Shown here: positions 1-64,000 of the stretch, one piece after another
Numbering within the stretch: the stretch's first letter is position 1
Layout: the number at the start of each line of letters is the position of its first letter
Program-made: the position numbers and the translations under genes
Notes under the pieces: model-generated
Database searches by the model: none
What the model was told of the DNA's origin: nothing
Seen by the model: the letters and a program-made list of their open reading frames with translations, nothing else
DNA from: Patescibacteria group bacterium
GTDB taxonomy: Bacteria; Patescibacteriota; Minisyncoccia; Phycocordibacterales; Phycocordibacteraceae
DNA: 64,000 bases
Direction of reading: 5' to 3'
Assembly (NCBI GenBank): GCA_018826905.1
Contig: JAHJYC010000005.1
Coordinates: forward strand, 46,681 to 110,680

Positions 1-1
1 A

Positions 2-3000
2 ACAGACGATGATATTGTTCTAGGTTCCGGTCTCTACCTTCAAAACAGCGGAACAGTATACGGAAGCCAGTTAGTTAATCTATCTAGCGGCGATAATGCC
101 GCGGTCGGGGTTCCAAGCACAGGCGTGGTGATTAATCGGAATATAGCAGACGCGAACTCGGCGTTGCTGGTCTCACAGGTCCACGCAGGCTCGACAGGAG
201 ATATCGTGCAATTCCTAAACAGCGCAGGGGCGCAAGTAGTCATCAAGCAAAGCGGGAATGTTGGTATCGGCACCACCTCGCCGTCCTACCCGCTTGCAGT
301 TGAAGGGGACATAAATGCAAACGGCAAGTACCGCGTAAACGGAACACAGGTGCTCTACCTTCCGAATCAGACAAGCCTCACGGGCTCATTGATCTATGGA
401 AATGGAGGAAACTCGCTCTCTAACACTTCTGGAAACGAAGGACGTTACAACACTGGCCTTGGCCTCGGTGCGTTAACTGCAATGACCACGGGTAGCTTCA
501 ATACTGCTATCGGACAAAACGCCCTTGAAGACACCACTACGGGAACATTCAACGTAGGTCTCGGCGGCTCAGCGTTGTTCCAGAACATAACTGGTTCATT
601 TAACTTGGCCATCGGCTACTCAGCACTTGGTGGTTCAACAAGCAACAGTTCTACTGTAGCAATTGGTACTCAGACCGGTGACCGCGTGACTGCTGACGGC
701 GGAACCTATATTGGTCATCAAGCAGGACGTGGAGCTTCTACGTACTCATCCACCGGAACCACTGCCGTAGGTTTCCAGGCTGGTTCAATCGGAACACCAG
801 GAAACTACAACACCTTCCTTGGGTACCGTGCCGGATATATTGTCACTGGCGCAACGAACACATTGCTCGGCTATCAGGCAGGAGACAATGTAACGTCAGG
901 TTCAAATAACATTGTTATTGGAAACAACATTGACGCTCCTTCCGCAACGGCAAGTAACCAATTGAATATTGGAAACATAATCTTTGGTACTACTATCTCA
1001 GGAACCGGTACTACTCTCTCAACAGGAAATATTGGTATCGGCACCACAAACCCTCTTGCAAAACTTGTTGTTGTTGGAGGCAATGCGAACTCGTTCCGGA
1101 TAGATAACGCAGGAGAACAGTATACGTCTATGGACTACTACAATGCAGGTAGTTCCAAGGCAACCACCTACTACGATAATTCAGGCGCTGAGTTTGTAAT
1201 GCGTACAACTGGATCAGCAAGTATTGGCTTTGATACGAACCTCACCCGAAAAATGACGATAACGAGTGCAGGCAACGTTGGTATCGGTACCACGACGCCG
1301 GGCACCCTCTTGTCTATTAGCGGGTCAAGTGCTGCTCTTACTATAACGGATACACGAGACGTCACTGGATCTATCGGAGATGTGGTGAACAGCATTGATT
1401 TCAGGAGTAATGACGCTAGTAATCTTCTCGCAGGCGCAGTACGTACAAAGATAAGTAGTGTTGCAGAGGACATCTACTGGTCTCAGACGGGACTGGCATT
1501 CTCAACGCATAATGGAACAACACTTTCAGAAAAGTTACGAATCACTAATGCAGGCAGCGTTGGTATCGGTACAACGACTCCACAAGGTCAAATGCATGTA
1601 ATTGGGAACATTTTTGCAACCGGCTCAAATGGTGCAGGGGGGCCTGGTGGACTTGGTCTCGTCGCTATTCCAGGCTCTCCTATATCAGGGCGCCTTACGT
1701 ACGGTACAGATGGCACTGGGTGGATGTTCAGAATCGCAAAGAATCAGGGAGGTACTGTTACAGACCAATTTACTATCGTAGACAATGGAAACGTCGGTAT
1801 TGGTACCACAAGTCCAATTTCAACACTCCATGTAGAGAACACGATAGGGACGGCCTCAACGCAGCTCTCTATAGTAAATGGGGTGAGTAGCGACTTCACT
1901 GGTAGTTCCATCTTGCTTCAGTCAGCAAACACTGCACGAGGTAACGGTATATTCTCACTAAACGGTTCCTCAGAATGGTACATGGGTACTCCGTACTCTA
2001 ATGATGTGTTTACCATAGCTCGGTCTGCTACTGCGACACACTCAAATGCAACTGCGCAGCTGACAAATAGTCTTCTAACAATATATCCTACGGGCAAGGT
2101 CGGTATCGGTACATCAACTCCAGCAACAACGCTTGATGTGTACTCCAGTGGCAACACGGGGCTTCAGGTGGGCGGGCCTTCCACTGCAAGTCCATATATT
2201 CAATTGAATCAGGGGGCAGTGACAAGAGCATTTATGCAGTACAATAATGCTGGAGGCTATACTGAATATTACTCTTCGGCTCCACACTACTTCTCAACGA
2301 GTAATGTTGGTATCGGCGACACCTCTCCTGACGCCAAGTTGGATATTCTCCAAGCAAGCGATACATCCGCACAAGGTTTCCAGATAAGTCGCTCAAATGA
2401 TACGGATTATACAAGACTCTACATGTCAGCAGGTGTCGGCTCACTTAGCGATACCCTCATCTTTAATACTTCCTTCGGAGGAGATGTTGCTGCAATTGGC
2501 AGGGATGGAAGTGCATACTTTGCCGGCAACGTTGGCATTGGTACAGCGAGCCCTACAAAAAAGCTGCTAGTTGCAACGAACACAGTAAATGGAGACGGTA
2601 TCACTGTGGTCAATGGGAGCACCGGTTCATATCTCACTCTTGAGGCAAATGGTGCAACCGGCTTTGGTGTTAGTAAGTGGGCACACTCTACGGTGCTGGA
2701 GGCGGTTCCTTCCTCAACAGGAGGATTAGTGCTCGGTGCGTACACAGGGGATATAACCTTCCAGACATCAGGCAGAAGCAACAGCATGACTATACTCGAG
2801 AACGGCAACGTCGGTATCAATAACACGAGCCCTTCTTATAGATTTACGGTCTCAGACTCTACATCAAGCGGTATAGCAGGACGATTTGCGCAAGGCGGTC
2901 TAGGTAGTCCGTTCGGTATCTATGCAACTGCTTCAGGGGCGGGTACGCAGAACACAGCGGGATACTTCCAGGCAGGTAGTGCAACAACCAACATTGGAGT

Positions 3001-5197
3001 GAACGCAGATGTGGCAGTGGGCGCAAATAATTACGCTATCTATGCAGGAAACACAGCCAAGTCATACTTTGCTGGCAACGTTGGTGTTGGGCCTGCCTCT
3101 CCACTTTCTAAATTGCATGTTTCAGCAACTGCAGCTGCAAGTATGACCCTTGGTTCTCCTACAGGTGTAGGTCTCACAGTTTCTCCAACTGGAGGCGGCT
3201 ACGGTCTTAACTTTGGAGCAAACTCTGATGGAAAGTCTTGGATTCAAGGAGGACGTGTTGATGGAACTGCAACTGCATACAACATTAGTATGCAGGCGGC
3301 AGGCGGTAACGTCGGTATCGGTACCACAAACCCTTCAGGAATGCTCACTGTCGGTGGTGTCCAGAGCGGTAATGCAGGTCTTGAAATTGTCCCAGGATCG
3401 GGTATTACGATGCAGGCGTATAATCGCACGAGCGTTGCCTATGCTTCTTTGAGTCTAGACGGAACAGCAATCAACATGCGCCCAAGCGGAACAATCATGG
3501 CAATAGTTAACGGAAGCGGACTTTTTGTATCAAACCTTGTCTCTTGTGGAGGTGTGCAGACAAACGGCTCAGGACTCATGAGCTGTACGTCAGATGAAAA
3601 CCTTAAGGATGTAGAGAGTGAATTCACTTCTGGCCTTACGGCAATCCGTGGCATTACCCCACAGACCTACACATGGAAGGAGGGAACTGAGTACTTTGAT
3701 GGAGGAATCCAGTACTCAGGATTCATTGCGCAGAACGTAGGAGCAAATATCCCTGAAGCGATGTCTACAGGCGCAAGTGGATTCAAGCAAATCAACACCA
3801 CGACAATCCTTGCAGCATCTGTGAACGCAATTAAAGAACTGGGAGACCGTACTGACTCGCTTTCGCTCGCGACCTCAACACTCGCTTCACGCCTCACCGT
3901 ACTTGAAGCAGCATCGTCAACACCAAAGGCTGTTGCGGCAACTGACCTTACAGCAACAGGCATCATTGTGACGGGGAATGGCTCCTTCACAGAAACAGTG
4001 TCCGCAAAGCGCTTCACTGTTGCAAACATAGAGCAGAGCTTCTCAATAGGAAGCACCACTGTATCAGTTGAGCTCCCTTCAAATGTACTCACTACTACAG
4101 GAAATGCAGACCTCTATAAGGTTGCTACGTACGCTATTGCAAAAGTACAAGCACTTGCAGACAGAACAGATCTTCTTGCGACTCGTATTGATTCAATTGA
4201 GTCTCGTTTGGTTGCACTTGAGAACGCGACTACTTCAGTTACAAGTATTGCGACCGGCACTCTTGATCTTGCAACAACAACAATCAAACAAGCACTCCGC
4301 AGCCTCGGCATTATGATTGAAGACGGTATCGCGCAGTTCCAGACACTGGTCTTCCGTCAGCTCGCAGTGTCTCAAGACGAAGACGGTGCATCGTCTGCAG
4401 GACAAGAAACTATCCTAGAAGGGAACACTGCCGTAAGGGTGGAAAACCAGTTTGTGCTCACAACTTCAAAGATCTTCGTTACCTTCACGAGTCCTGTTGA
4501 GGGCGCGTGGTACATCAGCAACAAAGAGCAGGGAAGCTTCAGGGTTACACTTGAACGTGCACAATCTTCAGATGTAAGCTTTGACTACTTCATCCTTCAG
4601 ACTGAAGGCCAGCTCGCTTCACCTGCCGGTGCTCCGCAACCAGTACAACAACCGGCGCCGCTTCCAGCAGTACCGCCAACCTCAGATCAGCAGGGAGGAA
4701 ATGAAGGAGGTACTTCAGCACCAGAAAACACCTCTGGAGACACAACTGCCCCACAGATAACATTGAACGGACAAGCAGCAAGAGAAATCACAAAGGGAAG
4801 TAGTTGGACTGATCCAGGAGCAACTGCAACAGATGAGACTGATGGAGATCTCACGGCAGCTATACAAAAAACAGGCTCTGTAGATACAAATACAGTAGGC
4901 ACCTACACAATCTCTTACTCCGTCTCTGATGCCGCAGGAAACGAGGGCCACGTATCACGCATTGTGACTGTTAAGGAAGGTACAACTTCAGGATCTGGTA
5001 CTACTCCAGCTCCAGCACCTACCCCGGCTCCAGCTCCAGCACCTGAGCCAACACCCGAACCTGCGCCAGCTCCTGCCCCTGCGCCAGCACCTACCCCGGC
5101 TCCAGCTCCCGCTCCCGCGCCTGCACCAGCTCCTGCCCCTGCGCCAGCACCTACCCCGGCTCCGGCTCCAGCTCCCGCGCCTGCACCAGCAGCGTAG
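2..5197 (+). CDS. Giant surface / tail-fibre-like repeat protein, 5' truncated by the window edge. It carries about 11 GNVGIGTTxP...L repeats, an internal peptidase-S74 intramolecular-chaperone domain (SDENLKDV autocleavage motif, ~3590-3960), a coiled coil, a DUF5011-like Ig domain (~4740-4975) and a C-terminal (PAPAPT)n tail.
   Basis: The reading frame is open from base 2 with no upstream stop; the ORF track gives 125..5197. The NVGIGTTSP/NPLAKL-type motif recurs through the first ~3.3 kb. 'SDENLKDVESEF...TYTWKEGTEYFDGGIQYSGFIAQNV' matches the endosialidase / T5 pb1-type chaperone-of-endosialidase domain. Confidence 0.75.
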   Translation, partial: TDDDIVLGSGLYLQNSGTVYGSQLVNLSSGDNAAVGVPSTGVVINRNIADANSALLVSQVHAGSTGDIVQFLNSAGAQVVIKQSGNVGIGTTSPSYPLAVEGDINANGKYRVNGTQVLYLPNQTSLTGSLIYGNGGNSLSNTSGNEGRYNTGLGLGALTAMTTGSFNTAIGQNALEDTTTGTFNVGLGGSALFQNITGSFNLAIGYSALGGSTSNSSTVAIGTQTGDRVTADGGTYIGHQAGRGASTYSSTGTTAVGFQAGSIGTPGNYNTFLGYRAGYIVTGATNTLLGYQAGDNVTSGSNNIVIGNNIDAPSATASNQLNIGNIIFGTTISGTGTTLSTGNIGIGTTNPLAKLVVVGGNANSFRIDNAGEQYTSMDYYNAGSSKATTYYDNSGAEFVMRTTGSASIGFDTNLTRKMTITSAGNVGIGTTTPGTLLSISGSSAALTITDTRDVTGSIGDVVNSIDFRSNDASNLLAGAVRTKISSVAEDIYWSQTGLAFSTHNGTTLSEKLRITNAGSVGIGTTTPQGQMHVIGNIFATGSNGAGGPGGLGLVAIPGSPISGRLTYGTDGTGWMFRIAKNQGGTVTDQFTIVDNGNVGIGTTSPISTLHVENTIGTASTQLSIVNGVSSDFTGSSILLQSANTARGNGIFSLNGSSEWYMGTPYSNDVFTIARSATATHSNATAQLTNSLLTIYPTGKVGIGTSTPATTLDVYSSGNTGLQVGGPSTASPYIQLNQGAVTRAFMQYNNAGGYTEYYSSAPHYFSTSNVGIGDTSPDAKLDILQASDTSAQGFQISRSNDTDYTRLYMSAGVGSLSDTLIFNTSFGGDVAAIGRDGSAYFAGNVGIGTASPTKKLLVATNTVNGDGITVVNGSTGSYLTLEANGATGFGVSKWAHSTVLEAVPSSTGGLVLGAYTGDITFQTSGRSNSMTILENGNVGINNTSPSYRFTVSDSTSSGIAGRFAQGGLGSPFGIYATASGAGTQNTAGYFQAGSATTNIGVNADVAVGANNYAIYAGNTAKSYFAGNVGVGPASPLSKLHVSATAAASMTLGSPTGVGLTVSPTGGGYGLNFGANSDGKSWIQGGRVDGTATAYNISMQAAGGNVGIGTTNPSGMLTVGGVQSGNAGLEIVPGSGITMQAYNRTSVAYASLSLDGTAINMRPSGTIMAIVNGSGLFVSNLVSCGGVQTNGSGLMSCTSDENLKDVESEFTSGLTAIRGITPQTYTWKEGTEYFDGGIQYSGFIAQNVGANIPEAMSTGASGFKQINTTTILAASVNAIKELGDRTDSLSLATSTLASRLTVLEAASSTPKAVAATDLTATGIIVTGNGSFTETVSAKRFTVANIEQSFSIGSTTVSVELPSNVLTTTGNADLYKVATYAIAKVQALADRTDLLATRIDSIESRLVALENATTSVTSIATGTLDLATTTIKQALRSLGIMIEDGIAQFQTLVFRQLAVSQDEDGASSAGQETILEGNTAVRVENQFVLTTSKIFVTFTSPVEGAWYISNKEQGSFRVTLERAQSSDVSFDYFILQTEGQLASPAGAPQPVQQPAPLPAVPPTSDQQGGNEGGTSAPENTSGDTTAPQITLNGQAAREITKGSSWTDPGATATDETDGDLTAAIQKTGSVDTNTVGTYTISYSVSDAAGNEGHVSRIVTVKEGTTSGSGTTPAPAPTPAPAPAPEPTPEPAPAPAPAPAPTPAPAPAPAPAPAPAPAPAPTPAPAPAPAPAPAA
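4984..5194 (+). repeat. Coding tandem repeat: imperfect 60-bp units (at least two near-identical copies at ~5068-5127 and 5128-5187) encoding a (PAPAPT)n low-complexity tail.
   Basis: Direct repetition of 'agctcctgcccctgcgccagcacctaccccggctcc(a/g)gctcc...' is visible in the sequence. It is translated as TPAPAPAPAPAPAP... Confidence 0.8.
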
Positions 5198-5265
5198 CAG
5201 TGTGGGGATTGCCCTCATATATTCAGTGCTAGACTAAGGATATATAAGTTAGTGAACTATCTGGT

Positions 5266-6276
5266 ATGGCACTGCGTGTAGCAATCAATGGATTTGGAAG
5301 AATAGGAAGGGCATTTGTACGACACTCTTGGGACAATCCAGAGATAGAGCTCGTTGCAGTGAATGACTTGGGGTCAGTAGAGAACCTTGCATACCTGCTT
5401 AAATACGACACCGTCTATGGAAAAGCACCGTTTTCTGTAGAGGTGCAAGACGGAAACCTCCGTATTAACGGAAAAGAGGTTCGTTTCCTCTCAGAAAAAG
5501 ATCCCGCACTCCTTCCTTGGAAAGATGTAGGAGTTGATGTAGTTGTTGAATCAACTGGATTCTTTACGAACTACGAGAAGGCAAATGCACACGTAGCTGC
5601 CGGCGCTCGCCGTGTGGTTATTTCAGGTCCTGTGAAGGAAGAGAATCCGCTTGGTGCAACAGTGCTCATGGGGCTTGATGAGAGCAAGATCGGTACCTGT
5701 GCCATAACAAGCAATGCGTCTTGTACGACAAACGCATCCTCTCCTGTTATTGCCATTCTTGACGAAACTATTGGTATTGAGAAAGCAGTGCTCTCCACAA
5801 CACACGCCTACACAGCAAGTCAGTCAATCGTGGATGGTCCTGCAAAGAAAGACATACGCGAGGGAAGAGCAGCAGCACAAAATATTGTTCCTACCTCAAC
5901 AGGAGCAGCTGTTGCAGTAACAAAAGCGTACCCTGCCCTTGAAGGAAAGTTTGATGGTATTTCACTCCGCGTTCCTGTACCTGCGGGATCTATTGCGGAC
6001 ATTACGTTTATCGCCAAGAGAAACACCACCAAAGAAGAGGTAAACGACATATTGAGAGCAGCTGCGAAAGACCCACACTGGGAAGGATTGTTCGCTGCTT
6101 CAGATGAAGAACTTGTATCAAGCGACATAATAAATGAGAAGTACGCCTCAATTGCAGATCTTGCGATGACGCGAGTAGTTGATGGAAATCTCGTAAAGGT
6201 ACTTGCGTGGTACGACAACGAAGCGGGGTACACAGCGACACTGGTGCGCCATGTACTGAAGGCGGGGAAGCAATAA
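5266..6276 (+). CDS. gap: Glyceraldehyde-3-phosphate dehydrogenase.
   Basis: N-terminal NGFGRIGR Rossmann motif, active-site 'ASCTTN' and the C-terminal WYDNE motif. 336 aa. Confidence 0.92.
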   Translation: MALRVAINGFGRIGRAFVRHSWDNPEIELVAVNDLGSVENLAYLLKYDTVYGKAPFSVEVQDGNLRINGKEVRFLSEKDPALLPWKDVGVDVVVESTGFFTNYEKANAHVAAGARRVVISGPVKEENPLGATVLMGLDESKIGTCAITSNASCTTNASSPVIAILDETIGIEKAVLSTTHAYTASQSIVDGPAKKDIREGRAAAQNIVPTSTGAAVAVTKAYPALEGKFDGISLRVPVPAGSIADITFIAKRNTTKEEVNDILRAAAKDPHWEGLFAASDEELVSSDIINEKYASIADLAMTRVVDGNLVKVLAWYDNEAGYTATLVRHVLKAGKQ

Positions 6277-6279
6277 TCT

Positions 6280-6819
6280 ATGATGACGGAAAGACTTAAT
6301 TCCCGTCAAAAAGGATTCACCCTGATAGAGCTACTTGTTGTTATCGCTATCATTGGTCTTTTGTCTTCCGTTGTTCTTGCGTCACTGAATACAGCGAGAG
6401 TTAAGTCACGAGATGCAAAACGCATTCAGGATCTTACCAGTATTAGGACTGCGCTTGAACTGCATTTTCTGGACAGAGGATATTATCCGCAATCGGGATG
6501 CGGATGGGACTGTAACGGGTATCGGTACAGCTACGACTCCTCGTGGACAACGCTTGCAGCTGATCTTGCTCCTTACATAAAGCAACTACCAGTAGATCCA
6601 TTGAATGCTCCAGGGTGCGGCCCATGGGGTAATGGGTGCTACACCTATGCCTATGGAAATGTTGGAAGAAATACCTATCCACACCAGTATGACCTCACGG
6701 CACAACTTGAAGACCCTACTAGTTCGCACCGATGTTCTGTAAAGGGATACCTGTTTTATTTCAATAATCAGCCGTGGTGTGGAGGGTACTCTGGACAGAT
6801 ATATGAAGCTTCAAGATAA
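6280..6819 (+). CDS. Type IV pilin-like / pseudopilin protein with a prepilin-type N-terminal cleavage-methylation domain.
   Basis: 'KGFTLIELLVVIAIIGLLSSVVLASLNTAR' class-III signal peptide with a G^F cleavage site. Confidence 0.8.
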   Translation: MMTERLNSRQKGFTLIELLVVIAIIGLLSSVVLASLNTARVKSRDAKRIQDLTSIRTALELHFLDRGYYPQSGCGWDCNGYRYSYDSSWTTLAADLAPYIKQLPVDPLNAPGCGPWGNGCYTYAYGNVGRNTYPHQYDLTAQLEDPTSSHRCSVKGYLFYFNNQPWCGGYSGQIYEASR

Positions 6820-6841
6820 AAGTAAGTGGTATGCTTAAGAT

Positions 6842-7093
6842 ATGAAAGAGGTTCAATTTGATGGAGAACAGTATAGGACTCCTAGGTACCAAGCCCCAAA
6901 GAAGAAAGGATTCGCAGAGATGCTTATTGCCTGGGGAATAGTTAAGAATGAACAGCAGGCAGGATATGTACTAGCGGGAGGTGCGGCTACAGTGCTCATT
7001 CTCTCTCTTTTTATTTTTTTATCGGGAGGAACGAGTACACTGAATAAGAACCCTTCACTTGTTCCTGAAATTGCCGTACCAATCGGCCCTTAA
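6842..7093 (+). CDS. Small single-TM membrane protein. It is paralogous to ORFs 13049..13285 and 42355..42594, each of which is adjacent to a pilin gene.
   Basis: 83 aa. Shared pattern: F-D/N-x-E-Q ... KKP/KKG ... LAKD/VKNEQ ... TM helix ... Pro-rich C-terminus. Confidence 0.5.
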   Translation: MKEVQFDGEQYRTPRYQAPKKKGFAEMLIAWGIVKNEQQAGYVLAGGAATVLILSLFIFLSGGTSTLNKNPSLVPEIAVPIGP

Positions 7094-7096
7094 CCT

Positions 7097-7585
7097 ATGA
7101 CTATATATATTGCCGCAGATCATACTGGTATCATTTTAAAAACGGCACTCGTTGAGTATCTCCAAGAAGCACTTTCATACGAAGTTGAAGACATGGGAGC
7201 ACATGAAATTGCTCCAGACGATGATTATCCAGACTATGTAGTGCCGTGCGCTAAGAAAGTAGTCGCGAACCAAGGATCTCTTGGGATTGTAATCGGTGGT
7301 TCAGGTCAAGGAGAAGCAATGGCAGCGAACCGTGTATCTGGGGTGCGTGCCGCGCTCTTTTACGGACAAGCCCACGCAACAGGTCCTATTGATGCGCTCG
7401 GCGCACCAGCCCTGGACGGGTACGATATCATCCGTCTTGCAAGAGAACACAACAACGCAAACATACTTTCTCTTGCTGCGCGGTTTATAACTTTGGACGA
7501 TGCGAAAGAGGCAGTACGCATTTTCCTCTCAGCAGGATTTACGGCAGACGAGCGACATGTACGACGCATTCAAAAGCTCGGCTAA
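7097..7585 (+). CDS. rpiB: Ribose-5-phosphate isomerase B (RpiB/LacAB family). It has the Glu-type active site seen in mycobacterial RpiB (GGSGQGE).
   Basis: 'IYIAADHTGIILK...GIVIGGSGQGEAMAANR' aligns with the RpiB family. Confidence 0.8.
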   Translation: MTIYIAADHTGIILKTALVEYLQEALSYEVEDMGAHEIAPDDDYPDYVVPCAKKVVANQGSLGIVIGGSGQGEAMAANRVSGVRAALFYGQAHATGPIDALGAPALDGYDIIRLAREHNNANILSLAARFITLDDAKEAVRIFLSAGFTADERHVRRIQKLG

Positions 7586-7589
7586 CACT

Positions 7590-8306
7590 ATGGCTATTAT
7601 CATTCCAGCAATTATCCCTACCTCTAAAGAACATCTTGAAGAGTCTCTTCTGAAGCTCAAAGGGCTCTGTTCTGAAGTACAGGTAGATGTAGTTGATGGA
7701 ACATTTGCGTCTCCTTTGTCATGGCCCTATGGAACAAAGGATCTAACGGCAATGCACGATGAAGGAGAAATGCTCCCAGGGTGCGGAGAGTTCAGCTTTG
7801 AAATTGATCTCATGAGTGCCGATCCTGAGACAGACACAGGACCATGGATAACGGTGGGAGCTACACGGGTAACTGTTCATGCAGAAAGCACCCCGTACCT
7901 AAATCGTTTCTTTAAGAATATCCGTGGCGAGTACGGACATGACAAAGATTTTGTGTCAGACTTGCTTTCAATTGGGCTTGCAGTTGGTATTGAAACAGAC
8001 ACTGCTCTCCTAGAGCCCTATCTTGAAGACGTTGAGTACGTACAATTCATGGGAATTCGTTCTATTGGAAAACAAGGACAGGGGTTTGATTCTCGCGTCT
8101 TGCCGAAGATACGCGCATTTAAGAAGAAGTATCCGAATATACCCATTCAAGTAGATGGAGGAGTATCTCTAACTACTGCACCTGGGTTACTTGAGGCAGG
8201 AGCATCTCGTCTCGTTGTTGGTTCTGCACTGTGGAACTCTGCAGACCTTAAGGAAGAACTAGAGAAGTTTATATCACTCACAGAACGACACGGTATCTAC
8301 GGATAG
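7590..8306 (+). CDS. rpe: Ribulose-phosphate 3-epimerase-family TIM-barrel protein (divergent).
   Basis: 'IIPAIIPTS...VQVDVVDGTFASP...FEIDLMSA...VTVHAES...IQVDGGVS...AGASRLVVGSALW' parallels the RPE motifs IAPSILSAD / HFDVMDNHYVPN / DVHLMV / EVDGGV. The start was set at ATG 7590, just after the rpiB stop, rather than the overlapping ORF-track start at 7500. Confidence 0.65.
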   Translation: MAIIIPAIIPTSKEHLEESLLKLKGLCSEVQVDVVDGTFASPLSWPYGTKDLTAMHDEGEMLPGCGEFSFEIDLMSADPETDTGPWITVGATRVTVHAESTPYLNRFFKNIRGEYGHDKDFVSDLLSIGLAVGIETDTALLEPYLEDVEYVQFMGIRSIGKQGQGFDSRVLPKIRAFKKKYPNIPIQVDGGVSLTTAPGLLEAGASRLVVGSALWNSADLKEELEKFISLTERHGIYG

Positions 8307-9185
8307 GTGCATGGTATTCTCTATATAATGTCACGTACTGATACTGAGCTCGCTCTACTTGATACAAAAGCCGCAGCAATACGCGAAACAATTCTAGACA
8401 TGCTTGTTGCGGCAGGCTCAGGACATACTGCAGGGCCCTTAGGTATGGCAGATATCTTCGCTGCCTTTTATTTTGATGTACTTGTGCATGACCCGAAGAA
8501 TCCAGAATGGGAAGAGAGAGACCGGCTACTGCTCTCCAATGGACATATTGTACCGGTACAGTACGCCACCATGGCGCATTCGGGGTATTTTCCTGTAGAA
8601 GAATGCCTCACGCTCCGCAAGTTTGGCAGTCGTCTGCAAGGACACCCTGAACGAGACCGGTTGCCGGGCCTTGAGACAACATCTGGCCCGCTTGGGTCAG
8701 GACTTTCTCAAGCCTCTGGTATGGCATACGCATTTCGAATGGATGGAAAGAAAAATCGTGTGTACTGCTTGATGTCAGATGGAGAGCAACAGGAAGGAAA
8801 CATATGGGAAGCAGTTATGTTTGCAGGCAAGAACCGTCTCTCAAATCTTACGGCTGTTATGGACCGCAACAACATTCAGATAGACGGAATGACAGAAGAC
8901 GTTATGCCGCTGGAGTCTTTAGCAGCAAAATACGAAGCATTCAACTGGCATGTTCTTGAGGTAAACGGACACAACATCTCAGAATTTATTGATGCCGTTG
9001 AAACAGCAAAGGCAGTGTACGAGAAACCAACACTCATCATTGCACACACAATTCCAGGGAAAGGAGTTCCTGAGATTGAGTTTGACTACAAGTGGCACGG
9101 AAAGCCACCCTCAAAGGAAGAAGCAAAGCGCTTTATTCAGCAATTACGCTCGGGAGCGGGAAGGGTGCCGAACGAGTATGCCTAA
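8307..9185 (+). CDS. tkt: Transketolase N-terminal subunit (thiamine-diphosphate-binding half of a split transketolase).
   Basis: 'GSGHTAGPLGMADIFAAFYF...LLSNGH' TPP-binding motifs. 292 aa, which is half-length. An alternative start is ATG 8328. Confidence 0.85.
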   Translation: MHGILYIMSRTDTELALLDTKAAAIRETILDMLVAAGSGHTAGPLGMADIFAAFYFDVLVHDPKNPEWEERDRLLLSNGHIVPVQYATMAHSGYFPVEECLTLRKFGSRLQGHPERDRLPGLETTSGPLGSGLSQASGMAYAFRMDGKKNRVYCLMSDGEQQEGNIWEAVMFAGKNRLSNLTAVMDRNNIQIDGMTEDVMPLESLAAKYEAFNWHVLEVNGHNISEFIDAVETAKAVYEKPTLIIAHTIPGKGVPEIEFDYKWHGKPPSKEEAKRFIQQLRSGAGRVPNEYA

Positions 9186-9729
9186 GAGAGGATTCACACT
9201 CATAGAACTTCTCGTTGTTATTGCAATTATCGGCATTCTTTCTTCAGTGGTGCTTGCTTCTTTGAATACTGCTCGCGAGAAAGCAAAAGTAGCAAACGCA
9301 GTGTCTCAACTAAGACAGTTTCGTAATGTGGTGGCGTTGTATTTTACGGACACCGGACAGTATCCTGCAGGGTGTGGACTAAGTTGCACAGCGAGTACTG
9401 ACCCGTATTTAAATGCACTTGGTGTTCCTGGGTGGAACGGCCCGTATTTTGCAGGTGGTGTGTGGAATCTAGAACACCCATGGGGAGGACACTTCACCAT
9501 AGACAGTGCTGACCTTACGGGAGACGGTCAGCCAGAGATGTATTTCTTTCTGGACGAGGATGCACCAGGAACCAATAGTAGCGACAACACGGGAATCATA
9601 CCGTTGTCTGCTCTCCTTGCCATTGATAAAACTCTTGATGATGGAGATCTTGCAACAGGAAACTTGCGTGGCAATGGACTTGGCTTTACCTCAGCCGTAG
9701 GGGAGTTGGTGTACGCACCTCAATTTTAA
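9178..9729 (+). CDS. Type IV pilin-like protein (prepilin N-terminal domain).
   Basis: 'MPKRGFTLIELLVVIAIIGILSSVVLASLNTAREKAK'. ATG 9178 overlaps the tkt-N stop by 8 bp. The ORF-track upstream extension was rejected. Confidence 0.8.
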   Translation: MPKRGFTLIELLVVIAIIGILSSVVLASLNTAREKAKVANAVSQLRQFRNVVALYFTDTGQYPAGCGLSCTASTDPYLNALGVPGWNGPYFAGGVWNLEHPWGGHFTIDSADLTGDGQPEMYFFLDEDAPGTNSSDNTGIIPLSALLAIDKTLDDGDLATGNLRGNGLGFTSAVGELVYAPQF

Positions 9730-9767
9730 ATACTCCGCGTCCCTTCCTACGGTATACTTATACAAAT

Positions 9768-10742
9768 ATGATACAGCCGACAGCACATCTCGCAGACAAT
9801 CTTTTTGCAAAAGATATAGAAAAGAAACCAACTCGTGATGGATTTGGTACTGGAACAGTTGCGGCAGGAAAAAAAGACAAGAATGTCGTTGTGTTGTGTG
9901 CAGATCTAAAAGAATCAACACGTGCGGAATGGTTTGAAAAGGAGTTCCCTGATAGATTCGTTGAGATTGGTGTTGCTGAGCAGAATCTGGCAACAGTAGG
10001 GAGTGGTATGGCGGCTGTAGGAAAGGTGCCATTTGTTGCGTCCTATGCCGCCTTTTCTCCGGGACGAAACTATGAGCAGATACGAACAACTATTGCGCTG
10101 AATCAACAGCACGTCATTGTGTGTGGTATGCACGCAGGTGTTTCAGTAGGGCCAGATGGTGCAACGCATCAGATGCTTGAAGACATTGGCCTCATGCGTA
10201 TGCTTCCTGGTATGACGGTGCTTGTCCCAGGAGACGCGCTTGAAGCGCACAAGGCAGTGGTTGCTGCGGCAACACATAACGGACCGGTGTATATACGATT
10301 TGGACGCACGGCCTCTCCTGTCTTTAGTACTGAAGAGACTCCGTTTGAAATTGGAAAGGCAGTTCTGCTTTGGGATCACGCAAAACCGCGGGTAGCAATT
10401 ATGTCTACAGGAACACTTTCATACCAGGCACTGCTTGCAGCAAAAGCACTGGCAGCAGAAGGTACTGAAGTCTCTGTACTTCATGTGCCAACAGTTAAAC
10501 CACTTGATACAGAAGCAGTACTCGCTCTTGCAAAACGTGCTGGCCGCATTATCACAGTTGAAGAACATCAGACGATGGGAGGCTTCGGAAGTGCAATTGC
10601 CGAATGTGTTTCAGAACACTATCCAGTGCCAGTGCATCGTATGGGAGTGCAAGACCTGTTTGGACAGTCCGGAGATCCTGATGAATTGATGCAGCACTAT
10701 GGGCTTTCTGCTACTCACATAGTTGAAGCCGTTCGCTCGTAG
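9768..10742 (+). CDS. tkt: Transketolase C-terminal subunit (pyrimidine-binding plus C-terminal domains).
   Basis: 'FVEIGVAEQNLATVGSGMAAVGKVPFVASYAAF' pyrimidine-binding domain. 324 aa. Confidence 0.85.
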   Translation: MIQPTAHLADNLFAKDIEKKPTRDGFGTGTVAAGKKDKNVVVLCADLKESTRAEWFEKEFPDRFVEIGVAEQNLATVGSGMAAVGKVPFVASYAAFSPGRNYEQIRTTIALNQQHVIVCGMHAGVSVGPDGATHQMLEDIGLMRMLPGMTVLVPGDALEAHKAVVAAATHNGPVYIRFGRTASPVFSTEETPFEIGKAVLLWDHAKPRVAIMSTGTLSYQALLAAKALAAEGTEVSVLHVPTVKPLDTEAVLALAKRAGRIITVEEHQTMGGFGSAIAECVSEHYPVPVHRMGVQDLFGQSGDPDELMQHYGLSATHIVEAVRS

Positions 10743-10743
10743 A

Positions 10744-10920
10744 GTGCCGTATACTAAACAGGTGAAGGGAAAGAAACTAAATCTTTACGTCGCGGCACTG
10801 GTTATAACAGTATTCGGTGCCGGAGCAACGATGCTCATTGTTTCTGCAGCGTCTGACGTGGCCGTACCTGAGTACGCAAACGTTGATCCCTTTTCTCCTA
10901 CCGTTGATTTTGGACACTAA
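10744..10920 (+). CDS. Possible small single-TM protein. It may be a diverged member of the pilin-adjacent small-protein family.
   Basis: Open frame after the tkt-C stop. 'KKLNLYVAALVITVFGAGATMLIVS...VPEYANVDPFSP'. Start is uncertain (GTG 10744 / TTG 10723). Confidence 0.3.
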   Translation: MPYTKQVKGKKLNLYVAALVITVFGAGATMLIVSAASDVAVPEYANVDPFSPTVDFGH

Positions 10921-10946
10921 AAAGCCTGCAAAATGCAGGCTTTTTT
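10921..10946. terminator. Bidirectional rho-independent terminator hairpin between convergent genes.
   Basis: 'aaaagcctgca aaa tgcaggctttttt', a perfect stem flanked by A and T tracts. Confidence 0.7.
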
Positions 10947-11945
10947 CTAGTTGAGTTCCGTAAGTGTGTATTCCGGCGGAGCATCTTTTAAGTACGCGTC
11001 CAATGCCTCTCGTGTGAGGAGACCTTTTTGTGCACCCACTTCCTGTACAACTGACATAGAGTTAATAGGGCCCCAGAGGAGTGCCTGGTCTAGAGGGTAT
11101 CCAAGTGCTAGCGCTACAGCAACGGTTGCAGAGAATGCATCTCCCGCTCCGGTGCGTTCAAAGGGGGGACGAGTATCAGGATACATAGGCACGTGTAGTT
11201 TTCGTGCACCGTCATATGCATACGCACCTTCTCGTCCGTCAGTAATAACTACAATCTTTGGGCCAAGCGCGTGAATCTCTTCAAGGAGTACTTTTATGTC
11301 GTGCTCCTCAGGGAGTTCTAAGATGCGCTGAGCTTCTTCTTTGTTTGAGAAGAAAAGCTCGCTTCGTGCGTAGAGGGGAGCCAACGCTTCTTTGCCGATC
11401 TTCATTTGGAATGTTCCCGGCTGGAACACGAGCTTGGTCTCTGGGTGTGCCTCAAGCAATGCAACGAGTGCTTCATGGTACGGAAGAGAATTCTCTGCAA
11501 GTGAAGAAAGGTATATCCATTTCGGGCTCTCAGACAGTTCTGGGACGGTGTATGCAAACTCTTCGTGCTTAACCAAAATAGTGCGCTCACTGCCGTACCA
11601 GAGAACGAAATGATAATTAGTTATTTTCCCTGCCTCCGTCACCATAAGTGAGGTGTCTACCCCCTCTTTCTGAAGTACTTCAATACACTCAGTTCCGTAT
11701 CGATCATCTCCTACATAGGAGCGCAGGGATGCAGGAAGACCAAGACGGCTCGCTGCAACTGCTGCATTTGATGCGTTTCCAACAGCAACGGCGTGTACGG
11801 CGTACTCGTAGGGGATTTTGTCTCCAAAACGCATGCAAATCTCTTTGCTCTCAGGATTAACTCCTGGCGCAACGTGTGCATCTGTAAGGCGAATAAACGG
11901 TTCTGTAACAATGTCGCCTATAGCGAGAAATTCAATGTGTGACAT
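10947..11945 (-). CDS. PfkB-family carbohydrate kinase (ribokinase / fructokinase-like).
   Basis: C-terminal 'GAGDAFSA' PfkB signature. 332 aa. Confidence 0.8.
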   Translation of the reverse strand: MSHIEFLAIGDIVTEPFIRLTDAHVAPGVNPESKEICMRFGDKIPYEYAVHAVAVGNASNAAVAASRLGLPASLRSYVGDDRYGTECIEVLQKEGVDTSLMVTEAGKITNYHFVLWYGSERTILVKHEEFAYTVPELSESPKWIYLSSLAENSLPYHEALVALLEAHPETKLVFQPGTFQMKIGKEALAPLYARSELFFSNKEEAQRILELPEEHDIKVLLEEIHALGPKIVVITDGREGAYAYDGARKLHVPMYPDTRPPFERTGAGDAFSATVAVALALGYPLDQALLWGPINSMSVVQEVGAQKGLLTREALDAYLKDAPPEYTLTELN

Positions 11946-12012
11946 AGAGGTAGTATAGCAAGCTTGTGTACTAAGAGCTGTGGAGTACCTATACAGGCTA
12001 TACTGTTTTCAT

Positions 12013-13008
12013 ATGACCAATCTTTCAGATACAGCGCAGCAACTGGTAGCTCATGGGAAAGGTATTTTGGCTGCAGACGAGAGCTTTTCAACTGCAGACA
12101 AACGACTTCGTGAGTACGGAATAGAGCCGAGCGAAGAAATGCGTCGCAAGTTCCGTGACATGCTTCTCGCGACACCTGGAATTGATACGTATTTGTCTGG
12201 GGTTATTTTGTACGAAGAGACACTAGAGCAAAATGCTGACAATGGAATTCCGTTTGCAACACTTCTTGCAAACGAGCATGTGCTCCCTGGAATCAAAGTA
12301 GATCAAGGACTGGACGAATTCCCCGATTCCCCTGGAGAGAGTATTACTAAAGGATTACTTGGGTTACCGGAACGGCTTCAAGAATACCGAGATACGTATG
12401 GAGCTCGCTTTACGAAGTGGCGTGCAGCCATTCGTATTGAAGGGGATCGTCTTCCAACTTCAGCAATGCTTGTTGAGAACGCGAAGCGCCTTGCAAGCTA
12501 CGCCTACGAAGTACAAAAGGCAGGTATGGTTCCTATGGTAGAACCTGAAGTGCTTCTTGAGGGAGCACACAGCAGACTCCGTGCACGAGAGGTTGTGGAA
12601 ACAACGTTGCATGTACTCTTTGATGCGCTTGCTGAACAGAACGTTGATCTCTCGGGAATACTCCTTAAGACGTCAATGGTGCTCTCAGGAAGCAAGAGCG
12701 GCCGCACGGATACGTCAGAGGAAGTGGCAGAGGACACGCTTGCGGTATTGCTCGCTAGTGTGCCTAAGGAAGTGCCTGGAATTGTATTCCTATCAGGCGG
12801 ACAGGGTCCAGACCAAGCAACTGACAATTTAAGAGCCATTACCGCCAGAGCAAAGGAGGTGCAGGCACCATGGATCCTTACGTTTAGCTACGCCAGAGCC
12901 CTTCAGGAAGAAGCACTTGCTGTATGGAAAGGGAAGGATGAGTATGAGGACGCAGCAAGAGAGGTCTTTATAGGAAGACTTAAAAAAGTCCAAGCCGCTC
13001 TTGCATAA
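12013..13008 (+). CDS. fba: Fructose-bisphosphate aldolase, class I.
   Basis: 'AHGKGILAADES' class-I aldolase signature. The start was set at ATG 12013. Confidence 0.85.
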   Translation: MTNLSDTAQQLVAHGKGILAADESFSTADKRLREYGIEPSEEMRRKFRDMLLATPGIDTYLSGVILYEETLEQNADNGIPFATLLANEHVLPGIKVDQGLDEFPDSPGESITKGLLGLPERLQEYRDTYGARFTKWRAAIRIEGDRLPTSAMLVENAKRLASYAYEVQKAGMVPMVEPEVLLEGAHSRLRAREVVETTLHVLFDALAEQNVDLSGILLKTSMVLSGSKSGRTDTSEEVAEDTLAVLLASVPKEVPGIVFLSGGQGPDQATDNLRAITARAKEVQAPWILTFSYARALQEEALAVWKGKDEYEDAAREVFIGRLKKVQAALA

Positions 13009-13048
13009 CTGTGGTTGAAGAATACCGCAAAGACGGTATGGTGTATTT

Positions 13049-13285
13049 ATGGCTGTTGAATTTAATGAGCCTACCTATACCGCATCTCAGACTGTAGGTG
13101 CAGCGCGCAAACCATCCCTCTTTGTAAGAATCATCTTGAAAACAGGTCTTGCAAAGGATGTGGCACAGGCAGAAAAAGTCCTCCTTATACTGATTTGCGC
13201 CGCATTCCTTGCGGCCCTAGGTATATTTTTTGTAAGTAGCTCTGGAACTTCAGGAGTAGTCCCACTTCCAGAACCGATACTATGA
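13049..13285 (+). CDS. Small single-TM membrane protein, a paralog of 6842..7093 and 42355..42594. It lies immediately upstream of a pilin gene.
   Basis: '...EFNEPTY...ARKPSLFVRIILKTGLAKDVAQAEKVLLILICAAFLAALGIFF...VVPLPEPIL'. A 4-bp ATGA overlap joins it to the next gene. Confidence 0.5.
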   Translation: MAVEFNEPTYTASQTVGAARKPSLFVRIILKTGLAKDVAQAEKVLLILICAAFLAALGIFFVSSSGTSGVVPLPEPIL

Positions 13286-13764
13286 ACAGAAGGAGAAGCG
13301 GATTTACTCTCATAGAGCTTCTCGTGGTGATAGCCATAATTAGTCTGTTGTCTTCTGTGGTGATTGCCTCTCTAAATACCGCACGACTTAAGGGTAGGGA
13401 AGCAAAGCGCCAAGCTGAAATTGCATCAGTTATGCGAGCAATTAGTCTCTATAGGCTAGACAATCCAGGGAGCTACCCACCCATTGGGGGCGACTTGCAT
13501 GGATGTACTACAAACACCTGTTTATCAGTGCTCACCGACGAACTGGTGCCCAAGTACATACAAGAAATTCCCATGGACCCAAAATTTGGTAATACGAGCA
13601 CCGGATATAGGTATTGCAGGAGTGGTTCATACCCAAACGAATATGCAATTTTAAGGCAGAGTGAAAAGACAGGAGCATGGTGTTCGGTCCAAACACCGGC
13701 TCCGGTATCGGGAACATTTTGCTGGCATACTGCAGGGGTGCCTACGTATCCGCGCTGCAATTAA
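13282..13764 (+). CDS. Type IV pilin-like protein.
   Basis: 'SGFTLIELLVVIAIISLLSSVVIASLNTARLKGREAKRQAE'. Confidence 0.8.
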   Translation: MNRRRSGFTLIELLVVIAIISLLSSVVIASLNTARLKGREAKRQAEIASVMRAISLYRLDNPGSYPPIGGDLHGCTTNTCLSVLTDELVPKYIQEIPMDPKFGNTSTGYRYCRSGSYPNEYAILRQSEKTGAWCSVQTPAPVSGTFCWHTAGVPTYPRCN

Positions 13765-13804
13765 CTTGCCTCACAGGCTGTTTTCAGGCATACTCCATTC
13801 CACT

Positions 13805-14440
13805 ATGCACAGCCTTACCGCAACCCCCCGCACTGTTACTGGAAAGACCTCTGAGCTTCTTGCAAAGGACGGCCTTATTCCAGCAATAGTCTACGGTCCG
13901 AAGCAGGACCCTATTACCATTTCTCTTTCGCTTCATGAGTTTGAGGCAGTGCTTCGCCATGGAGGAGAATCTGCGCTTATAGAACTCTCTGGACTTGAGA
14001 AGCCAATGCAGGTGCTTATTCATGATTTGGATCGCGACCCAGTGACCCATACTCCTCGCCATACTGATTTGTATGCAGTTCAAAAGGGAGCAAAGGTAAC
14101 GGTATCAACACAGCTTTCATTTGTGGGTGAGTCTCAGGCAGTAAAAGAAGGTGCAAACCTTGTTAAGGTGCTTCATGAAGTGGAGATTGAATCAGATCCT
14201 TCAAAGATTCCTACTGAGATTGAAGTTGATATCAGCTCGCTCGTTACTCTTGAGGACCAGATCCGCGTATCAGACATTAAGGCCCCAGCAGGTGTTGAAA
14301 TCCTTACTCCTGGAGATGAGATCGTTGCTCTAGCGCAGGCTGTTGAAGAGGAGCCAGAAGAGGAGACGGCTGCTCCTGACATGGACAGTATTGAGGTTGA
14401 GAAGAAAGGAAAGGAGGAAGAGTCTACAGAAAGCGAATAA
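13805..14440 (+). CDS. rplY: 50S ribosomal protein L25 (general stress protein Ctc form) with an acidic C-terminal tail.
   Basis: 'TGKTSELLAKDGLIPAIVYG...' L25 fold signature. The start was set at ATG 13805. Confidence 0.8.
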   Translation: MHSLTATPRTVTGKTSELLAKDGLIPAIVYGPKQDPITISLSLHEFEAVLRHGGESALIELSGLEKPMQVLIHDLDRDPVTHTPRHTDLYAVQKGAKVTVSTQLSFVGESQAVKEGANLVKVLHEVEIESDPSKIPTEIEVDISSLVTLEDQIRVSDIKAPAGVEILTPGDEIVALAQAVEEEPEEETAAPDMDSIEVEKKGKEEESTESE

Positions 14441-14455
14441 CCCTTCATTTTGTGC

Positions 14456-14490
14456 AAAAACCCTCGCATGTATGTGCGGGGGTTTTTGTT
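14456..14490 (+). terminator. Rho-independent terminator after rplY.
   Basis: 'aaaaaccctcgcatgtatgtgcgggggtttttgtt'. Confidence 0.65.
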
Positions 14491-14515
14491 CGTCTGATAT
14501 ACTACGAACTGATTT

Positions 14516-15853
14516 ATGCGAAGATATTTTGTCCTCCCGCTCATACTAGGTGCATTGCTATTAGGTCCTGCACTGCTTTTTGCACAAAGTACTGATTTAA
14601 CAGCGCAAGAGCGTGCGGCGCTTGAACGACAGCTTGCACAGCTTGAGGCTGATATGAAAAAGACGCAGGCTACTATTGATACGCTCTCCTCACAAGGAGA
14701 ATCATTGCAGCGAGACATTGCTATCTTGGATGGAGAAATCAAGAAAGCAAAGTTGCAGGTGCAAACTACTGAAGTTGAAATACGTGCACTCTCTGCAGGT
14801 ATTGTTGTGCACGGGAAAACAATTAACAATCTCTCTGCAAAACTAATTCGCGAAAAGGATTCCCTTGCGCAGATTATTCGCAAAACTGATGCGCTTGACG
14901 AGTACACACTTGTTGAAGCAGTGCTCTCAACAGAAGATCTCTCTGATTTCTTTGCGGATCTAGATTCCTTTGCAAGCATTAAGGCTGCGATGCGGGAATC
15001 GTTTGAAGAGCTTCGCGATACCCGTCAAAAAACAGAAAAAGAAAAGACGGGGCTAGAAGGAGCACGTACTGATCAACAAATACTTAAGTCCGCTCTTTTG
15101 TTGAACCAACAGAAGGTGCAAGCGAAAGAAGCGGAAAAGAAGAAACTACTTGCAGAAACAAAAGGACAGGAGAGTCAGTACCGCCAGCTAAAGTCAGCAC
15201 AGGAACAGACAGCTGCACAGATACGCGCAAAGTTGTTCCCGTTGCGAGACACCAGTGGTATCCAGTTCGGACAGGCTGTTGAGTATGCAAAAACGGCATC
15301 TCGTATAACGGGTGTGCGTCCCGCACTCATTCTTGCAATTCTTTCCCAAGAATCTGATCTTGGAAAGAACGTAGGACAGTGTCTTATAACAAGTCTTGAG
15401 ACAGGAGACGGAAAGGGAAAGAACACAGGAACACCGTTCCCTGGCACCATGAAAGTACCGAGAGACACAGTACCGTTCGCACGCCTCATGAAAGCGGCAG
15501 GACGTGATTGGGCAAACACACCGATATCCTGTCCGCTTCCTGGAGGGTACGGAGGCGCTATGGGACCAACGCAGTTTATTCCTTCAACATGGGAGATGTT
15601 TGAAGGAAAAATAAAGAGCGCACTTGGTGTTGCCGCAGCTGATCCATGGAATGCACTTCATGCAATTACTGCTACGGGACTCTATCTTGCTGACGTGGGT
15701 GCTACATCGGGTACGTATATTGCTGAGCATACTGCTGCCGCTCGCTACTATGCAGGAGGAAACTGGGCTACTTCTGGGCAGGGGTATGGAAACAGTGTGA
15801 TGTCAAAAGCTGCAGCCTTCCAGAAAGACATTGATTTCTTGAACGCTAACTAA
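14516..15853 (+). CDS. Secreted coiled-coil protein with a C-terminal MltB/Slt35-like lytic transglycosylase domain.
   Basis: Signal peptide 'LLLGPALLFAQS'. A long heptad-rich coiled coil (~residues 30-230). C-terminal 'ILSQESDLG...GAMGPTQFIPSTW' matches the ES catalytic motif and the GxMGxxQFMPxTW motif of MltB-type transglycosylases. Confidence 0.7.
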   Translation: MRRYFVLPLILGALLLGPALLFAQSTDLTAQERAALERQLAQLEADMKKTQATIDTLSSQGESLQRDIAILDGEIKKAKLQVQTTEVEIRALSAGIVVHGKTINNLSAKLIREKDSLAQIIRKTDALDEYTLVEAVLSTEDLSDFFADLDSFASIKAAMRESFEELRDTRQKTEKEKTGLEGARTDQQILKSALLLNQQKVQAKEAEKKKLLAETKGQESQYRQLKSAQEQTAAQIRAKLFPLRDTSGIQFGQAVEYAKTASRITGVRPALILAILSQESDLGKNVGQCLITSLETGDGKGKNTGTPFPGTMKVPRDTVPFARLMKAAGRDWANTPISCPLPGGYGGAMGPTQFIPSTWEMFEGKIKSALGVAAADPWNALHAITATGLYLADVGATSGTYIAEHTAAARYYAGGNWATSGQGYGNSVMSKAAAFQKDIDFLNAN

Positions 15854-16044
15854 TAAGAAAGAAGTCTAAAAGACAGGGCGTCTTTGGGGTATTGTCTTGC
15901 GCGTATTTCTCCACATGGACAACAGGGAACACCAATACCTCTCTCCCTTACAGGTATAATAGGAATATGAAAGTAGTACCACGCTTTCGTTATGTTGTGC
16001 GGGGAACACTGTAAACAAGCAATCCCATCTCTTATTTGTGGTAG

Positions 16045-16437
16045 ATGCTCACTATTTCTTTCGCCATGCACATTCTCCGATCCAAACCAGCAATCATTAG
16101 TTTCATAGTGCTGGCATTGGCCGTGCTAGGGCTTCTATACTATTTCCTTATTTTTAAGGAAACAAACCCAAAATCAGTGACTCTCCATACCTACGTCTGT
16201 AGTGATGGATCGTACTATTTCATGCGTGTTGACGACAAAGCGATTGAGGTTGCTGGTGTGCGATACGAGCTTGTTTCAGAAGAGGAAGGTATGCGCTACG
16301 AGGGAACAGGACCGATGGCGTTTACAATTAACGCTCCAGCTCTCAACGTATCGCTTAGAGAATCGGGTGAGGTGATAGCCGCATGCGAGCAAGGTTCAGT
16401 TGAAAGCACTCCCATTCTTGAACTGAAAAATATATGA
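16045..16437 (+). CDS. Hypothetical small membrane-anchored secreted protein (two Cys). It is downstream of, and probably co-transcribed with, the transglycosylase gene.
   Basis: N-terminal TM helix, 130 aa, 4-bp ATGA overlap with the following gene. A weak resemblance to MliC-type lysozyme inhibitors is speculative. Confidence 0.45.
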   Translation: MLTISFAMHILRSKPAIISFIVLALAVLGLLYYFLIFKETNPKSVTLHTYVCSDGSYYFMRVDDKAIEVAGVRYELVSEEEGMRYEGTGPMAFTINAPALNVSLRESGEVIAACEQGSVESTPILELKNI

Positions 16438-18272
16438 CACACATAACTACCGTATCCTTTTTGCATATGAACCGTTCATTCATCTTTCTATTTGTTTTCG
16501 CTTCCTTCTTTTTCGCTCTTGCAACACCACAGGCTCAAGCTTGTCGGTTTACCTGTTCTGTTGGCTCTGGAGGCTACATAGAGACTGGTCCAGGGCGCAC
16601 GGTCTGCCATGCCGGGGATACAGGAGGTGTTGATGCAGCCTGGGAAGGGTGTGATGAGGGGGGTGGCAATGATAGTGGAGGAGGAGGAGGGGGCGGAGGT
16701 GGAGGAGGGGGCGGCAGTAATCCCGACCTTACCGCAAGCGGTATCTCTCCACAGTCAGCAACAGTTGGATTTTCACAGACATATTCTGCGACTATCACGA
16801 ATGGAACTTCGGGGTTTGCGGGCGCGTCAGTTGCTCTCTTCCAGAAGGCAACCAACTCAAGCGGTGCAAATGCGGAAAACATCGGAACTGCCACAACTGA
16901 AAGCCTCGGTGGCGGCGCTTCTAGGAATGTCTCTTTGAGCTATACGCAGGGTTCTGTTGGTACGTTCTACATGAGAGCGTGTGCTGATACCAATAATGCA
17001 GTCGCTGAGACCAGTGAGAGCAATAACTGTGGTCCGTGGACCGCTGTAAACATTCAGCAGGTAACATCTGGCTCAGCGTGTGCGGTAACCACTACGGTCG
17101 GGCAACCAACGCCCTTTACGTTTGATGCAACAGGAAACTTTGCTCCAAGAAACGAAGTACGGTTTGTTGTACGTTGGCAGGGCACTTCTCCTAGTTACTA
17201 CCCTGACGACACGACGTGGTTCACCTCACTTCCTCAGGTCATATCAAATACTTGGAATGCGCCAGGGACATATACCATGACAGCGAGTGCCATGAGTAAT
17301 ATTGCTGGCGGGGGGTTTGCTGACCCGGTCGCTGTCTCAATTAATGGCTCCGGGTACGCTGTGAATCAATCTTGTGTCGTTACGGTGCAGGGTAATGAAA
17401 ACCTACCCGACCTTACGGCAGGGAGCATCTCTCCAACAACAGCACGAGTTGGGCAATCGGTTGCGCTCTCTGGAACAGTTACAAATATAGGAGCGGCTGT
17501 TGCTCCTGCCAGTAACACCTACTTCAGAATCTTGAATAGTGGAGGAAAGCAAATCTACCAAAACACGGTAAATATACCTGCAATACAGCCGAGTGCAGGG
17601 GACACGCGTTCAGTCTCCTACACCTTTACTGCAGAAGGAACGTATCAAGCGCAAATCTGTGGAGACTGGTTTGGATCAGTTACAGAATCAAACGAGAACA
17701 ATAACTGTGGTCCGCTTACCCCGATTAGCGTAACCAGCATCGTGAATGCGAATACCGTGTCTTGTTCAGTAAGTAATACGAATGTAAATCCTGGCGGGTC
17801 AGTAACCTACACAGCAATTCCTTCAGGAAGTGCGACAGGTCCATATACTTGGGTTGCGGACGACGGAGCTACAGGGTTTGGGACTAACGGGACGGCAACA
17901 CGTACCTTTGCTACTGCTGGTAACTACGGCATGCAGGTCTCTGCGACGGTTACCAGTCCTGCACAATGTCCAATTGTTACCGTTGCTGCGTGTGTAGGAA
18001 CACCTACCGTAGAGATTACAGCCACTCCAGCTCGTGTGCGGTCAGGGAGTACAACTACCCTGCGATGGTCAGGAACTGCCATAAACAACACCTGTACTAT
18101 CACGGGTCCTGGCGTGTCTCAAACTGTGTCTGCAGCCTCGTGTACCGTTCCTGAAGGAACTACAAGTTCCGGTACTATCACTACACAGAGTACGTACAGT
18201 ATTAGTTGTGATAACGGAGCAGTTACTGATTCTGTTATCGTGAACGTTATCCCTGAGTTTGAAGAGTTTTAA
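16434..18272 (+). CDS. Secreted surface protein with a poly-Gly tract, two CARDB-like domains (ending 'ESNxNNCGP') and an Ig-like Cys-pair domain. The C-terminus reads ...IVNVIPEFEEF.
   Basis: Signal peptide. 'GGGNDSGGGGGGGGGGGGG'. CARDB motifs 'DLTA.GISP...VTN.G...ETSESNNCGP'. 612 aa. Confidence 0.75.
   Translation: MTHITTVSFLHMNRSFIFLFVFASFFFALATPQAQACRFTCSVGSGGYIETGPGRTVCHAGDTGGVDAAWEGCDEGGGNDSGGGGGGGGGGGGGSNPDLTASGISPQSATVGFSQTYSATITNGTSGFAGASVALFQKATNSSGANAENIGTATTESLGGGASRNVSLSYTQGSVGTFYMRACADTNNAVAETSESNNCGPWTAVNIQQVTSGSACAVTTTVGQPTPFTFDATGNFAPRNEVRFVVRWQGTSPSYYPDDTTWFTSLPQVISNTWNAPGTYTMTASAMSNIAGGGFADPVAVSINGSGYAVNQSCVVTVQGNENLPDLTAGSISPTTARVGQSVALSGTVTNIGAAVAPASNTYFRILNSGGKQIYQNTVNIPAIQPSAGDTRSVSYTFTAEGTYQAQICGDWFGSVTESNENNNCGPLTPISVTSIVNANTVSCSVSNTNVNPGGSVTYTAIPSGSATGPYTWVADDGATGFGTNGTATRTFATAGNYGMQVSATVTSPAQCPIVTVAACVGTPTVEITATPARVRSGSTTTLRWSGTAINNTCTITGPGVSQTVSAASCTVPEGTTSSGTITTQSTYSISCDNGAVTDSVIVNVIPEFEEF
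17406..18272 (+). repeat. Copy A of an ~870-bp dispersed duplication (~85% nt identity to 20689..21558). It encodes a CARDB domain plus an Ig-like domain plus the IPEFEEF terminus.
   Basis: Visual alignment of the two segments. The protein identity is about 90%. Confidence 0.85.
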
Positions 18273-18281
18273 AAACACACT

Positions 18282-19274
18282 ATGGACACTACCCCAATTA
18301 CAGAACAACCAGTCAGCGCAGCACCATCAAAGAAGCGTACCTACATAACAATTGCAGTTGGTTGTCTGCTTGCCGTCCTTGTTATCCTCGCTGCAACACT
18401 CATTCGTGTTGATGGCTTCAGTATGTTTGATCGGATTAGGGCAAGTATTGAGTTGCGCAACATACACGCAGTTGAAAGAAACTACACCTCTGTATCTGTG
18501 CAGCGTTTCGGAATCATGTCGTTGTCGCCAGTATCATTTGAGTCGCTCCCAGGTACATTGAGCGATTATGCGAGCGCAAAGGGAGTTGCTGTGGGTATCG
18601 TAACTCTTACCGATACGGGGGCGCAGGAGATTGTATTACTTAATTCTGAACAAGGCGCACTAACGGGAAGCGAAAGTGCGAAGGCGTCGCTCGCTGTCTC
18701 CTCTGACGGTTCTCTAATCGCATACGCTGCGCAAACAGATGGATCACAATCTTTCAATCCTCTCCTTTCTTCGTGGACAGTTCGTATCCTTAACCGTGAC
18801 ACTGGTTCTGATATTGAACTTGGTACTGGATTTGGCCCACAGTTTTTTGCAAGGGATGGGGTTACGTATCTGTTGTTCACGACTCCTGAGGGAATACAAG
18901 TTGTTGACACGAGTACAGCTGAGTACCGTGCATTCACTACTCCGTTTGAGTTGAATGACCGCATAGAATTCGCCGTTCGCGTTGCGCCAGACGGGTCATA
19001 CCTAGCAATGCGTGACTCTGTAACTCAACAGTTCAGTCTCTATGAGATTTATCGTGTAGCGGCAAACATGCCACTAGGTATTAATCCAACAGGTGCTGAT
19101 CTCGTGGGGCTTCTTGACGTTGCATTCGCCAATGGCTCAGTGTATGGCGTGGATTCACATGACGGAGGTATTGAAGGAGGAGTTGCCGTACTTCGGATAA
19201 ATCCAAAGAGTGCTGAGGAAGGGAAGCCGATGTATTTATTCCCCGCAACCACCGATTATCGGTTAATCCAATAA
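18282..19274 (+). CDS. Hypothetical N-terminally anchored protein with TolB-like (PD40) beta-propeller repeats.
   Basis: TM 'YITIAVGCLLAVLVILAATLI'. 'SSDGSLIAYAA...APDGSYLAMRD' repeats. Confidence 0.55.
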   Translation: MDTTPITEQPVSAAPSKKRTYITIAVGCLLAVLVILAATLIRVDGFSMFDRIRASIELRNIHAVERNYTSVSVQRFGIMSLSPVSFESLPGTLSDYASAKGVAVGIVTLTDTGAQEIVLLNSEQGALTGSESAKASLAVSSDGSLIAYAAQTDGSQSFNPLLSSWTVRILNRDTGSDIELGTGFGPQFFARDGVTYLLFTTPEGIQVVDTSTAEYRAFTTPFELNDRIEFAVRVAPDGSYLAMRDSVTQQFSLYEIYRVAANMPLGINPTGADLVGLLDVAFANGSVYGVDSHDGGIEGGVAVLRINPKSAEEGKPMYLFPATTDYRLIQ

Positions 19275-19278
19275 GCGT

Positions 19279-21558
19279 ATGACTTCTTCACGCAGCTTTC
19301 CATTGCATATAGCATTCCTAATAGCGTCATTGGTTGCTTTGAGTGGTTTCTTGATGCCGCTTACTACGCATGCGCTCCCTCCCTCAGAAGCTGAGATAGA
19401 TGATGGGGGAGATGGTGGAGGAGGAGGAGGTGGTGGAGATGAGGGATACACGACGCCAACAGTAAGTATCACAGCGTCTCCGTCTAGCATACAGAGCGGT
19501 TACTCTTCTCAACTAAGCTTTAACTCGTCAGGCGTAACACGGTGCGTAATTGATAATGGCATCGGTGCCGTGTCCTCAAATATTGGCGGCACGCGTGTAG
19601 TATCTCCGACTCAATCAACCACGTACAGAATTAGCTGTGATGCACCACTGGAAGTCGTTACCGATGAAGTGATTGTTAACGTGGCACCTGCGCCGACACC
19701 ACTCACTGCATACTGCGAAGCTGGTCCGGACACTGCACAAATCAATGAAACCGTGCAGTGGAGTGCGACCCATTCAACAGGCTCTTCATCTGGTCTTGTC
19801 TGGCAGCAAGGCGCTTCATTTACCACAAAGATCTGTTCAGGAGGACAAAATTACCAATCATTGAACAGAACGTGTTCTGACGATGTTATGAACGGAGACG
19901 CTTGTTCAGTTGAGGGTCAACGTTGTAGACAGAGTGCGGGTTGTGATGGAGATACCTATACAGATGGCGAAGGTCAGCCTAATGCACATACTCAGTACGG
20001 AAGTGTTACGCCCTTCACTTGCGTTGCTTCTGGTCCTAGTAATGCTACCTACTCCTACGCATGGACGGGAACAGATGGGCTCACTGGAGCAACACAAGCA
20101 GTTTCAAAGGCATATGCCACTGCTGGAGAGAAGACCGGCCGCGCGACGGTAACACGAAGTACTGGTGGGTCGGCAAGCGCAAGTTGTACGGCACAAATTA
20201 GTCCAAGGACTCCAACAGCAACGCTAACAGCAAACCCGTCGTCTATTACGGCTGGTTCTCCATCAACACTTACGTGGAGTTCAACAAATGCGAATGCCTG
20301 TACGTTGAACGAGAGTATTGGATCTGTGTCTACTTCTGGTACCCGCTCAGTTTCTCCAGGTTCAACAACAACGTACACACTCATGTGTACAGCACCTTCC
20401 ACAGCTGTGTCTGGTACATGGCAATACAGAGGAAGTGATATAAGCGACTTTGCTTGCGTGCAGCCTGGCAATAACATAACTGATACCAATAAGGCGTATT
20501 CAAGTGTTCCGAACTGTCCAAGCAACCCGCAAGGAAAGGCCTGTAGCACTACTGGGGCATGTAAAGTGAATACAGTTCAGGGCTGCAACATTCATACGGA
20601 TATCTATGAGTGTTCAGGCTCATCTTCAAGTCCCGCGCAGTCTGCTACAGCCTCTGCGACTGTAACTGTTACCGCAACACCAACGCTCCCAGATCTCACG
20701 GCAGGGAGCATCTCGCCAACAACAGCAAGAACTGGCCAAGCAACATCGCTCTCTGGGACAGTTACAAACATAGGAGGAGCTGTTGCACCCGCAAGCAATA
20801 CGTACTTCAGAATCTTGAATAGTGGAGGGAAGCAGGTGTATCAAAACACGGTAAATATACCGGCCGTACAACCTGGATCTGGTGATACACGCTCAATCGC
20901 GTACACCTTTACTGCAGAAGGAACGTATCAGGCACAAGTGTGTGGAGACTGGTTTGGATCAGTTACGGAATCAAATGAGGGTAACAACTGTGGTCCGCTC
21001 ACACCAATTAGTGTAACGAGCATCGTGAACGCGAATACTGTGTCTTGTTCAGTGAACAACACAAGCATCAACCCCGGCGGGTCAGTAACGTACTCGGCAA
21101 CTCCTTCAGGAAGCGCAACCAGTCCATATACTTGGGTTGCAAATGATGGAGCTACAGGGTTTGGGTCTGGTGCTACTGCAACCCGCACCTTCACTGCTGC
21201 AGGTAACTACGGCATGCAAGTATCAGCCACAGGCGCCACAGCCCCTGCACAATGCCCGGTAGTCTCTGTTGCCGCGTGTGTAGGAACACCGACCGCTGAA
21301 ATAACAGCCACTCCAGCTCGTGTACGTTCAGGAGGTACAACTACTCTTAGATGGACGGCAAGTGCCATTAACACCTCGTGTACTATCACAGGCCCCGGTG
21401 TGTCCCAAACAGTATCCGCTGCCTCGTGTACCGTGCCGGAGGGAACAACTGGATCAGGAACCATTACAACCCAAAGCACCTATACAATTAGCTGCGACAA
21501 TGGGGAAATCACAGACTCCATTATCGTGAACGTTATTCCTGAGTTTGAGGAGTTTTAA
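19279..21558 (+). CDS. Secreted surface protein, a paralog of 16434..18272. It has a poly-Gly/Asp tract, three Ig-like Cys-pair domains, a Cys-rich central region and a C-terminal CARDB + Ig module ending IPEFEEF.
   Basis: Signal peptide. 'DDGGDGGGGGGGGDEG'. The C-terminal 290 aa are ~90% identical to the 16434 ORF. 759 aa. Confidence 0.75.
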   Translation: MTSSRSFPLHIAFLIASLVALSGFLMPLTTHALPPSEAEIDDGGDGGGGGGGGDEGYTTPTVSITASPSSIQSGYSSQLSFNSSGVTRCVIDNGIGAVSSNIGGTRVVSPTQSTTYRISCDAPLEVVTDEVIVNVAPAPTPLTAYCEAGPDTAQINETVQWSATHSTGSSSGLVWQQGASFTTKICSGGQNYQSLNRTCSDDVMNGDACSVEGQRCRQSAGCDGDTYTDGEGQPNAHTQYGSVTPFTCVASGPSNATYSYAWTGTDGLTGATQAVSKAYATAGEKTGRATVTRSTGGSASASCTAQISPRTPTATLTANPSSITAGSPSTLTWSSTNANACTLNESIGSVSTSGTRSVSPGSTTTYTLMCTAPSTAVSGTWQYRGSDISDFACVQPGNNITDTNKAYSSVPNCPSNPQGKACSTTGACKVNTVQGCNIHTDIYECSGSSSSPAQSATASATVTVTATPTLPDLTAGSISPTTARTGQATSLSGTVTNIGGAVAPASNTYFRILNSGGKQVYQNTVNIPAVQPGSGDTRSIAYTFTAEGTYQAQVCGDWFGSVTESNEGNNCGPLTPISVTSIVNANTVSCSVNNTSINPGGSVTYSATPSGSATSPYTWVANDGATGFGSGATATRTFTAAGNYGMQVSATGATAPAQCPVVSVAACVGTPTAEITATPARVRSGGTTTLRWTASAINTSCTITGPGVSQTVSAASCTVPEGTTGSGTITTQSTYTISCDNGEITDSIIVNVIPEFEEF
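20689..21558 (+). repeat. Copy B of the ~870-bp duplicated module.
   Basis: See 17406..18272. Confidence 0.85.
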
Positions 21559-21581
21559 GCTCAGAGGATAGGAGTACTAAG

Positions 21582-21614
21582 TCAGCCGCCCGCACAGGCG
21601 GTTGCTTGGTTTTA
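21582..21614 (+). terminator. Probable rho-independent terminator.
   Basis: 'cagccgcccgcacaggcggttgcttggtttta', a GC stem with one mismatch followed by a T-rich tail. Confidence 0.5.
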
Positions 21615-21639
21615 CGAGCTCTGGTATAGTCACAGAACT

Positions 21640-21894
21640 ATGAAAAAGGATATCCACCCAGCCGAGTACCGCACTGTTCTCTTTGAGGACATGTCTTCTG
21701 GTGCGCAGTTTTTGGTTGGTTCAACCATCCGGACAGATCAGACCGGCACGTATGAAGGGAAGGAATACCCTAAGTACGTGATTGAAATTTCAAGCCAGTC
21801 TCACCCATTTTATACTGGTGAGGATCGTACGCTTGATAAAACAGGACGTGTTGAACGCTTTAAGCAGCGGGTTGCTGCAGCTAAGAAGAAATAA
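21640..21894 (+). CDS. rpmE: 50S ribosomal protein L31, type B (zinc-independent YkgM-like form, no CxxC).
   Basis: 'MKKDIHPAEYRTVLFEDMSSGAQFLVGSTIRTD...ISSQSHPFYTG', close to type-B L31 (MKPNIHPEYRTVVFHD...SSKSHPFYTG). Confidence 0.85.
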   Translation: MKKDIHPAEYRTVLFEDMSSGAQFLVGSTIRTDQTGTYEGKEYPKYVIEISSQSHPFYTGEDRTLDKTGRVERFKQRVAAAKKK

Positions 21895-21905
21895 GCTGGT
21901 GTGAT

Positions 21906-21945
21906 GAAGGCCCCGCCCACTGGCGGGGCCTTCATACGTTATTAT
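21906..21945 (+). terminator. Hairpin terminator/attenuator between rpmE and prfA.
   Basis: Perfect 12-bp inverted repeat 'gaaggccccgcc cact ggcggggccttc', followed by a moderately T-rich tail. Confidence 0.6.
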
Positions 21946-21951
21946 TACCCT

Positions 21952-22905
21952 ATGGAATACTCTCCAGAGTTTAAACAAAATCATCAAACAGCATATTTGG
22001 CTGAAGAATATGAGCGCTTGGAAAAAGAGCGTGCAGAGGGCCGTGAAGCTGCGGGCGGGGATGAACTGCTCCTTGAAATGGTTGCGGAAGACGAGGAGCG
22101 AATAGCAACACGTCAGCAAGAGATCCTTAAGGAGATTGAGCAGATTTTGGATAAAGACAAAGAGGAGGCTGCGCGTCCCAAAGCTATTGTGCTTGAATTT
22201 CGGGCAGGAGCCGGAGGAGACGAAGCAACGCTTTTTGCTCAAGAGCTAAAGGAAATGTATTTGAAATATGCAGAAGGGAAACGATGGCGTGTTCGTACTA
22301 TTGATGAGCTGACGCTTGAAATAGACGGAGCAGATGCATATGACGCGCTTCGGTACGAGACGGGCGTGCATCGTGTGCAGCGCGTCCCTATAACTGAGAA
22401 GTCAGGACGTATTCACACATCTACCTCTTCGGTAGCAGCGCTTCCTATACGCACAAAGCCTGTTGTTGAGATTAACCCTTCAGATATTGAAATGGAGTTC
22501 ACTCGCTCAGGAGGAGCGGGAGGGCAGAACGTAAACAAGGTAGAGACCGCAGTACGTCTCATACATATTCCTTCAGGGATTGATGTACGTTCCTCAAGCG
22601 AACGAAGCCAGCTTGGGAACCGAGAGAAAGCTATGGGTATCTTGGCGGCGAAGCTTGAAGCTATTGCTATTGAAGAAGAGGCGAAGAAGCACGCGGATCT
22701 TAGAGCTGGCCAAATAGGGACAGGAGATCGTTCAGAGAAGATTCGTACTTACAATTTCCTTCAGGATCGCGTTACTGACCACAGAATTAAGGAGAGTTGG
22801 CACAATCTTCCAAAGATTTTGCAGGGGGGAATTGACCCAATTATTGAGGCCCTTAAGCAGGCTGCCCTAGAGGGCGGGATAGGTGCCGCTGAGGAGGGTG
22901 ATTGA
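21952..22905 (+). CDS. prfA: Peptide chain release factor 1.
   Basis: GGQ motif '[18 protein letters not shown]'. The RF1-type '[17 protein letters not shown]' (PxT) region. The start was set at ATG 21952, downstream of the hairpin. Confidence 0.85.
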
Positions 22906-22939
22906 AAGCCAGAACAGCCTGTGATATCCTTCTAAAATC

Positions 22940-23650
22940 ATGACTGAAGCAACTAAAACCGGGCAAACCGGACCGGGTGTTGAACGCCTGTTTGGTGCTG
23001 GTGCACACTTTGCGCAAGTAAAGAGTCGTCGCCACCCAACCATGCGTTCCTTTGTGCTAGGAAACAAGGCAAATCTTGAGATCTTTGATCTCCAGAAGAC
23101 AGACGCACAGCTTGCAAAGGCTAAGGAGGTTATGGCAACGCTTGCTCGCGACGGGAAGGTTGTCCTTATTGTTGGAGGAAAGCGTGAAGCATCTGATGCT
23201 GTTAAGGCAACTGGAAAGCGCCTCGGTATTCCGTATGTTGCTGGACGTTGGCTTGGGGGCACTATCTCAAACTTCACCGAGATCAAGAAGCGCATTGACC
23301 GTCTTGCTGATCTCTCAGAGAAGCGCGATACAGGAGAGCTTGCAAAGCTCTATACGAAGCTTGAGCGCGTACGTATTGATCGGGAGATTGATAAGCTCAC
23401 CCTCCGCCTTTCAGGCCTAGGAAGCCTTGCTCGCCGTCCTGACGCGATGATTATTGTTGATACTCGCCACGAGGCACACGCGTCTCGCGAAGCGAAGTCA
23501 GCAGGCATTCCTGTTATTGGCATCATGAGCTCGGACTGCAATCTTAAGGATGCAGCATACCCAATCGTAGTAAACGATGCGTCTCGTTCAGTTATTGACC
23601 TCGTGCTTAATGAGCTTGCAGAGGCGTACGAGGCTGGGCTCAAAGGGTAA
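22940..23650 (+). CDS. rpsB: 30S ribosomal protein S2.
   Basis: 'GAHFAQVKSRRHPTMRSFVLG...NLEIFDLQKT' S2 N-terminal signature. 236 aa. Confidence 0.9.
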   Translation: MTEATKTGQTGPGVERLFGAGAHFAQVKSRRHPTMRSFVLGNKANLEIFDLQKTDAQLAKAKEVMATLARDGKVVLIVGGKREASDAVKATGKRLGIPYVAGRWLGGTISNFTEIKKRIDRLADLSEKRDTGELAKLYTKLERVRIDREIDKLTLRLSGLGSLARRPDAMIIVDTRHEAHASREAKSAGIPVIGIMSSDCNLKDAAYPIVVNDASRSVIDLVLNELAEAYEAGLKG

Positions 23651-23689
23651 CCTTAAGGTCTCTTTACTTATTGAATAACAGTACCTGTC

Positions 23690-24271
23690 ATGGATATTTC
23701 TATTGATATCGTTAAGGAGCTTCGTGACCGCACCGGCGTGTCTATTATGCAGTGCCGCAAGGCCCTGGAAGAGGCTGAGGGAGATATGGACAAAGCAGAA
23801 GTGATTCTACGAAAGCGCTCAGGAGCTGCAGCAGACAAGAAGGCAGACCGAGAGCTCGGTGCAGGTGCTATTGGAAGCTACGTACATGACGGGGCTGTTG
23901 GTGCTATGGTGCTTCTTTCTTCTGAAACAGATTTCGTATCAAAGAATGACGAGTTTGCAGCACTCGCTCGCGATATTGCAATGCACGTCGCTGCTGCAAA
24001 CCCTACCTACCTCAGTGACGAGGATATCTCTCCAGAGGCCAAGGATGCAGCACACGCAGTGTTTGTTGAGGAGGTGAAGGATAAGCCAGCTGAAATGCAG
24101 GAGAAAATTCTTGAAGGAAAGATGGCAAGCTATTTCCGTGATCAGGTGCTCCTCGCACAGCCGTTCATCAAAGACGAGAACAAGACGATTCGCGATCTTT
24201 TGAATGAAGCTGCACAAAAGTTTGGAGAGCGTGTTGAGATCTCAAAGTTCGCTCGCTTCTCTTCTAGATAG
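23690..24271 (+). CDS. tsf: Elongation factor Ts (short form).
   Basis: 'VKELRDRTGVSIMQCRKALEEAEGDMDKAEVILRKRS' UBA-like N-terminus. It follows rpsB, matching the conserved rpsB-tsf order. Confidence 0.85.
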   Translation: MDISIDIVKELRDRTGVSIMQCRKALEEAEGDMDKAEVILRKRSGAAADKKADRELGAGAIGSYVHDGAVGAMVLLSSETDFVSKNDEFAALARDIAMHVAAANPTYLSDEDISPEAKDAAHAVFVEEVKDKPAEMQEKILEGKMASYFRDQVLLAQPFIKDENKTIRDLLNEAAQKFGERVEISKFARFSSR

Positions 24272-24275
24272 CAGC

Positions 24276-24304
24276 AAGAGCGGCGGGTGCCGCTCTTTCT
24301 CTCT
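24276..24304 (+). terminator. Rho-independent terminator after tsf.
   Basis: 'aagagcggc gggtg ccgctctt tctctct'. Confidence 0.6.
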
Positions 24305-24715
24305 ATGACCTACCTTATTATCATCGGAATCTCACTTACTCTCTTCGGCGGGTTTCTTCTTCTCACTGTTTTTGAGAAGAGTCGTGGACTACGTGTTGCT
24401 GGAAGGGTGCGCAACTATCTTGATGCGAGAACATCACGAACGCTATTCATTGTGTCGCATGTTGATTGGAGTGCGTTTATAAAGCATCTTGTTGTATCAG
24501 GAACTGAGCGAGTCGCTCATGACGTGGCGCACGCAGTGCTAAGTGTTGTGCGCACTATTGAGCGCCTTCTTACAAGAGCAGTTAAGAAACTGCGTGAACG
24601 CAGGGGAGTGTCTGCTCCACTTGAGGACACTTCAGAGAGCAAGCTCTTTGAGAGAATGCTTCTGCGTATGCGACGCACACTGCGAAGTACGCGTGGCTTG
24701 AAGAAAGAGGACTAG
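24305..24715 (+). CDS. Hypothetical membrane protein (N-terminal TM helix, Arg-rich C-terminus).
   Basis: ORF-track 24287..24715. The start was moved to ATG 24305 to clear the terminator. Confidence 0.4.
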   Translation: MTYLIIIGISLTLFGGFLLLTVFEKSRGLRVAGRVRNYLDARTSRTLFIVSHVDWSAFIKHLVVSGTERVAHDVAHAVLSVVRTIERLLTRAVKKLRERRGVSAPLEDTSESKLFERMLLRMRRTLRSTRGLKKED

Positions 24716-24739
24716 AGTGTTAAAAAGGAGGAACCAAGT

Positions 24740-24815
24740 GCCGGGATAGCTCAGTTGGTAGAGCAACGGTTTTGTAAACCGTAGGTCGCGAGTTCAAGCC
24801 TCGCTCCCGGCTCCA
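24740..24815 (+). tRNA. tRNA-Thr (anticodon UGU), with an encoded CCA end.
   Basis: Manual cloverleaf: acceptor GCCGGGA/TCCCGGC, D-arm GCTC-AGTTGGTA-GAGC, anticodon stem ACGGT/ACCGT with loop TTTGTAA, T-arm GCGAG-TTCAAGC-CTCGC, 3' TCCA. Confidence 0.85.
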
Positions 24816-24854
24816 AAAAAACACCCGCCCTGTTATGGGCGGGTGTTTTGTTTG
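24816..24854. terminator. Bidirectional terminator, with an A-tract, hairpin and T-tract, between the tRNA and a convergent minus-strand gene.
   Basis: 'aaaaaaacacccgccctgttatgggcgggtgttttgtttg'. Confidence 0.75.
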
Positions 24855-24861
24855 TATACGG

Positions 24862-25539
24862 CTATCTCTTTGTACTTGTTGCGGTTGAGGTTGCGAACAG
24901 TTCTTCTGGGAATAGTCCTTGGAAGCTCTCAAGATCAGTAAACCCATAGGAACGCTCTCCGTTAATCACGAACGCAGGCAATTTATTCTCAATCTTTTCA
25001 ACGGCAACAAGTGTTTTCAGTGCTCCTAGGTCTAGGTTGTAGTCAAAGGAATAAACGCGCAAAGACGGATACGTCTGACGGAGATACGACAGCGCGTATC
25101 CTGCACGATCACAGTTTTCACACTTTCCTTCTATGTTGGAATAGAAGTATAGAGCAGTTATAGGCTCAATATCGCAGGTAGCGGCAAGACGCTTTGTGAG
25201 TAGGTAGTCTCTGATTTGAAGCAGGGTGTACTGCTTCTTAAGCCGAAGCACTTCTGCATTCGTGCTCCCAAGACGACTCTCTGCTGCATCAAGACGGTCT
25301 CCAAGGCTAGAAACCTCTTGGGTAAGTTGTGTCCCTACAGACAAGTCCTCGCAAGGAGCCTCTTCAAGAAGAGAGAACTGAGTTTCTAGAGAAAGTGTAT
25401 CTGTTGCAAGTTGCGTCTGAAGCGCATCAAGTTCACGAATACGCTCCTGGTCTAGTTGATGAATGGTGAAAACAATAGTGCCAAGGATGGCAATGGTGAT
25501 CAAGAGAGCAAAGAGGGCGTTGCGAGCTGGGAGTGGCAT
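24862..25539 (-). CDS. Membrane-anchored coiled-coil protein with a C-terminal thioredoxin/glutaredoxin-like CxxC domain.
   Basis: N-terminal TM helix. A coiled coil. 'KCENCDRAGY...LPAFVINGERSYG', a CxxC motif followed by a Grx-like segment. Confidence 0.5.
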   Translation of the reverse strand: MPLPARNALFALLITIAILGTIVFTIHQLDQERIRELDALQTQLATDTLSLETQFSLLEEAPCEDLSVGTQLTQEVSSLGDRLDAAESRLGSTNAEVLRLKKQYTLLQIRDYLLTKRLAATCDIEPITALYFYSNIEGKCENCDRAGYALSYLRQTYPSLRVYSFDYNLDLGALKTLVAVEKIENKLPAFVINGERSYGFTDLESFQGLFPEELFATSTATSTKR

Positions 25540-25561
25540 ATAAAGAGATAAGGATTACGTA

Positions 25562-26800
25562 TTAGCGCCATGCTCGGCGCCTTCCGGTGAGTACATCAAA
25601 TAGTGCTCGTAGGAGCCAGAAAGGTGCGATGAGCGCATACACAAAAGTATAGCCAATAATGCCCAAAAACACCTTAGCAGGAGTTTGTGAGACGTTCCGT
25701 CCTATAAGGACAAGTGAGATTGAAAGCACTCCTACAACGACACTAGAGAGAAGAAGGAAGGTGATGGGAGTATAGAACCATTCGGGAGAGAAGCGGGGAA
25801 CCAATGTGTATGAGAGCGGTACTCCGCTTGTAATAATGATTCGCTCTACGATACCCACAACACCTGCCACGAGCGCTACTACAAAGAGGAATACACCGCC
25901 TACAATGGCAACGAATCCAAGAGGGAGGACCATGAGTCCTAGAATGCCGTAGTGGGGGTTTCCAACAAGATCGCGATAGTCAGTCATAACATTGCGTAGG
26001 AATCCAGTGGTCCAGCGCGTACGTTGCTTTACGAGCTTAGGGACTGAACGGGGTACACGAGTAAACACACGAGCGCGAGGAGCGTTCTCAATCTCATACC
26101 CCGCTCGTTGCATACGCAGTGCCATCTCCATGTCTTCAGCTTGGTGTGCGTGACGGAACCCTCCCAACTCATCAATAACGCTGCGTCTATAAAAGGAGAA
26201 AGGACCAGGAGTTACGTAGATACCGTTTACTGCTGAAAGTGTATGGCGCAGTGCGATGCCAATGATGTACTCAGTGTTCTGCATCTGTTCAAGAAAATTC
26301 TTCGGTTGGTGTACAGACATTGCTGGTGTGGCAGCAGCAACCTTCTCATCAAAGAAGCAGGGGATGATCTCCTTAAGGGCGTTCGGTGCAACAAAGGAAT
26401 CCGCATCAAGACATCCGATGAACTCAGCATCCTCAGCAAGTGCAATTCCTGCATTAATTGCGGTGTGCTTTCCTTCATTCTTCTTGTGAAGCACCGTTAC
26501 CTGAGGTGCGCTCGTGTATGAATCCATAACAACACGGGTGTTGTCTGTGGACCCGTCATCCACGAGGATAATCTGAAGCTTGTCAGAAGGGTATTCAAGA
26601 GCAAGGAGAGACTCCACGGTCCCCCCGATAGTATCCTCCTCGTTCCAGCAGGGTACGATAATTGCCACCCTCGGCGTCTCTTCTGTGGCTTTACGCTGCC
26701 TGCGTTCCTTTGCTGCTGGAGACAGAAACGTGAGGAGCATAAAGACCTCAAAATAGAGACCAAGAAAGATGAACGGATACGCAAGTATCTCAAAAGACAT
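25562..26800 (-). CDS. Family 2 glycosyltransferase. It is a processive membrane synthase type (QxxRW), like cellulose / chitin / PNAG synthases.
   Basis: 'IIVPCWNEEDTIGGTVESL...ILVDDGSTDNT' GT-A DxD region. 'QRTRWTTG' QxxRW motif. Flanking TM helices. Confidence 0.8.
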   Translation of the reverse strand: MSFEILAYPFIFLGLYFEVFMLLTFLSPAAKERRQRKATEETPRVAIIVPCWNEEDTIGGTVESLLALEYPSDKLQIILVDDGSTDNTRVVMDSYTSAPQVTVLHKKNEGKHTAINAGIALAEDAEFIGCLDADSFVAPNALKEIIPCFFDEKVAAATPAMSVHQPKNFLEQMQNTEYIIGIALRHTLSAVNGIYVTPGPFSFYRRSVIDELGGFRHAHQAEDMEMALRMQRAGYEIENAPRARVFTRVPRSVPKLVKQRTRWTTGFLRNVMTDYRDLVGNPHYGILGLMVLPLGFVAIVGGVFLFVVALVAGVVGIVERIIITSGVPLSYTLVPRFSPEWFYTPITFLLLSSVVVGVLSISLVLIGRNVSQTPAKVFLGIIGYTFVYALIAPFWLLRALFDVLTGRRRAWR

Positions 26801-26872
26801 ATAAGCCAGATTTCCCTAAAGTATAGCAAATATGCCTGTTTTTTACACGAGAGCGCTGTATACTAGGTAGCA

Positions 26873-27604
26873 ATGCCTCCAGGTCGCCTGCACCCGCTAT
26901 CAGTCGCCATTCGCGATATTGCCTCAATCTTCGGACGGATGGGCTTTTCCGTTGCCTATGGGCCTGAGCTTGAAGACGAGCACTACAACTTCAATGTATT
27001 AAACATTCCTGCTGATCACCCCGCTCGGGACATGCAGGATACTTTTTGGACGAAGGAAAGCCCGCGACGTGTTCCTCGTACACAAACAAGTCCTGTCCAG
27101 GTGCGGTACATGGAGGAGAAGATTGCACAAAATATTCTTCCACCGTATCGCATCATTGTGCCCGGCAAGGTGTTCCGCAACGAAGCGACTGACGCAACAC
27201 ATGAAGCACAGTTCTATCAGAATGAAGGACTAGTTGTAGGAAAGGGAATTACTCTCGCACACTTAAAAGGAACACTTGAACAGTTCTTTAAGGAATATTT
27301 GTCTGAGGGAGCGCGAGTTCGTTTCCGTCCAAGTTTTTTTCCTTTTACTGAGCCCTCAGTTGAAGTAGATGTATGGTTTGAGGCACAAGGGAAACCGGGA
27401 CGATGGCTTGAAGTTATGGGAGCGGGTATGGTGCACCCTTCTGTACTCAGGAATGCAGGAATAGACCCAACTGAGTACCAAGGGTTTGCTTTCGGGGGAG
27501 GAGTGGAGCGTTTGATTATGGTTAAGTACGGAGTAGATGATATTCGCGGATTCCATGGTGGCGATATTCGCTTTGTCTATGGGTTTGATGAGACAAAAGT
27601 ATAG
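26873..27604 (+). CDS. pheS: Phenylalanine--tRNA ligase alpha subunit (short form lacking the N-terminal helical domain).
   Basis: 'FPFTEPSVEVDVWF...GAGMVHP...FAFGGGVERL' class-II aaRS motifs 2 and 3. 243 aa. Confidence 0.85.
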   Translation: MPPGRLHPLSVAIRDIASIFGRMGFSVAYGPELEDEHYNFNVLNIPADHPARDMQDTFWTKESPRRVPRTQTSPVQVRYMEEKIAQNILPPYRIIVPGKVFRNEATDATHEAQFYQNEGLVVGKGITLAHLKGTLEQFFKEYLSEGARVRFRPSFFPFTEPSVEVDVWFEAQGKPGRWLEVMGAGMVHPSVLRNAGIDPTEYQGFAFGGGVERLIMVKYGVDDIRGFHGGDIRFVYGFDETKV

Positions 27605-27606
27605 TT

Positions 27607-29508
27607 ATGAAAGTTTCCCGCACATGGCTACAACAGTATTTTAATAAAGAACTCCCAAGTACAGAGGTGCTTGCTGAAGCGCTTACCTTTCACACCGCTG
27701 AGATTGAAGAGGCTACAGAGGACATGCTGGATGTGAATGTACTTCCCGATAGAGCAGCGTATTTGCTTTCTCATAGAGGTATTGCAACAGAGATTTCTGC
27801 AACGCTTTCTATTCCCTTAAAGCGCGACCCTTTGCGTGAGGAGCTTCCACAGTACGAATCAACCCCGAAACTCTCTGTCTCTCTTGATGCTGAGGGTACG
27901 TGCGACAGATACGTTGGGGCACTTATAACTGGAGTACGAGTAGGACCCTCTCCGGAGTGGCTTCGTGCGGCACTTGAATCAGTAGGGCAACGGTCAATAA
28001 ACAATATTGTTGATGCGACGAACTACGTCATGTTTAACATCGGACAACCGTTGCATGCATTTGACGCTGACAAACTAACTGCCCGAGAGGGCGTCTATGC
28101 AATTGGAGTACGGGCAGCAGAGGCACGTGAATGCATTACTGTACTCAGTGGCGAAACCTATGATGTACCTGAAGGAGCACTCCTTATTGCTGACATGAAT
28201 GCAGAAGGAACGGCACTTGGTATTGCTGGGATTAAAGGAGGAAAACACGCGAGCGTCTCTGAAGAAACAACGAACATTATTCTTGAGTCCGCTCATTTTG
28301 ACGGAACTGCAGTTCGTAAAACTGCGCAAGCGCTTAAACTTTTTACCGATGCGTCTAGCCGTTTCCAAAACAAGCCGTCTGTAGTACTTGCTGCATACGG
28401 TATGCGCGATGTTATTGCGCTGATTCAGGACATTGCAGGCGGTACGCTAGAAGGAGTGACTGATGTGCATAGTCCGTTACTTCCTCCGGATCCTCTTTCC
28501 GTTACGCTTGATCACATCAATGGAGTGCTTGGGACTTCCTATAGCACACAAGATGTGGCGGACGCCTTTAGTCGCCTCTCTTTTTCATACACACTTGCCG
28601 AGCAGACATTTACTATCCTGCGGCCCTTTGAGCGGAAAGACCTCACTATCGCAGAGGATCTTATTGAAGAAGCTGGACGCATACTTGGATACGATCGTAT
28701 TGAACCAGTTGCTCTCCCGCTTCAGATACTACCCCCAGAGCAGTCTAGATTTAGAGGAATTGAGGCAATTAAGGATTTCCTCACCGAGCGTGGCTTCACT
28801 GAGATATCAACCCCCGCATTCTCTGCTGAAGGAGATATTGAGCTAGAGAACCCACTTCAAGAGGACCGTCCTTTCATGAGAACAAGTTTGCTGCCATCAC
28901 TTGAGAGCGCGCTACAACGTGCGGTACATGTTGCGCCGAGAGTACTTGGCCACTCACGGTACATAAAACTCTTTGAAGTTGGTTCGGTTTTCTCTAAAGA
29001 AGGAGAGTCACTTTTGCTATCAATGGGCGTTGTTGATACAGCAGGGAAGTTAGGAGCTGACGCGCTTAAAGAGAATGTTGCCACCCTGGAACAGGAACTG
29101 CTTCGTATCCCAGCATCTGCTCGTTTCTCTCTTAATGGAACAATGATGGAGTTGAATCTTGAAAAGCTGAATCTAGAGAAGCTTGGTGAGACGTATGCAC
29201 CAATCTCTGTTCGTCTTTCATCGTACCGTCCCTATTCAGCCTATCCATTCGCACTCCGCGATGTTGCGGTCTGGACTCCAGGAGGCACTGCTGAAACCGA
29301 AGTTGCAGAGTGTATTCAGGCGAATGCTGGGGAGCTTTTGGTGCGCACCGATCTCTTTGATCGTTTTGAAAAAGAGGGTCGCATATCGTATGCATTTAGA
29401 CTTGTCTTTGAGTCACCGGAACGAACACTTTCTGATGCTGATCTAGATCCGGCGATGAGCCAAGTAACAGAGGCGCTCAACAAGAAAGAGGGGTGGGAGG
29501 TCCGTTAA
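27607..29508 (+). CDS. pheT: Phenylalanine--tRNA ligase beta subunit.
   Basis: 'MKVSRTWLQQYF' start typical of PheT. B3/B4 and B5 region similarity. It lies immediately downstream of pheS. Confidence 0.85.
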   Translation: MKVSRTWLQQYFNKELPSTEVLAEALTFHTAEIEEATEDMLDVNVLPDRAAYLLSHRGIATEISATLSIPLKRDPLREELPQYESTPKLSVSLDAEGTCDRYVGALITGVRVGPSPEWLRAALESVGQRSINNIVDATNYVMFNIGQPLHAFDADKLTAREGVYAIGVRAAEARECITVLSGETYDVPEGALLIADMNAEGTALGIAGIKGGKHASVSEETTNIILESAHFDGTAVRKTAQALKLFTDASSRFQNKPSVVLAAYGMRDVIALIQDIAGGTLEGVTDVHSPLLPPDPLSVTLDHINGVLGTSYSTQDVADAFSRLSFSYTLAEQTFTILRPFERKDLTIAEDLIEEAGRILGYDRIEPVALPLQILPPEQSRFRGIEAIKDFLTERGFTEISTPAFSAEGDIELENPLQEDRPFMRTSLLPSLESALQRAVHVAPRVLGHSRYIKLFEVGSVFSKEGESLLLSMGVVDTAGKLGADALKENVATLEQELLRIPASARFSLNGTMMELNLEKLNLEKLGETYAPISVRLSSYRPYSAYPFALRDVAVWTPGGTAETEVAECIQANAGELLVRTDLFDRFEKEGRISYAFRLVFESPERTLSDADLDPAMSQVTEALNKKEGWEVR

Positions 29509-29598
29509 AACCCTTATTTCATGGGCTCCTAGACGTACCTGTGGAGAAGGATCGGGTTCGTTTGAAGGCCTGTTTCGTGGTAGTATAGAGGTAACAAC

Positions 29599-31662
29599 AT
29601 GGCCAAAGCAGCAGACAATACCGGAAAGAAAAGCGCCGCCAAAAGCGGCGAGTACGATGCATCTTCCATTACCGTCCTTGAAGGACTTGATCCGGTACGA
29701 AAGCGTCCTGGTATGTATATCGGGACCACAGGTCCCGATGGACTACATCACCTTATCTGGGAGATCTTTGATAACTCTCGCGACGAGGCTATGGGTGGGT
29801 TTGCAGATAATATTGAGGTTGCATTGCTACCGGGAGGATATGTGCGTGTCGTAGATAACGGCCGCGGTATTCCTGTTGGTATTCACCCAAAGACAAAGGT
29901 GTCTGCACTAGAGACCATCATGACTACCCTCCATGCCGGAGGAAAGTTCGGAGGTGACGAATCAGGATATAAGGTTTCTGGAGGTCTTCACGGAGTGGGA
30001 GCTTCTGTAGTGAACGCACTTTCTGAACATACGAAAGTTATCGTCCATAAGGATGGGGCAGTTCATATGCAGGAGTACAAGATTGGAAAAGCGCTCGGCA
30101 AGGTAAAGCAGATTGGAAAGACCAGTCATAACGGAACGATCGTATTCTTCAAGCCTGATGTAACCATCTTTAAAGATGGCATCAATTGGAACTGGGACAA
30201 GATTGTAAGTCACTTGCGTCAGCAGGCGTATCTCGTAAAAGGAACACGTATTACTGTTATTGATGCGAGAGAGGAGACGGCCGTTGATGCTGAAGGAACG
30301 GTATACCTTCGTGCAGAAGGACTAGACAGTCCATCAATGTCTTTCTTCTTTGAGGGAGGGCTCCGGTCGCTCATTGGTTTTTATAACAAGCACCAGACGG
30401 TTGCACACAAAAATATCTTTTACGTTGACTCAAGCGAGGGAGACGTGGCGGTTGAGGTGGCACTTCAATATGTAGATGATATTTCTCCGAGACTGCTTGC
30501 GTTTGCGAACAATATTTACAATCCAGAGCACGGTACGCATGTCACAGGATTTAAGACAGCGCTTACTCGTACTATTAATACGTACGCACGTACTGCAGGG
30601 ATCCTAAAAGAAAGCGACGAGAATTTCACCGGAGATGATGTGCTTGAGGGTATAACTGCAGTTATCTCAGTGAAGATGCCTGAGATTCAGTTTGAAGGAC
30701 AGACGAAAGGGAAGCTTGGATCTGTGGAGGCGCAAGGGGCAACTGCAACTATCTTCGGATCGGCATTCGCTTCGTTCTTAGAAGAGAACCCAGACGATGC
30801 CCGCGCTATCGCAAATAAGGTATTGCTTGCACTTAAAGCAAGAAAAGCAGCTAAGGCAGCTAAAGACTCTGTTCTTAGAAAGGGCGCCCTTGAGGGAATG
30901 ACACTGCCTGGAAAACTTGCAGACTGCCAGACAAAGAATGCAGAGGAATCAGAGCTCTTTATCGTAGAGGGAGACTCTGCGGGAGGTACAGCAAAGACAG
31001 GACGAGATCGTCGTACTCAGGCTATTCTCCCGCTTCGTGGAAAGATTCTTAACATTGAGCGCGCACGTCTGGATAAAATGCTTGCTTCTGAGCAGATCAA
31101 GAATCTAGTGGTTGCACTCGGTACTGCTATTGGAGATATCTTTGATATTTCAAAACTCCGCTATCACAAGGTTATTATCGCAACAGACGCGGACGTAGAC
31201 GGGGCACACATTCGTACTCTGTTGCTCACTCTTTTCTATAGGCACTTCAGACAAGTTATAGATGGCGGATTTATTTATATTGCTCAGCCACCGTTGTACA
31301 AAATTAAGCGCGGAAAGGAGGTGCTGTATGCCTATACAGAAGAAGAGAAGGTGCGTCTATTAGGAAACGACGCTATAGCTGATTCTGATGAAGAAGAGGA
31401 GACTCCAGAAGAAGGAGAAGAGGTAGTTGCAAAGAAGGGAGCACCAAAGACCTCCATTCAAAGATATAAGGGACTTGGAGAGATGAACGCCTCAGAGCTC
31501 TGGGAAACAACCATGGATCCAGGGAAGCGAGTGTTGAAGCGCGTTACCGTTGAGGACGCACAAGATGCAGATCGTATCTTTGATATTCTCATGGGGACAG
31601 ATGTCGCAAGCAGGAAAGCATTCATTCAATCAAACGCCAAAATGGCAACGTTGGACGTATAA
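29599..31662 (+). CDS. gyrB: DNA gyrase subunit B.
   Basis: GHKL ATPase 'LEGLDPVRKRPGMYIGTT...LHHLIWEIFDNSRDE'. Toprim 'LFIVEGDSAGG'. C-terminal 'QRYKGLGEMN'. Confidence 0.85.
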   Translation: MAKAADNTGKKSAAKSGEYDASSITVLEGLDPVRKRPGMYIGTTGPDGLHHLIWEIFDNSRDEAMGGFADNIEVALLPGGYVRVVDNGRGIPVGIHPKTKVSALETIMTTLHAGGKFGGDESGYKVSGGLHGVGASVVNALSEHTKVIVHKDGAVHMQEYKIGKALGKVKQIGKTSHNGTIVFFKPDVTIFKDGINWNWDKIVSHLRQQAYLVKGTRITVIDAREETAVDAEGTVYLRAEGLDSPSMSFFFEGGLRSLIGFYNKHQTVAHKNIFYVDSSEGDVAVEVALQYVDDISPRLLAFANNIYNPEHGTHVTGFKTALTRTINTYARTAGILKESDENFTGDDVLEGITAVISVKMPEIQFEGQTKGKLGSVEAQGATATIFGSAFASFLEENPDDARAIANKVLLALKARKAAKAAKDSVLRKGALEGMTLPGKLADCQTKNAEESELFIVEGDSAGGTAKTGRDRRTQAILPLRGKILNIERARLDKMLASEQIKNLVVALGTAIGDIFDISKLRYHKVIIATDADVDGAHIRTLLLTLFYRHFRQVIDGGFIYIAQPPLYKIKRGKEVLYAYTEEEKVRLLGNDAIADSDEEEETPEEGEEVVAKKGAPKTSIQRYKGLGEMNASELWETTMDPGKRVLKRVTVEDAQDADRIFDILMGTDVASRKAFIQSNAKMATLDV

Positions 31663-31664
31663 AC

Positions 31665-31698
31665 AAAAAGCCCCGGGAATTCCCGGGGCTTTTTGTTT
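31665..31698. terminator. Bidirectional terminator (perfect palindrome) between gyrB and the convergent gene.
   Basis: 'aaaaagccccgggaattcccggggctttttgttt'. Confidence 0.8.
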
Positions 31699-31705
31699 AT
31701 AACGG

Positions 31706-32485
31706 TTAGTCCTCAATATCAATGCGTACTGAACGAGAGTTGTTTCCTTCGTTAGACTCGCTTATGTCGCGGTCTGGGTCTACGACGATAGTAATCTCAC
31801 GATCGTCTCCTTCGCGTGTTTGGTCAAATCCAAGGACGTAATCAATGCGCTCTCCAGGCTTGAGTGACTCTTGCTTGCCTGAGTGGAAGGTATAGCTACG
31901 GCTCGTTGGGAGCTCTGCATCAAATTCAAAGCGTCCTGAGATGTTTGTACCACGGTTAGCGATGGTGAACTTCACCGCACCACGCTCTCCATCTGGAACA
32001 CGGCTTGAAGCACGGAACGTGTCAGTGTCTGAAGACGTAAGGTATCCAGTAGTGATGTTTTCAATCACAAGGTCAGGGAGACCAAAGAGGGGAGCTGGAG
32101 TTGTTCCAACCTGTACGACACGCGTGACGGGAGTTCCTGGTGTTGGTGTTACCGGTGTAGTGTCTGGTGTCTCTGTTGCAGGAGGAGTTGTTGTTGCTGC
32201 AGGGATATCGTCTCCAAAGGGAACAGTCTCTGTGGGTGGAACCACAACGAGATCTGTGTCCTCAGTGTTTGGCTGGAATGCAGATGAGAAGTACACCGCA
32301 GCTGAACCGATGCGAGAAATAGCAGACGGCACAAAAGTTGCTGCATAAATGGCAAGCGCCATTCCAATAAGAATAAGGACGATAAATCCAACGATTGCAA
32401 GACCGTTTACCGCTGCACGGCGAACAGGCCTCTCCGAAGTTCGTAGTGTGGTCAGTTCCATATGCGCATTGTTTACCACACCCAT
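31706..32485 (-). CDS. N-terminally anchored secreted protein with a Thr/Pro-rich linker and a CARDB-like domain.
   Basis: TM helix. 'TTPPATETPDTTPVTPTPGTPVT'. CARDB end motif 'DPDRDISESNEGNNS'. Confidence 0.65.
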   Translation of the reverse strand: MGVVNNAHMELTTLRTSERPVRRAAVNGLAIVGFIVLILIGMALAIYAATFVPSAISRIGSAAVYFSSAFQPNTEDTDLVVVPPTETVPFGDDIPAATTTPPATETPDTTPVTPTPGTPVTRVVQVGTTPAPLFGLPDLVIENITTGYLTSSDTDTFRASSRVPDGERGAVKFTIANRGTNISGRFEFDAELPTSRSYTFHSGKQESLKPGERIDYVLGFDQTREGDDREITIVVDPDRDISESNEGNNSRSVRIDIED

Positions 32486-32614
32486 TATTCTTTGTCAACC
32501 ACCCCCACAGAAAGCGCTTCAGCGAATGTTCAGGTACCTGTAGGTATACTGAAGACCAGAATACCAGCGGACTTGACAATATGGGTGTTGTGGTGTAAAT
32601 ATGAGTAGGAGCCT

Positions 32615-33277
32615 ATGGCACTTGTCACAAATACCGTACAGCTGATTCGCGCTTCAGGGCGCGTATATGCTAAGAAATGGAGCTTTCTTCTCGCTTTTCT
32701 AGCGGTGTTCTTCGTATCATTCTCGGTTCTCGCGATCCTAGACTTGGTACCAGAAGCACCTGCCACAATCGTTGAGGAAGCAGTGGTAGTGCCACAGGAC
32801 GCATTGGTTGCTTCTGTGGTGTCAGCAGTACCTGAGAATCCTGTTCGTGTGGAGATTCCAGATATTGATCTTGATGTAACAATCAAGAACCCTGAGAGCA
32901 CAGATGTTGAGACCTTGGACGCTGCACTCCTTACAGGTGCAGTGCGTTATCCAACGTCAGCACAGCTTGGAGAAGAAGGGAACGTAATTCTCTTCGGACA
33001 CTCAAGCTACCTGCCGGTGGTAAACAACAAGGCGTTCAAGGCATTTAATGCAATTCAGAACCTTTCAGAGGGAAACCGCATTCTCGTACATAGTGAGGGG
33101 ATGACGTATGTCTACTCTGTAACGGACGTAGCTTCTGCAGACGCTGAGTCTGCTGCTATTCCACTTACAAAGACCGGACACACGCTAACACTCGCTACAT
33201 GTGATTCGTTTGGAAAGAAGACGGATCGTTTTGTGGTGGTCGCTCAACTTGTTGAGAGCTATCCGCTCGGAAGCTAG
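32615..33277 (+). CDS. Sortase-family transpeptidase.
   Basis: N-terminal TM helix. His motif 'ILFGHSSY'. Catalytic 'TLTLATCD' (TLxTC). Downstream conserved Arg ('RFVVVAQL'). Confidence 0.7.
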   Translation: MALVTNTVQLIRASGRVYAKKWSFLLAFLAVFFVSFSVLAILDLVPEAPATIVEEAVVVPQDALVASVVSAVPENPVRVEIPDIDLDVTIKNPESTDVETLDAALLTGAVRYPTSAQLGEEGNVILFGHSSYLPVVNNKAFKAFNAIQNLSEGNRILVHSEGMTYVYSVTDVASADAESAAIPLTKTGHTLTLATCDSFGKKTDRFVVVAQLVESYPLGS

Positions 33278-33372
33278 ACTTCTTGGCTGATAGGTCGCTG
33301 CAAGTAGCAGGCAGGACCAACTGTTCTTCAACCGCCGCCAATCAGGCGGCTCACAAAAGGAAGGAACTCGCC

Positions 33373-34278
33373 ATGCGAGATCTTAACCGACGTGCGCTGC
33401 TCCTTGCGGGCGGCGCATCCTGCGCACTGGGCGTCACTCCAGGCTTCGCCGGGCAAGACCCGACGTGGGAAAACTGGGGTGGAGCACCCTACGGAACCAG
33501 TTTCAGTGACGTGACTTCGGACACCAAGTTCGACTTCGCGTTGCAAGAACTCGGCATTCCCGAACCGCTCCGCCAGCCCTTCAAGGATCTGGTGCGCGCA
33601 AACCCGACTCCCGAGCCGCTCGTGTACCTGGTTCCCAACCAGGTCCTGAACGGCATGATGAGCGGTACTGATTCGCGGCACCCGAGGCCGCACGTCATGC
33701 GCAACGTCACCGTCGGCCGGACTGTCATCTCCCGGGGTGTCGTCCGAGCAGCGGAAGCTTGGGAATGGCGTCTCTCTCACGAGGGTCGCCTGTACCGGCT
33801 GATTCTTCCCAAGGTCTGCTTCAACTGGTCTCTGATCATCGAAGAAGAACCCGGAGAAGAACGCTGCGTCGAGCTGCACTTTAACGCCTTCGTTGGCGGC
33901 AATGTGCGCTGGGGCGTGGGCAGTTTGGACGGCGCGCTTGCGCCGAGCAGCTGCAACGCCATCCGGCAAGGCGACGGGTCTTGGAAGGCTTGGGGCGGGG
34001 AATGTGACGAATGCGTGCCGGCGGTTGGCTACATCAGTCAAACGCTGCGCGGAACGGCACAGGTCCCGCATCGGTACCTCTACGACGTCACGGAGCGTCA
34101 TCAAACGATCCGGTTTTCAACCGAGATCTGGGAGAAGACGGTCTACATCTGTCTGGAGGACGCGAACGGCAGAAGGTCCTGCGGGGTGTACATGCGCCCC
34201 GAAGACTGGAACGGTCGCTATTCCGCCGACATCCCTGATTCCATGTGGATCTTGGACGAAGGAAACTGTCCCGCATAG
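33373..34278 (+). CDS. Hypothetical secreted Cys-containing protein with a twin-arginine (Tat)-type signal peptide. It sits inside a GC-rich (~62-65%) compositional island.
   Basis: Strong SD 'aaggaaggaa' upstream of ATG 33373. 'MRDLNRRALLLAGGASCALG'. GC3-rich codons (ctg/ggc/ttc/gac) unlike the neighbouring genes. A terminator-like nested hairpin lies at 34287-34330. Confidence 0.6.
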   Translation: MRDLNRRALLLAGGASCALGVTPGFAGQDPTWENWGGAPYGTSFSDVTSDTKFDFALQELGIPEPLRQPFKDLVRANPTPEPLVYLVPNQVLNGMMSGTDSRHPRPHVMRNVTVGRTVISRGVVRAAEAWEWRLSHEGRLYRLILPKVCFNWSLIIEEEPGEERCVELHFNAFVGGNVRWGVGSLDGALAPSSCNAIRQGDGSWKAWGGECDECVPAVGYISQTLRGTAQVPHRYLYDVTERHQTIRFSTEIWEKTVYICLEDANGRRSCGVYMRPEDWNGRYSADIPDSMWILDEGNCPA

Positions 34279-34390
34279 GGACACCCGGGTTGGCTGGCAG
34301 CTCTCTACGAGCTTCCGCCAACCCTTTTCATACGCCACTTGGTGGCAAGGAGAAATTATTTATTGAATCGTTAGATTATCAAAGAACACA

Positions 34391-36526
34391 TTGATTATGG
34401 AACTCATGAAAGAACACATTGCATACGCGAAGACGCGCCCGATTATGGTTGCGATATTTGCTGTGCTCGCAACCATATCCATTGGTATGGCTGTTGCGTA
34501 CGCAACAGGATTCACTGTACCTGAGCCAACACAGGCACAGGTTATTGGACCTCCTTGTTGTACTCCGCCACCACCACCACCCCCTCCTCCGCCACCACCA
34601 CCACCACCACCCCCGCCACCGCCACCGCCACCGCCACCACCATTGCCGGTGCCGCAGTGTGAGCTTTCTGCAGCCCCAACTCAGGTATCTGTTGGAGGAA
34701 CCTCAATACTTACGTGGAGTACGGTTAATGCAACAAGTGCATCTATAGATCAGGGAGTTGGTCCAGTAAGTCCTGTAGAGGGCGGATCAGTGCCAGTAAC
34801 GGTTACAGGCAATACAACCTATACACTTACCGCAACTGGTCCTGGAGGAACCGTAACCTGTACTGCAGCTGTAACGGTGCCACCGCCACCAGATGAACTA
34901 CCAGTGTGTACGCTTGTTGCAAATCCAACGGCTATTCAGATTGGAGGATCTTCAGTACTTACGTGGACTACACAGAACTCAGTATCATTTGTTATTGACC
35001 GTGGAGTAGGGTCAGTAACTCCAGTTGCTGGAGGAGATGTGTCAGTGTCACCATTAGTGACTACTACCTATACCGGTACTGCAACAGGAACGAACGGGCA
35101 GACAGTTACCTGTGCTGCGACGATTACAGTAAGTATTCTCCCGCCAGCGCCTGTTTGTACTCTCGTCGCAAATCCAACGACCATAAACCCAGGTGGCTCC
35201 TCAACACTCACCTGGACTACTCAGAATGTAACGAGCGCCACTATTGATCAGGGAATCGGAGCCATCACTCCAGTTACTGGGGGATCAGTACCCGTATCTC
35301 CTTCAGTCACTACGACGTACACGCTTACGGGAACTGGAACAAACGGACAGACTGTTACGTGTCCTGCAACGGTTACCGTAACCACCAATCCTGTACCGAT
35401 CTGTACTCTTGTTGCTAATCCAACCACAATTGATCGTGGAGATGAGTCAACGCTTACATGGACAAGCTCCAATGTAACCTCGGGATCCATTAATCAGGGT
35501 GTAGGAACTATTACTCCAGTAGCTGGTGGAGACACACGCGTCTCTCCAACAAGTGACACGACCTATACCGCAACCTTCACGGGTCCATATGGAGATGTCA
35601 CCTGTACTGCAGCGGTTGATATCCGCAGCACCACTGGAGGAGGGGGAGGAGGCGGAGGACGTCGTAGTCCTCGCGTTGTCCTAGACTCACTTAAGCAACC
35701 TCTAGAAGAGCCACTCTCGTTCGTGTATCTCTCTGAGACTCCATATACTGGTCTTGATCTAGGACCATGGGGAACTGCGATCTACTGGCTCATGCTTATC
35801 GGATGGAGTGCTGCTGCTGCGTACCTTGTACTCTTCAACGCACTACCGTTTGTAACCGCTAGAGCACGAAGCTTTGGAGGGAATGTGAAGCAGGCACTAA
35901 ATGTTGAGCCAATTGAGATGAGTGCACATGCTGCACCAGCGCATGACACACACACTGCTCATCCGTCTGCTCCAACGCCAAGTCGTCCAGAAGGATTCAA
36001 TCAACGTGATGGATTCCGTTCATTCGCAGCGAACGAAGGCCTCACCATTGATGACATTGTAAAGGGACTCTCACGTCAGATTGAGGAGCGTCAGGACACA
36101 CGTCCAGAGGCAACTCCAGCATACACAGAACGTACTGCTGAACCTGTCGCACACGCAGCCCCTGTTCGTGAGGTGCCTAAGGCAACACATGAGCCAGTGT
36201 CTGAAGACGTTCGTGACTTCCTCGCAGCCCTTCTTGCAGGAGATCGTGATACGGTCTTCGGTATGATCCGCAACCTCGCTCGTGAGGGTGAGGACACGGA
36301 GCTCTTCGTCTCACATGCAGCATGTGCTCTTGATGACGCATACCGCGCATGTATTGATGGCACTACCTGTCACCCAGATATTGCTGAGCTCACGAGTGGA
36401 TGCCACCCATCATTCCTTGAGCGCATTGTTACCTCACTCACGACTGCTGTTGATGGAAGCTATTCAACCGGTATCACCGGTGTGAAGATGGCTCTCACAC
36501 GTGCACTCGGCGTAGTGGCTGGATAA
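34391..36526 (+). CDS. Large surface protein. Its parts in order: N-terminal signal-anchor, a ~29-residue poly-Pro tract, four tandem ~83-aa Ig-like Cys-pair repeats, a poly-Gly tract, a second TM helix, and a ~230-aa C-terminal domain with a Cys/His cluster.
   Basis: TM 'IMVAIFAVLATISIGMAVAYA'. (CCN)n at 34565-34645. Repeats 'TLTW.T.N.TSA.IDQG.G..TPV.GG...VSP...TTYT.T.TG..G.TVTC.A.VTV' x4. 'GGGGGGGGRRSPR'. TM 'AIYWLMLIGWSAAAAYLVLF'. The first ATG is at 34397. Confidence 0.75.
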   Translation: MIMELMKEHIAYAKTRPIMVAIFAVLATISIGMAVAYATGFTVPEPTQAQVIGPPCCTPPPPPPPPPPPPPPPPPPPPPPPPPPLPVPQCELSAAPTQVSVGGTSILTWSTVNATSASIDQGVGPVSPVEGGSVPVTVTGNTTYTLTATGPGGTVTCTAAVTVPPPPDELPVCTLVANPTAIQIGGSSVLTWTTQNSVSFVIDRGVGSVTPVAGGDVSVSPLVTTTYTGTATGTNGQTVTCAATITVSILPPAPVCTLVANPTTINPGGSSTLTWTTQNVTSATIDQGIGAITPVTGGSVPVSPSVTTTYTLTGTGTNGQTVTCPATVTVTTNPVPICTLVANPTTIDRGDESTLTWTSSNVTSGSINQGVGTITPVAGGDTRVSPTSDTTYTATFTGPYGDVTCTAAVDIRSTTGGGGGGGGRRSPRVVLDSLKQPLEEPLSFVYLSETPYTGLDLGPWGTAIYWLMLIGWSAAAAYLVLFNALPFVTARARSFGGNVKQALNVEPIEMSAHAAPAHDTHTAHPSAPTPSRPEGFNQRDGFRSFAANEGLTIDDIVKGLSRQIEERQDTRPEATPAYTERTAEPVAHAAPVREVPKATHEPVSEDVRDFLAALLAGDRDTVFGMIRNLAREGEDTELFVSHAACALDDAYRACIDGTTCHPDIAELTSGCHPSFLERIVTSLTTAVDGSYSTGITGVKMALTRALGVVAG
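34565..34645 (+). repeat. Coding (CCN)n microsatellite (poly-proline).
   Basis: 'ccgccaccaccaccacccc...ccgccaccgccaccgccacc' seen directly. Confidence 0.85.
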
Positions 36527-36542
36527 GAGCTAGACACAATTC

Positions 36543-36582
36543 AAAACACCCAGGGCATTGTCCTTGGGTGTTTTGTGTTTCT
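36543..36582. terminator. Bidirectional rho-independent terminator between convergent genes.
   Basis: 'aaaacacccagggcattgtccttgggtgttttgtgttt'. Confidence 0.7.
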
Positions 36583-36593
36583 TGACCGATTCT

Positions 36594-38357
36594 CTACGCT
36601 CTCGTACGAATCTCCTCAAGCACCCTTTCAACAAACTCAGATACAGCAATAGCTCCTTCAGGTCCCCGGTCTCTGCTTTCAACTGAAAGTGTGTTGCTCT
36701 CAATTTCCTTGTCTCCAACAACGAGAAGGTACGGAACCTTTTCTTGCTTTGCGCTTCGTATGCGCTTTCCGAGAGACTCGTTTGCATCATCAATCTCTAC
36801 ACGAATACCGGTACTCTGCATTTTCTGGAAGACGGTAGTCGCATATTCTTTCTGTTTTTCCGAAACGGGCAGTATGCGTGCCTGTATAGGACTTAACCAT
36901 GTGGGGAAGGCACCAGCGTAGTGTTCTATAAGAATTCCAAGGAAACGGTCAGGGGAGCCAACAAGTGCACGATGGATCATAACTGGTGTTTTCTTCGTGC
37001 CATCTTCGGCAGTGTACTCAAGACCAAACCGTGTTGGCTGCACGAAATCAAGCTGAATAGTAGATATCTGCCACTCTCGTCCAAGCGCATCAACGGCCAT
37101 AATATCTATCTTTGGCCCATAAAACGCTGCTTCACCAAGCGCCTCTTTAAACTCAATATTTTGAGTCGTAAGTAAATCGCGCATAACATCCTCAGCACGA
37201 TCCCATGTTGCATCCTCTCCTAAGTACTTCTCTTTGTTCTCAGGGTCACGTAATGAAAGACGCATCCAATACGAAATGCGATAAGTACCAAGTGCTTCCT
37301 GTATTGCAGCAAGTACGTTACTTACTTCCTTTTCAATCTGATCCTCTCTACAAAAGATATGCCCATCATCTTGACTAAATGCACGTAGACGAGTGAGGCC
37401 CGAGAGTTCTCCGGGACGCTCATCTCTATAGAGGACAGCAAAGTCTGAATATCTAATCGGAAGGTCTCTGTATGAGCGGGGCTTAGATGCAAAAATCTGC
37501 GTGTGTTGCGGACAATTCATCGGCTTCAAGAACATTTCGTCGGCAACGTACTGAGAGCGTACAGACAGCATGTCCTCCTTGTACTGATCGTAGTGTCCAG
37601 AGGTCTTGAATAATTCGGCCTTGTTTACGTTTGGAGTATGAACCTCTCCAAATCCAAGCTTGTTATTTAATTCTCGTGAGTAGCCAACTATTTCGTTGCG
37701 CACCGTAGCTCCGCGAGGAGTAAACAGGGGCATCCCCGGACCAACCAGATCTGAAAAGGTGAATAAGTCTAGTTCCTTCCCAAGCTTTCGGTGATCTCGT
37801 TTCTTTGCTTCCTCCTGTTGCGCTTGGTAGGCAACAAGTGCTTCCTTTGTATCAAAAGCAAGTCCGTAAATGCGGGTGAGCATGGGATTCTTCTCGTCTC
37901 CGCGCCAATAAGCGCCCGCAATACGCTCAAGCACGAATGTCCCAATCTTTATGTCATGCGCAGGACTTTCTGCGTGTCCTCCGCGACACAGATCCGTAAA
38001 GCCTCCTGCTGTATAGAGCGTAATAGGATCTTTCGCTGAAACGATGCCTTCAATAAGCTCAAGTTTGAAAGGATTCTCTGCAAAACGTGCGCGGGCATCT
38101 TCAGGAGATATCTCATTGCCGGTCATAGAGCCCCAGGAAGGAAGCATCTCTTCCATAGATGCCTGGAGTATCTCAAGGTCTGCCTCCTTTGGTGCAGGAC
38201 CTTCAGAGAAGTCAAAGTCGTAGTAAAACCCGTTATCAATAGCTGGACCGATAGTGGGGCGTGCGTGTGGGTATCGCTCAAGCACAGCAGCGGCAAGCAC
38301 ATGAGCCAGGGTGTGGCGCTTTTCTTCTAGGGAAGCCATATGGTAGGAGAATAGCAT
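36594..38357 (-). CDS. thrS: Threonine--tRNA ligase (lacks the N-terminal TGS domain; retains the editing-domain HxxxH motif).
   Basis: 'RHTLAHVLAAAV...GPAIDNGFYYDF' second additional domain. Class II catalytic core. Anticodon-binding domain. 587 aa. Confidence 0.85.
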   Translation of the reverse strand: MLFSYHMASLEEKRHTLAHVLAAAVLERYPHARPTIGPAIDNGFYYDFDFSEGPAPKEADLEILQASMEEMLPSWGSMTGNEISPEDARARFAENPFKLELIEGIVSAKDPITLYTAGGFTDLCRGGHAESPAHDIKIGTFVLERIAGAYWRGDEKNPMLTRIYGLAFDTKEALVAYQAQQEEAKKRDHRKLGKELDLFTFSDLVGPGMPLFTPRGATVRNEIVGYSRELNNKLGFGEVHTPNVNKAELFKTSGHYDQYKEDMLSVRSQYVADEMFLKPMNCPQHTQIFASKPRSYRDLPIRYSDFAVLYRDERPGELSGLTRLRAFSQDDGHIFCREDQIEKEVSNVLAAIQEALGTYRISYWMRLSLRDPENKEKYLGEDATWDRAEDVMRDLLTTQNIEFKEALGEAAFYGPKIDIMAVDALGREWQISTIQLDFVQPTRFGLEYTAEDGTKKTPVMIHRALVGSPDRFLGILIEHYAGAFPTWLSPIQARILPVSEKQKEYATTVFQKMQSTGIRVEIDDANESLGKRIRSAKQEKVPYLLVVGDKEIESNTLSVESRDRGPEGAIAVSEFVERVLEEIRTRA

Positions 38358-38394
38358 GAAAATGACGACCGAAGAGGGTCGTCATATGTCCTGA

Positions 38395-38592
38395 TTATGT
38401 GTTCGCGAGCTTCTGGATGCGCCCAGAGAAATCGTCAAGCAGGACTTGCAGTTCTGCCGGAATTTCCGCGTCCGTGCCGTTGTTTTCAAGAGCTTCAAGC
38501 CCTATCACTACACAGGCGCAGGCCTGCACCGTCTTGGAGGGCAATCCCTCTCCAAGACTGAGCACATCTTTTAGCGTTACCGTAGTAGCCAT
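38395..38592 (-). CDS. Possible small hypothetical protein (65 aa) between thrS and dnaE.
   Basis: The ORF fills the gap on the same strand. It has no recognisable motif. Confidence 0.25.
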   Translation of the reverse strand: MATTVTLKDVLSLGEGLPSKTVQACACVVIGLEALENNGTDAEIPAELQVLLDDFSGRIQKLANT

Positions 38593-38625
38593 CTAGACCC
38601 TCCAAAGACCAGTACGTCTCTTATA

Positions 38626-41600
38626 TCACAGAGCCTTTGCGTTCTCTATAGAAAGCGACGTCTCTCCATTTCTAATGGATACGGTTGCTTTAATAAGGAT
38701 GCAGGTGCCAGACGTAAGAAGAGCCGCGTGCTCGCTAAAGAGTTTTGGAAATACAACTGCCTCTATGCTGTCTGATTTGTCAGACACACGTATGAATGCC
38801 ATCTTCTCTCCCTTCTTTGTAAGAAGCGTGCGCACCTCTTCAAGCAAGATAGGCAAGATAACGGTGAGCCCTTGCTTCGGGTCTGCTTTGATTTCTGCAA
38901 TAGTGGTCCCTGCTTTGCTTATGGTCTCAGTGTGCGCATCTAGTGGATGGCCAGACACATAAATACCAAGAAGTTCTTTCTCCCAGAGTAACTTTTCTGA
39001 AAGAAGTGTTTCTTTTTGTCCTTGAGGAAGCGAGAGCGTGGGCGCGGCAAAGGAAGAGCCGAACAAAGAATCTTGTGGTGCTGCAGCAGTTGCATCCTTA
39101 TGAAAGGAGAGGAGGGTTTCTATGTGTGTCAGAAGATGCGCACGATCTCCAAAGGTATCCAATGCACCTGATTTAATAAGTGCTTCAAGAGACTTCTTGT
39201 TGAGGTTCTTTGAAGAGACACGAGACAAGAAATCAGAAAGAGACGCGAAAGGACCGTTTTCTTCTCTCTCAGCAATTATTGCTTCTGAGATTCCTTGCCC
39301 AAAGTTTTTGATGGTGGTGAGTCCAAAACGAACGGTATCTTTCTTCTCTCCTGCTACGGTGAAGTCTGAATCGGATTCATTAATATCTGGTGGGAGAACA
39401 GGAATGGAGAGGCGTTCCGCTTCAGCAACAAGTATTGAAATTTGCTCTGTGTCTCCTGCGTCAGCAGTAAGGAGCGCGGCCATATATTCAACAGGGTAGT
39501 TGGCCTTCATGTAGGCTGTCTGGTACGCAACTTTCCCATAGCACGCAGCATGGGCCTTGTTGAATCCGTAGGCAGCAAACGGCTCAATAAGTTTCCAGAT
39601 GCGTTCAGCTTTCTGTTCGGAAAGCTTCCCGTACTCTTTGAAGCCTTTCATAAGCTTCTCCTTCTGTGCCTCCATTTCAGCGGGAATCTTCTTTCCCATA
39701 GCTTTGCGGAGCATGTCTGCTTCAAGCCAGGAATACCCGCCGAGAGTAATGGCAGTGAGGAGCACATCGTCCTGGTAGACGAGTAATCCGTATGACGCAT
39801 CAAGATACTCCTTCATGCGTTCGTCTAGGTATGAGATAAGACGTGCATTCTTTTTGCGCTCAATGTATTGCGGAATAGTCTCCATTGGTCCCGGGCGGTA
39901 CAGGGCAACCATGGCATTGATGTCATGGATAGAGGTGGGCTGTAGTTCCTTCAGATATCGCGTCATGCCAGAGCCGTTCAATTGGAAGGTTCCTTCAGTT
40001 TCTCCTCGAGCGAGCATGGCGAATGTCTTCTGGTCATCAATCGGCACATTCTCAATATCAATCCATATGTCACGTGTTTCTCGCACGCGCTCAACTGCGT
40101 CTGAAAGAATGGCGAGGTTCTTAATACCAAGGAAATCAAACTTAAGGAGCCCTGCGTCCTCAACGGCGTGCATATCAAACTGTGTGATGCGCTTCTCTGG
40201 ATGTTTCGGATCAAACTGTACCGGAGTCCATTCTTGTAGGGGAGTTGGAGCGATAACCACACCAGCAGCATGCACACCTGTGTGACGCACGCACCCCTCA
40301 ATACGCTTTGCTAGGTCCAGAATTTCTTTCACATCTTCATCTTCGTCGTACAGCTGCTTCAGCTCAGGTTCAAGCTCAAGTGCTCGTGTAATAGTCATGG
40401 GGAATCCCTGACTTCCCATAGGAATAAGTTTAGCGATACGGTCTCCAGTACGATATGCATGTCCGAGAGCACGAGAGACATCTCTTACGGCCGCGCGCGC
40501 CATGAGTGTTCCAAAGGTACCAATCTGAGCAACCTTGTCTTCACCATATTTCTCACGAGCATACGCAATCATCTCGTCACGCCGGTTATCGGCGAAGTCC
40601 ATATCAATATCCGGTGCTTTAGGACGTTCCGGATTTAAGAAGCGCTCAAAAGGCAGTTTATAGAACAGCGGATCTACGTTCGTGATACCGCAGAGATAGG
40701 AAACAAGAGAGCCTGCAGCTGATCCGCGAGTGGTGGACATAATGCCAGCAGACTTTGCGAAGGTAAGCAGGTCTGATACCGCAAGGAAGTAGGGAGCAAA
40801 CCCTTTAGATATGATGACATCAAGCTCGTATTCAATACGCGTTACTACTTCGTCTGTTTTCTCCATACCGCGCATAGTCAGTCCACCGTATGTTTTCTTG
40901 CGCAGTTCTTCTTCGTGGCTAGATCCTTCCGGCACTTCAACATGAGGGAAGTTCCAACTGCCAAGCTTCATAGTTACGGAGCATCGGTCTGCGATTTCTC
41001 CAGAGGCGTCTACCGCTTCAGGAATATCTTTAAACCACTCACGCATTTGTTTCTCTGTAACAAAAGAGAAGTCTTCTTCTTCGTTACGCCCGCGTTCCCC
41101 TTGTCCAATACGACGCAGAACCTCCGTTGCTTCACGGTCCTCTGGCTTTAGATAGTAAACGTCATGTTGTGCAACAAGTCGCACACCCTCCTTTTTCCCA
41201 AGTTCTTGAATGCGTGCCATGCGCTCTGTATGTCCTTCAACCTTTGGGTGATGGGTAACTTCAAGAAAGACATTCTCTTTCCCGAAGATGCTTACGTACT
41301 CAGCAAGTACTGCGGCCGCACCATCTGCGTCGCCCGCCTTGAATGCAGTTGCAACATCGCCTGCAAAGGAAGGCAGGATGGCAATGAGACCCTCGCGATG
41401 TTCACGCAAAAGTTCCTTGTCCATGCGAGGACGCTCCAAGAAGCCCTCCAAGAACGATTTAGACACCAGTGCCATAAGGTTTTGGTACCCAGTGTTATTT
41501 TCTGCGAGTAGTACGATGCGTGTGCGTGTAGTATCAAGGCGCTCTTTGTCGTGTCGTGAGTGGGGAGCGAGGTACGCATCAACACCAATAATTGGTTTAA

Positions 41601-41778
41601 TGTCTGCCTTCGTAGTCGCCTGATAAAAAGAGATAGCTCCATGCATATTGCCCGCATCAGTAAGTCCGAGAGCGAACATGCCTTGTTTTTTAGCCTCTTG
41701 AACCAACTCCTTCACTTTAGGAAGCGCCTGCAAGAAGCTGTAGTGGCTGTGTGTGTGGAGATGAACAAAGCGTCCCAT
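38626..41778 (-). CDS. dnaE: DNA polymerase III alpha subunit.
   Basis: PHP domain 'FVHLHTHSHYSFLQA'. Pol-IIIa palm and fingers regions. 1050 aa. Confidence 0.9.
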   Translation of the reverse strand: MGRFVHLHTHSHYSFLQALPKVKELVQEAKKQGMFALGLTDAGNMHGAISFYQATTKADIKPIIGVDAYLAPHSRHDKERLDTTRTRIVLLAENNTGYQNLMALVSKSFLEGFLERPRMDKELLREHREGLIAILPSFAGDVATAFKAGDADGAAAVLAEYVSIFGKENVFLEVTHHPKVEGHTERMARIQELGKKEGVRLVAQHDVYYLKPEDREATEVLRRIGQGERGRNEEEDFSFVTEKQMREWFKDIPEAVDASGEIADRCSVTMKLGSWNFPHVEVPEGSSHEEELRKKTYGGLTMRGMEKTDEVVTRIEYELDVIISKGFAPYFLAVSDLLTFAKSAGIMSTTRGSAAGSLVSYLCGITNVDPLFYKLPFERFLNPERPKAPDIDMDFADNRRDEMIAYAREKYGEDKVAQIGTFGTLMARAAVRDVSRALGHAYRTGDRIAKLIPMGSQGFPMTITRALELEPELKQLYDEDEDVKEILDLAKRIEGCVRHTGVHAAGVVIAPTPLQEWTPVQFDPKHPEKRITQFDMHAVEDAGLLKFDFLGIKNLAILSDAVERVRETRDIWIDIENVPIDDQKTFAMLARGETEGTFQLNGSGMTRYLKELQPTSIHDINAMVALYRPGPMETIPQYIERKKNARLISYLDERMKEYLDASYGLLVYQDDVLLTAITLGGYSWLEADMLRKAMGKKIPAEMEAQKEKLMKGFKEYGKLSEQKAERIWKLIEPFAAYGFNKAHAACYGKVAYQTAYMKANYPVEYMAALLTADAGDTEQISILVAEAERLSIPVLPPDINESDSDFTVAGEKKDTVRFGLTTIKNFGQGISEAIIAEREENGPFASLSDFLSRVSSKNLNKKSLEALIKSGALDTFGDRAHLLTHIETLLSFHKDATAAAPQDSLFGSSFAAPTLSLPQGQKETLLSEKLLWEKELLGIYVSGHPLDAHTETISKAGTTIAEIKADPKQGLTVILPILLEEVRTLLTKKGEKMAFIRVSDKSDSIEAVVFPKLFSEHAALLTSGTCILIKATVSIRNGETSLSIENAKAL

Positions 41779-41823
41779 AATATGAACAGTATATCTGTTC
41801 TAGAGCACTCAATACAGGGGACT

Positions 41824-42333
41824 ATGAGGTACTATTACTTCATGCGAATTCAGCCCGTTAAACGGGGCTTTACCCTTATAGAGTTACTCGTTGTTATTGC
41901 TATTATCGGGCTCTTGTCTTCAGTGGTGCTTGCCAACTTAAGTACTGCACGCTTGAAAGCAAACAATGCGGCAGCGCTCGCCACAGGTAATTCAGTGCTT
42001 ACAAATATTGTTGCGTGTGATCTTGCGGGCGGGAAGGTGGTTGCCCCAAACTCTACGACCGTTCCAACAAATGCACTCTGTACCCTTGGTTCTGCATACG
42101 GCAAGTGGCCAAAAGCACCTAATGGATGGGTGTGGAGTACCTCTGTATGGACATCAGGAGATCAGAATCTTATATACACAACGAGCACCTACAACTCAAA
42201 CCAAATGTATTGTGGGCATTATCCACAATGGGACTCAAGTTACTGTAATTCAGTCTCAACGGCAGGATTATGCAGAGGAAGGAATAATTTCACCTGCACT
42301 ATGTATGACTCAACAACTGGATACTGGAAATAA
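41824..42333 (+). CDS. Type IV pilin-like protein.
   Basis: 'KRGFTLIELLVVIAIIGLLSSVVLANLSTARLKANNAAA'. The start was set at ATG 41824 (AGGGG SD upstream) rather than the ORF-track 41560, which would overlap the dnaE start. Confidence 0.75.
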   Translation: MRYYYFMRIQPVKRGFTLIELLVVIAIIGLLSSVVLANLSTARLKANNAAALATGNSVLTNIVACDLAGGKVVAPNSTTVPTNALCTLGSAYGKWPKAPNGWVWSTSVWTSGDQNLIYTTSTYNSNQMYCGHYPQWDSSYCNSVSTAGLCRGRNNFTCTMYDSTTGYWK

Positions 42334-42354
42334 AGAGGATATATACTGATACAT

Positions 42355-42594
42355 ATGGAAAACATCTCATTTGATGAGGAACAGCTCGTACGCACCGCAC
42401 CACTAGCAACCAAAAAGCCTGCACTCGTAGAGTTAGTTCTTCGTTGGAAACTCGCCAAAGACCAAAAGAGTGCGGAGATTCTTCTTATTAGCGTTGCTGT
42501 TATTGCAGGAGTACTTGCTTTGACGGTTCCGCTACTCTCAGTGCCCAAAGATATCCCGCCTCCACAAGTCACGCCATTTCCAGCAGGACAATGA
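42355..42594 (+). CDS. Small single-TM membrane protein, the third paralog of the pilin-adjacent family.
   Basis: 'ENISFDEEQL...ATKKPALVELVLRWKLAKDQKSAEILLISVAVIAGVLALTV...PPPQVTPFP'. A 4-bp overlap joins it to rnhB. Confidence 0.5.
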   Translation: MENISFDEEQLVRTAPLATKKPALVELVLRWKLAKDQKSAEILLISVAVIAGVLALTVPLLSVPKDIPPPQVTPFPAGQ

Positions 42595-43166
42595 AATTAG
42601 TGGGGGTTGATGAGGCGGGCCGAGGACCTATCGCAGGTCCAGTTGCTGTTGGCGCAGTCTGTGTGCCGGAAGAGTATCCAATCTTGGATATATTTCCTGG
42701 TTTGAATGATTCAAAAAAGCTCTCTGAGAAGAAAAGAGAAGCTCTCTTCTTAATCCTCCAAGAAGAGATTCGTAAAGGAGGTATTTCCGCTACCGTATGT
42801 CTTTCAAGTGCAAAGATGATTGATGAAAAGGGAATTGCATATGCAGTGCGACATGCACTTAACAGAGGAGTTACAAAGCTCCTTCCAGATTCTAAAGAAG
42901 GAAAGGTATTCCTAGACGGTTCTTTGCATGCGCCAGAAGAATACGTTCAGGAAACTGTTATTGGAGGAGATGGGACTGTTCCGGTAATTATGCTCGCTTC
43001 TATTGCCGCAAAGGTAACCAGGGATAGACTCATGAAAAAGAGGGCAGAAGAATATCCTGAATATAGTTTTGAGACTCATAAAGGATATGGGACCAAAGCA
43101 CACTATGCAGCGCTTCGTGCGCATGGACTGTGCCTTGAACACAGAGCTTCTTTTATACACCTGTAA
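42591..43166 (+). CDS. rnhB: Ribonuclease HII.
   Basis: 'GVDEAGRGPIAGPVAVGAV' RNase HII N-terminal catalytic motif. 191 aa. Confidence 0.85.
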   Translation: MKLVGVDEAGRGPIAGPVAVGAVCVPEEYPILDIFPGLNDSKKLSEKKREALFLILQEEIRKGGISATVCLSSAKMIDEKGIAYAVRHALNRGVTKLLPDSKEGKVFLDGSLHAPEEYVQETVIGGDGTVPVIMLASIAAKVTRDRLMKKRAEEYPEYSFETHKGYGTKAHYAALRAHGLCLEHRASFIHL

Positions 43167-43566
43167 ATACAGGGAGGGCCGCCAGCAAAGTCGCGCTGAC
43201 GGCCCCGAAGACTGCCGAAGCAATCTTGTGTCTGGTATCTAAGACGAGATTGCTCTCGTGTCAGATAGCAGAAAGCGTTGTCTATCCGACGCTTGGCGGG
43301 GTGAGGGTTTTCTGGAATCCGTCAGGGATCCAGAAGAAAGTGCCGTTCCCTCGGTCTCTGTTTGAACTGGTTCATCCGCTTTCTCATCTTCCGTTCCTTT
43401 TAGGTCGGTGTGCATGTGTGTGGGGTTGAACCGCTTCACTCCGCTAACGCTGGAGCTTACGCGCCGTGCCTTATTCGCTGGCAGAGGGCACTTATTGTGT
43501 AGCATTTATGTGTTCGCTCTCCAACCCCTTCCGCAAGAAACAAGGCTGTGGTATGGTGTGCCCACT

Positions 43567-43908
43567 ATGTCTGTACGAATGCGCCACACCCGTTCTCATA
43601 CCCGAAACCGCCGAAGCCACCATGCGCTTACGGACGGGGCTCTTGTTGTTGATAAGGATACTGGATCTGTCCGACAGCCTCACCGTATTGATGAGGCGAC
43701 TGGTATGTATCGCGGTATGCAGATCATCACTCCAAAGGTAAAGAGCGAGAAGAAGAGCAAGAAGGAAGGACGTGCAGAGCGCTCTGTAGTTGAAGTTGCA
43801 GACACGACACCTGAGGGCGCAAAGAAAGAGCAGAAGAAGCCAACGCTTCTTGGAAAGGTAACAAAAGCTCGTTCTAACACCCGTTCAGGATTCGGAGGAG
43901 GAGTGTAA
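43567..43908 (+). CDS. rpmF: 50S ribosomal protein L32 with a Lys-rich C-terminal extension.
   Basis: 'MSVRMRHTRSHTRNRRSHHALT...VDKDTG...YRGMQI' matches the bL32 N-terminal signature. The start was set at ATG 43567. Confidence 0.75.
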   Translation: MSVRMRHTRSHTRNRRSHHALTDGALVVDKDTGSVRQPHRIDEATGMYRGMQIITPKVKSEKKSKKEGRAERSVVEVADTTPEGAKKEQKKPTLLGKVTKARSNTRSGFGGGV

Positions 43909-43933
43909 CCCGGGCAACTCAAAATACTTATAC

Positions 43934-43967
43934 ACACTACGCGCCCCTGGCGCGTAGTGTTGTTTTT
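43934..43967 (+). terminator. Rho-independent terminator after rpmF.
   Basis: 'acactacgcgcc cctg gcgcgtagtgt tgttttt'. Confidence 0.7.
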
Positions 43968-43999
43968 AGGGTATCCTATCTATAACGCTCTTTTTATTT

Positions 44000-44902
44000 A
44001 TGGCTAACCGGCATCTCGCACGTTCTGTTGTTCTACAAACCCTCTTTGAGTGGGACACGTCTAACGCTTCCAAAGAGGAAGCAGAAGCAGCGCTCCAGCG
44101 AAACGTAGAAGAGTTTGGAGGAGATGATACAGACAAGCCATTTATGGAATTGCTCCTCCAGGGAGTGCTTGCAAAGCAGCCCGATCTTGATTTGGTTCTC
44201 ACAAAGGCTGCCCCTGATTGGCCGCTAGACCGCATTGCTCCTGTTGATAGGAATATTCTTCGTATTGGGCTGTATGAGCTGTTGTTTTCAGATCGCGCAC
44301 AGGTACCTGCCAAGGTAGCTATAAACGAAGCTATTGAGCTTGCAAAAGTATTTGGTGGAGACTCCTCTGGTCGTTTTGTGAATGGAGTACTTGGGGCGGT
44401 ATACAAGGAACTTGGTGAGCCGGGCAAGGATGAGACCGGGAAGAAAGAGCGCGTGCGACGAGAAGATCTCCCGCTACAACAGCTTGGGGGCGCGATTGTA
44501 TACGCACATCACGAGGGCCAGTACTATCTCGCATTGGTGCATGACGTGTTTGGACACTGGACACTGTCTAAAGGAAAGATTGAAGAGGGAGAAAATGTAG
44601 AGGAGGGAACGGTGCGTGAGATAAAGGAAGAGCTTGGTCTTGAGGTAACAATCAGAAGCAAGATTGGAGAGAATGAGTACATTGCTTCGCATCCTGAGCA
44701 CGGGAAGATGCGAAAGCATGTATCCTATTTCCTTGCAGAGTCTGAGTATGAGGATATCAAGCTTGAAAAGAAGGGAGGACTGGATGATGCTCGTTGGTTT
44801 AGGCTCACCGATATCTTGGATCTTAATTTTTATGACGACATGCTCCCTATCGTTACAGAGGCAGTACAGAAGCTGCTTGATACTGCGCGGACCCGTGTGT
44901 AG
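44000..44902 (+). CDS. nusB: NusB antitermination factor fused to a C-terminal Nudix hydrolase domain.
   Basis: N-terminal half: 'VPAKVAINEAIELAKVFGGDSSGRFVNGVL', near-identical to canonical NusB. C-terminal half: Nudix box 'GKIEEGENVEEGTVREIKEELGL' (GX5EX7REUXEEXGU). Confidence 0.75.
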   Translation: MANRHLARSVVLQTLFEWDTSNASKEEAEAALQRNVEEFGGDDTDKPFMELLLQGVLAKQPDLDLVLTKAAPDWPLDRIAPVDRNILRIGLYELLFSDRAQVPAKVAINEAIELAKVFGGDSSGRFVNGVLGAVYKELGEPGKDETGKKERVRREDLPLQQLGGAIVYAHHEGQYYLALVHDVFGHWTLSKGKIEEGENVEEGTVREIKEELGLEVTIRSKIGENEYIASHPEHGKMRKHVSYFLAESEYEDIKLEKKGGLDDARWFRLTDILDLNFYDDMLPIVTEAVQKLLDTARTRV

Positions 44903-44937
44903 GTTCCCATTCAGTACTTTTCTGGTATAACGGACCT

Positions 44938-45621
44938 ATGTCTGATTTCGCTGCACACGCAGAAAAGCTCGGCGTACAGTTTAACAACCTTGATTTACTG
45001 ATTGAGGCGTTGACCCATCGCTCATATTTGAATGAGCACCGTACTGCCGGGAACCATAACGAGCGTCTAGAGTTTCTAGGCGATGCGGTTCTTGAGCTTG
45101 CTGTTACACATTTTCTATTCACCCGTTTTCCCAACAAACCAGAAGGAGAATTAACGGCGTACAGAGCGGCCCTTGTAAATACCTATTCGCTTGCTGAAGA
45201 GGCAGAACGGCTCGGAGTAAACGATATGCTTCTTCTTTCTAAAGGAGAGCGAAAGGACACTGGAAGAGCCAGACAGATTATTCTTGCGAATGCCTTTGAG
45301 GCTATTCTTGGTGCTATTTATCTAGATCAAGGGTACGAGAGCGTAGATGCGTTCATCTCAAAGAATCTGAACCCAAAAATTGAGGAGGTTATTGCAAAGC
45401 GTACGTGGCAGGATGCAAAGAGTCATTTTCAGGAGATAGCGCAGGAAAAGCGTGGCGTTACTCCGACCTACAAGACCCTTACTGAAGAGGGGCCAGATCA
45501 CGACAAGCGATTTACCATTGGAGTGTTCTTAGGAGACAAAGAGATTGCGCGGGGCGAAGGCTCTAGCAAGCAGGAAGCTGAACAAGTAGCAGCGCAAGGA
45601 GCACTTGAAAAGATTGGGTAG
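44938..45621 (+). CDS. rnc: Ribonuclease III.
   Basis: 'ALTHRSY...NERLEFLGDAVLEL' RNase III signature. A C-terminal dsRBD. Confidence 0.85.
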   Translation: MSDFAAHAEKLGVQFNNLDLLIEALTHRSYLNEHRTAGNHNERLEFLGDAVLELAVTHFLFTRFPNKPEGELTAYRAALVNTYSLAEEAERLGVNDMLLLSKGERKDTGRARQIILANAFEAILGAIYLDQGYESVDAFISKNLNPKIEEVIAKRTWQDAKSHFQEIAQEKRGVTPTYKTLTEEGPDHDKRFTIGVFLGDKEIARGEGSSKQEAEQVAAQGALEKIG

Positions 45622-45677
45622 TTTTTTCTACAGAACGCACTGCATTCTCCTGCAAAGCCACGGTATACTGAAACACA

Positions 45678-47891
45678 ATGCTTAAGCGACTAGAGATCGC
45701 CGGATTCAAATCGTTTGCAAAGAAAACGGTCTTGGATTTTTCTAGTTCAGTTACCTCTGTTGTTGGACCAAATGGGTCGGGAAAGTCTAATGTTGCGGAA
45801 GCCTTCCGCTTTGCGCTTGGCGAACAATCAATGAAGTCTATGCGCGGGAAGCGCAGCGAAGACCTTATTTGGTCCGGGTCTAACATAGCGCCCCGTGCGA
45901 ACCGTGCTGCTGTTACCATCGTTTTTGATAATCGTGGCCGTATATTTCCAAAACTTGAATTTGATGAGGTTTCAATAGAGCGAGCAGTGTTCCGTGACGG
46001 AGCGAGTGAGTATGCAATTAATGGATCAAAGGTTCGCCTTCGCGATGTGCAGGAACTTCTTGCGTCTGCAAACATAGGAGAGACTGGACACCATATTATT
46101 TCTCAAGGAGAAGCAGACCGCATTCTTACAGCACAACCAAGAGAACGAAGAGCAATGCTTGAAGATGCGCTCGGTCTTAAGGTGTACGAGTTTAAGAAAC
46201 AAGAAGCTGAACGAAAGCTGGAGCGGACAGAAGAGAACGTGGGGCAGGTGGAGGCACTTAGAAGAGAGATCGCTCCTCATATTCGCTTTTTGCAGAAACA
46301 AGTAGAAAAATTGGAGCGTGCAGAGGAACTTGCCAAGGAATTGCGACTTGCGTCCCAAACGTATTTCGCTATTGAAGAGGCATACATTCGCATTGAACGA
46401 GAAAGAACAGAAGCAGCTACAACAGAGGCAACAGGAAGGCTAAGAGCCGTTGAAGCAGAGCTCTCACTCTTTGAAGAGCGCGCAACAACTGATAGCGAGG
46501 GAATGAAACGCTCTGAAGCAGTGCGTCAGGCAGAACGGAACTTAGACAGAATAACTGCTGAGCGTTCTGTACTTGCCAGAGACCTTGGGCGCATTGAGGG
46601 AGCGTTGAACGAAGCGAAGAAACGCAGTGTTGCTGTTGCGCGAGACCCATACGTAAAGATTCCAAGGGAGGACCTTTCAGCCTTGAAGGAAGAGGTAGAC
46701 GCACAAGTGGCACTCGTTGAAGGAGCTGAACCTGGCGCAATACATGCGGCCATTCAAAGTCTGCGTAACGCAATGGCTGCGTTCTTTGAGCGCTATGCAG
46801 GACCCGCTGACGACTTCATGGCAGACGAGGAGCTCATGGCGAAAGAGCTTGAAGGCAAGAGAGAAGATATGGTGCGTAAGGATGCAGAGTTAACCGAAGA
46901 GACTGAGCGTGCTCGTTCTGAGCTTTCGCATGCGCGCGAGCGCATGATGGCGCATGAAGAGACAGGAAGGGAACAGAATCGTCGTCTGCTTGATCTTGCA
47001 GAGAGTAAAGCAAAAGTAGAAGCAGAGCTTGCACGGCACTCAGCACATCTCGGACAGTTAGATTATCTTGCTGAAGACCTGGAACAGAATCGCAGAGAAG
47101 CCGTTGCGCTTGTTGGAGTCAATGCGCTTTCATATGAAGCAGTCTCTGAACTGCCCCAGGAAGAGCGAAGAGTACAGGAAGATAGAAAGCGAAGCATGGA
47201 GCGCCTCAAGATTCGTGTTGAAGAAGCTGGAGGCTCTGGAGAGGATGTGCGTAGCGAATACAAAGAGGCAACAGAGCGTGAAGCATTCCTTGCAACTGAG
47301 CTTGAAGACCTTGCAACATCAGCAGCGGGACTCCGCTCATTAATTGCAGAATTGGACGCAGAGCTTCAAAAGAGTTTTGCTGAAGGACTTGCAAAGGTGA
47401 ATGCATCGTTCGGAGAGTTCTTCGGCCTTATGTTTGGCGGAGGCGGAGCACGACTGGTGCTTGAGGAAGTATCTCAGCCGGGTGCTGAAGACGAGGAAGA
47501 TGAGTATGAGGAAGTGAAGAGAAAGCCAAACCAGAAACCTGGAATTGAGATTTCAGTGCACCTCCCAAAGAAGCGCGTGCAGTCCTTAATGCAACTTTCA
47601 GGAGGAGAGCGCGCACTTACTTCCATCGCGCTTATCTTTGCGATGAGTCAGGTGAATCCACCACCGTTTCTTATTCTAGACGAAACCGATGCTGCGCTTG
47701 ATGAAGCGAATAGCCGCAGATACGGAGACATGATTGAAAGTCTTTCACACAAGTCTCAGCTTATTGTGATCACTCATAACCGAGAGACGATGAGTCGCGC
47801 CAGCATCCTATACGGCGTTACTATGGGAGCAGATGGAATTTCCAAGTTGCTTTCGGTGAAGTTTGAAGAGGCGCAGGCTGTAGCAAAGTAA
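45678..47891 (+). CDS. smc: SMC-family chromosome condensation ATPase, unusually short (737 aa) with a reduced or absent hinge.
   Basis: N-terminal 'VVGPNGSGKSNVAEAFRFALGEQSMKSMRG'. C-terminal 'LSGGERALTSIALIFAMSQVNPPPFLILDETDAALD...ILYGVTM'. It follows rnc, matching the conserved rnc-smc order. Confidence 0.8.
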   Translation: MLKRLEIAGFKSFAKKTVLDFSSSVTSVVGPNGSGKSNVAEAFRFALGEQSMKSMRGKRSEDLIWSGSNIAPRANRAAVTIVFDNRGRIFPKLEFDEVSIERAVFRDGASEYAINGSKVRLRDVQELLASANIGETGHHIISQGEADRILTAQPRERRAMLEDALGLKVYEFKKQEAERKLERTEENVGQVEALRREIAPHIRFLQKQVEKLERAEELAKELRLASQTYFAIEEAYIRIERERTEAATTEATGRLRAVEAELSLFEERATTDSEGMKRSEAVRQAERNLDRITAERSVLARDLGRIEGALNEAKKRSVAVARDPYVKIPREDLSALKEEVDAQVALVEGAEPGAIHAAIQSLRNAMAAFFERYAGPADDFMADEELMAKELEGKREDMVRKDAELTEETERARSELSHARERMMAHEETGREQNRRLLDLAESKAKVEAELARHSAHLGQLDYLAEDLEQNRREAVALVGVNALSYEAVSELPQEERRVQEDRKRSMERLKIRVEEAGGSGEDVRSEYKEATEREAFLATELEDLATSAAGLRSLIAELDAELQKSFAEGLAKVNASFGEFFGLMFGGGGARLVLEEVSQPGAEDEEDEYEEVKRKPNQKPGIEISVHLPKKRVQSLMQLSGGERALTSIALIFAMSQVNPPPFLILDETDAALDEANSRRYGDMIESLSHKSQLIVITHNRETMSRASILYGVTMGADGISKLLSVKFEEAQAVAK

Positions 47892-47946
47892 TCCCCATAG
47901 ACGTCTCGTAGGAGAGGCGTATGCTTTAGGTACTAACTAAATACCT

Positions 47947-49194
47947 ATGGCTGCATTTGAATACTTTAAAGAGCATGTTGCAAAGGCGAGCGCCCTTCTT
48001 GAGCTTTCTTCTGAGACTCAAGCTCTGCTTATGACACCAAACCAGGTGCTTCATGCAGATCTAACAATTCCCTTGGAGGCTGGAGGAACAGGAACCTTTC
48101 CCGCATACCGGGTGCAATTCAACAATGCACGAGGTCCATACAAAGGAGGAATCCGTTTCCATCCTGAAGCAGACGAGGACGAGGTGTCTGCTCTTGCCGC
48201 TATGATGGCAGTTAAGTGTGCGGTAGTGGGCATTCCTCTTGGGGGAGCCAAGGGAGGAGTTGCTGTTGACCCGAAGAAGCTTTCTCAGAAGGATCTACAT
48301 CTACTAGCTAGAGAATACGTAAAAGCATTTAGCGAACACATAGGGCCAGACCAAGATATTCCAGCTCCTGACGTGTACACGAACGCAGAGATTATGGGAG
48401 TGATGCTGGACGAGTATGAGCGGATTACTGGGAAGAGCCAACCAGCGATGATTACAGGAAAGCCGCTTTCCTTGGGCGGATCTCTTGGAAGAGACACCGC
48501 AACGGCTGACGGTGCCGTTGAAGTACTGAAAGCACTCATGGAGGATCGCCACCTGGAAGCAGACGTGCTTACAGCAGCTGTTCAGGGCGCAGGGAATGCT
48601 GGAGGACAAGCAGCACATCTTCTGTATTCAATGGGCATGAGTGTTGTGTCTCTTGCAGACAGCAAGGGAACTATTTCAAGTGTAGAGGGACTTGATGTTG
48701 AGAAGCTCCTTATGTTCAAGGAGGCAGGGAATCATATCCCAGATGCAGGAGCACTCATGGAGCACGCTCAGGTAGGTCCTTCAGAAGAGGTGCTCTCTTC
48801 GTCTGCAGATGTTCTAGTTCCTGCTGCGCTTGAGGAGCAGATAACAAGAGAGAATGTGGGAAAGATTCAGGCGGGCATCATTCTTGAGGTTGCGAATGGA
48901 CCGGTTACTCCTGAAGCGGATGCACAACTGCATGCACAAGGAGTGGTGGTTATTCCAGATGTACTCGCAAACGCTGGAGGCGTAACCGTCTCATACTTTG
49001 AGTGGGTGCAGAATCGCTCTGGATACTATTGGAGTGCTGATATCGTGCGAGAGGGTATGCAGACAACTATGCGTAAAGCATATAAGTCTGTTGCTGACTT
49101 TGCTTCAGAGCGCGGTGTCTCTTTGAGAGAGGCAGCGTATGCGGTTGCCTTAGAGCGCATAACAGAAGCAATGCGCGGAAGAGGACAGATATAA
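47947..49194 (+). CDS. gdhA: Glutamate dehydrogenase.
   Basis: 'GPYKGGIRFHP...VVGIPLGGAKGG' GDH catalytic motifs. 415 aa. Confidence 0.85.
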   Translation: MAAFEYFKEHVAKASALLELSSETQALLMTPNQVLHADLTIPLEAGGTGTFPAYRVQFNNARGPYKGGIRFHPEADEDEVSALAAMMAVKCAVVGIPLGGAKGGVAVDPKKLSQKDLHLLAREYVKAFSEHIGPDQDIPAPDVYTNAEIMGVMLDEYERITGKSQPAMITGKPLSLGGSLGRDTATADGAVEVLKALMEDRHLEADVLTAAVQGAGNAGGQAAHLLYSMGMSVVSLADSKGTISSVEGLDVEKLLMFKEAGNHIPDAGALMEHAQVGPSEEVLSSSADVLVPAALEEQITRENVGKIQAGIILEVANGPVTPEADAQLHAQGVVVIPDVLANAGGVTVSYFEWVQNRSGYYWSADIVREGMQTTMRKAYKSVADFASERGVSLREAAYAVALERITEAMRGRGQI

Positions 49195-49196
49195 GT

Positions 49197-49226
49197 AAAA
49201 GTCCCGGACTAGTCCGGGACTTTTAC
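49197..49226. terminator. Bidirectional terminator between gdhA and the convergent rnr.
   Basis: 'aaaagtcccggactagtccgggactttt'. Confidence 0.8.
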
Positions 49227-51191
49227 TTACTTAACGAGAGAGAAATCCAGTTCTCGTTCTGCAAGTCTCGCTGCTAGAAGGGTGACTTTAACAGGGTCTC
49301 CAAGTGCGTAGACAGTTTGCGTCTTCTCGCCAACGATACGGTACCTCTTTTCGTCATATACGAAGTAATCATCACCAAGATCACGAATACGTATCATTCC
49401 TTCAGCACGGCTTTCGGTAAGCTCAACGAAGATTCCGCGATCTGATACGCCAGAGATAACTGCGTCAAACTCTTCTCCCACGTGTTCGCTCATGTACTCT
49501 ACCTGCTTCATCTTGATAGAATCGCGCTCGGCTTCTGTAGCAGCCGTCTCTCTTTCAGATGAGTTCATTGCGAGCTGGTCTAGCTCTGCATACTCATTCT
49601 TTCCAAACGGTGCATTCACCGTGTAGTGCTTCGTGAGACGGTGTATGAGGAGATCTGGGTAGCGACGAATCGGGGAAGTGAAGTGCGTGTAAAACTCAAA
49701 AGCCAATCCAAAGTGGCCAATATTCTTTGTGCTGTATACGGCCTTTGCCATTGAACGCAATGTCGCAGTCTTTATAAGGTATTCCTCAGGCTTCCCCTCC
49801 ACTTGCTTAAGAAGAGTGTTCATATCGTCTCCTTTAACCTTTCCTGCTGAAACAGGAAGGTTGTACCCCATAACTTGTAGAAACTGAGCGAGGTTCTCAA
49901 TGCGGTCAGCATCTGGACTGTCATGGATACGATAAATAGTGCCCCCGGTGAGGTGAGCTTTCTTCATCTCAGAGGTAAGGAACTCAGCTACTGCCTCGTT
50001 TGCAAGGAGCATAAAGTCTTCAATGAGAAGATTAGTGTCCCTTCGTTCCTTGAGAACAATCTCAGTTGGCTTGCCCGTCTCGTCCAGGAGGATCTTTACT
50101 TCAGGAGTATCAAAGGCAATTGCCCCCTTCTTAGTTCTACGTGCACGAATCTTGTCTGCGTACGTCTTTAAAATATTTAACTCCTCTAGCAACTCTCCGG
50201 CTTGTTGATCAAGCACAGACTGAGCATCCTCATACGTGAAGCGCTTGTCTGAGTGAATAACGGTAGGACCAAACCAACGAGAGACAATACCAGCCTCTTT
50301 GTCTAGCTCAAATACTGCAGACATTGCGAGGCGATCTTCATTTGGGTTCAGAGAACAAAGATCAGTTGAGAGAATATGAGGAAGCATCGGGATGGTGCGG
50401 TCTACAAGATAGACCGACGTAGCACGCTTTCGTGCTTCTTGGTCTATAGAGGAGCCAGGACGCACGAAGTGAGACACATCAGCAATGTGTACACCCACTT
50501 CTACGTTTCCGTTTGGGAGCGTGCGAACAGAGAGCGCATCGTCAAAGTCCTTAGCGTCAAAAGGATCAATGGTAAACGTTGTTACGTCACGGAAGTCTTT
50601 ACGTGTTCCAGCGGCAATGCCCTCATCAGCACCGTCCTTTAACATCTGGCGTCCATTCTTTTCAAGATCATTCGCCTCTTTCTGTACTCCAGGAGGGAAG
50701 TCAGAACGGAATCCTTGAGAGAGAGCGAGTGCTCGCATCTCAGTCTCGTGCTCTCCAGCTGGTCCGATAATCTCTTCAAGCTCTCCCCATGGATATGGCT
50801 GGTGCTTGTTCCATCCTTTAAAGCGAATCACTACTTTGTGCCCGATAGGTAAAGACTCTCCCTTTACTACAAAGGGAACATACATCTTTTTCCAATCAGG
50901 AACGAGCATGGTGAGATTCTCTTCCTTGTTTTCAACGAGCTTGCCCACAAAGGTCTCACGGTTGCGTTCTGTTACCTCAACGACACGTCCTGAGGGACGT
51001 TTCTTGCCAGTGCGCCGGTCTACTTCGTACCCGGTAAATTCAACCTTTACGGTGTCTCCTGAGAAAGCTCCCCCGAGACCCTCTCCTGGAATGAAGAGAT
51101 CGTCCTCATTCGGGTCATATGAAAAGAAGCCCTTTCCGGTCTTAATAATAGTTATTGGTCCCTCGTAGAGGGTGTCTTTCTGTATAGCCAT
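49227..51191 (-). CDS. rnr: Ribonuclease R (RNase II family, with RNB and C-terminal S1 domains).
   Basis: 'HFGLAFEFYTHFTSPIRRYPDLLIHR' RNB active-site region. 654 aa. Confidence 0.85.
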   Translation of the reverse strand: MAIQKDTLYEGPITIIKTGKGFFSYDPNEDDLFIPGEGLGGAFSGDTVKVEFTGYEVDRRTGKKRPSGRVVEVTERNRETFVGKLVENKEENLTMLVPDWKKMYVPFVVKGESLPIGHKVVIRFKGWNKHQPYPWGELEEIIGPAGEHETEMRALALSQGFRSDFPPGVQKEANDLEKNGRQMLKDGADEGIAAGTRKDFRDVTTFTIDPFDAKDFDDALSVRTLPNGNVEVGVHIADVSHFVRPGSSIDQEARKRATSVYLVDRTIPMLPHILSTDLCSLNPNEDRLAMSAVFELDKEAGIVSRWFGPTVIHSDKRFTYEDAQSVLDQQAGELLEELNILKTYADKIRARRTKKGAIAFDTPEVKILLDETGKPTEIVLKERRDTNLLIEDFMLLANEAVAEFLTSEMKKAHLTGGTIYRIHDSPDADRIENLAQFLQVMGYNLPVSAGKVKGDDMNTLLKQVEGKPEEYLIKTATLRSMAKAVYSTKNIGHFGLAFEFYTHFTSPIRRYPDLLIHRLTKHYTVNAPFGKNEYAELDQLAMNSSERETAATEAERDSIKMKQVEYMSEHVGEEFDAVISGVSDRGIFVELTESRAEGMIRIRDLGDDYFVYDEKRYRIVGEKTQTVYALGDPVKVTLLAARLAERELDFSLVK

Positions 51192-51297
51192 GTTCTCTGA
51201 ACTGTAGCAGATTAGGTCGTTTATGCTATATATACGGACCTAGCAAATAGGAATTCTTTGACGTGAGGGCATTCCTTTGGTACTCTTCCGCCTACAT

Positions 51298-51759
51298 ATG
51301 TTGATGATCCGATTCCAGCGCATTGGTCGTAAGAACGACGCAGCTTTCCGTATGGCAGTCCTTGAAAAGACTGCTGGACCTAAGGCTGGGAAGTACGTAG
51401 ACCTCGTTGGCACCTACAACCCAAAGACGAAGCAGATTACCTACAAGGCAGAGCGCATCCAGGAGTGGATTGCGAAGGGTGCCCAGGTATCTCCTTCACT
51501 TAAGAACCTCCTTATCAAGAACGGTGTTCTTACTGGAGAGAAGACCGCAGTTATCTCAAAGAAGAACCTTGAGAAGAACGTAGCCAAGAAGGCAGAGGAG
51601 GAAGCAGCTGCTAAGGCAGCAGCAGAGGAAGCTGCTAAGGCTGAGGCCGCAAAAGCAGCTGAAGCAGCTGAAGCGCCTGTAGCTGAAGAAGTTCCTGCAG
51701 CAGAGGAGGCAGCTCCAGCTGAGGAGACTCCAAAGGAAGAAGAGGAGGTTGCTGCGTAA
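51298..51759 (+). CDS. rpsP: 30S ribosomal protein S16 with an Ala/Glu-rich acidic C-terminal tail.
   Basis: 'IRFQRIGRKNDAAFRMAVLEKT...VDLVGTYNP' S16 core. The tail 'AKKAEEEAAAKAAAEEAAKAEAAK...' is low complexity. The start is uncertain (ATG 51298 or 51304). Confidence 0.8.
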   Translation: MLMIRFQRIGRKNDAAFRMAVLEKTAGPKAGKYVDLVGTYNPKTKQITYKAERIQEWIAKGAQVSPSLKNLLIKNGVLTGEKTAVISKKNLEKNVAKKAEEEAAAKAAAEEAAKAEAAKAAEAAEAPVAEEVPAAEEAAPAEETPKEEEEVAA

Positions 51760-51827
51760 GCAGCAGAAGCGCTTTCGCGCTTTGATTACAATTCCGCATA
51801 TTCTGATTTCTGTAACGATTTGACTTC

Positions 51828-52130
51828 ATGGAACAAGACCACGCATTTCTAGACTACACAGTGAAGGCACTGGTTGATAACCAGGAGGCTGTTGTTGTTA
51901 CTCGCTCTGTTGATGAGATGGGAGTACTGCTTACGCTTACCGTTGCTCCGGAAGACATGGGTAAGATCATCGGCAAGGATGGGAACATTGCAAAAGCAAT
52001 CCGCACCCTTCTTCGCGTTGTTGGTATGAAGCACAACGCTCGTGTGAATTTAAAGATTAACGAACCTTCAGGAGGAAAGCGCTTCCAAGAGGAAAAATCT
52101 CTTGAAGACGTTCTTGAAGGAATGAACTAA
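51828..52130 (+). CDS. KH-domain RNA-binding protein (UPF0109/YlqC-like).
   Basis: 'LTVAPEDMGKIIGKDGNIAKAIRTLLRV' KH GXXG motif. It sits between rpsP and trmD, as is typical. Confidence 0.7.
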   Translation: MEQDHAFLDYTVKALVDNQEAVVVTRSVDEMGVLLTLTVAPEDMGKIIGKDGNIAKAIRTLLRVVGMKHNARVNLKINEPSGGKRFQEEKSLEDVLEGMN

Positions 52131-52152
52131 AGCGGCAGGATGCCGCTTTTAG
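52129..52152 (+). terminator. Hairpin terminator/attenuator 3 nt upstream of the trmD start codon.
   Basis: 'aaagcggcaggatgccgctttt'. Confidence 0.55.
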
Positions 52153-52155
52153 CGT

Positions 52156-52812
52156 ATGTTGAAATTCCATCTCATCACACTATTTCCTGACGCATGTGAC
52201 GCGTATCTTTCTGCGTCTATTTTAGGACGGGCCCGTACCAACAAAAAGATAGCGGTCTCGTACCAGAGCCCGAGAGACTTTGTAACAAACAAATGGGGGA
52301 AGATAGACGAGCGTCCGTATGGGGGAGGTCCGGGTATGGTTATGACCGCGCTCCCCGTGGTGAAGGCGGTAAAGAAAGCCTTTGGAAGACGAAAGGGAAC
52401 AAGACTCGTGGTGTGGTTCAGTCCCTCTGGAAAGCAGTTTACAAACAAGGACGCAGACCAGCTCGCTACATATGACGAGATAGCTTTTGTCTGTGGCAGG
52501 TACGAAGGTATTGATGAGAGAGCATTTAAAATGCTGAAGACAATGGCACCTATAAAAACATTTGCTGTAGGAGAGGCAGTATATACAGGGGGAGAAGTTC
52601 CTGCACTTGCGATGGTTGATGCGATAACTCGCAGACTTCCGGGAGTGCTCGGGAAAGATGAATCAGTTGAGGAAAGACGCGTGGCTTCGCCTGCAGTCTA
52701 CACGCGTCCTGAGAATATTGAATGGGAAGGGAAGAACTATCGTGTTCCTAAAGTCCTGCAGACAGGAAATCATGCCAAGATTGATGAGTTCAGGACGAAA
52801 AAGAAGAAGTAG
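52156..52812 (+). CDS. trmD: tRNA (guanine37-N1)-methyltransferase.
   Basis: 'MLKFHLITLFPDAC' TrmD N-terminus. SPOUT fold motifs. 218 aa. Confidence 0.85.
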   Translation: MLKFHLITLFPDACDAYLSASILGRARTNKKIAVSYQSPRDFVTNKWGKIDERPYGGGPGMVMTALPVVKAVKKAFGRRKGTRLVVWFSPSGKQFTNKDADQLATYDEIAFVCGRYEGIDERAFKMLKTMAPIKTFAVGEAVYTGGEVPALAMVDAITRRLPGVLGKDESVEERRVASPAVYTRPENIEWEGKNYRVPKVLQTGNHAKIDEFRTKKKK

Positions 52813-52859
52813 CCAAAAAGTGTTTTATATAGTTTAATCGGCTCGGAAAGGGGGGCGCC

Positions 52860-53210
52860 ATGTCCTTATTTGACGAAGTCTACGACACGCTCTCTGGGAG
52901 ATCCTGGAGCAGTGTCTCAGAAATTCAGGAAGCGGTGCGAACGCAGCGCTACCTGAAACGGATCCACAGGCCGGTCTCGCTTTTCCGGAGAATACTTCCG
53001 GCCTTTGCGGATATGTTTGAGACACCCACTGAGGCTTCTGTGCAGTTTGTCTTGCAGCACTTCAGTCGCAAGACGTGGGTCTCGTGTCGCGAACGCGTCT
53101 CTGGGAACCCGGAGTACTCGCTTACCCTCAGGGGGCAAATGAAGACAGGCCCAGTGCAGATACGCAGGGACGATCTGGGAAGACCAGAAGGGCCGAGCGG
53201 CTACACATAA
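52860..53210 (+). CDS. Hypothetical protein encoded in GC-rich island 2.
   Basis: SD 'aaagggggg' 5 nt before ATG 52860. GC-rich codon usage. No recognisable motif. Confidence 0.45.
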   Translation: MSLFDEVYDTLSGRSWSSVSEIQEAVRTQRYLKRIHRPVSLFRRILPAFADMFETPTEASVQFVLQHFSRKTWVSCRERVSGNPEYSLTLRGQMKTGPVQIRRDDLGRPEGPSGYT

Positions 53211-53312
53211 AGGACGGAATCTCTCCGTCCTTTTTCATTGCACAACAGAGACGCTAGATTGACAATATCCCTATATTTGTTATAGTTTAAGGGAACCTGG
53301 CGCTGTGCCAGG

Positions 53313-53882
53313 ATGTCAAAACTGTTCCTGGGGGATCTAAGAATGCGACTACATGCACTGTTTCTGGGAGCGTGCGGCATCTTCGCCGCGCTTCTCATCG
53401 GCAAGGACGATCTGAGCGGAATCATTCTGACGGGCGTCGCCACTGTGGCGCTCTTCCTATGCTTCTTCCTTCAGAGCGACACGGCCAGCAGCTGGACCGA
53501 TATGGGCAAAGGGCCGACGCCCTACGCCTTCTCGTTCCTGACCATGAGCGTGGCGTCCATATCCATAGACGGAAGTCTGTGGGCGGGGATGTTCACCTTC
53601 GCGCTCTCACTCGGCCTGATGTTGGCAACTGCGGTCGCCATCTACGCTCAGGGTGCGTGCACCTGCGAGCGCATCAATTGGCGCGACGTGGGCCGGATCT
53701 ATCGCACACTCGGCCTGCCGATCATCGGCATGGTCCTGGTGCACTATCTGGTCGCTACCGACCGCAGCGTGGCCTCGGGGTGCATCGTTATCGCCGGCCT
53801 CACTTGGCTCGCGATGAAGACCGCCCCGCAGGAGCCGTTTGTTCGGCTGCCCGCATACTGGGCTCAACGCACCGCATCTTGA
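53313..53882 (+). CDS. Hypothetical polytopic membrane protein (~5 TM helices) in GC-rich island 2.
   Basis: Hydrophobic segments 'LHALFLGACGIFAALLIG', 'IILTGVATVALFLCFFL', 'MFTFALSLGLMLATAVAIY', 'LPIIGMVLVHYLV', 'CIVIAGLTWLAM'. GC ~62%. Confidence 0.5.
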   Translation: MSKLFLGDLRMRLHALFLGACGIFAALLIGKDDLSGIILTGVATVALFLCFFLQSDTASSWTDMGKGPTPYAFSFLTMSVASISIDGSLWAGMFTFALSLGLMLATAVAIYAQGACTCERINWRDVGRIYRTLGLPIIGMVLVHYLVATDRSVASGCIVIAGLTWLAMKTAPQEPFVRLPAYWAQRTAS

Positions 53883-53904
53883 TTGCATCCCAGCAATCCC
53901 GCAA

Positions 53905-53931
53905 GCGGCTCTCTTCGGAGGGTCGCTTTTT
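53905..53931 (+). terminator. Terminator-like GC hairpin with a UUCG tetraloop and a T5 tract, closing the GC-rich island.
   Basis: 'gcggctctc ttcg gagggtcgc ttttt' (9-bp stem including two G-U pairs). Confidence 0.55.
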
Positions 53932-54122
53932 CCTTTTCCACAGCCGCCTTGACCACCCCCTCATCTTCACGGTATATTAAGGAAACGAGATTGAGTAACG
54001 GGGGATAGAGGGCAAGAGAAAAACAAGTGCGATTTTAAAAACAGCGTCTCCATAACGAGGGACGCGGCTCATGCATACATGAGCCCGTTTGGCGTTTGGA
54101 GCTACGATAATACAGACCTGAC

Positions 54123-57100
54123 ATGCAGCAAAAAAAGCTCGTGCCAAAAACATTCGGTGCATACCGCGCCCCGCGTGTTGAGTTTCCTGACCTGGTAGGC
54201 CACCAGCGGGAATCTTTTAATTGGCTTTTGGCCGATGGAATCAAGGAGCTCTTTAAGGAGTTTTCTCCAGTGCAAGATTATTCAGGAAAGAAATTTGAAC
54301 TCCGCTTTGACGGATTTGAAGTAGGCGATCCTAAGGGAACTGAGGAAGAGGCACGTGAGAACATGCGTACCTATGAAGCTCCTCTTAAGGCGTCTGTTAC
54401 GCTCGTAAACAAGACGTTTGGATCTGAGAAGACTCAGGAGATTTTCCTCTCTGATATTCCGATGATGACACCTCACGGTAGTTTCATCGTATCTGGAGTT
54501 GAGCGTGCTATTGTCCCTCAGCTCGCCCGTTCGTTCGGTGCATTCTTTGTTGCTGAAGAAACAAAGGGAAGAAACTTCTTTGGTGCAAAACTTATTCCTG
54601 CACGTGGTGTATGGATTGAGATTGAATCTGATTCAGACGGAGCTATCTTCGTTAAGATTGATCGCAAGCGTAAATTCCCTGTCACGAACCTGCTCAGCGT
54701 ATTTGGTGCAGGAACACGCGAGGACATTCTTAAGAAATTTATTGGCGACGAGACTGCAACGAATGCAGTGAACGCAACACTCGCGCACGATACTGCGCAG
54801 AGCGTAGAAGATGCATATGTAGAAATACACCGCCGCATGCGCGACGGTGATTTGGCGACCCCAGACAATGCTAAGCAGTACGTGAACGCACTCTTCGCTG
54901 CTGATAGGTACGATCTTTCTAAAGTAGGACGTCATCGCCTGAATGCTCGTTTCTCACTTCCAACTGATAAGAAGTCTCTTGAACAGCGTGCTCTTACGCT
55001 AGACGATCTTCTTCGTATTGTTGCTGAGATCGCTCGCATGAACCAGGATCCTCAGGCTGTTCCAGATGATATTGATCACCTCGGCTTCCGTCGTGTTCGT
55101 TTCGTTGGAGAACTTCTTCAGGCTCGTATGCGTGTCGGTATGTCTCGCATGAAGCGAAACATCCAGGACCGCATGTCTACCATTGAGTCTGAGACTTCTC
55201 TTCCAATGGCATTCGTAAACCCACGTCCTCTCTCAGCATCAGTTCGTGAGTTCTTCACAGCGAACCAGCTTTCACAGTTCATGGACCAGCAGAACATTCT
55301 TGCTGAGCTTGAGAACATGCGCACCCTCTCAGCACTTGGCCCGGGAGGACTGACACGTGAGCGTGCAGGCTTTGAGGTTCGTGACGTGCACCCATCACAC
55401 TACGGACGTCTTTGTCCAATCCACACTCCAGAAGGAGCGAACATCGGTCTTATTCTTCGTCTTGCGCTACATGCTCGCACAAACGAGTTCGGTGTTATTG
55501 AAACTCCGTACGCAAAGGTAACGAAGGGAGTGGTGACTGAAGAGATTGAATACCTCAATGCTCTTGATGAGGAGTCATACGTTATTGCGCACGCAGCTAC
55601 CCCTGTTGACGCAAAGGGACGTATTGTTCCAGACACCATTGAGGCTCGTAAGGGAGGAGAACCGGCAGTGGTACACCGTGAGGAGATCAACTACATTGAT
55701 GCGTCTACGTATCAGATGTTCTCAGCTGCTACTGCGATGATTCCGTTCGTTGATCATGATGATGCGAACCGTGCACTCATGGGTTCAAACATGCAGAAGC
55801 AGGCAACACCAGTCCTCATTCCAGAGGCACCACTCGTTGCTACCGGTATTGAAGGACACGCAGCACGTAACACAGGACGCCTCATCATTGCTGAAGAGGC
55901 GGGAACGGTGTCATACGCCGACGCACGTCGCATTGTTGTCACGCCTTCAAACGGGAAGGATCATGAGTACAAGCTTCAGGGCCTCACTCAGACCAACCAG
56001 AACTCTGCATTCATGCAGCGCCCTATCGTAAAGACAGGAGACAAGGTGAAGAAGGGAGATGTGCTTGGAGACGCATCTTCTTCAGACCAGGGTCAGATGG
56101 CACTTGGACAGAACGTCCGTGTTGCCTTCATGAGTTGGAGTGGAGCAAACTACGAGGATGCGATCATTGTCTCTGAGAGACTAGTGGAAGAATCTAAGTT
56201 CACTACCGTACATATTGAAGATTTTGAGTGTGCTGTACGCGACACAAAGCTCGGAGCTGAAGTAACCACACACGACATTCCTAACGTCGGAGAACTTCGT
56301 TTGAAGAACCTTGATGAAGAAGGCGTTGTTCGTATTGGTGCTGAGGTACGACCTGGAGACATCCTCGTTGGAAAGGTAACGCCTAAGGGAGAGACACAGC
56401 TTACTCCTGAAGAGCGCTTGCTTCGTTCAATCTTTGGAGACAAAGCAAAGGACGTGAAGGACACCTCACTTCGTATGGAAGGAGGAAAGCGTGGCCGCGT
56501 TATTGGCGTACGTGTCTTTAGTCGTGAGAGTGGAGACCAGCTTGAGAGCGGTATTATCAAGAAGATTGTCGTTACCGTTGCACAGGTGCGCAACGTCTCA
56601 GTGGGAGACAAGCTTGCTGGTCGTCACGGAAACAAGGGAGTTATCTCTCGTGTGCTTCCTGTTGAGGACATGCCATACGACAAGGATGGAAATCCAGTGG
56701 ACATTATTCTTACTCCACTTGGAGTGCCATCTCGCATGAACCTTGGACAGATTCTTGAGTTGCACCTTGGACTTGCGGCACACACGCTTAACTACCAGGC
56801 AATTGTGCCTCCGTTTGCAGGAGCAACTGCTGACGAAATTCGTGCAGAGCTTGAGACTGCTGGCTTTGATCGCTCTGGAAAGATGCGTCTCTTTGATGGA
56901 CGAACCGGAGAAGCCTTTGCTCAGCCAATCTCAGTTGGATACATGTATGTTCTCAAACTCCATCACATGGTGGAGGACAAGATCCACATGCGTTCAATCG
57001 GTCCGTACAGCCTCATTACCCAGCAGCCGCTCGGAGGAAAGGCACAAAACGGAGGACAGCGCTTTGGAGAAATGGAAGTATGGGCACTCCTTGGATACGG

Positions 57101-57296
57101 AGCTGCCTACACACTCCGTGAGATGCTCACTATTAAGTCTGATGATATCCAGGGACGCTCTGCAACCTTTGATGCCATCGTGAAGGGTGAGCCAGTATCA
57201 CACGCTGGAACCCCAGCATCGTTCGCAGTACTTACTAATCAGATCCGCGGTCTGGCTCTTGATATAGAGCCAATGGAAGGCCGTTCGGACGTCTAA
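54123..57296 (+). CDS. rpoB: DNA-directed RNA polymerase beta subunit (compact, 1057 aa).
   Basis: Conserved rpoB blocks throughout, for example 'GPGGLTRERAGFEVRDVH', 'NMQKQA' and 'GQRFGEMEVWAL'. Confidence 0.92.
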   Translation: MQQKKLVPKTFGAYRAPRVEFPDLVGHQRESFNWLLADGIKELFKEFSPVQDYSGKKFELRFDGFEVGDPKGTEEEARENMRTYEAPLKASVTLVNKTFGSEKTQEIFLSDIPMMTPHGSFIVSGVERAIVPQLARSFGAFFVAEETKGRNFFGAKLIPARGVWIEIESDSDGAIFVKIDRKRKFPVTNLLSVFGAGTREDILKKFIGDETATNAVNATLAHDTAQSVEDAYVEIHRRMRDGDLATPDNAKQYVNALFAADRYDLSKVGRHRLNARFSLPTDKKSLEQRALTLDDLLRIVAEIARMNQDPQAVPDDIDHLGFRRVRFVGELLQARMRVGMSRMKRNIQDRMSTIESETSLPMAFVNPRPLSASVREFFTANQLSQFMDQQNILAELENMRTLSALGPGGLTRERAGFEVRDVHPSHYGRLCPIHTPEGANIGLILRLALHARTNEFGVIETPYAKVTKGVVTEEIEYLNALDEESYVIAHAATPVDAKGRIVPDTIEARKGGEPAVVHREEINYIDASTYQMFSAATAMIPFVDHDDANRALMGSNMQKQATPVLIPEAPLVATGIEGHAARNTGRLIIAEEAGTVSYADARRIVVTPSNGKDHEYKLQGLTQTNQNSAFMQRPIVKTGDKVKKGDVLGDASSSDQGQMALGQNVRVAFMSWSGANYEDAIIVSERLVEESKFTTVHIEDFECAVRDTKLGAEVTTHDIPNVGELRLKNLDEEGVVRIGAEVRPGDILVGKVTPKGETQLTPEERLLRSIFGDKAKDVKDTSLRMEGGKRGRVIGVRVFSRESGDQLESGIIKKIVVTVAQVRNVSVGDKLAGRHGNKGVISRVLPVEDMPYDKDGNPVDIILTPLGVPSRMNLGQILELHLGLAAHTLNYQAIVPPFAGATADEIRAELETAGFDRSGKMRLFDGRTGEAFAQPISVGYMYVLKLHHMVEDKIHMRSIGPYSLITQQPLGGKAQNGGQRFGEMEVWALLGYGAAYTLREMLTIKSDDIQGRSATFDAIVKGEPVSHAGTPASFAVLTNQIRGLALDIEPMEGRSDV

Positions 57297-57308
57297 CCCT
57301 AGACTACT

Positions 57309-60300
57309 ATGGCAACTCCCATGAATTCCTCCGGAAAGCGTCCGATGGCACCTCGTTCCCTAGAATGGAACGCACTTCGCCTTTCACTCGCTTCACCTGA
57401 GCGCATCCTTTCTTGGTCTCGTGGAGAAATCACGAAGCCGGAAACAATTAACTACCGTACGCAGCGCTCTGAAAAGCACGGACTCTTTGATGAAAAGATC
57501 TTTGGTCCTGAGCGTGATTACGAGTGTTACTGCGGAAAGTACAAAGGTATCCGTTATAAGGGTATTGTGTGTGACAAGTGTGGTGTAGAAATCACTCGCT
57601 CTATCGTGCGTCGTGAGCGTATGGGCCACATTGAGCTCGTTACTCCAGTAGCACACATTTGGTTCCTTCGCTCTATGCCAAGTCGCATGGCACTCATCCT
57701 CGGCATCCCTTCAGCTGATCTAGAGAAGGTGGTGTACTTCGCGGGATACATTGTGACTAAGGTCGCAGAAGACGTGAAGAAGCGCATCCTCGCTGAGCTT
57801 GAGAACGAGTACAAGACTAAGCACAAGGCAGCGTCAACTGACCAAGAGCGAGACACGCTTAAGGAGAAGATGACTGTTGCAAAGCACGACATTGAAAGCG
57901 TTGTCGTTGGAAAGGTATTTGATGAAGTTCAGTACCATCGCTTCTCAGTACGCTACGGAACACTCTTTGAAGCAAAGATCGGGGCAGAGGCTATCTACGA
58001 TATCTTCCGCACGCTTAAACTTGAAGACCTTAAAGCAACACTTGAAGAGCGCTATCCAAAGGCAGCTGCCGCTGAGCGTGAGAAGCTCGCAAAGCGTATT
58101 TCATTGATCTCTTCAATGATTGCATCAAAGGTACGTCCCGAGTGGATGTTCCTCACGAAGATTCCAGTTATTCCACCAGCCCTTCGCCCGATGGTTGCTC
58201 TTGAGGGTGGACGTCATGCAACGTCTGATGTGAACGACCTCTATCGTCGTGTTATCAACCGCAACAACCGTTTGAAGAAGTTGCTTGATATTCACGCGCC
58301 TGAAGTTATTCTCCGCAACGAGAAGCGTATTCTTCAGGAGGCTGTTGATGCGCTACTTGATAACTCAATCCGCAAGGGAGGAGCGTCAGGAGGAGCACTC
58401 ACTCCATCTCAGCGACGTCCGCTTAAGTCTCTCGCTGACTACCTAAAGGGAAAGCAAGGATACTTCCGACAGAACTTGCTTGGAAAGCGTGTGGACTACT
58501 CTGGTCGCTCTGTGATTGTGGTGGGACCTGATCTTGAGCTTGATGAGTGTGGTCTTCCAAAGCATATGGCACTTGAGCTCTTCCGCCCGTTCGTTATTGC
58601 AGGACTCTTGCAACGTGAACTTGCCTTCAACATCCGTGGCGCTGGTCGCTTGATTGAAGATGGTGTTGCAGAAGTGTGGGAAATTCTTGAAGAGGCGATT
58701 CGTGGCAAGCACGTACTCTTGAACCGTGCGCCTACACTGCACCGACAGGGTATTCAGGCCTTCCGCCCTCGTCTCATTGAGGGAGATGCGATTCAGCTTC
58801 ACCCGCTCGTCTGTCCTGCGTTCAACGCTGACTTCGATGGAGACCAGATGGCCATCCACGTCCCTCTTTCTGAAGAGGCACAGTGGGAGGCAGCTAACGT
58901 GATGTCTGCAAACAAAAACATTCTAAAGCCAGGATCTGGTGAGATGATTGTTATGACGCAGAAGCCACTTGATATCGTTCTTGGAACGTACTGGCTCACG
59001 AAGGCAATGCCTGGCTCTAAGGGAGAAGGAAACTACTTCCAGTCTCCAAACGCTGCGATTCTTGCGCATGAGTATGGAGCAATTGACCTCCGTGCTGTTA
59101 TTAACGTTCTTCCTGTTGCAGGAAAGGCGAAGTACTCAGCTATGGGTGACGGTATCTTTGAGACAACCGTAGGACGTCTCTTGTTCAACACCGTGCTTCC
59201 TGCTGACTATCCGTTTGTGAATGACGCGATCAGCAAGAAGGTTATTACCGGCATCATGAATGACTGTATTGATAAGTACGGCATTGATGCAGTTCCTGGA
59301 ATTGTAAACAAGGTGAAGCGCTTCGGCTTTGAGTACGCCACAAAGTCAGGCGTCTCATGGTCTCTAGACGATGTATCAGTTCCTGAAGGAAAGGATGCAA
59401 TCGTAACTGCAGCTCGTACAAAGGTTGAGCGTATTGAAGGAGATTTCCAGGACGGATTGCTCTCACAAGAAGAGAAGCGTCGTATGGTTATTGAAGTCTG
59501 GCACGGAGCGAAGACTGAGGTAGAGAAGCTCGTTGAGGATGCACTTGATCCAACTGGTTCAGTCCATGACATGGTGCGCTCTGGCGCTCGTGGTTCTATC
59601 GGAAACCTTACTCAGATGGCTGGTATGAAGGGACTTATCCAGAATACTGCTGGAGAGACTATTGAAGTGCCGATTGTGTCTTCAATGACAGAAGGTCTTA
59701 ATCCTGTTGAGTACTTCATGTCTACACACGGTGCACGTAAGGGTCTTACTGACACAGCACTTGGAACAGCTCGTGCAGGGTACCTTACTCGTCGTTTGTT
59801 TGATGTGGCACAAGACTCAATCATCACTGAAAAGGATTGTGGTACCAAGCGAGGCGTTGCGATTAATCGTGTGTCAGCTTCAGGTATTAAGATTGACTTC
59901 GCTGAGGCAGTTCGTGGACGCACACTCGCTCTTGAAGCTGCAGGCTTAAAGAAGGGGGCATATATCTCAGCAGCTGATGCACAGACTATTGCAGCAGACG
60001 AATCAGTAGCCTCTGTTTCAGTTCGCTCTCCAATGTCGTGTGAGACACGGTACGGTATCTGTGGCGTTTGTTATGGAATGGATCTTTCAACGCAGCTCCC
60101 AGTTGATCTTGGAGAGGCTGTAGGAACTATTGCAGCGCAGGCTATTGGAGAGCCGGGAACTCAGCTCACTATGCGTACCTTCCATGCCGGAGGAACAGCA
60201 TCTGTGGGAGGAGACATCACCTCAGGTCTTCCACGTATTGAGGAAGTCTTTGAGAAGCGTTCTCCAAAGAATCCAGCTGCCATCTCTAAGTTTGATGGAA

Positions 60301-61034
60301 TGGTTGCAGAGATTCGTGAGCAGGGCCGCGACAAAGTAGTTGTGGTAACTCCTGAGGCAGGACAAGGAAAGAAGGATGGCTCAAATACAGAGTATGTTCT
60401 TACGTATCCTCGTCAGGCACTCGTTAAGGAGGGTCAGGCTGTAGTGAAGGGACAATTCCTTTCAGACGGATCTGCTGATCTTGATGATCTCTTTGATCGC
60501 GCAGGACGGGCACTCGTTCAGGAGTACATTATTGCTGAGACCAGCAAGATCTATGAACTTCAGGGAGCGTCTGTGTCTCGCAAGCACTTGGAGGTTATCG
60601 TGAAGCAGATGTTCTCACGCGCGAAGATTACGGAGACGGGTGATTCAGATTACTCAGTCGGCGATGTTGTTGAGCAGTGGGAGTTTGACGAGGAAGTGAA
60701 GGATATGGAGGCTGAAGGAAAGATTGCACCAAAGGCGAGAGAAATGGTCCTTGGTATTAAGGAATCTGCACTTTCTCGCCGCTCCTTCCTTTCTGCAGCG
60801 TCCTTTGAGCAGACGACGAAGATTCTTATTAACGCATCTCTTAAGGGATCAGTTGATACACTTCGCGGACTCAAAGAGAACGTTATTCTTGGACGACTTA
60901 TTCCAGCAGGAACTGGATTCAGTGGTTCAAAGAAGCATGCTGCAATTGACGTCATGCAGGACAAAAGAGCTGCACAGATGCGTGCTGTTGAGGCACAGCG
61001 TCTTGCAGAGGAACCAGCTGCAGAAGTTCGGTAG
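57309..61034 (+). CDS. rpoC: DNA-directed RNA polymerase beta' subunit.
   Basis: Zinc-binding 'CYCGKYKGIRYKGIVCDKCG'. 'NADFDGDQMAIH' catalytic loop. 1241 aa. Confidence 0.92.
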   Translation: MATPMNSSGKRPMAPRSLEWNALRLSLASPERILSWSRGEITKPETINYRTQRSEKHGLFDEKIFGPERDYECYCGKYKGIRYKGIVCDKCGVEITRSIVRRERMGHIELVTPVAHIWFLRSMPSRMALILGIPSADLEKVVYFAGYIVTKVAEDVKKRILAELENEYKTKHKAASTDQERDTLKEKMTVAKHDIESVVVGKVFDEVQYHRFSVRYGTLFEAKIGAEAIYDIFRTLKLEDLKATLEERYPKAAAAEREKLAKRISLISSMIASKVRPEWMFLTKIPVIPPALRPMVALEGGRHATSDVNDLYRRVINRNNRLKKLLDIHAPEVILRNEKRILQEAVDALLDNSIRKGGASGGALTPSQRRPLKSLADYLKGKQGYFRQNLLGKRVDYSGRSVIVVGPDLELDECGLPKHMALELFRPFVIAGLLQRELAFNIRGAGRLIEDGVAEVWEILEEAIRGKHVLLNRAPTLHRQGIQAFRPRLIEGDAIQLHPLVCPAFNADFDGDQMAIHVPLSEEAQWEAANVMSANKNILKPGSGEMIVMTQKPLDIVLGTYWLTKAMPGSKGEGNYFQSPNAAILAHEYGAIDLRAVINVLPVAGKAKYSAMGDGIFETTVGRLLFNTVLPADYPFVNDAISKKVITGIMNDCIDKYGIDAVPGIVNKVKRFGFEYATKSGVSWSLDDVSVPEGKDAIVTAARTKVERIEGDFQDGLLSQEEKRRMVIEVWHGAKTEVEKLVEDALDPTGSVHDMVRSGARGSIGNLTQMAGMKGLIQNTAGETIEVPIVSSMTEGLNPVEYFMSTHGARKGLTDTALGTARAGYLTRRLFDVAQDSIITEKDCGTKRGVAINRVSASGIKIDFAEAVRGRTLALEAAGLKKGAYISAADAQTIAADESVASVSVRSPMSCETRYGICGVCYGMDLSTQLPVDLGEAVGTIAAQAIGEPGTQLTMRTFHAGGTASVGGDITSGLPRIEEVFEKRSPKNPAAISKFDGMVAEIREQGRDKVVVVTPEAGQGKKDGSNTEYVLTYPRQALVKEGQAVVKGQFLSDGSADLDDLFDRAGRALVQEYIIAETSKIYELQGASVSRKHLEVIVKQMFSRAKITETGDSDYSVGDVVEQWEFDEEVKDMEAEGKIAPKAREMVLGIKESALSRRSFLSAASFEQTTKILINASLKGSVDTLRGLKENVILGRLIPAGTGFSGSKKHAAIDVMQDKRAAQMRAVEAQRLAEEPAAEVR

Positions 61035-61046
61035 TAGAAATCTGTT

Positions 61047-61088
61047 TTTAAACACAAAACCCGCTCCTAGGAGCGGGTTTTGTGTTTA
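61047..61088. terminator. 42-nt perfect palindrome serving as a bidirectional terminator between rpoC and the convergent HTH gene.
   Basis: 'ttaaacacaaaacccgctcc tag gagcgggttttgtgtttaa'. Confidence 0.8.
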
Positions 61089-61106
61089 AAATAAAATCCC
61101 TCTCGC

Positions 61107-61595
61107 TTACCACGAAGGGGATTTGATCAACACGAAACGAGGAGCATTAGATGCTTCAAAGACATAGTAGAGTTTTTCTGGATCCAAAACCCGCGTATCC
61201 CACGTGAGAGATTCGGCGATATCTGGCGGCTCAATAAATGAAGACCTTAAGATAAATCGTCTGAGAGCCGCCTCGTGATGGATTTCTGGGGTCTGGACCC
61301 CTTGCTCCCATAAAGAAACATCCGACTTGCGGACCCCAAAGAAAGAAGCGAACTCTTTCTTGGAAAAACCCAAGTGCAGCCTAAGAAATTCTAATTCTAC
61401 AGGGACGAATCGCCTTTCTTGTTTGGCGATACACTTGGACACCTCTTTGTTCAGGGCATGAACATGCTCCCACTCAAATGTCCCGTTGGGTAACACTAGG
61501 TTCTGTAGGTAAACAGGGAACCCGCAGAGATTGTACACATGTGCGTAGGTAACCACTTGTTCCCCTTTCCAGAAGAATCTAAAAAGAACGTACAT
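61107..61595 (-). CDS. Hypothetical protein with a central XRE-family helix-turn-helix motif.
   Basis: 'LRLHLGFSKKEFASFFGVRKSDVSLWEQG'. It is a lone minus-strand gene between rpoC and dnaG. Confidence 0.55.
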   Translation of the reverse strand: MYVLFRFFWKGEQVVTYAHVYNLCGFPVYLQNLVLPNGTFEWEHVHALNKEVSKCIAKQERRFVPVELEFLRLHLGFSKKEFASFFGVRKSDVSLWEQGVQTPEIHHEAALRRFILRSSFIEPPDIAESLTWDTRVLDPEKLYYVFEASNAPRFVLIKSPSW

Positions 61596-61678
61596 TTTTT
61601 ATACTGTATTTCTTCCTGGATGACAAACGGCTCACCCAGAAGCTAAGTAAAGTAAGGTACGGTACACTAAAGATATCC

Positions 61679-63355
61679 ATGGATACCGTCCAGAAAATAA
61701 AAGAGAAACTCTCCATACTTGAAGTGGTGGCGCCCTATGTAAAGCTCGCTAAGTCTGGCCGGAACTATAAGGGCCTTTCTCCGTTTAATAAGGAGAAGAC
61801 ACCCTCTTTCTATGTGAATCCGGAACGAGGCACTTACTACTGCTTCTCTTCAGGACAGGGAGGAGACCAGTTTGAATTCATTCAAAAGATGGAGGGAGTG
61901 GATTTTAAAGGAGCACTCAAAATACTTGCAGAGAAAGCTGGTGTAGAAATTGTATATAGTGCCAATAAGGAGGACAAAGGGAAGCAAGACAAGCTGTTTG
62001 AAGCAATGTCACGTGCAGAGAACCAATACGTATCTTTGTTAGACACTAAAGGACCTGCCTATGCGTACGCTCTCTCCCGTGGGTTGTCTGCGGAATCTAT
62101 TAAAGACTGGAACATCGGATATGCCCCGGATACTTGGCGCACTCTACTTGAATCTTTAGAAGCCTCAGGTTTTACAAAACAGGAACTCTCTGCTGCAGGA
62201 CTTGTAAAAGAAGCTGACGAGAAGAAGGGGACATGGTATGACCGGTTCAGAAACCGTCTCATGTTTCCAATTAAAGATATTGCAGGACGAACTGTTGCGT
62301 TCACTGGGCGCGCACTAGATCCAAATGATCAAGCGAAGTACCTTAACTCACCCGAAACTGATCTCTACAAGAAATCAGAGATTCTTTTTGGTATGCATAA
62401 GGCAAAGGATGCAATTCGCACTAGGGGATTCGCCCTCCTTGTGGAAGGGCAGATGGATCTTCTTATGCTTCATCAGATAGGATTTACAAATACTGTTGCG
62501 CTCTCTGGTACGGCGCTTTCTCCTAAACACCTGACACTTGTTAAGCGCTATGCAGACAATCTTATGCTAGCTCTTGATAGCGATAGGGCCGGACTGAATG
62601 CGTCAATGAAAAACGCATTGGTGGCTCTCAAGTCAGGAATGCGTGTTAAAGCAGTCCTTCTTCCAGAAGGAAAGGATCCTGCAGATCTTGCAACTGAGGA
62701 TCCGAAAGAATTTACAAAGCGAGTATCGGAGGCGCTCCCTATTATTGAGTTTTTCCTTTCAGTACTTGCTGAGAGCGAGAAGGACTCGCACCGGCTCATA
62801 ATCAAAGCGGAACAAGTTGTGCTTCCGCTTATTGCAGCAATCCAAAGTCCCATGGAGCGAGAGCACTTCGTAGGTATCGCAGCCCAAAGATTAGGCTCAA
62901 CACCAGAGGCTTTGAGACAAGTGCTGGCGAGACTGCCTCAAGAGGGAGTGGAATCTACTAAAGTAGTAACAAACCAAGAGGTCCCGAAAAGTGAAAAGGT
63001 TAAACCAAGTGTCAGTTTAGGACTCTCAATTCGTGCTTTAGTTGCTGGATATCCTGAAACAGCCCTTGCAAAACGGCTCAAGGGCGAGTACGCTCGTATT
63101 ATCGGCGCACCGTTTCCGGATGAGCCTCCTCCCGAACAGGTTATTTTCGAGGCAGGAATCGCTTATGGCGAGGCACCGGATGAATTGGCAGCGGACGAGC
63201 TCATAACTGTTTTTGAAAAAACAATCCTCACGGAGCGTCTCAGTGACGCGACCGTGCGTCTTCGCGTAGCGGAAGCTTCTCAGAATAAGCAAGAAATTCA
63301 AGACGCGAGTGAAGCATGCCGCTCTCTCGCACAGGCACTCGCCACTTTTAAATAG
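61679..63355 (+). CDS. dnaG: DNA primase. The Toprim and RNA-polymerase core are intact, but the N-terminal zinc-binding motif is degenerate.
   Basis: 'PFNKEKTPSFYVNPERGTYYCFSSGQGGD' aligns to 'CPFHNEKTPSF...YHCFGCGAHG' with 3 of 4 Zn ligands replaced. Toprim 'LVEGQMDLLMLHQIG...LALDSDRAG'. Confidence 0.85.
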   Translation: MDTVQKIKEKLSILEVVAPYVKLAKSGRNYKGLSPFNKEKTPSFYVNPERGTYYCFSSGQGGDQFEFIQKMEGVDFKGALKILAEKAGVEIVYSANKEDKGKQDKLFEAMSRAENQYVSLLDTKGPAYAYALSRGLSAESIKDWNIGYAPDTWRTLLESLEASGFTKQELSAAGLVKEADEKKGTWYDRFRNRLMFPIKDIAGRTVAFTGRALDPNDQAKYLNSPETDLYKKSEILFGMHKAKDAIRTRGFALLVEGQMDLLMLHQIGFTNTVALSGTALSPKHLTLVKRYADNLMLALDSDRAGLNASMKNALVALKSGMRVKAVLLPEGKDPADLATEDPKEFTKRVSEALPIIEFFLSVLAESEKDSHRLIIKAEQVVLPLIAAIQSPMEREHFVGIAAQRLGSTPEALRQVLARLPQEGVESTKVVTNQEVPKSEKVKPSVSLGLSIRALVAGYPETALAKRLKGEYARIIGAPFPDEPPPEQVIFEAGIAYGEAPDELAADELITVFEKTILTERLSDATVRLRVAEASQNKQEIQDASEACRSLAQALATFK

Positions 63356-63388
63356 TGTTCACAATTATTCACTTTTTCTCACATTCCC

Positions 63389-64000
63389 ATGGCTCCAAAG
63401 AAACCTGCAAAGAAGGTAGTTAAGAAAGTTGCTGCTAAGAAAGCGGTAAAGAAAACAGCACCTAAGAAGGTTGTTAAAAAAACTGTAGCAAAGAAGCCTG
63501 CAAAAAAGGTTGCTGCGAAGAAGACTGCAGTTAAAAAGACGGTTAAGAAAGAGCAACTAAAGAACGTTGTTCGCGCGGCTGCTAAAGGTGCAAAAGCAAA
63601 GGCGGCAGCACAAAAGCTTGATAAGGCAGAAATGCTAATCAAGAAGGGTAAGGAGCGCGGATACATTACATACAGTGAGATTCTTAAGGAATTTCCACAT
63701 GTAGAGGACGATATCATTTTCCTTGATGAGCTGTATGAGCGATTTACCGTTGCTGGCATTGATATTCTTGAAGGAGGAATGCTTGAGGATGCTACAGACC
63801 AGTATCTTGCAACTCGCAATATTAAGGGCCGTGACTCTGCAGCGTACGACTCAATCCAGATTTATTTGAGAGAGATCGGACAGTACCCACTTCTAACTGC
63901 TGCAGAGGAGAGAGAGCTTGCGCAGAGAATTGAGCGTGGAGATGATGAGGCTCGCAACATTCTTGCTCGCTCCAATCTCCGTCTCGTTGTGTCTATTGCT
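63389..64000 (+). CDS. rpoD: RNA polymerase sigma-70 factor RpoD with a ~60-aa Lys/Ala-rich (AKK)n N-terminal extension. The 3' end is truncated by the window edge.
   Basis: ATG 63389. 'PKKPAKKVVKKVAAKK...'. Region 1.2/2.1 'YLREIGQYPLLTAAEERELAQRIERGDDEARNILARSNLRLVVSIA'. It follows dnaG, matching the conserved operon. Confidence 0.88.
   Translation, partial: MAPKKPAKKVVKKVAAKKAVKKTAPKKVVKKTVAKKPAKKVAAKKTAVKKTVKKEQLKNVVRAAAKGAKAKAAAQKLDKAEMLIKKGKERGYITYSEILKEFPHVEDDIIFLDELYERFTVAGIDILEGGMLEDATDQYLATRNIKGRDSAAYDSIQIYLREIGQYPLLTAAEERELAQRIERGDDEARNILARSNLRLVVSIA

Follow-up and report, generated by a model that had tools for sequence, protein, structure and literature searches.

An internal Peptidase_S74 domain ahead of a conserved end-piece in a giant tail-fibre-like protein of a Patescibacteria bacterium

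The window analysed here, a stretch of 64,000 nucleotides from a Patescibacteria (CPR) bacterium, opens with the 3′ part of a chromosomal gene that encodes a giant, probably trimeric cell-surface fibre resembling phage tail fibres. Within this protein, a Peptidase_S74-type intramolecular chaperone (ICA) domain is not the extreme C-terminus, but is followed by ~430 aa (~426 aa past residue ~1305, or 419 aa past the phmmer envelope). The S74-type chaperone as such is already known; what is new is its internal position before a conserved end-piece in surface fibres of CPR bacteria, and our literature searches found no published description of this fibre family. Since the best conserved part of the protein lies after the cleavage site, the phage logic appears to be inverted, and a testable cut between Thr1196 and Ser1197 is predicted.

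The gene occupies positions 2–5197 of the forward strand as a stop-free frame of 1731 codons plus a stop codon. As the first-pass annotation had stated, it runs past the window edge: a 4165-aa product is on public record, of which the window ORF represents the C-terminal 1731 aa. Residues are numbered here along the window fragment, whose aa 1–1196 correspond to about aa 2435–3630 of the 4165-aa product. After ten GNVGIGTT-type units come the Peptidase_S74/ICA domain, a further coiled coil, a beta-sandwich, an Ig domain of the DUF5011 type and finally a Pro/Ala tail (Table 1).

Table 1. Features of the window ORF, with positions in the window and residues of the window fragment.
Feature	Position	Strand	Residues	Evidence
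Fibre shaft	2..3589	+	aa 1-1196	motif count, PHROG matches, orthologue identity
Peptidase_S74/ICA auto-cleavage domain	3590..3916	+	aa 1197-1305	PF13884, profile, Foldseek, AF2
Catalytic motif SDENLK	3590..3607	+	Ser1197 (codon 3590-3592), Lys1202 (codon 3605-3607)	
Linker and second-ICA relic	3917..4231	+	aa 1306-1410	phmmer, relatives
Linker with short helix	4232..4360	+	aa 1411-1453	AF2, conservation
Six-stranded beta-sandwich	4361..4612	+	aa 1454-1537	AF2
Pro/Gln-rich linker	4613..4744	+	aa 1538-1581	sequence; low conservation
Ig-like domain (Bact_surface_Ig-like, formerly DUF5011)	4745..4972	+	aa 1582-1657	PF16403
(PAPAPT)n low-complexity tail and stop codon (5195-5197)	4973..5197	+	aa 1658-1731	translation

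The S74 domain proposed at first pass was borne out by Pfam, by profile and fold searches and by an intact Ser-x4-Lys. The Pfam model PF13884 (Peptidase_S74) matched aa 1197–1254 with 31.0 bits against a cut-off of 22 (E 3e-7), and a family-profile search retrieved solved intramolecular chaperones, namely 8jov (7e-15), 6f45 (2e-14), the MyRF domain 7dc3 (3e-11) and 3gud (2e-6). When the AF2 model was submitted to Foldseek, the ICA domain of MyRF (7dc3) was the best match (E 5e-5, 124 columns). This model, a monomer, displays the small beta 'donut' (beta part, aa 1197–1262) and then the long coiled-coil helix of the trimerising type (aa 1266–1303) that together characterise the ICA fold, with pLDDT values of 86–93 across the domain. 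A BAG-domain match (E 0.49), obtained when aa 1101–1600 were compared as a single sequence with the PDB by phmmer, was dismissed as spurious; the family profile finds solved chaperones instead.

The catalytic dyad, Ser1197 and Lys1202, stands at the very start of the domain in the motif SDENLK. In the profile alignment, SDENLK coincides with SDERHK, the first residues of the 3gud chain, and with A587(S)/K592 of MyRF; its S, D, L and K are invariant in our alignment A3. Among the family S74 copies that include the N-terminal part, Ser-x4-Lys was found at the start of the domain in all 123 (106 internal and 17 terminal copies). Furthermore, Tyr1223 and Trp1225 share profile columns with the two Tyr of the MyRF 'HYRY' motif, which we take to be Y615 and Y617. 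Y615 and Y617 of MyRF have been named as important for cleavage (PMC8326128). The spacing of Ser and Lys equals that of S911/K916 in endoNF and S587/K592 in MyRF; these proteins are cut N-terminal of the Ser, which needs trimerisation via the C-terminal coiled coil, and the MyRF mutants S587A and K592A show no cleavage at all (PMC8326128). By analogy, Thr1196|Ser1197 is predicted to be the scissile bond. A cut at this point would release 535 aa, slightly short of the ~540-aa product that the first-pass annotation had anticipated.

The helix directly after the Pfam match counts as part of the ICA domain (PMC8326128). This bears on the earlier claims of a long coiled coil and ~500 aa of extra modules beyond S74. 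Extra modules do exist, but as the first coiled coil (aa 1266–1303) is itself a component of the S74/ICA domain, only ~430 aa are truly extra, and the additional coil is a second helix, 'GNADLYKVATY...', located by AF2 at aa 1371–1408 and preceded by a short beta stretch. A phmmer search with the window's own S74 domain yielded a weak second match here (aa 1373–1414, iE 0.022), and in some relatives (P0003 and P0009, for example) the second S74 domain is complete, with its own Ser-x4-Lys and the same helix, GVDLYKLATF, at its end. Judged from these sequences, the second coil is the relic of a second ICA copy that has lost its catalytic N-terminal half. It is followed by a linker with an AF2 helix (aa 1428–1443), a conserved GIAQF motif and a conservation of 42–54%, and then by the beta domain, the strands of which (aa 1466–1532) were modelled with a pLDDT of ~95. 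This sandwich resembles the lectin-like C-terminal domain of phage tailspikes. The Ig-like domain was recognised by PF16403 at aa 1586–1657 with 82.8 bits against a cut-off of 27 (E 1.9e-23), while the Pro/Ala tail is a tandem repeat at the DNA level (5004–5190). The AF2 strands, the Pfam match and the translation thus agree with the beta domain, DUF5011-like Ig domain and (PAPAPT)n tail that had been listed after S74 at the outset. The tail contains no TM segment or sorting signal (hydropathy maximum 1.45), no enzymatic or toxin domain was detectable in the end-piece with Pfam and NCBIfam, and the NCBIfam search gave no meaningful match. For one relative (P0021), the JGI name is trimeric autotransporter adhesin. 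This identity was rejected for the window protein: Pfam reports no YadA-type anchor, and the C-terminus is neither hydrophobic nor a beta-barrel but a Pro/Ala repeat end.

The shaft is composed of units headed by GNVGIGTTxP, and the motif G[NSKT][VIM]G[IV][GND] occurs in it ten times (aa 85, 342, 424, 518, 596, 698, 842, 935, 1025 and 1102). In addition, there is a short beta-roll-like repeat block at ~aa 130–330. Matches to PHROG tail-fibre families (phrog_9942, E 5e-26; phrog_18345, E 1.6e-16) confirm the likeness of these beta-repeats to phage fibres that was noticed initially, and they indicate a resemblance of the shaft repeats only. In a comparison with a syntenic orthologue, identity amounted to 16–26% in the shaft, 44–47% in S74, 61% in the coil, 74% in the sandwich and 79% in the Ig domain. 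The shaft is the least conserved region, and the region after S74 is the best conserved one. This orthologue was found independently and its comparison gives the only unbiased conservation figure, since the family was fished with the end-piece itself and family-wide figures are biased accordingly. The pattern matches that of a chaperone; in phages, too, ICDs are better conserved than the fibres whose folding they assist.

The region after S74 defines a family of 395 representatives at E<=1e-3 (clusters at 50% identity), 145 of which are retained at E<=1e-30, with members up to 7275 aa long. This end-piece family is restricted to CPR bacteria and comprises hundreds of undescribed proteins, some of which are named 'tail fiber domain-containing protein' by NCBI. 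The window protein is a member, with the DLYK coiled coil and the sandwich near its C-terminus and a self-processing domain before them. The first-pass annotation had called such an architecture unusual. This holds against characterised phage fibres only, since MyRF also has an internal ICA and the internal position is the rule in a family of at least 395 CPR clusters.

Among the 111 members with at least 350 aa upstream of the end-piece, 105 carry S74 and/or Peptidase_G2 (87 S74, 17 Peptidase_G2, one both). The Peptidase_G2 IMC auto-cleavage domain, the type example of which is the phi29 pre-neck appendage protein gp12, thus precedes the end-piece in ~15% of the family; it is not homologous to S74 and is not present in the window protein, and on relative P0114 its model (PF11962) scored 27.3 bits. 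As it takes the same position as S74, the two domains seem to be functionally interchangeable in this family. At the level of loci from species-dereplicated genomes, S74, G2 and/or an intein was present within 1.5–2 kb upstream of the end-piece in 63 of 65, the other two having no self-processing domain. S74 is sometimes duplicated, and some relatives, such as P0089, have up to four copies, ~1100 aa apart, each with SDxRLK. Together these comparisons point to the end-piece junction as a self-processing site across the family.

Two relatives, L014 and L015, are 'fractured': their fibre ORF terminates with S74 and the N-half of an intein, and a separate ORF encodes the end-piece behind the intein C-half, with the splicing residues intact. 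A PD-(D/E)XK nuclease gene and small ORFs lie between the halves, and the junction of ICA and end-piece is precisely where the gene is broken. Dassa et al. (2009; PMC2677866) described fractured genes in which split inteins are accompanied by a free-standing nuclease. L014 and L015 resemble these in their intein halves and in the nuclease gene between them; however, the host gene encodes a surface fibre rather than a protein of replication or nucleotide metabolism, the nuclease family differs, and splicing is putative. The window gene represents the uninterrupted allele of this type. Because of the split-intein arrangement, covalent attachment of the end-piece appears to matter.

The N-terminus of the window gene (~856 aa upstream of locus L001) was deduced from orthologues. 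An exact-DNA search of the GTDB representative genomes with the L001 start gave no match, and the 4165-aa product was not among the matches of a homology search with the upstream 500 aa. As no upstream extension was found, we relied on the syntenic orthologue L004 (metagenome contigs). On the orthologue, HTH_17 scored 34 bits, and a TM helix (~aa 100–140) sits between HTH_17 and the fibre with its ICA. Likewise, an HTH-like N-terminus and a hydrophobic segment at ~aa 75–155 are shared by the majority of the 45 members that reach at least 2800 aa. By analogy, we infer a cytoplasmic HTH_17 domain followed by one membrane helix at the N-terminus of the window protein, in which case the rest would be exported and the C-terminus would lie far from the cell.

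In our judgement, the balance tips in favour of C-terminal trimerisation and folding of the fibre, followed by an S74 cut at the predicted bond that would separate the anchored fibre from the 535-aa end-piece. The C-terminal block would exit the cell last, and its coiled coils would align three chains in register. Like its counterparts in phage fibres and MyRF, the ICA would act as a nucleus from which the fibre folds towards its N-terminus; once trimeric, the ICA would cut between Thr1196 and Ser1197. This would yield two products: the mature fibre, anchored in the membrane and with ...GLMSCT as its last residues, and a detached C-terminal fragment. In this mechanism, for which we infer the trimerisation, the cleavage, the topology in this genome, and the fate and role of the released fragment, the end-piece would represent an enlarged detachable pro-region or cap that is covalently needed only during export and folding; afterwards, it may persist as a small lectin-like trimer. 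A counterpoint is that no known ICD approaches the end-piece in size or degree of conservation. The lectin-like and Ig domains of the end-piece, typical of adhesive tips, fit a permanent distal head at least as well.

It is possible, though in our view rather doubtful, that the fibre keeps this head. The ICA would then only nucleate folding, without a cut or with a cut but no separation, and the coil, sandwich and Ig domain would form a host-binding adhesin tip. Indeed, the sandwich is similar to C-terminal or receptor-binding domains found in tailspikes, in the R2 pyocin fibre and in H-type lectins, DUF5011 Ig-like domains are typical of surface adhesins, and the end-piece is the most conserved part of the protein; moreover, the intein that joins end-piece and fibre in the fractured relatives suggests that the end-piece is needed on the fibre. 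However, the Ser-Lys dyad is retained in 106 of 106 internal copies, and in characterised systems it is needed only for cutting (MyRF S587A and K592A remain uncleaved; PMC8326128). The replacement of S74 by the non-homologous Peptidase_G2 in this position speaks for selection on processing itself, and after a cut nothing covalent would hold the end-piece, since both coils are on its side. The same cleavage evidence could be read in terms of a polyprotein, in which the cut mainly frees the end-piece as a secreted trimeric lectin or effector and the fibre serves as its export and folding carrier. We regard this as unlikely. The up to four S74 domains of P0089 do look like serial processing into several products, but the end-piece has no detectable enzymatic or toxin domain, its Pro/Ala tail and Ig domain are structural, and free-standing versions with their own signal peptide were not seen among the matches, the short ones being contig fragments or intein-C fusions.

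Very improbable is a MyRF-like membrane-bound transcription factor, in which self-cleavage of the ICA would free the N-terminal HTH for gene regulation. HTH_17, a membrane helix and the ICA do occur in one orthologue chain, but their order is HTH, TM, more than 3000 aa of fibre, and ICA. With the ICA across the membrane and thousands of residues away, the cut cannot free the HTH. As for an ordinary prophage or phage-derived tail fibre gene within a bacterial contig, the alternative named by the first-pass annotation, the PHROG-like shaft repeats, the fact that S74 is best known from phage fibres and the NCBI names of relatives would speak for it; the genomic context ran against it. The neighbouring genes encode GAPDH, a pilin-like protein, RpiB, Rpe, transketolase and aldolase. 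Elsewhere, the window carries core chromosomal genes (including DnaE, RpoB/C and GyrB), and SecA, Obg and GatB are encoded upstream of the orthologue. Phage genes were found neither in the 64-kb window nor in the 10 kb upstream of the orthologue. GAPDH is encoded downstream in 57 of 69 loci, and synteny with gap, rpiB, rpe and tkt is kept across many CPR species. In addition, orthologues start with an HTH and a TM segment rather than a baseplate-attachment domain, tblastn of the end-piece against 50,697 phage records gave no match, and composition is uniform, without an anomaly in GC content. The prophage reading is thus effectively refuted.

Phage intramolecular chaperones (CIMCD/ICD) are exemplified by the endosialidase endoNF of coliphage K1F and by T5 pb1. 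The CPR domain shares with such domains (MEROPS S74; 3gud, neck appendage; 6f45, long tail fibre distal subunit; 8jov, tail fibre) the profile and fold, the SDxxxK Ser-Lys motif, the location directly C-terminal of a repetitive fibre and the coiled-coil helix that follows. However, the phage ICD is the extreme C-terminus and is discarded, whereas the CPR protein continues with better conserved residues; and the carrier is a virion component in phages but a cellular protein here, membrane-anchored to judge from the orthologues. The ICA of MyRF/MrfA (7dc3), the best structural match, is internal with further domains C-terminal of it, as in the CPR fibre, and its cut N-terminal of the Ser depends on trimerisation (PMC8326128). 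A DNA-binding-type domain and a TM helix occur in a single chain both in MyRF and in the CPR orthologues. The order, however, is DBD-ICA-TM in MyRF as opposed to HTH-TM-fibre-ICA in the CPR protein, which lacks the Ndt80 domain, and by analogy the CPR cut would release an extracellular end-piece, not the HTH. Compared with the K1 lyase (7w1c), K64-1 S2-4 (9k4a), Pam1 (7eea), the R2 pyocin fibre foot and H-type lectins, the sandwich shows 7–20% identity; it stands before the chaperone domain in tailspikes and depolymerases, whereas it stands after it in the CPR protein.

To our knowledge, host attachment of CPR/Patescibacteria has been characterised mainly in a few Saccharibacteria. The fibre may serve this purpose, as the first-pass annotation had suggested. 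The present family is a conserved, syntenic giant surface protein in many Paceibacteria-type genomes, in which phage fibre-assembly chemistry (S74, G2) is reused in a cellular, membrane-anchored setting. Quite unlikely, but worth stating, is that it forms a CPR-specific contact device, in which a very long trimeric fibre is joined to a membrane-tethered HTH regulator (ToxR-like in topology) and a conserved lectin/Ig cap at the distal end of the fibre is shed or unlatched by the phage-derived self-cleaving chaperone. Tip maturation or host contact would then be coupled to release of the lectin-like trimer, possibly with a signal running along the fibre to the HTH; some lineages would provide the cap in trans and attach it by a split intein, or would produce several fibres from one polyprotein cut by serial S74 domains. 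At a single junction, the family provides natural examples of three self-processing modules that can replace one another; these, together with a split intein in a surface-protein gene, could be of interest to protein engineers. The gene spans ~12.5 kb in a genome that is likely well under 1 Mb, the yardstick being related contigs and one complete genome with sizes of 0.58–0.99 Mb.

Translation of window positions 2-5197 (+) yielded a single open frame of 1731 codons plus a stop, in agreement with the mechanical ORF list, and all elements named in the first-pass annotation were found in it by translation, Pfam, PHROG, AlphaFold2 and repeat analysis. The shaft matched two PHROG tail-fibre families (E 5e-26 and 1.6e-16). 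An AlphaFold2 model of aa 1180-1545, for which 33 homologues served as input, had three confident parts, with an S74 region at pLDDT 86-93, two long helices and a beta domain. The internal position of the S74 domain was thereby borne out, while the ~500 aa of extra modules said to follow it was an overestimate: the ICA domain also takes in the first helix, up to about aa 1305, and the extra part is therefore about 430 aa.

Parts of the fibre ORF, with identity to the syntenic orthologue, and genes downstream of it
Feature	Position	Observation	Identity to orthologue
Fibre shaft	aa 1-1196	ten GNVGIGTT-type motif copies, spacing 77-257 residues	16-26%
Peptidase_S74	aa 1197-1254	Pfam, 31 bits (cut-off 22)	44-47%
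Two long helices	aa 1266-1303 and 1371-1408	AlphaFold2 model	
Relic linker			23%
Second coil			61%
Beta domain (beta-sandwich)	aa 1466-1532	six strands, pLDDT about 95	74%
Bact_surface_Ig-like (DUF5011)	aa 1586-1657	Pfam, E 2e-23	79%
Pro/Ala repeat tail	window 5004-5190	also DNA tandem repeat	
Three type-IV-pilin-like genes	window 6280-6819, about 9178-9729, 13282-13764	N_methyl motif	
SLT-domain protein gene	window 14516-15853		
Two surface-protein genes	window 16434-18272 and 19279-21558	CARDB and PKD domains	

The S74 assignment made earlier from the sequence was upheld. A profile built from 14 family segments and searched against solved structures matched four intramolecular chaperones, namely those of a tail fibre (8jov, E 7e-15), a long tail fibre distal subunit (6f45, E 2e-14), MyRF (ICA domain, 7dc3, E 3e-11) and a neck appendage protein (3gud, E 2e-6), the chain of which begins exactly at SDERHK. 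The top PDB match of the AlphaFold2 model in Foldseek was likewise the MyRF ICA domain (E 5e-5, 124 columns). The window domain is thus a bona fide S74/ICA domain. In MyRF, the P586/S587 bond is cleaved, a C-terminal triple coiled coil drives the trimerisation that activates cleavage, Y615 and Y617 are named as important for cleavage, and S587/K592 have S911/K916 as their counterparts in endoNF (PMC8326128). Since Ser1197 and Lys1202 of the window SDENLK show the same spacing as both of these pairs, a cut is predicted at Thr1196/Ser1197. The earlier proposal of a cut at this Ser holds as regards the intact dyad spacing, with a predicted C-terminal fragment of 535 aa instead of ~540. In the profile alignment, Tyr1223 and Trp1225 share columns with the two Tyr of the MyRF 'HYRY', which we take to be Y615 and Y617 by our own reading of the numbering. 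Just N-terminal of the predicted cut, Cys1182 (window 3545-3547) and Cys1195 (3584-3586) lie 13 residues apart (LVSCGGVQTNGSGLMSC, then TS). The pair is shared by a subset of relatives (P0081, P0018, P0025 and P0034), and the syntenic orthologue lacks it; at the tip of the mature fibre, the two residues may be joined by a disulphide.

When aa 1360-1545 were searched against 1.84 billion cluster representatives, 395 proteins were retrieved at E<=1e-3 and 145 at E<=1e-30. They reach 7275 aa, and the match to the end-piece, as we call the conserved region after S74, is in every case 50-450 aa away from the C-terminus. Among GTDB species representatives the end-piece is encoded at 101 loci, the best 80 of which all belong to Patescibacteria or to MAGs labelled just 'bacterium'; the lineages named there are Paceibacterota, Kaiserbacteria, Parcubacteria, Nomurabacteria, Minisyncoccia and Saccharibacteria-labelled MAGs. 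GAPDH follows the end-piece at 57 of 69 loci, and tblastn found the end-piece in none of 50,697 phage records. Members are named in databases as hypothetical, 'DUF5011 domain-containing' or 'tail fiber domain-containing'. Our literature search found no description of this CPR family or its end-piece, both of which are new to the literature as searched, the S74/ICA domain itself being known.

Ser-x4-Lys (consensus SD[EAQ]RLK) stands at the domain start in every one of the 123 S74 copies whose N-terminal part is included; 106 are followed by more than 150 aa and 17 are terminal. An unrelated self-cleaving chaperone, the Peptidase_G2 IMC auto-cleavage domain (PF11962), replaces S74 directly 5' of the same end-piece in 17 of 111 members, for example at aa 2315-2508 of P0114 (27.3 bits), and P0158 carries both domains. 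At the 65 loci of a species-level sample where 1.5 kb or more of sequence precedes the end-piece, this stretch encodes S74 only (41 loci), Peptidase_G2 only (10), an intein C-half only (6), S74 plus an intein C-half (4), S74 plus Peptidase_G2 (2) or no self-processing domain (2).

The intein halves were traced at the loci of two syntenic relatives (L014:1-5011 and L015:2-4958), where the fibre gene is broken exactly between the first S74 and the end-piece. There, the fibre ORF runs from S74 into an intein N-half (Cys1, TxxH block) and a stop; three or four ORFs follow, including a 415-419-aa PD-(D/E)XK nuclease with a zinc ribbon and, in L014, a Bro-N protein; and the end-piece is encoded last, in an ORF that opens with the intein C-half (...FAHN/T). 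This arrangement is the 'fractured gene' of Dassa et al. 2009 (PMC2677866). With the splicing residues Cys1, TxxH and HN/T all intact, these loci probably represent a surface-protein gene with a naturally split intein. Nineteen cluster representatives begin in the same way, with the C-half, and the N-half lies upstream at 9 of 10 loci in the species-level sample. As the split-intein relatives show, it matters that the end-piece is covalently joined to the fibre, at least for a time. The gene for a 23S_rRNA_IVP/bAvd-like four-helix protein (L014:5051-5431) or a Y1 (IS200-type) transposase (L015:5024-5611) is located between the end-piece gene and the GAPDH gene gap, and this junction seems to be a favoured site for mobile elements.

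As for the origin of the end-piece, its helix 'GNADLYKVATY...RLVALE' weakly matches the helix of the S74 domain in the same protein (iE 0.022), and in relatives such as P0003, P0009 and P0020 exactly this helix closes a second S74 that is complete and has a Ser-x4-Lys of its own. On these grounds aa 1306-1410 are a relic of a second ICA that lost its catalytic half. At least two S74 copies occur in 20 of 111 members. The beta domain resembles C-terminal sandwich domains of tailspikes/depolymerases, fibre feet and lectins, with BFVD matches to a 'K1 capsule-specific polysaccharide lyase C-terminal domain' and an H-type lectin; at 7-20% identity, this is therefore a resemblance of fold and not family membership. 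The DNA of the Pro/Ala tail consists of imperfect tandem repeats of 6, 18, 36 and 60 nt. Because the orthologue's tail differs in length and composition, this repeat is probably length-variable.

On its 3' side the fibre gene is followed by genes for GAPDH, a pilin-like protein, RpiB, Rpe, a split transketolase, PfkB and aldolase and, farther away, for DnaE, RpoB, RpoC, GyrB, SMC, ThrRS, PheT and RNase R, and the GC content of the window is uniform. In GCA_018826595.1 (JAHJYZ010000002.1, 121 kb) the annotated product of the gene has 4165 aa; the 3309 residues examined are stop-free, fibre-like all along and contain a single S74. Its syntenic orthologue (3484 aa, L004:7379-17833, on a 674.6-kb metagenome contig), which was found independently via similarity of its N-terminal part, has the same C-terminal architecture and lies between SecA, Obg, GatB and a small HTH_17 protein upstream and GAPDH downstream. 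The first-pass annotation had allowed for an ordinary prophage tail module; the neighbours of both genes are housekeeping genes, which excludes a prophage origin.

No TM-quality hydrophobic segment was found within the 1731-aa window fragment. The orthologue starts with an HTH_17 domain (L004:7379-7830, 34 bits, cut-off 27), C-terminal of which lies a hydrophobic helix at about aa 125-150, and most of the 45 members of at least 2800 aa have an HTH-like N-terminus and a hydrophobic segment at about aa 75-155. From these relatives we infer that the window gene, too, encodes a membrane-anchored fibre, N-in and C-out. For a DNA-binding-type domain at the cytoplasmic end of such a giant surface fibre, ToxR-like signalling is a possible role. 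The orthologue's HTH_17 is excisionase/MerR-like and is followed by a charged helix and one TM segment; a small gene just 5' (L004:5846-6751) encodes a homologous HTH (40% identity over 40 aa). The pilin-like genes are interspersed with glycolysis and pentose-phosphate genes directly 3' of the fibre gene, an arrangement kept in the related locus L001, and the first of them is also present in L004. The CARDB/PKD genes, encoding two more predicted surface proteins, adjoin the SLT-domain protein gene.

The C-terminal block is most likely an enlarged intramolecular chaperone or cap, since S74 and Peptidase_G2 alternate, the dyad is universal, and the shaft is variable whereas the C-terminal block is conserved. 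The mean over 54 members of the same architecture, a sample biased by its choice through the end-piece itself, ranks the regions as the orthologue does. The block would bring three chains into register and nucleate folding, after which it would be cut off at Thr1196/Ser1197, leaving the membrane-anchored fibre. We regard such cleavage and separation as somewhat probable; that the end-piece is instead kept as the fibre tip seems less likely. Following the predicted cut, the 535-aa fragment may be discarded, held non-covalently as a lectin/Ig tip, or set free as a lectin-like trimer. In characterised phage fibres S74 is terminal; the window protein is not a phage fibre and lacks this terminal architecture. 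MyRF is the known precedent of an internal ICA, although the order of parts and the outcome differ; topology rules out that the HTH is released as in MyRF.

Additional distant S74 copies are present in P0141, P0100 and P0089 (5473 aa). The last has four, starting at aa 1481, 2648, 3736 and 4927, about 1100 aa apart and each with SD[SEM]RLK; if all four cut, P0089 would be a polyprotein of several fibre segments.

Follow-up and report, generated by a model that had tools for sequence, protein, structure and literature searches.

Do the small open reading frames (ORFs) that stand beside pilin genes in this Patescibacteria genome belong to a pilus-associated module, as the original prediction proposed, or do they resemble one another only as short membrane proteins generally do? 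Among the organelles proposed for host attachment and motility in Patescibacteria/CPR, type IV pili have the best support (PMC11623550, PMC6744442). These bacteria represent a large share of bacterial diversity, and their many scattered pilin genes have so far been regarded as orphans; a small partner protein that is both conserved and abundant would fill a gap in the parts list of the CPR pilus system. Such a link, if real, would also provide a simple genomic marker of functional pilin cassettes, hint at the handling of pilins whose genes lie apart from the machinery, be directly testable in genetically tractable Saccharibacteria, and show how much conserved biology hides in sub-100-aa 'hypothetical' genes.

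In the window (the whole 64,000 nt stretch of DNA analysed here) three of four prepilin genes abut such an ORF, S1, S2 or S3, and we label as FAM the unnamed family to which these belong, membrane proteins of ~80 residues with a single membrane pass. Our main reading, to which we assign a probability of roughly 0.5, is that S1-S3 represent a large, so far Patescibacteria-associated bitopic membrane family whose most likely role is that of a type IV pilin accessory factor.

Prepilin genes and adjacent small ORFs

All four prepilin genes lie on the forward strand. Gene 1 (6280..6819, 179 aa), between GAPDH and S1, matches Pfam N_methyl with E 3.8e-10 and carries the GFTLIELLVVIAIIG motif at 6313; gene 2 (9178..9729, 183 aa; N_methyl E 2.8e-9, T2SSG E 1.7e-5) sits tightly between the two transketolase genes, N and C, and has no FAM partner; gene 3 (13282..13764, 160 aa; N_methyl E 1.9e-9) is the partner of S2; and gene 4 (41824..42333, 169 aa, alternative start 41842; N_methyl E 1.1e-8, motif at 41866) lies between a reverse-strand DnaE gene and S3. 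N_methyl (class III signal peptide / N-terminal methylation) is matched above its gathering score by 4/4 pilins (E 4e-10 to 1e-8), the exact GFTLIELLVVIAIIG motif is present in all of them, and a regular-expression search for it in all six frames of the 64 kb window returned nothing beyond these four, which bears out the number first proposed. Whether or not a FAM gene accompanies them, the pilin paralogues have an identical N-terminal helix, which therefore cannot be the source of cognate specificity. Gene conversion among the 5' ends of the four pilins was considered and rejected on the basis of synonymous-site differences and 81% mean column identity.

The forward-strand ORF S1 (6842..7093, 83 aa) starts 22 nt past the stop of pilin gene 1, in pilin>FAM order, and is followed 3 nt later by RpiB. 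S2 (13049..13285, + strand, 78 aa) has the FAM>pilin order, its stop overlapping the start of pilin gene 3 (ATGA), and S3 (42355..42594, + strand, 79 aa) returns to pilin>FAM, starting 21 nt past the stop of pilin gene 4, with its own stop overlapping the RNase HII start. The three are called as genes in GenBank (KJ819_00445, KJ819_00400 and KJ819_01355; GCA_018826595.1, Patescibacteria group bacterium), and the CPR origin guessed at first is correct. Promoter and terminator scans around all three FAM/pilin pairs gave signals at or below shuffle expectation and no operon boundaries.

Pairwise BLASTP similarity among S1-S3 is modest (S1/S3 E 2e-8; S2/S3 4e-4; S1/S2 3e-3), and it is the family-level HMM evidence that is decisive for a true paralogous family. 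The family HMM finds S1, S2 and S3 with E values of 7e-26, 9e-22 and 1e-22. A second HMM, confined to pre-transmembrane (pre-TM) columns and built from 137 members with the window copies left out, was run against 1212 six-frame ORFs of the window and recovered S1 (1e-18), S3 (9e-17) and S2 (7e-16), the next best score being 1.5. Judged from these pre-TM profile scores, the similarity of S1-S3 is more than generic transmembrane composition, the trivial explanation that needed checking. The central observation of three homologous small ORFs, each abutting a pilin on the same strand, therefore holds (E ≤ 7e-16 in every case), and the motifs first listed for them match the FAM consensus.

The fourth, weaker candidate (S4, 10744..10920) does not belong with them. 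It scores E 1.6 against the three-copy HMM, matches neither the 140-member HMM nor either half-HMM, and lacks the pairing of a V-x-F-D-E-E peptide with a G-[LI]-[AV]-K-D juxtamembrane helix by which FAM is recognised; S4 is another sort of small TM ORF, whose place behind the transketolase C-terminal gene is conserved.

Size and anatomy of the family

A profile of S1-S3 used in an exhaustive HMM search (E ≤ 1e-3) retrieved at least 1230 FAM clusters at 50% identity, with matches that are all 60-131 aa long and nearly all begin at residues 1-5, a few carrying short N-terminal extensions. The exhaustive search was needed, word-indexed homologue searching having returned almost only self or unnamed matches. 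FAM proteins are annotated only as 'hypothetical protein', the named records among FAM loci are nearly all Patescibacteria, and several paralogues occur per ~1 Mb genome.

The median member is 85 aa long with one hydrophobic segment, the TM segment starting near residue 43. Beginning from the N-terminus, it contains a near-invariant cytoplasmic peptide, M-x-[DN]-[VI]-x-F-[DNE]-E-[EP]-x-[YF]; a variable linker of ~12 residues with a basic patch at its end; a short juxtamembrane helix, L-V-x-L-V-[IL]-K-x, followed by a conserved Gly turn; a long helix that starts [LI]-[AV]-K-[DN]-E-K-x-A and runs on into the single TM segment; and a variable, low-complexity, Pro/Ser/Gly-rich extracytoplasmic tail of 0-70 residues (median 23). 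Most of the conservation falls in the N-terminal 58 columns, where it reaches 99% (F), 98% (A), 94% (L), 90% (G) and 82% (E) at fixed columns; it is lowest in the C-terminal columns. The Pro-rich tail, originally counted as a shared feature, is thus typical of FAM but varies more than any other part of it, and some members lack it. Lys and Arg residues number 3 before the TM segment versus 1 after it, and the topology read from the sequence is N-in/C-out, as in a membrane-inserted prepilin. The AF2 model of S1 (pLDDT 79.9) predicts helix-turn-long helix, one short and one long helix with no beta structure: coil at 1-23, a helix at 24-31, a turn at G32 and the long helix at 37-64. Helical-moment analysis of the long helix gave no significant signal for a packing face made of conserved or small residues (p about 0.2-0.5); A57, L61, A65, A68 and A72 share one face of the helix, an observation on which we do not rely.

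No named family corresponds to FAM in the databases searched, consistent with its original description as unrecognised. Among 140 members, Pfam-A 2025 yielded only scattered sub-threshold generic-TM matches (best E 2.8e-4, 3/140 members), NCBIfam 20.0 gave no family match, a profile search of PDB chains gave nothing significant (best E 0.39), and neither did Foldseek comparison of the FAM model with the PDB (best E 7). The papers on CPR pili that we consulted do not mention FAM; the Pam pilus (preprint 10.64898/2026.03.03.709456) was considered and set aside as an unrelated donor-strand-exchange pilus.

Nor does FAM look like a type IV pilin, pseudopilin or Flp pilin itself: N_methyl matched 0/140 members, the only related matches being three weak Pilin_N and one weak Flp1_like (E>0.01), and the conserved Gly is followed by charged K-D-E-K-Q. 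This Gly bears on the further idea, which we regard as very improbable, that FAM regulates the prepilin peptidase PilD or acts as its pseudo-substrate. The FAM sequence K-x-G/[LI]-[AV]-K-D-E does resemble the prepilin K-R-G/F-T-L-I-E, with Gly at -1 (in 90% of FAM), L, I, F or V at +1 in 99% of members, and the prepilin's acidic +5 matched by E or D in about 55%; yet positions +3 to +8 are charged, not hydrophobic, which puts the Gly ~10 residues away from the membrane core, Lys replaces Gly in S3, Val stands at +5 in S2, and N_methyl is matched by no member.

Pairing with pilin genes across loci

A census of 19 GTDB loci, 74 metagenome loci and 10 look-ups yielded 51 non-redundant FAM clusters, 46 of them evaluable. 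A same-strand prepilin lies within 200 nt of FAM in 39/46 (~85%), a proportion that may not hold for the whole family because the loci were recruited with a single motif, that of a 17-member GLAKDEK subset. The expectation for a random gene is ~6%, based on 19 non-adjacent pilins in 537 kb, so the predicted co-occurrence does extend beyond the window, and FAM shows such adjacency to no other gene class. The pilin is downstream only in 29 clusters, upstream only in 8 and on both sides in 2. FAM upstream of pilin is the canonical order (31 clusters with a pilin downstream versus 8 with one upstream only), so S2 is typical, and S1 and S3 represent a minority arrangement, which qualifies the earlier description of a varying order.

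FAM>pilin pairs occur in unrelated contexts, flanked by H+-PPase, ParB, GT1/IS200, CCA-adding enzyme, LAGLIDADG/Na-Ca exchanger, PG-binding/RecG, serine recombinase or 2-Hacid_dh/DUF218 genes, and in at least five different slots of the glycolysis/pentose-phosphate operon. They also adjoin the pilus machinery, in the gene orders PilB-RR-PilT-PilC-pilin-x-FAM>pilin (L018) and RR-PilT-PilC-FAM>pilin (L087/L089); pilM or pilO adjoins FAM in none of the annotated loci. The genetic link between FAM and pilin is thus plain, and ~85% adjacency across the phylum among the recruited loci suggests that FAM, hitherto undescribed, is probably an accessory of the pili with which Patescibacteria attach to hosts.

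Stop and start codons of FAM and pilin often abut or overlap, the FAM stop lying a median of 23 nt from the cleavage-site Gly codon. This arrangement, upstream and on the same strand, would also suit a cis-acting upstream ORF (either a monitoring or arrest peptide of the MifM/SecM type or a leader for translational coupling) whose translation and insertion set the amount of downstream pilin, the peptide having no function in trans. A Pro-rich C-terminus behind a TM segment fits that idea too; Pro-rich ends are common in arrest peptides (SecM, MifM, RAPP-type). We nevertheless consider it improbable. The conserved C-terminal arrest motif of the MifM, SecM and VemP type was not found in FAM, whose conservation lies in the N-terminal 58 columns and whose variable tail is 8 aa or shorter in 10/165 members; the TM segment ends only ~20 residues before the stop and so would not yet have left the ribosomal tunnel at termination; and the pilin is upstream in 8 clusters and missing from 7, and in all these cases RpiB, RNase HII, L25 or Rpe follows FAM instead.

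Known systems and a proposed role

The nearest precedents for a pilin accessory factor are TfpY/FimB-type proteins, which are encoded beside pilA, interact with pilins and are needed for optimal assembly, and which in Pseudomonadota are 235-245 aa long and combine three TM helices with an alpha/beta (mixed beta-sheet) domain in the periplasm (PMC11841053). FAM shares with TfpY/TfpX/TfpZ a position directly beside the pilin gene, movement with pilin alleles (39/46 clusters, unit duplication and relocation), the lack of a recognisable catalytic domain, and a conserved membrane part joined to a variable extracytoplasmic part. It differs in having ~80 aa, one TM helix and no globular domain, in lying usually upstream of the pilin whereas the TfpY-like gene is downstream of pilA, and in its conserved cytoplasmic N-terminal peptide, its several paralogues per genome and its occurrence in Patescibacteria; Pfam, NCBIfam and PDB searches gave no sequence similarity between the two.

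PilN is likewise bitopic and N-in, and there too a linker and one TM segment follow a short peptide at the extreme N-terminus; in PilN this highly conserved peptide binds PilM, as Karuppiah and Derrick reportedly described in 2011. PilN, however, is set apart by architecture and motif descriptions: beyond the membrane it has ~150 residues forming a periplasmic coiled-coil and a ferredoxin-like domain where FAM has a 0-70-residue tail, is encoded in pilMNO and not with pilins, and carries INLLP in place of V-x-F-D-E-E. A third comparison is with the membrane-anchored private chaperones of T2SS substrates, LipB/Lif and CpaB in Acinetobacter (PMC4713064), which are single-pass, are encoded beside the protein served and belong to a T4P-related system, but have large periplasmic folding domains and soluble exoprotein substrates, not pilins.

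As an accessory factor, FAM would be made with its pilin at roughly 1:1 and inserted beside it, its long helix packing on the invariant N-terminal prepilin helix within the membrane. The conserved acidic-aromatic N-terminal peptide may engage a cytoplasmic partner that is itself conserved, whether the basic prepilin leader, PilD or the PilM/PilB/PilC platform, and FAM could thereby stabilise, escort or hand over pilins encoded far from the machinery. FAM copies standing without a pilin in housekeeping operons might supply a basal pool for partnerless pilins. The immunity-like function once suggested for the small ORFs found no support.

Conserved slots and tandem arrays

Seven of the 46 evaluable clusters (~15%) have no pilin beside FAM. 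Pilin-free copies stand between DnaE and RNaseHII (L005), RpiB and Rpe (L013, L017, L091), GT1 and a reverse-strand FtsW (L015, L094), and 2-Hacid_dh and L25 (L105, L106); the same conserved slots variously hold FAM alone, FAM>pilin or pilin>FAM, and three of them keep FAM but have either no pilin or one on its opposite flank. Conversely, some pilins never occur with FAM, e.g. that at 9178..9729. The function of FAM is therefore not strictly dependent on a neighbouring pilin, and the proposal of a dedicated partner must be tempered: the pair recurs widely, but FAM is the constant element and the pilin the one that comes and goes, so a partnership dedicated to that particular pilin is only a possibility.

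These slots, together with pilins on either side of FAM within them, are what one would expect if FAM were a general small envelope or housekeeping membrane protein without a pilus role, beside which pilins accumulate because both are tolerated or well expressed in the same constitutive operons, or by using the conserved FAM 5' region as a recombination target. We consider this unlikely given the enrichment over chance among the recruited loci, the absence of comparable adjacency for other gene classes, the recurrence of the pair in many unrelated contexts including directly after pilC, and the overlapping or abutting codons, which imply co-translation. Tandem arrays cut both ways. Arrays of 2-4 FAM>pilin units occur at seven loci (L047, L062, L067, L072, L098, L099, L103), and L099 differs from L098 by two whole extra units with a breakpoint in the conserved FAM 5' region, as a recombination target would predict; whole FAM+pilin units duplicating in tandem, however, speak against mere accumulation of pilins. 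The FAM+pilin pair is the unit of duplication, relocation, gain and loss.

Along the arrays, FAM tails diverge together with pilin heads while FAM N-termini stay nearly identical, which, with the one-to-one gene pairing, could be read as a stoichiometric structural partnership in which FAM is co-assembled or retained as a membrane anchor at the pilus base, its variable tail contacting the variable pilin head. Geobacter PilA-N/PilA-C, two adjacent small genes whose products are one-to-one partners needed for a type IV-like filament, are the precedent, a two-chain pilus subunit reportedly described by Gu et al. in 2021. PilA-N, however, is a prepilin with a class III signal peptide, which no FAM member has (N_methyl 0/140), FAM's partner is already a complete pilin, the ~43-residue cytoplasmic N-terminus could not enter the filament core, and the tail is short, low-complexity and at times absent; we judge structural partnership quite unlikely.

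A more far-reaching version of the accessory role, possible but in our view doubtful, would make FAM an unrecognised, lineage-defining core T4P component of Patescibacteria, a 1:1 membrane escort carried by every modular pilin gene, with the FAM gene doubling as a recombination handle for the gain, loss and shuffling of pilin cassettes seen in arrays and in slot-hopping within housekeeping operons. If true, it would allow rapid variation of the host-recognising surface filaments of these episymbionts.

The loci of the window have counterparts elsewhere. The slot of S2 (FBA, FAM>pilin, L25, SLT) is kept in L014, L016, L022, L025, L031 and L102, with a C-domain of pilin gene 3 that is 44% identical to the L025 pilin, and the slot of S3 (reverse-strand DnaE to RNaseHII), where L005 holds FAM alone, holds FAM>pilin in L034/L035. 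The FAM-less arrangement of pilin gene 2 between the transketolase N and C genes recurs in L013 and L031. Pilin gene 1 and S1 have an apparent orthologue in a pilin>FAM pair that occupies another slot in L023/L027, where the pilin, itself also followed by a FAM gene, is 72-74% identical in its C-domain.

The window pilins and their small neighbors

Four prepilin genes, and none beyond these, occur in the whole 64 kb window: pilin 1 (6280-6819), pilin 2 (9178-9729), pilin 3 (13282-13764) and pilin 4 (41824-42333), each with a Pfam N_methyl match (E 4e-10 to 1e-8) and each containing GFTLIELLVVIAIIG. The 5.2-14.5 kb region is a dense + strand operon of central carbon metabolism that encodes, in order, GAPDH, RpiB, Rpe, the N- and C-terminal halves of transketolase (TktN, TktC), PfkB (- strand), class I FBA, L25 and an SLT transglycosylase. 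Three small + strand ORFs adjoin pilin genes: S1 (6842-7093, 83 aa) starts 22 nt past pilin 1 and ends 3 nt short of RpiB; S2 (13049-13285, 78 aa) shares an ATGA overlap with the start of pilin 3; and S3 (42355-42594, 79 aa) starts 21 nt past pilin 4 and overlaps the start of RNase HII. The assembly GCA_018826595.1 (Patescibacteria group bacterium) has a gene call for each of them, labeled 'hypothetical protein'.

The genes annotated at 14.5-45.6 kb, which encode CARDB/PKD surface proteins, RF, S2, EF-Ts, GT2, PheRS, GyrB, sortase, ThrRS, DnaE, RNase HII, NusB-Nudix and RNase III, include none for type IV pilus (T4P) machinery. Cell-surface genes are abundant in the window (CARDB/PKD, 16434-18272, 19279-21558 and 31706-32485; sortase, 32615-33277). 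NusB (N-terminal) and a NUDIX hydrolase (C-terminal) are fused in one 300-aa ORF (44000-44902; Pfam E 9e-36 and 4e-15). A giant ORF lies 5' of GAPDH (125-5197); the gene to which it belongs encodes 4165 aa in L001 (L numbers denote loci recruited from GTDB genomes, JGI metagenomes and look-ups); L023 (4255 aa; Peptidase_S74 and Ig-like domains) and L027 have giant ORFs in the corresponding position 5' of GAPDH.

A family of small bitopic proteins

Pairwise BLASTP similarity among S1-S3 is weak yet non-random (E 2e-8, 4e-4 and 3e-3). A profile built from the three copies, compared without a word index to 1.84 billion cluster representatives, matched 1230 proteins at E<=1e-3 (19 at <=1e-10), all of 60-131 aa and nearly all aligning from residues 1-5, a few with short N-terminal extensions. 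We refer to this family as FAM. A second HMM was restricted to the part preceding the transmembrane (TM) helix (alignment columns 1-58, 137 members, window copies left out); among 1212 six-frame window ORFs it recovered S1 (E 1e-18), S3 (9e-17) and S2 (7e-16), the next-best ORF scoring 1.5. Homology is therefore carried by the soluble N-terminal part and does not reduce to generic TM composition. The original prediction thus holds for its three pilin-adjacent homologous ORFs and fails for its fourth candidate (10744-10920), which no FAM model accepts. The latter is a separate single-TM ORF of 51-63 aa found 3' of TktC in all syntenic relatives (window 10762-10920; L023 7127-7288; L025 2646-2837; L029 4142-4309; L031 2777-2932), 45-47% identical in L023/L027.

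Being mutually 28-38% identical, the window copies are, by their divergence, old paralogues; the 5' ends of the window pilins show no sign of recent gene conversion. Every FAM source name is 'hypothetical protein', and a scan of all 140 members against Pfam-A, like searches of NCBIfam and of PDB sequences and folds, found no relatives.

The consensus of a 140-member alignment begins with M1 and [DN]-[VI]-x-F(99%)-[DNE]-E(82%)-[EP]-x-[YF], followed by ~12 variable residues, a basic patch (K/K/S-P), a juxtamembrane segment, [LF]-V-x-L-V-[IL]-K-x-G(90%)-[LI]-[AV]-K(74%)-[DN]-E-K-x-A(98%)-x-x-V-L(94%)-L, and ~20 hydrophobic residues. The tail has a median length of 23 residues (Pro 16%, Ser 10%, Gly 10%) and is reduced to 8 residues or fewer in 10 of 165 members. 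The TM helix is preceded by three Lys/Arg within 15 residues and followed by one, which indicates an N-in/C-out topology, and FAM is a conserved bitopic protein of this orientation. AlphaFold2 with the FAM alignment (pLDDT 79.9) predicts irregular residues 1-23, a helix at 24-31, a turn at G32 and a long helix at 37-64.

Association of FAM with pilin genes

Family-motif recruitment yielded 19 loci from GTDB species genomes and 74 from JGI metagenomes, with further loci added by exact look-up of eight family proteins. Most titles among the 19 are Patescibacteria (Saccharibacteria, Portnoy-, Wolfe-, Taylor- and Nomurabacteria, Minisyncoccia, UBA2103); three read 'bacterium' only, and the sole record naming another lineage is an 'Acidimicrobiales' MAG (L015, JBLIMJ010000014.1). 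The arrangement in L015, GT1-FAM-FtsW(-), is that of L094, L086 and L101, metagenome contigs without taxonomy, so this contig may be mis-binned.

In all loci FAM was mapped in six frames by HMM and prepilins by motif, giving 137 FAM copies in 51 clusters at 70% identity. A prepilin lies on the same strand within 200 nt in 39 of the 51 (29 downstream only, 8 upstream only, 2 on both sides); seven have no pilin neighbor and another five, at contig ends, cannot be judged. Away from FAM the same loci hold 0.035 pilins per kb, at which a pilin neighbor is expected for ~6% of random genes. Raw counts overstate independence, since many matches with FAM upstream of the pilin (FAM>pilin) come from one orthologous slot, FBA-FAM>pilin-L25-SLT (window, L014, L016, L022, L025, L031, L102). 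The pair also occupies other slots of the same operon (GAPDH/RpiB, Rpe/TktN, PfkB/FBA), lies between DnaE and RNase HII and between GT1 and FtsW, and occurs in unrelated contexts: H+-PPase, ParB, GT1/IS200, CCA-adding enzyme, LAGLIDADG/Na-Ca exchanger, PG-binding/RecG, serine recombinase and 2-Hacid_dh/DUF218. In two lineages it immediately follows a pilus motor operon (L018, PilB-response regulator-PilT-PilC-pilin-phosphoesterase-FAM>pilin; L087/L089, RR-PilT-PilC-FAM>pilin), and FAM is occasionally placed in the pilB-pilT-pilC operon. The prediction of an undescribed family traveling with pilins is borne out and generalizes across Patescibacteria.

Several seeming exceptions are still pilin modules: a long-leader pilin (L087), the order pilin-75 aa-FAM (L075), and triplets with FAM', a divergent second paralogue, in the Saccharibacteria L004 and L033. 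These FAM-FAM'-pilin triplets (L004 5974-6548; L033 291-902) form a three-gene module variant in which FAM' lacks the V-x-F-D-E-E N-terminus and begins ...KPLLYSRLIRS....

Pairing is one-to-one and on the same strand. Measured from the FAM stop, the cleavage-site Gly codon lies a median of 23 nt away, so that in most cases the pilin start abuts or overlaps that stop, and the two genes are probably translationally coupled. Such spacing would also suit an upstream ORF that acts in cis, or an arrest peptide; we regard this as improbable, because FAM is conserved at its N-terminus, can dispense with its tail and in many copies does not lie 5' of a pilin. S1 and S3 themselves have the minority form, with the pilin upstream (pilin>FAM).

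The seven pilin-free clusters occupy the slots DnaE(-)-FAM-RNase HII (L005), RpiB-FAM-Rpe (L013, L017/L091), GT1-FAM-FtsW(-) (L015, L094) and 2-Hacid_dh-FAM-L25 (L105, L106). Elsewhere these slots hold FAM>pilin (L034/35, L086, L036 and many others) or pilin>FAM (window S3, L101, L050, L090), so FAM stays constant and it is the pilin that is acquired or lost, on one flank or the other. Tight coupling of the S3 type to RNase HII recurs in two distant lineages, the window and L005 from Saccharibacteria. An envelope protein unrelated to the pilus, with pilins accumulating beside it, would fit this constancy; set beside the adjacency in 39 clusters we consider it unlikely, if somewhat less so than the upstream ORF.

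Prepilins also occur without FAM. Pilin 2 lies between TktN and TktC, overlapping the TktN 3' end by 8 nt, and FAM-less TktN-prepilin-TktC arrangements are found in at least two other Patescibacteria contigs (L013 ~8995; L031 1287-1772). The N-terminal pilin helix is identical in FAM-partnered and unpartnered pilins. Together, the pilin-free clusters, the pilin>FAM form, the FAM-less pilins and this shared helix make it harder to see FAM as a 'dedicated partner'.

The pair as an evolutionary unit

FAM and pilin have been duplicated and relocated as a unit. Tandem arrays of 2-4 FAM>pilin units occur in L047, L062, L067, L072, L098, L099 and L103. In the related metagenome contigs L098 (1113-3742, 3 units) and L099 (15-3448, 4 units), FAM copies share 54-82% identity, nearly all of their N-terminal residues being the same and their tails differing, and pilin heads are just 34-56% identical. 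L099 has two whole additional units placed between shared ones, and the DNA alignments overlap inside a FAM gene, in its conserved 5' part; this suggests gain or loss of units by recombination between FAM genes. The C-domain of window pilin 1, in the GAPDH-RpiB slot, is 72-74% identical to that of an L023/L027 pilin that is likewise followed by FAM but sits in the Rpe-TktN slot. This suggests that a pilin>FAM pair moved between slots as a unit, with weak FAM orthology: in L027, S1 is closest to another FAM copy (42% versus 39%).

Possible function

The closest concept is that of the TfpY/TfpX/TfpZ (FimB-like) pilin accessory proteins of Pseudomonadota, whose genes neighbor pilA and which probably interact with pilins; optimal assembly requires them, and they are absent from the filament (PMC11841053). 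The genetic logic is common to both, whereas the three TM helices and periplasmic domain (~240 aa) of TfpY/TfpX/TfpZ form a definition that FAM fails, and no sequence relationship was detected between them. PilN shares the layout of conserved N-terminal peptide, linker and TM helix but has a periplasmic domain that FAM lacks; with the Geobacter split pilin only the one-to-one logic of adjacent genes is common. FAM is a new, architecturally distinct form of the 'pilin accessory protein' idea, in no known family. The CPR literature searchable here covers pilins, PilBCDMNOT and disulfide enzymes (PMC6744442, PMC11623550) and gives no account of FAM.

Reading function from genomic association only, we put the probability that FAM is a pilin/T4P accessory membrane factor at roughly 0.5. 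Such a factor would be inserted beside a prepilin of the same topology, its N-terminal acidic-aromatic peptide and juxtamembrane helix-turn-helix addressing invariant partners, for which the prepilin basic leader or alpha1-N, PilD and the PilM/PilB/PilC platform are candidates; any specific contact is considerably less probable than the role itself. That FAM is instead a PilD pseudo-substrate seems very improbable. The variable tail may track the variable pilin head; to read FAM as the filament's structural partner or its anchor is about as improbable as the arrest peptide. Under the accessory-factor reading, one-to-one gene pairing would serve to set dosage, and copies without a pilin would supply a basal pool.

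Surroundings of the pairs

The GAPDH-RpiB-Rpe-TktN-TktC-PfkB-FBA-L25-SLT operon (window 5266-14440) is kept across Patescibacteria classes (compared in L013, L017, L023, L027, L029, L031 and L032), and pilin and FAM genes repeatedly sit in the intergenic slots of this glycolysis/pentose-phosphate operon, with a placement and order particular to each lineage. Mobile-element genes (IS200/Y1 transposase, serine recombinase, LAGLIDADG endonuclease) adjoin several FAM>pilin pairs (L010 7055-7726; L029 6489-6848; L021 4455-5780; L019 4979-5650), a hint that some pairs are located in variable or mobile regions.

Follow-up and report, generated by a model that had tools for sequence, protein, structure and literature searches.

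Flexible genomic islands of the replacement type exchange surface and antigen genes (O-antigen, capsule, pilin and the variable regions of flagellin) by way of conserved flanks, and they are usually AT-richer than the host. Here we describe a gene, called X, in a 64-kb stretch of Patescibacteria DNA (64,000 nucleotides, referred to as the window). X shows the marks of such an island: a fixed locus shared with its relatives, conserved flanks around a divergent or unalignable centre, an atypical composition, an inter-species identity far above that of the flanks with a low dS relative to them, and a tree that disagrees with the flank trees. It differs from the known islands in that it is a single gene of 0.9 kb, of which as little as one half may be exchanged, in that the cassette is GC-richer than the host, and in that it resides in a reduced Patescibacteria genome and encodes a protein family without known relatives.

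The sortase-dependent pilins and MSCRAMM-type adhesins (PitA, PitB, Spy0128/T-antigen, SpaA and FimP) offer another comparison. Like them, X is predicted to be secreted and to have beta-sandwich modules, and it lies next to a sortase gene, but it lacks a C-terminal LPXTG-type signal, transmembrane (TM) segment or charged tail and ends in ...WILDEGNCPA; at this locus, a PxTG motif with a TM segment and a basic tail is found only in the downstream 711-aa protein. A third comparison is with PamA and PamB, the Pam pilins, which are confined to CPR bacteria and had escaped sequence annotation. These secreted, beta-rich proteins have two domains and paired cysteines; they are reported mainly from Saccharimonadia and Microgenomatia, in an operon with the chaperone-like PamC and PamD beside ATP-synthase genes (bioRxiv 10.64898/2026.03.03.709456). 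Compared by description only, X shares with them the CPR restriction, export, two beta-rich domains and cysteines, whereas it is found in Paceibacterota beside a sortase gene, and its locus has no PamC/PamD/ATP-synthase neighbourhood.

The preliminary description of this DNA had reported a GC-rich island with abrupt borders in lower-GC surroundings, and the GC and GC3 profiles showed that the island is real. In 200-nt windows, GC was 0.575-0.66 across 33300-34299, as against 0.43-0.53 in the upstream 31000-33299 and 0.44 in the spacer at 34300-34499; overall, 33300-34280 is 58-66% GC, compared with about 49%. The left border is sharp, with the sortase stop at 33277 and the GC up by 33300. When the 64 kb were profiled in 1-kb bins, GC stayed within 0.445-0.52 except at 33-34 kb (0.584), at 34-35 kb (0.532, a bin that includes the 3' end of the island and a CCN run) and at 53-54 kb (0.576). 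The ORF of X has a GC of 0.615 (GC1/2/3 of 0.62/0.49/0.73), and the GC3 of the neighbouring genes is 0.37-0.45. Among 52 crude ORF calls in the window, the mean GC3 was 0.435 (sd 0.068), which places X about 4 sd out, and the only other GC3 outliers lay at 52860-53980. The codon usage of X was atypical as well: its RSCU correlation with its own flanks was -0.14, and with the flanks of GC-rich relatives it reached 0.62. High expression or codon selection was rejected as the cause of the high GC3, because the rpoB, rpoC, rpsB, tsf and ribosomal protein genes of the window have a GC3 of 0.45-0.47.

The island had also been said to hold a gene that looks like a complete transcription unit, and its layout agrees with this. 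X (33373..34278, + strand) starts with an ATG at 33373, ends with a TAG at 34276-34278 and encodes a 301-aa protein with the N-terminus MRDLNRRALLLAGGASCALG, a putatively exported, Cys-rich member of a Patescibacteria-specific family without a name. The left junction and the 5' leader occupy 33278..33372 (+), as judged from the sequence, blastn and a four-way identity profile, and a Shine-Dalgarno-like AAGGAAGGA is found at 33357-33365, 8 nt upstream of the ATG. On the 3' side, a terminator-like hairpin at 34287-34324 is followed by UUUUC (34287..34329, +). The 75-nt hairpin stretch has a folding energy of -36 kcal/mol (z -4.6), and none of 200 shuffled sequences folded as well; the hairpin was absent from the output of a consensus terminator scan. 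A small second hairpin lies at 34334-34346. The dN/dS of X against its ortholog in UBA6241 was 0.024/0.157, confirming that the + frame is coding. An antisense ORF at 33328-34104 was rejected as a gene: it is the codon-aligned antisense frame of the GC3-rich X, a by-product of GC3, because its stops would require TTA, CTA or TCA codons on the sense strand. An Rfam scan of 32-36 kb gave zero matches, so the island is no RNA gene, and a repeat search over 32.5-35 kb found neither flanking repeats nor a DGR template/variable pair.

X is surrounded by housekeeping and surface genes. Its conserved left neighbour is a sortase gene (32615..33277, +; PF04203 at 3.6e-22), and beyond it lies the gene for a CARDB-domain membrane-anchored protein (31706..32485, - strand; PF07705 at 2.4e-08), assigned to the same surface-protein neighbourhood by synteny. 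The conserved right neighbour, downstream of X in relatives too, encodes the 711-aa surface protein (34391..36526, +). This protein combines four Ig-like repeats with a TM segment at the N-terminus and a poly-Pro linker, and its internal SETPYTG precedes a further TM segment and RARS. The order gyrB-CARDB-sortase-X-surface protein-thrS was common to more than 20 independent related contigs from NCBI, ENA, JGI and Logan, and the fuller neighbourhood reads pheT-gyrB-CARDB-sortase-X-surface protein-thrS. The sortase gene was upstream of X in almost all related loci, X stood at the same locus in all relatives sampled, and the order was kept even where X was only 35-47% identical. Neighbour-joining trees of the sortase and of the C-terminal module of X (C-module) were congruent at depth: the sortase tree gave 99% support to the subclade formed by the window and the related loci L013, L009, L001, L007, L002 and L022, and the C-module tree gave 100% to the complement of that subclade. 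Synteny and congruence mark X as a resident of this locus.

The protein had been described as Cys-bearing and without a recognisable family, and we likewise found no Pfam, NCBIfam or PDB relative in searches with X, with 88 family members and with relatives that have the N-module or the C-module only. The family itself comprises 198 representative matches. Most of the carriers that bear a taxon name are Patescibacteria, Paceibacterota, Kaiserbacteria, Parcubacteria or Minisyncoccota, and the rest are MAGs labelled as unclassified 'bacterium'. Three short contigs with other taxon labels have this sortase-X locus too, and their labels are probably due to mis-binning; besides these three, no non-Patescibacteria homologue was present among the 198 representative matches. 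Related loci were searched with an 8-sequence alignment, and motifs were counted in the family alignment (n=88); a metagenome scan using the single X protein gave no relatives. The AF2 model of X (pLDDT 92) consists of a disordered N-terminal signal, a helical part and beta modules, and a PDB profile search, a Foldseek search and a BFVD fold search gave nothing. The conserved C-module (aa ~160-301; 33850..34275, +), delimited by alignments and by its nucleotide identity of 86.8-90.5% to L009 and L006, contains the cysteines that are invariant in the family alignments (C165, C194, C211, C214 and C260), the motif CDEC and a C-terminal GNCP. Proteins with the C-module alone are present among the family matches, and two types of N-module can be distinguished in the family alignment. 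The two beta-rich modules of X are probably disulfide-stabilised.

Comparison with UBA6241 (locus L013) bears on the exchange of X between species. X was 94.8% identical in nucleotides between the window and L013 (third-position identity 0.89, dS 0.157), versus 72-85% for the flanks, where dS was 0.69 for the sortase, 0.82 for CARDB, 1.48 for gyrB, 2.3 for pheT and 3.4 for thrS. Third-position identity dropped symmetrically on both sides of X, to 0.66 in the sortase, 0.61 in CARDB, 0.54 in gyrB and 0.45 in pheT on the one side and to 0.60 in the surface protein and 0.48 in thrS on the other. The tract of 94-99% identity, with its ends near 33283 and 34230, is coextensive with the GC island, and about 550 bp within it (33330-33880) are 97-100% identical. 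L009 and L021 have flanks 77-98% identical to the window, and yet 33330-33824 is essentially unalignable in them (34-55%, with 72% in the last bin only). L013 is closest to L009 (87-100%) in the sortase, in the C-module stretches at 33882-34001 and in the terminator. All pairs are 90-98% identical over 33212-33329, and blastn homology of the flanks to L002-L006 and L009, which carry another allele, stops at about 33328-33330 and resumes at about 34436. Both types of N-module are found among genomes with flank identities of 68-100% per 60-nt window. Within the clade, the trees conflict: L013 joins L009 in the sortase tree (100%) and joins the window in the C-module tree (75%).

Taken together, these sequence patterns indicate that at least part of X is swapped between related species by recombination. 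According to the identity profile, the swappable cassette extends from the 5' leader through the signal peptide to the N-module (aa 1 to ~169; 33330..33880, +). The sortase 3' end and the intergenic region would serve as the left anchor for homologous recombination, and the C-module is probably the right-hand anchor. This is a clean, well-delimited case of inter-species recombination in Patescibacteria that acts on one surface-protein gene, or even half of it, with breakpoints at a domain boundary.

The composition of X was then compared with that of its hosts. Across 24 de-duplicated lineages, the GC3 of X was 0.675±0.095 versus 0.555±0.124 for the host, and X hardly tracked the host (r 0.31, slope 0.24), whereas the sortase control in the same lineages did so closely (r 0.94, slope 0.84). 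X was at or above the host GC3 in 19 of the 24 lineages; it was nearly host-like in L034 and L028, and it was below the host in the GC-richest one. The host-like values of L034 and L028 imply that nothing intrinsic to the gene forces its GC3 to 0.7. In low-GC hosts, GC-to-AT changes at third positions of X exceeded AT-to-GC changes in all five comparisons (14:5, 13:6, 25:8, 28:7 and 29:9), a signal of GC loss that may be inflated because parsimony polarisation, as reportedly noted by Eyre-Walker in 1998, over-counts common-to-rare changes in skewed sequences. The equilibrium GC3 implied by these changes is 0.47-0.59 for X, which now stands at 0.72-0.79, and 0.36-0.41 for the flanks. With its GC3 uncoupled from that of the host in two dozen lineages, X offers a natural experiment, if a small one, for weighing amelioration against biased conversion.

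Because the GC3 of X hardly tracks the host and X loses GC in low-GC hosts, its GC richness is most likely the legacy of a GC-richer allele pool. We think it probable that X is a long-standing gene of the Paceibacterota clade and a one-gene replacement island, with alleles from a GC-richer pool that are now decaying. X would be a lineage-specific gene of this (Kaiserbacteria-like) clade with a fixed slot in a cell-surface cluster made up of the CARDB protein, the sortase, X and the large Ig-repeat surface protein. With the conserved sortase 3' end plus the intergenic region as left anchor and the C-module or the downstream gene as right anchor, whole alleles, or the leader-signal-N-module cassette alone, would move between related species. 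The window lineage has a low-GC genome and would have its X from a GC-richer pool (GC ~0.6, GC3 ~0.7), and an allele that has yet to equilibrate and is decaying toward the host would produce an abrupt GC island. The preliminary description had proposed horizontal acquisition from a high-GC donor, of which the horizontal movement stands, as it best explains the composition, and the actinobacterial or otherwise foreign donor is not supported, since most named carriers are Patescibacteria. Some results count against this explanation by a GC-richer pool: a GC-rich donor with a near-identical allele was not found, the window allele is not nested inside the sampled GC-rich subclade in the C-module tree, and the divergence of X from L001, given below, looks vertical. 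Import from that subclade (L014-L017 and others), at which codon usage had hinted, is not supported by the C-module tree and was rejected. The nearest alleles outside the window clade belong to the mid-GC hosts L001 and L007 (host GC3 0.56-0.57) and lie 0.2 above their hosts.

Alternatively, X might be inherited vertically and be kept GC-rich by a force specific to the locus, either GC-biased gene conversion (gBGC) at a hot spot or selection on GC-ending codons or mRNA structure; the AT-biased drift of the host would then leave the GC3 of X behind. This explanation, which we consider unlikely, draws on the demonstrated recombination hot spot at X, on the excess of its GC3 over a host that it hardly tracks, and on the agreement of the C-module and sortase trees at depth. 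Moreover, X is as divergent from L001 (73% aa identity) as the sortase and CARDB are (73-74%), and yet both X alleles have a GC3 of 0.73-0.77; this equal divergence looks vertical, which would require a GC3 that lasted while dS became saturated. However, the recent substitutions in X are mostly GC-to-AT and imply the lower equilibrium given above, and in the sortase and CARDB, where dS is lowered too, GC3 is not raised (0.45 and 0.41). The change in GC occurs within about 50 bp and is not graded as variable conversion tracts would make it, and the near-host GC3 of X in L034 and L028 and its below-host value in the GC-richest host also count against such a force. The gBGC effects reported for bacteria are also far smaller than the +0.3 GC3 of X.

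A recent acquisition from a foreign high-GC organism (an actinobacterial host or its phage), with co-option at the symbiont surface, would agree with the atypical composition and the abrupt borders, and the signal of the window allele is Tat-like (below threshold), as is common in high-GC bacteria. We nevertheless regard it as very improbable. No actinobacterial or viral label was found in the 198 representative matches, 15 genome loci, 9 metagenome loci and viral contigs, which answers the proposal that the nearest homologues might be actinobacterial; every relative sampled has X at the same locus; at depth, the phylogeny of X agrees with that of the sortase; and no integrase, nearby tRNA or flanking repeats mark its borders, the sole tRNA of the window being at 24740-24815. 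Neither the viral contigs nor the BFVD fold search gave a match, and hence no phage vector is indicated. The idea of a co-opted host-derived gene likewise conflicts with carriers that are mostly Patescibacteria, with the residency of X at its locus and with the congruence of its C-module tree with that of the sortase. A chimera from assembly or binning, with a high-GC fragment joined into a CPR contig, had also been suggested; it has the abrupt compositional step in its favour and nothing else, and its probability is negligible. It is excluded because two other MAG assemblies (L037 and L038) are 100% identical in nucleotides to the window over 4.2 and 6.9 kb, both junctions included, and because four data sources together supply the more than 20 contigs with orthologous arrangements; the identical X protein is found on five contigs, of which these two were read. 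The arrangement is also that of UBA6241, which was sequenced in another study and has an X that is 95% identical, and the reading frames and the flanking homology are intact. An apparent anomaly is removed: the island is no evidence for contamination, host-to-symbiont capture or an orphan Tat substrate in bacteria that are assumed to lack Tat.

The export route of X deserves separate consideration, as the preliminary description had called its signal a textbook twin-arginine one. The putative signal peptide MRDLNRRALLLAGGASCALGVTPGFA|GQ (33373..33450, +), has an inferred cleavage site, and residues 1-25 are disordered in the AF2 model. It resembles the Tat signals modelled by PF10518 and TIGR01409 in that hydrophobic residues come after an RR, the h-region is rich in Gly and mildly hydrophobic, and an AxA-like site stands at the end (GFA|G). 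It differs from them in scoring below the model thresholds, with 13.8 bits (E 0.059) against Pfam TAT_signal (PF10518), whose cutoff is 22.7, and no match to TIGR01409, and in that the RR is not kept across the family: the RR-x-hydrophobic-hydrophobic motif is present in 4 of 88 members, and the other 84 have Lys-type Sec signals or N-terminal TM anchors. The Tat signal is therefore a weak one. We also rejected 'GASC' as a lipoprotein motif: it has Gly at position -3, and the family does not conserve the Cys.

Sec is the more likely export route for X. That X is a bona fide Tat substrate, its RR alleles being exported folded through a TatA/TatC encoded elsewhere and its other alleles through Sec, seems doubtful to us. 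The four RR alleles do have N/D-R-R-A-L-L followed by a low-hydrophobicity, Gly/Ser/Thr-rich h-region, which is Tat-typical, and PF10518 matches weakly. TatA and TatC have also been reported for some Paceibacteria (PMC9166423), so the earlier premise that CPR lack Tat is not general. On the other hand, the same conserved modules are carried by the 84 homologues with Sec-type signals or membrane anchors. As had been noted before, no tat gene is visible in the window; our search, a weak test with E. coli and B. subtilis queries, detected no tatA or tatC in its 64 kb, which are part of a contig of about 407 kb. Five invariant cysteines and no cofactor family are also features seen more typically in proteins that leave through Sec and are then oxidised outside the cell.

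Gene context, the export signal and a weak fold similarity suggest that X acts at the cell surface, where it most likely binds or recognises a partner cell or a substrate. A family of about 200 representative clusters that has a confident predicted structure without a detectable relative and is tied to a sortase/surface cluster may reasonably be proposed to mediate contacts of unculturable organisms with other cells or with substrates. A bolder reading, to which we give a rather small chance, is that X represents a structurally new, Patescibacteria-only, two-module surface family whose leader-signal-N-module is a specificity cassette for the recognition of a partner or host cell, traded by recombination between related episymbiont species, and that it has a GC regime of its own. 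If this is true, X would be a rare gene whose composition does not follow host GC3 even as the latter ranges from 0.32 to 0.80. GC-biased conversion at a hot spot and a hidden GC-rich reservoir lineage are examples of what such a regime might be.

We analyzed base composition around X, the 301-aa ORF that lies between the sortase gene and the gene of a 711-aa surface protein. Against a mean of ~49% for the window, GC in 200-nt windows was 0.575-0.66 across 33300-34299, 0.43-0.53 in the 2.3 kb upstream and 0.44 in the spacer before the next gene. X is the sole ORF of this island (+ strand; ATG 33373, TAG 34276-34278; N-terminus MRDLNRRALLLAGGASCALG), with AAGGAAGGA 8 nt 5' of its ATG and, at 34287-34324, a hairpin followed by UUUUC that was significantly stable (75-nt stretch, -36 kcal/mol, z -4.6). 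The preliminary description of the island, a GC step holding a single 301-aa ORF with this upstream element and a stable hairpin, was thus accurate. GC of X was 0.615 (GC1/2/3 = 0.62/0.49/0.73); its GC3 lay ~4 sd from the mean of 52 crude ORF calls in the window (0.435, sd 0.068), and adjoining genes had values of 0.37-0.45. Comparison with the UBA6241 ortholog gave a dN/dS of 0.024/0.157, indicating that the + frame is coding. A 258-aa antisense ORF was rejected as the codon-aligned antisense frame of X, a by-product of GC3 richness. Just 3' of the island, a CCN-codon run at 34565-34657 encodes ~30 prolines in a row and produces a GC spike of 0.62-0.73 with strongly negative GC skew; this bump has a separate cause and lies outside the island proper.

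A protein identical to X was found on five contigs from separate MAG assemblies. Two of them, GCA_018826595.1 and GCA_018820165.1, were compared with the window at the nucleotide level and were 100% identical over 6.9 and 4.2 kb, both junctions included, and the gene arrangement recurs in UBA6241, which was taken from another study; these data exclude the chimera that had been proposed. A foreign insert had also been proposed. Every related contig with enough flank has the order (pheT-)gyrB-CARDB(-)-sortase-X-large surface protein-thrS(-), CARDB being a CARDB-domain protein gene, and this order is kept even where X identity is only 35-47%. NJ trees of the X C-module (aa ~160-301) and of sortase were congruent at depth: in the sortase tree the window, UBA6241 (locus L013), L009, L001, L007, L002 and L022 formed a subclade with 99% support, and the C-module tree had the complementary clade at 100%. 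The conserved order and the deep agreement of the trees show that X is an old resident of the surface-protein cluster. It is not a foreign insert. The X locus had no nearby tRNA, integrase, flanking repeats or Rfam match, and X no viral homologue.

Between the window and UBA6241, flanking genes were 72-85% identical in nucleotides (dS: sortase 0.69, CARDB 0.82, gyrB 1.48, pheT 2.3, thrS 3.4), whereas X was 94.8% identical (dS 0.157). The tract of 94-99% identity, from ~33283 to 34230, coincides with the GC island. Third-position identity across 27600-38400 was 0.45 in pheT, 0.54 in gyrB, 0.61 in CARDB, 0.66 in sortase, 0.89 in X, 0.60 in the 711-aa protein gene and 0.48 in thrS, a fall-off symmetrical on either side of X, which suggests that recombination tracts were repeatedly centred on X, with the flanks hitch-hiking. 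A four-way identity profile revealed a mosaic. L013 was nearest L009, a relative with another X allele, in the sortase, in parts of the C-module and in the terminator (87-100%), and 33330-33880 (leader, signal and N-module) was 97-100% identical between L013 and the window; in L009 and L021, which also has another allele, 33330-33824 was essentially unalignable to the window (34-55%). The right breakpoint at ~33880 (aa ~169, at EERCVELHFNA) is the border between the two predicted modules. Within the clade the trees conflict, sortase joining L013 with L009 (100%) and X joining the window with L013. Matches to the X family included proteins with only the C-module (P0026, P0028, P0037, P0044) or only the N-module (P0057, P0060, P0069, P0074), so that the family is modular beyond the allele swap at this locus. 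Taken together, the dS contrast, the mosaic, the tree conflict and the separate modules indicate that the locus is a replacement island of one gene, where entire alleles or half-gene cassettes are swapped through conserved anchors. This is for the most part an ordinary explanation: related species exchange a surface-protein gene in place.

Why X is GC-rich was examined in 24 de-duplicated lineages with host flank GC3 of 0.32-0.80. X GC3 (0.675±0.095) barely tracked that of the host (r 0.31, slope 0.24), whereas the sortase control did (r 0.94, slope 0.84). It was at host level where host GC3 was 0.64-0.74, above it in low-GC hosts (for L022 and the window clade, by 0.29-0.37), below it in the GC-richest host, and nearly host-like in L034 and L028. 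Compared by codon usage, X and its own flanks had a correlation of -0.14, and X and the flanking genes of GC-rich relatives one of up to 0.62. In low-GC hosts, polarised third-position changes in X were mostly GC-to-AT in 5/5 comparisons, although parsimony over-counts common-to-rare changes; the implied equilibrium GC3 was 0.47-0.59 for X, vs 0.72-0.79 now, and 0.36-0.41 for the flanks, near their present 0.41-0.43. This GC-to-AT excess, an equilibrium below the present value and the nearly host-like X of two lineages weigh against maintenance of the GC-rich state by gBGC or codon selection. Together with the weak host tracking and the codon usage, the excess and the host-like alleles lead us to see the GC richness as most likely left over from a GC-richer pool of alleles, which would now be ameliorating. 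A GC-rich donor was not found among the sampled lineages, and in the C-module tree the window allele was not nested in the sampled GC-rich subclade.

X matched no Pfam or NCBIfam family, a meaningful Pfam domain was present in 0/88 family members, and a PDB search with the family profile found nothing. Word-indexed search returned only 8 relatives, among them the identical NCBI protein KJ819_00295 ('Patescibacteria group bacterium'); a profile search across 1.84 billion representatives yielded 198 matches at E<1e-3, 68 of them <1e-30. Named carriers were mostly Patescibacteria (Parcubacteria 21-54-25, Minisyncoccota, Ca. Kaiserbacteria, Ca. Paceibacterota, UBA6241), and the remainder included unclassified 'bacterium' MAGs, two 'Saccharibacteria' contigs and one 4.6-kb 'Deltaproteobacteria' contig with the same sortase-X locus. 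X belongs to an uncharacterised Patescibacteria-specific family. The short contigs labelled Deltaproteobacteria or Saccharibacteria, L027 (JAUYMQ010000359.1), L019 and L026 (binchicken 'Saccharibacteria'), have a Paceibacterota-type sortase-X(-surface protein-thrS) locus and are probably mis-binned or mislabelled. In other Patescibacteria proteins, separate X modules are joined to other unannotated regions.

The signal of X had been called a textbook Tat signal, a reading that is weak: PF10518 scored 13.8 bits (cutoff 22.7), TIGR01409 did not match, and just 4/88 family members have the RR motif; in the others the same modules are preceded by Sec signals of the Lys type or by N-terminal anchors. 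The h-region in all four RR alleles is Tat-like, with low hydrophobicity, so this allele type may be exported by Tat. The reported lack of tatA/tatC in the 64-kb window stood, as a weak test; there are reports of TatA and TatC from some Paceibacteria (PMC9166423), so the premise that these bacteria lack Tat is not general.

The 711-aa protein (34391-36526, +) has an internal sorting-signal-like element, ...FVYLSETPYTG (motif at 35741-35752), then a TM segment (LGPWGTAIYWLMLIGWSAAAAYLVLF), TARARS and ~200 more residues. No other PxTG-plus-TM element occurs in the window, and the protein could be a substrate of the neighbouring sortase. Its gene is 91-96% identical to UBA6241 at 35516-35815, vs 70-85% for most other parts. 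Tandem repeats of ~83 aa (249-nt spacing) with an Ig-like look run from 34692-34971 onward, and a Cys pair is conserved in every repeat (…CTLVANPT…TVTC…).

Besides X, GC3 outliers among the 52 crude ORF calls occurred only at 52860-53980, a second GC-rich patch (GC 0.56-0.655) between trmD and rpoB. It contains a 116-aa ORF (52860-53210, GC3 0.66) and a 189-aa membrane-like ORF (53313-53882); the latter matched no Pfam or NCBIfam family, and its single homologue among 5.8 billion proteins, with 92% identity, sits on an ENA contig of 1.2 kb.
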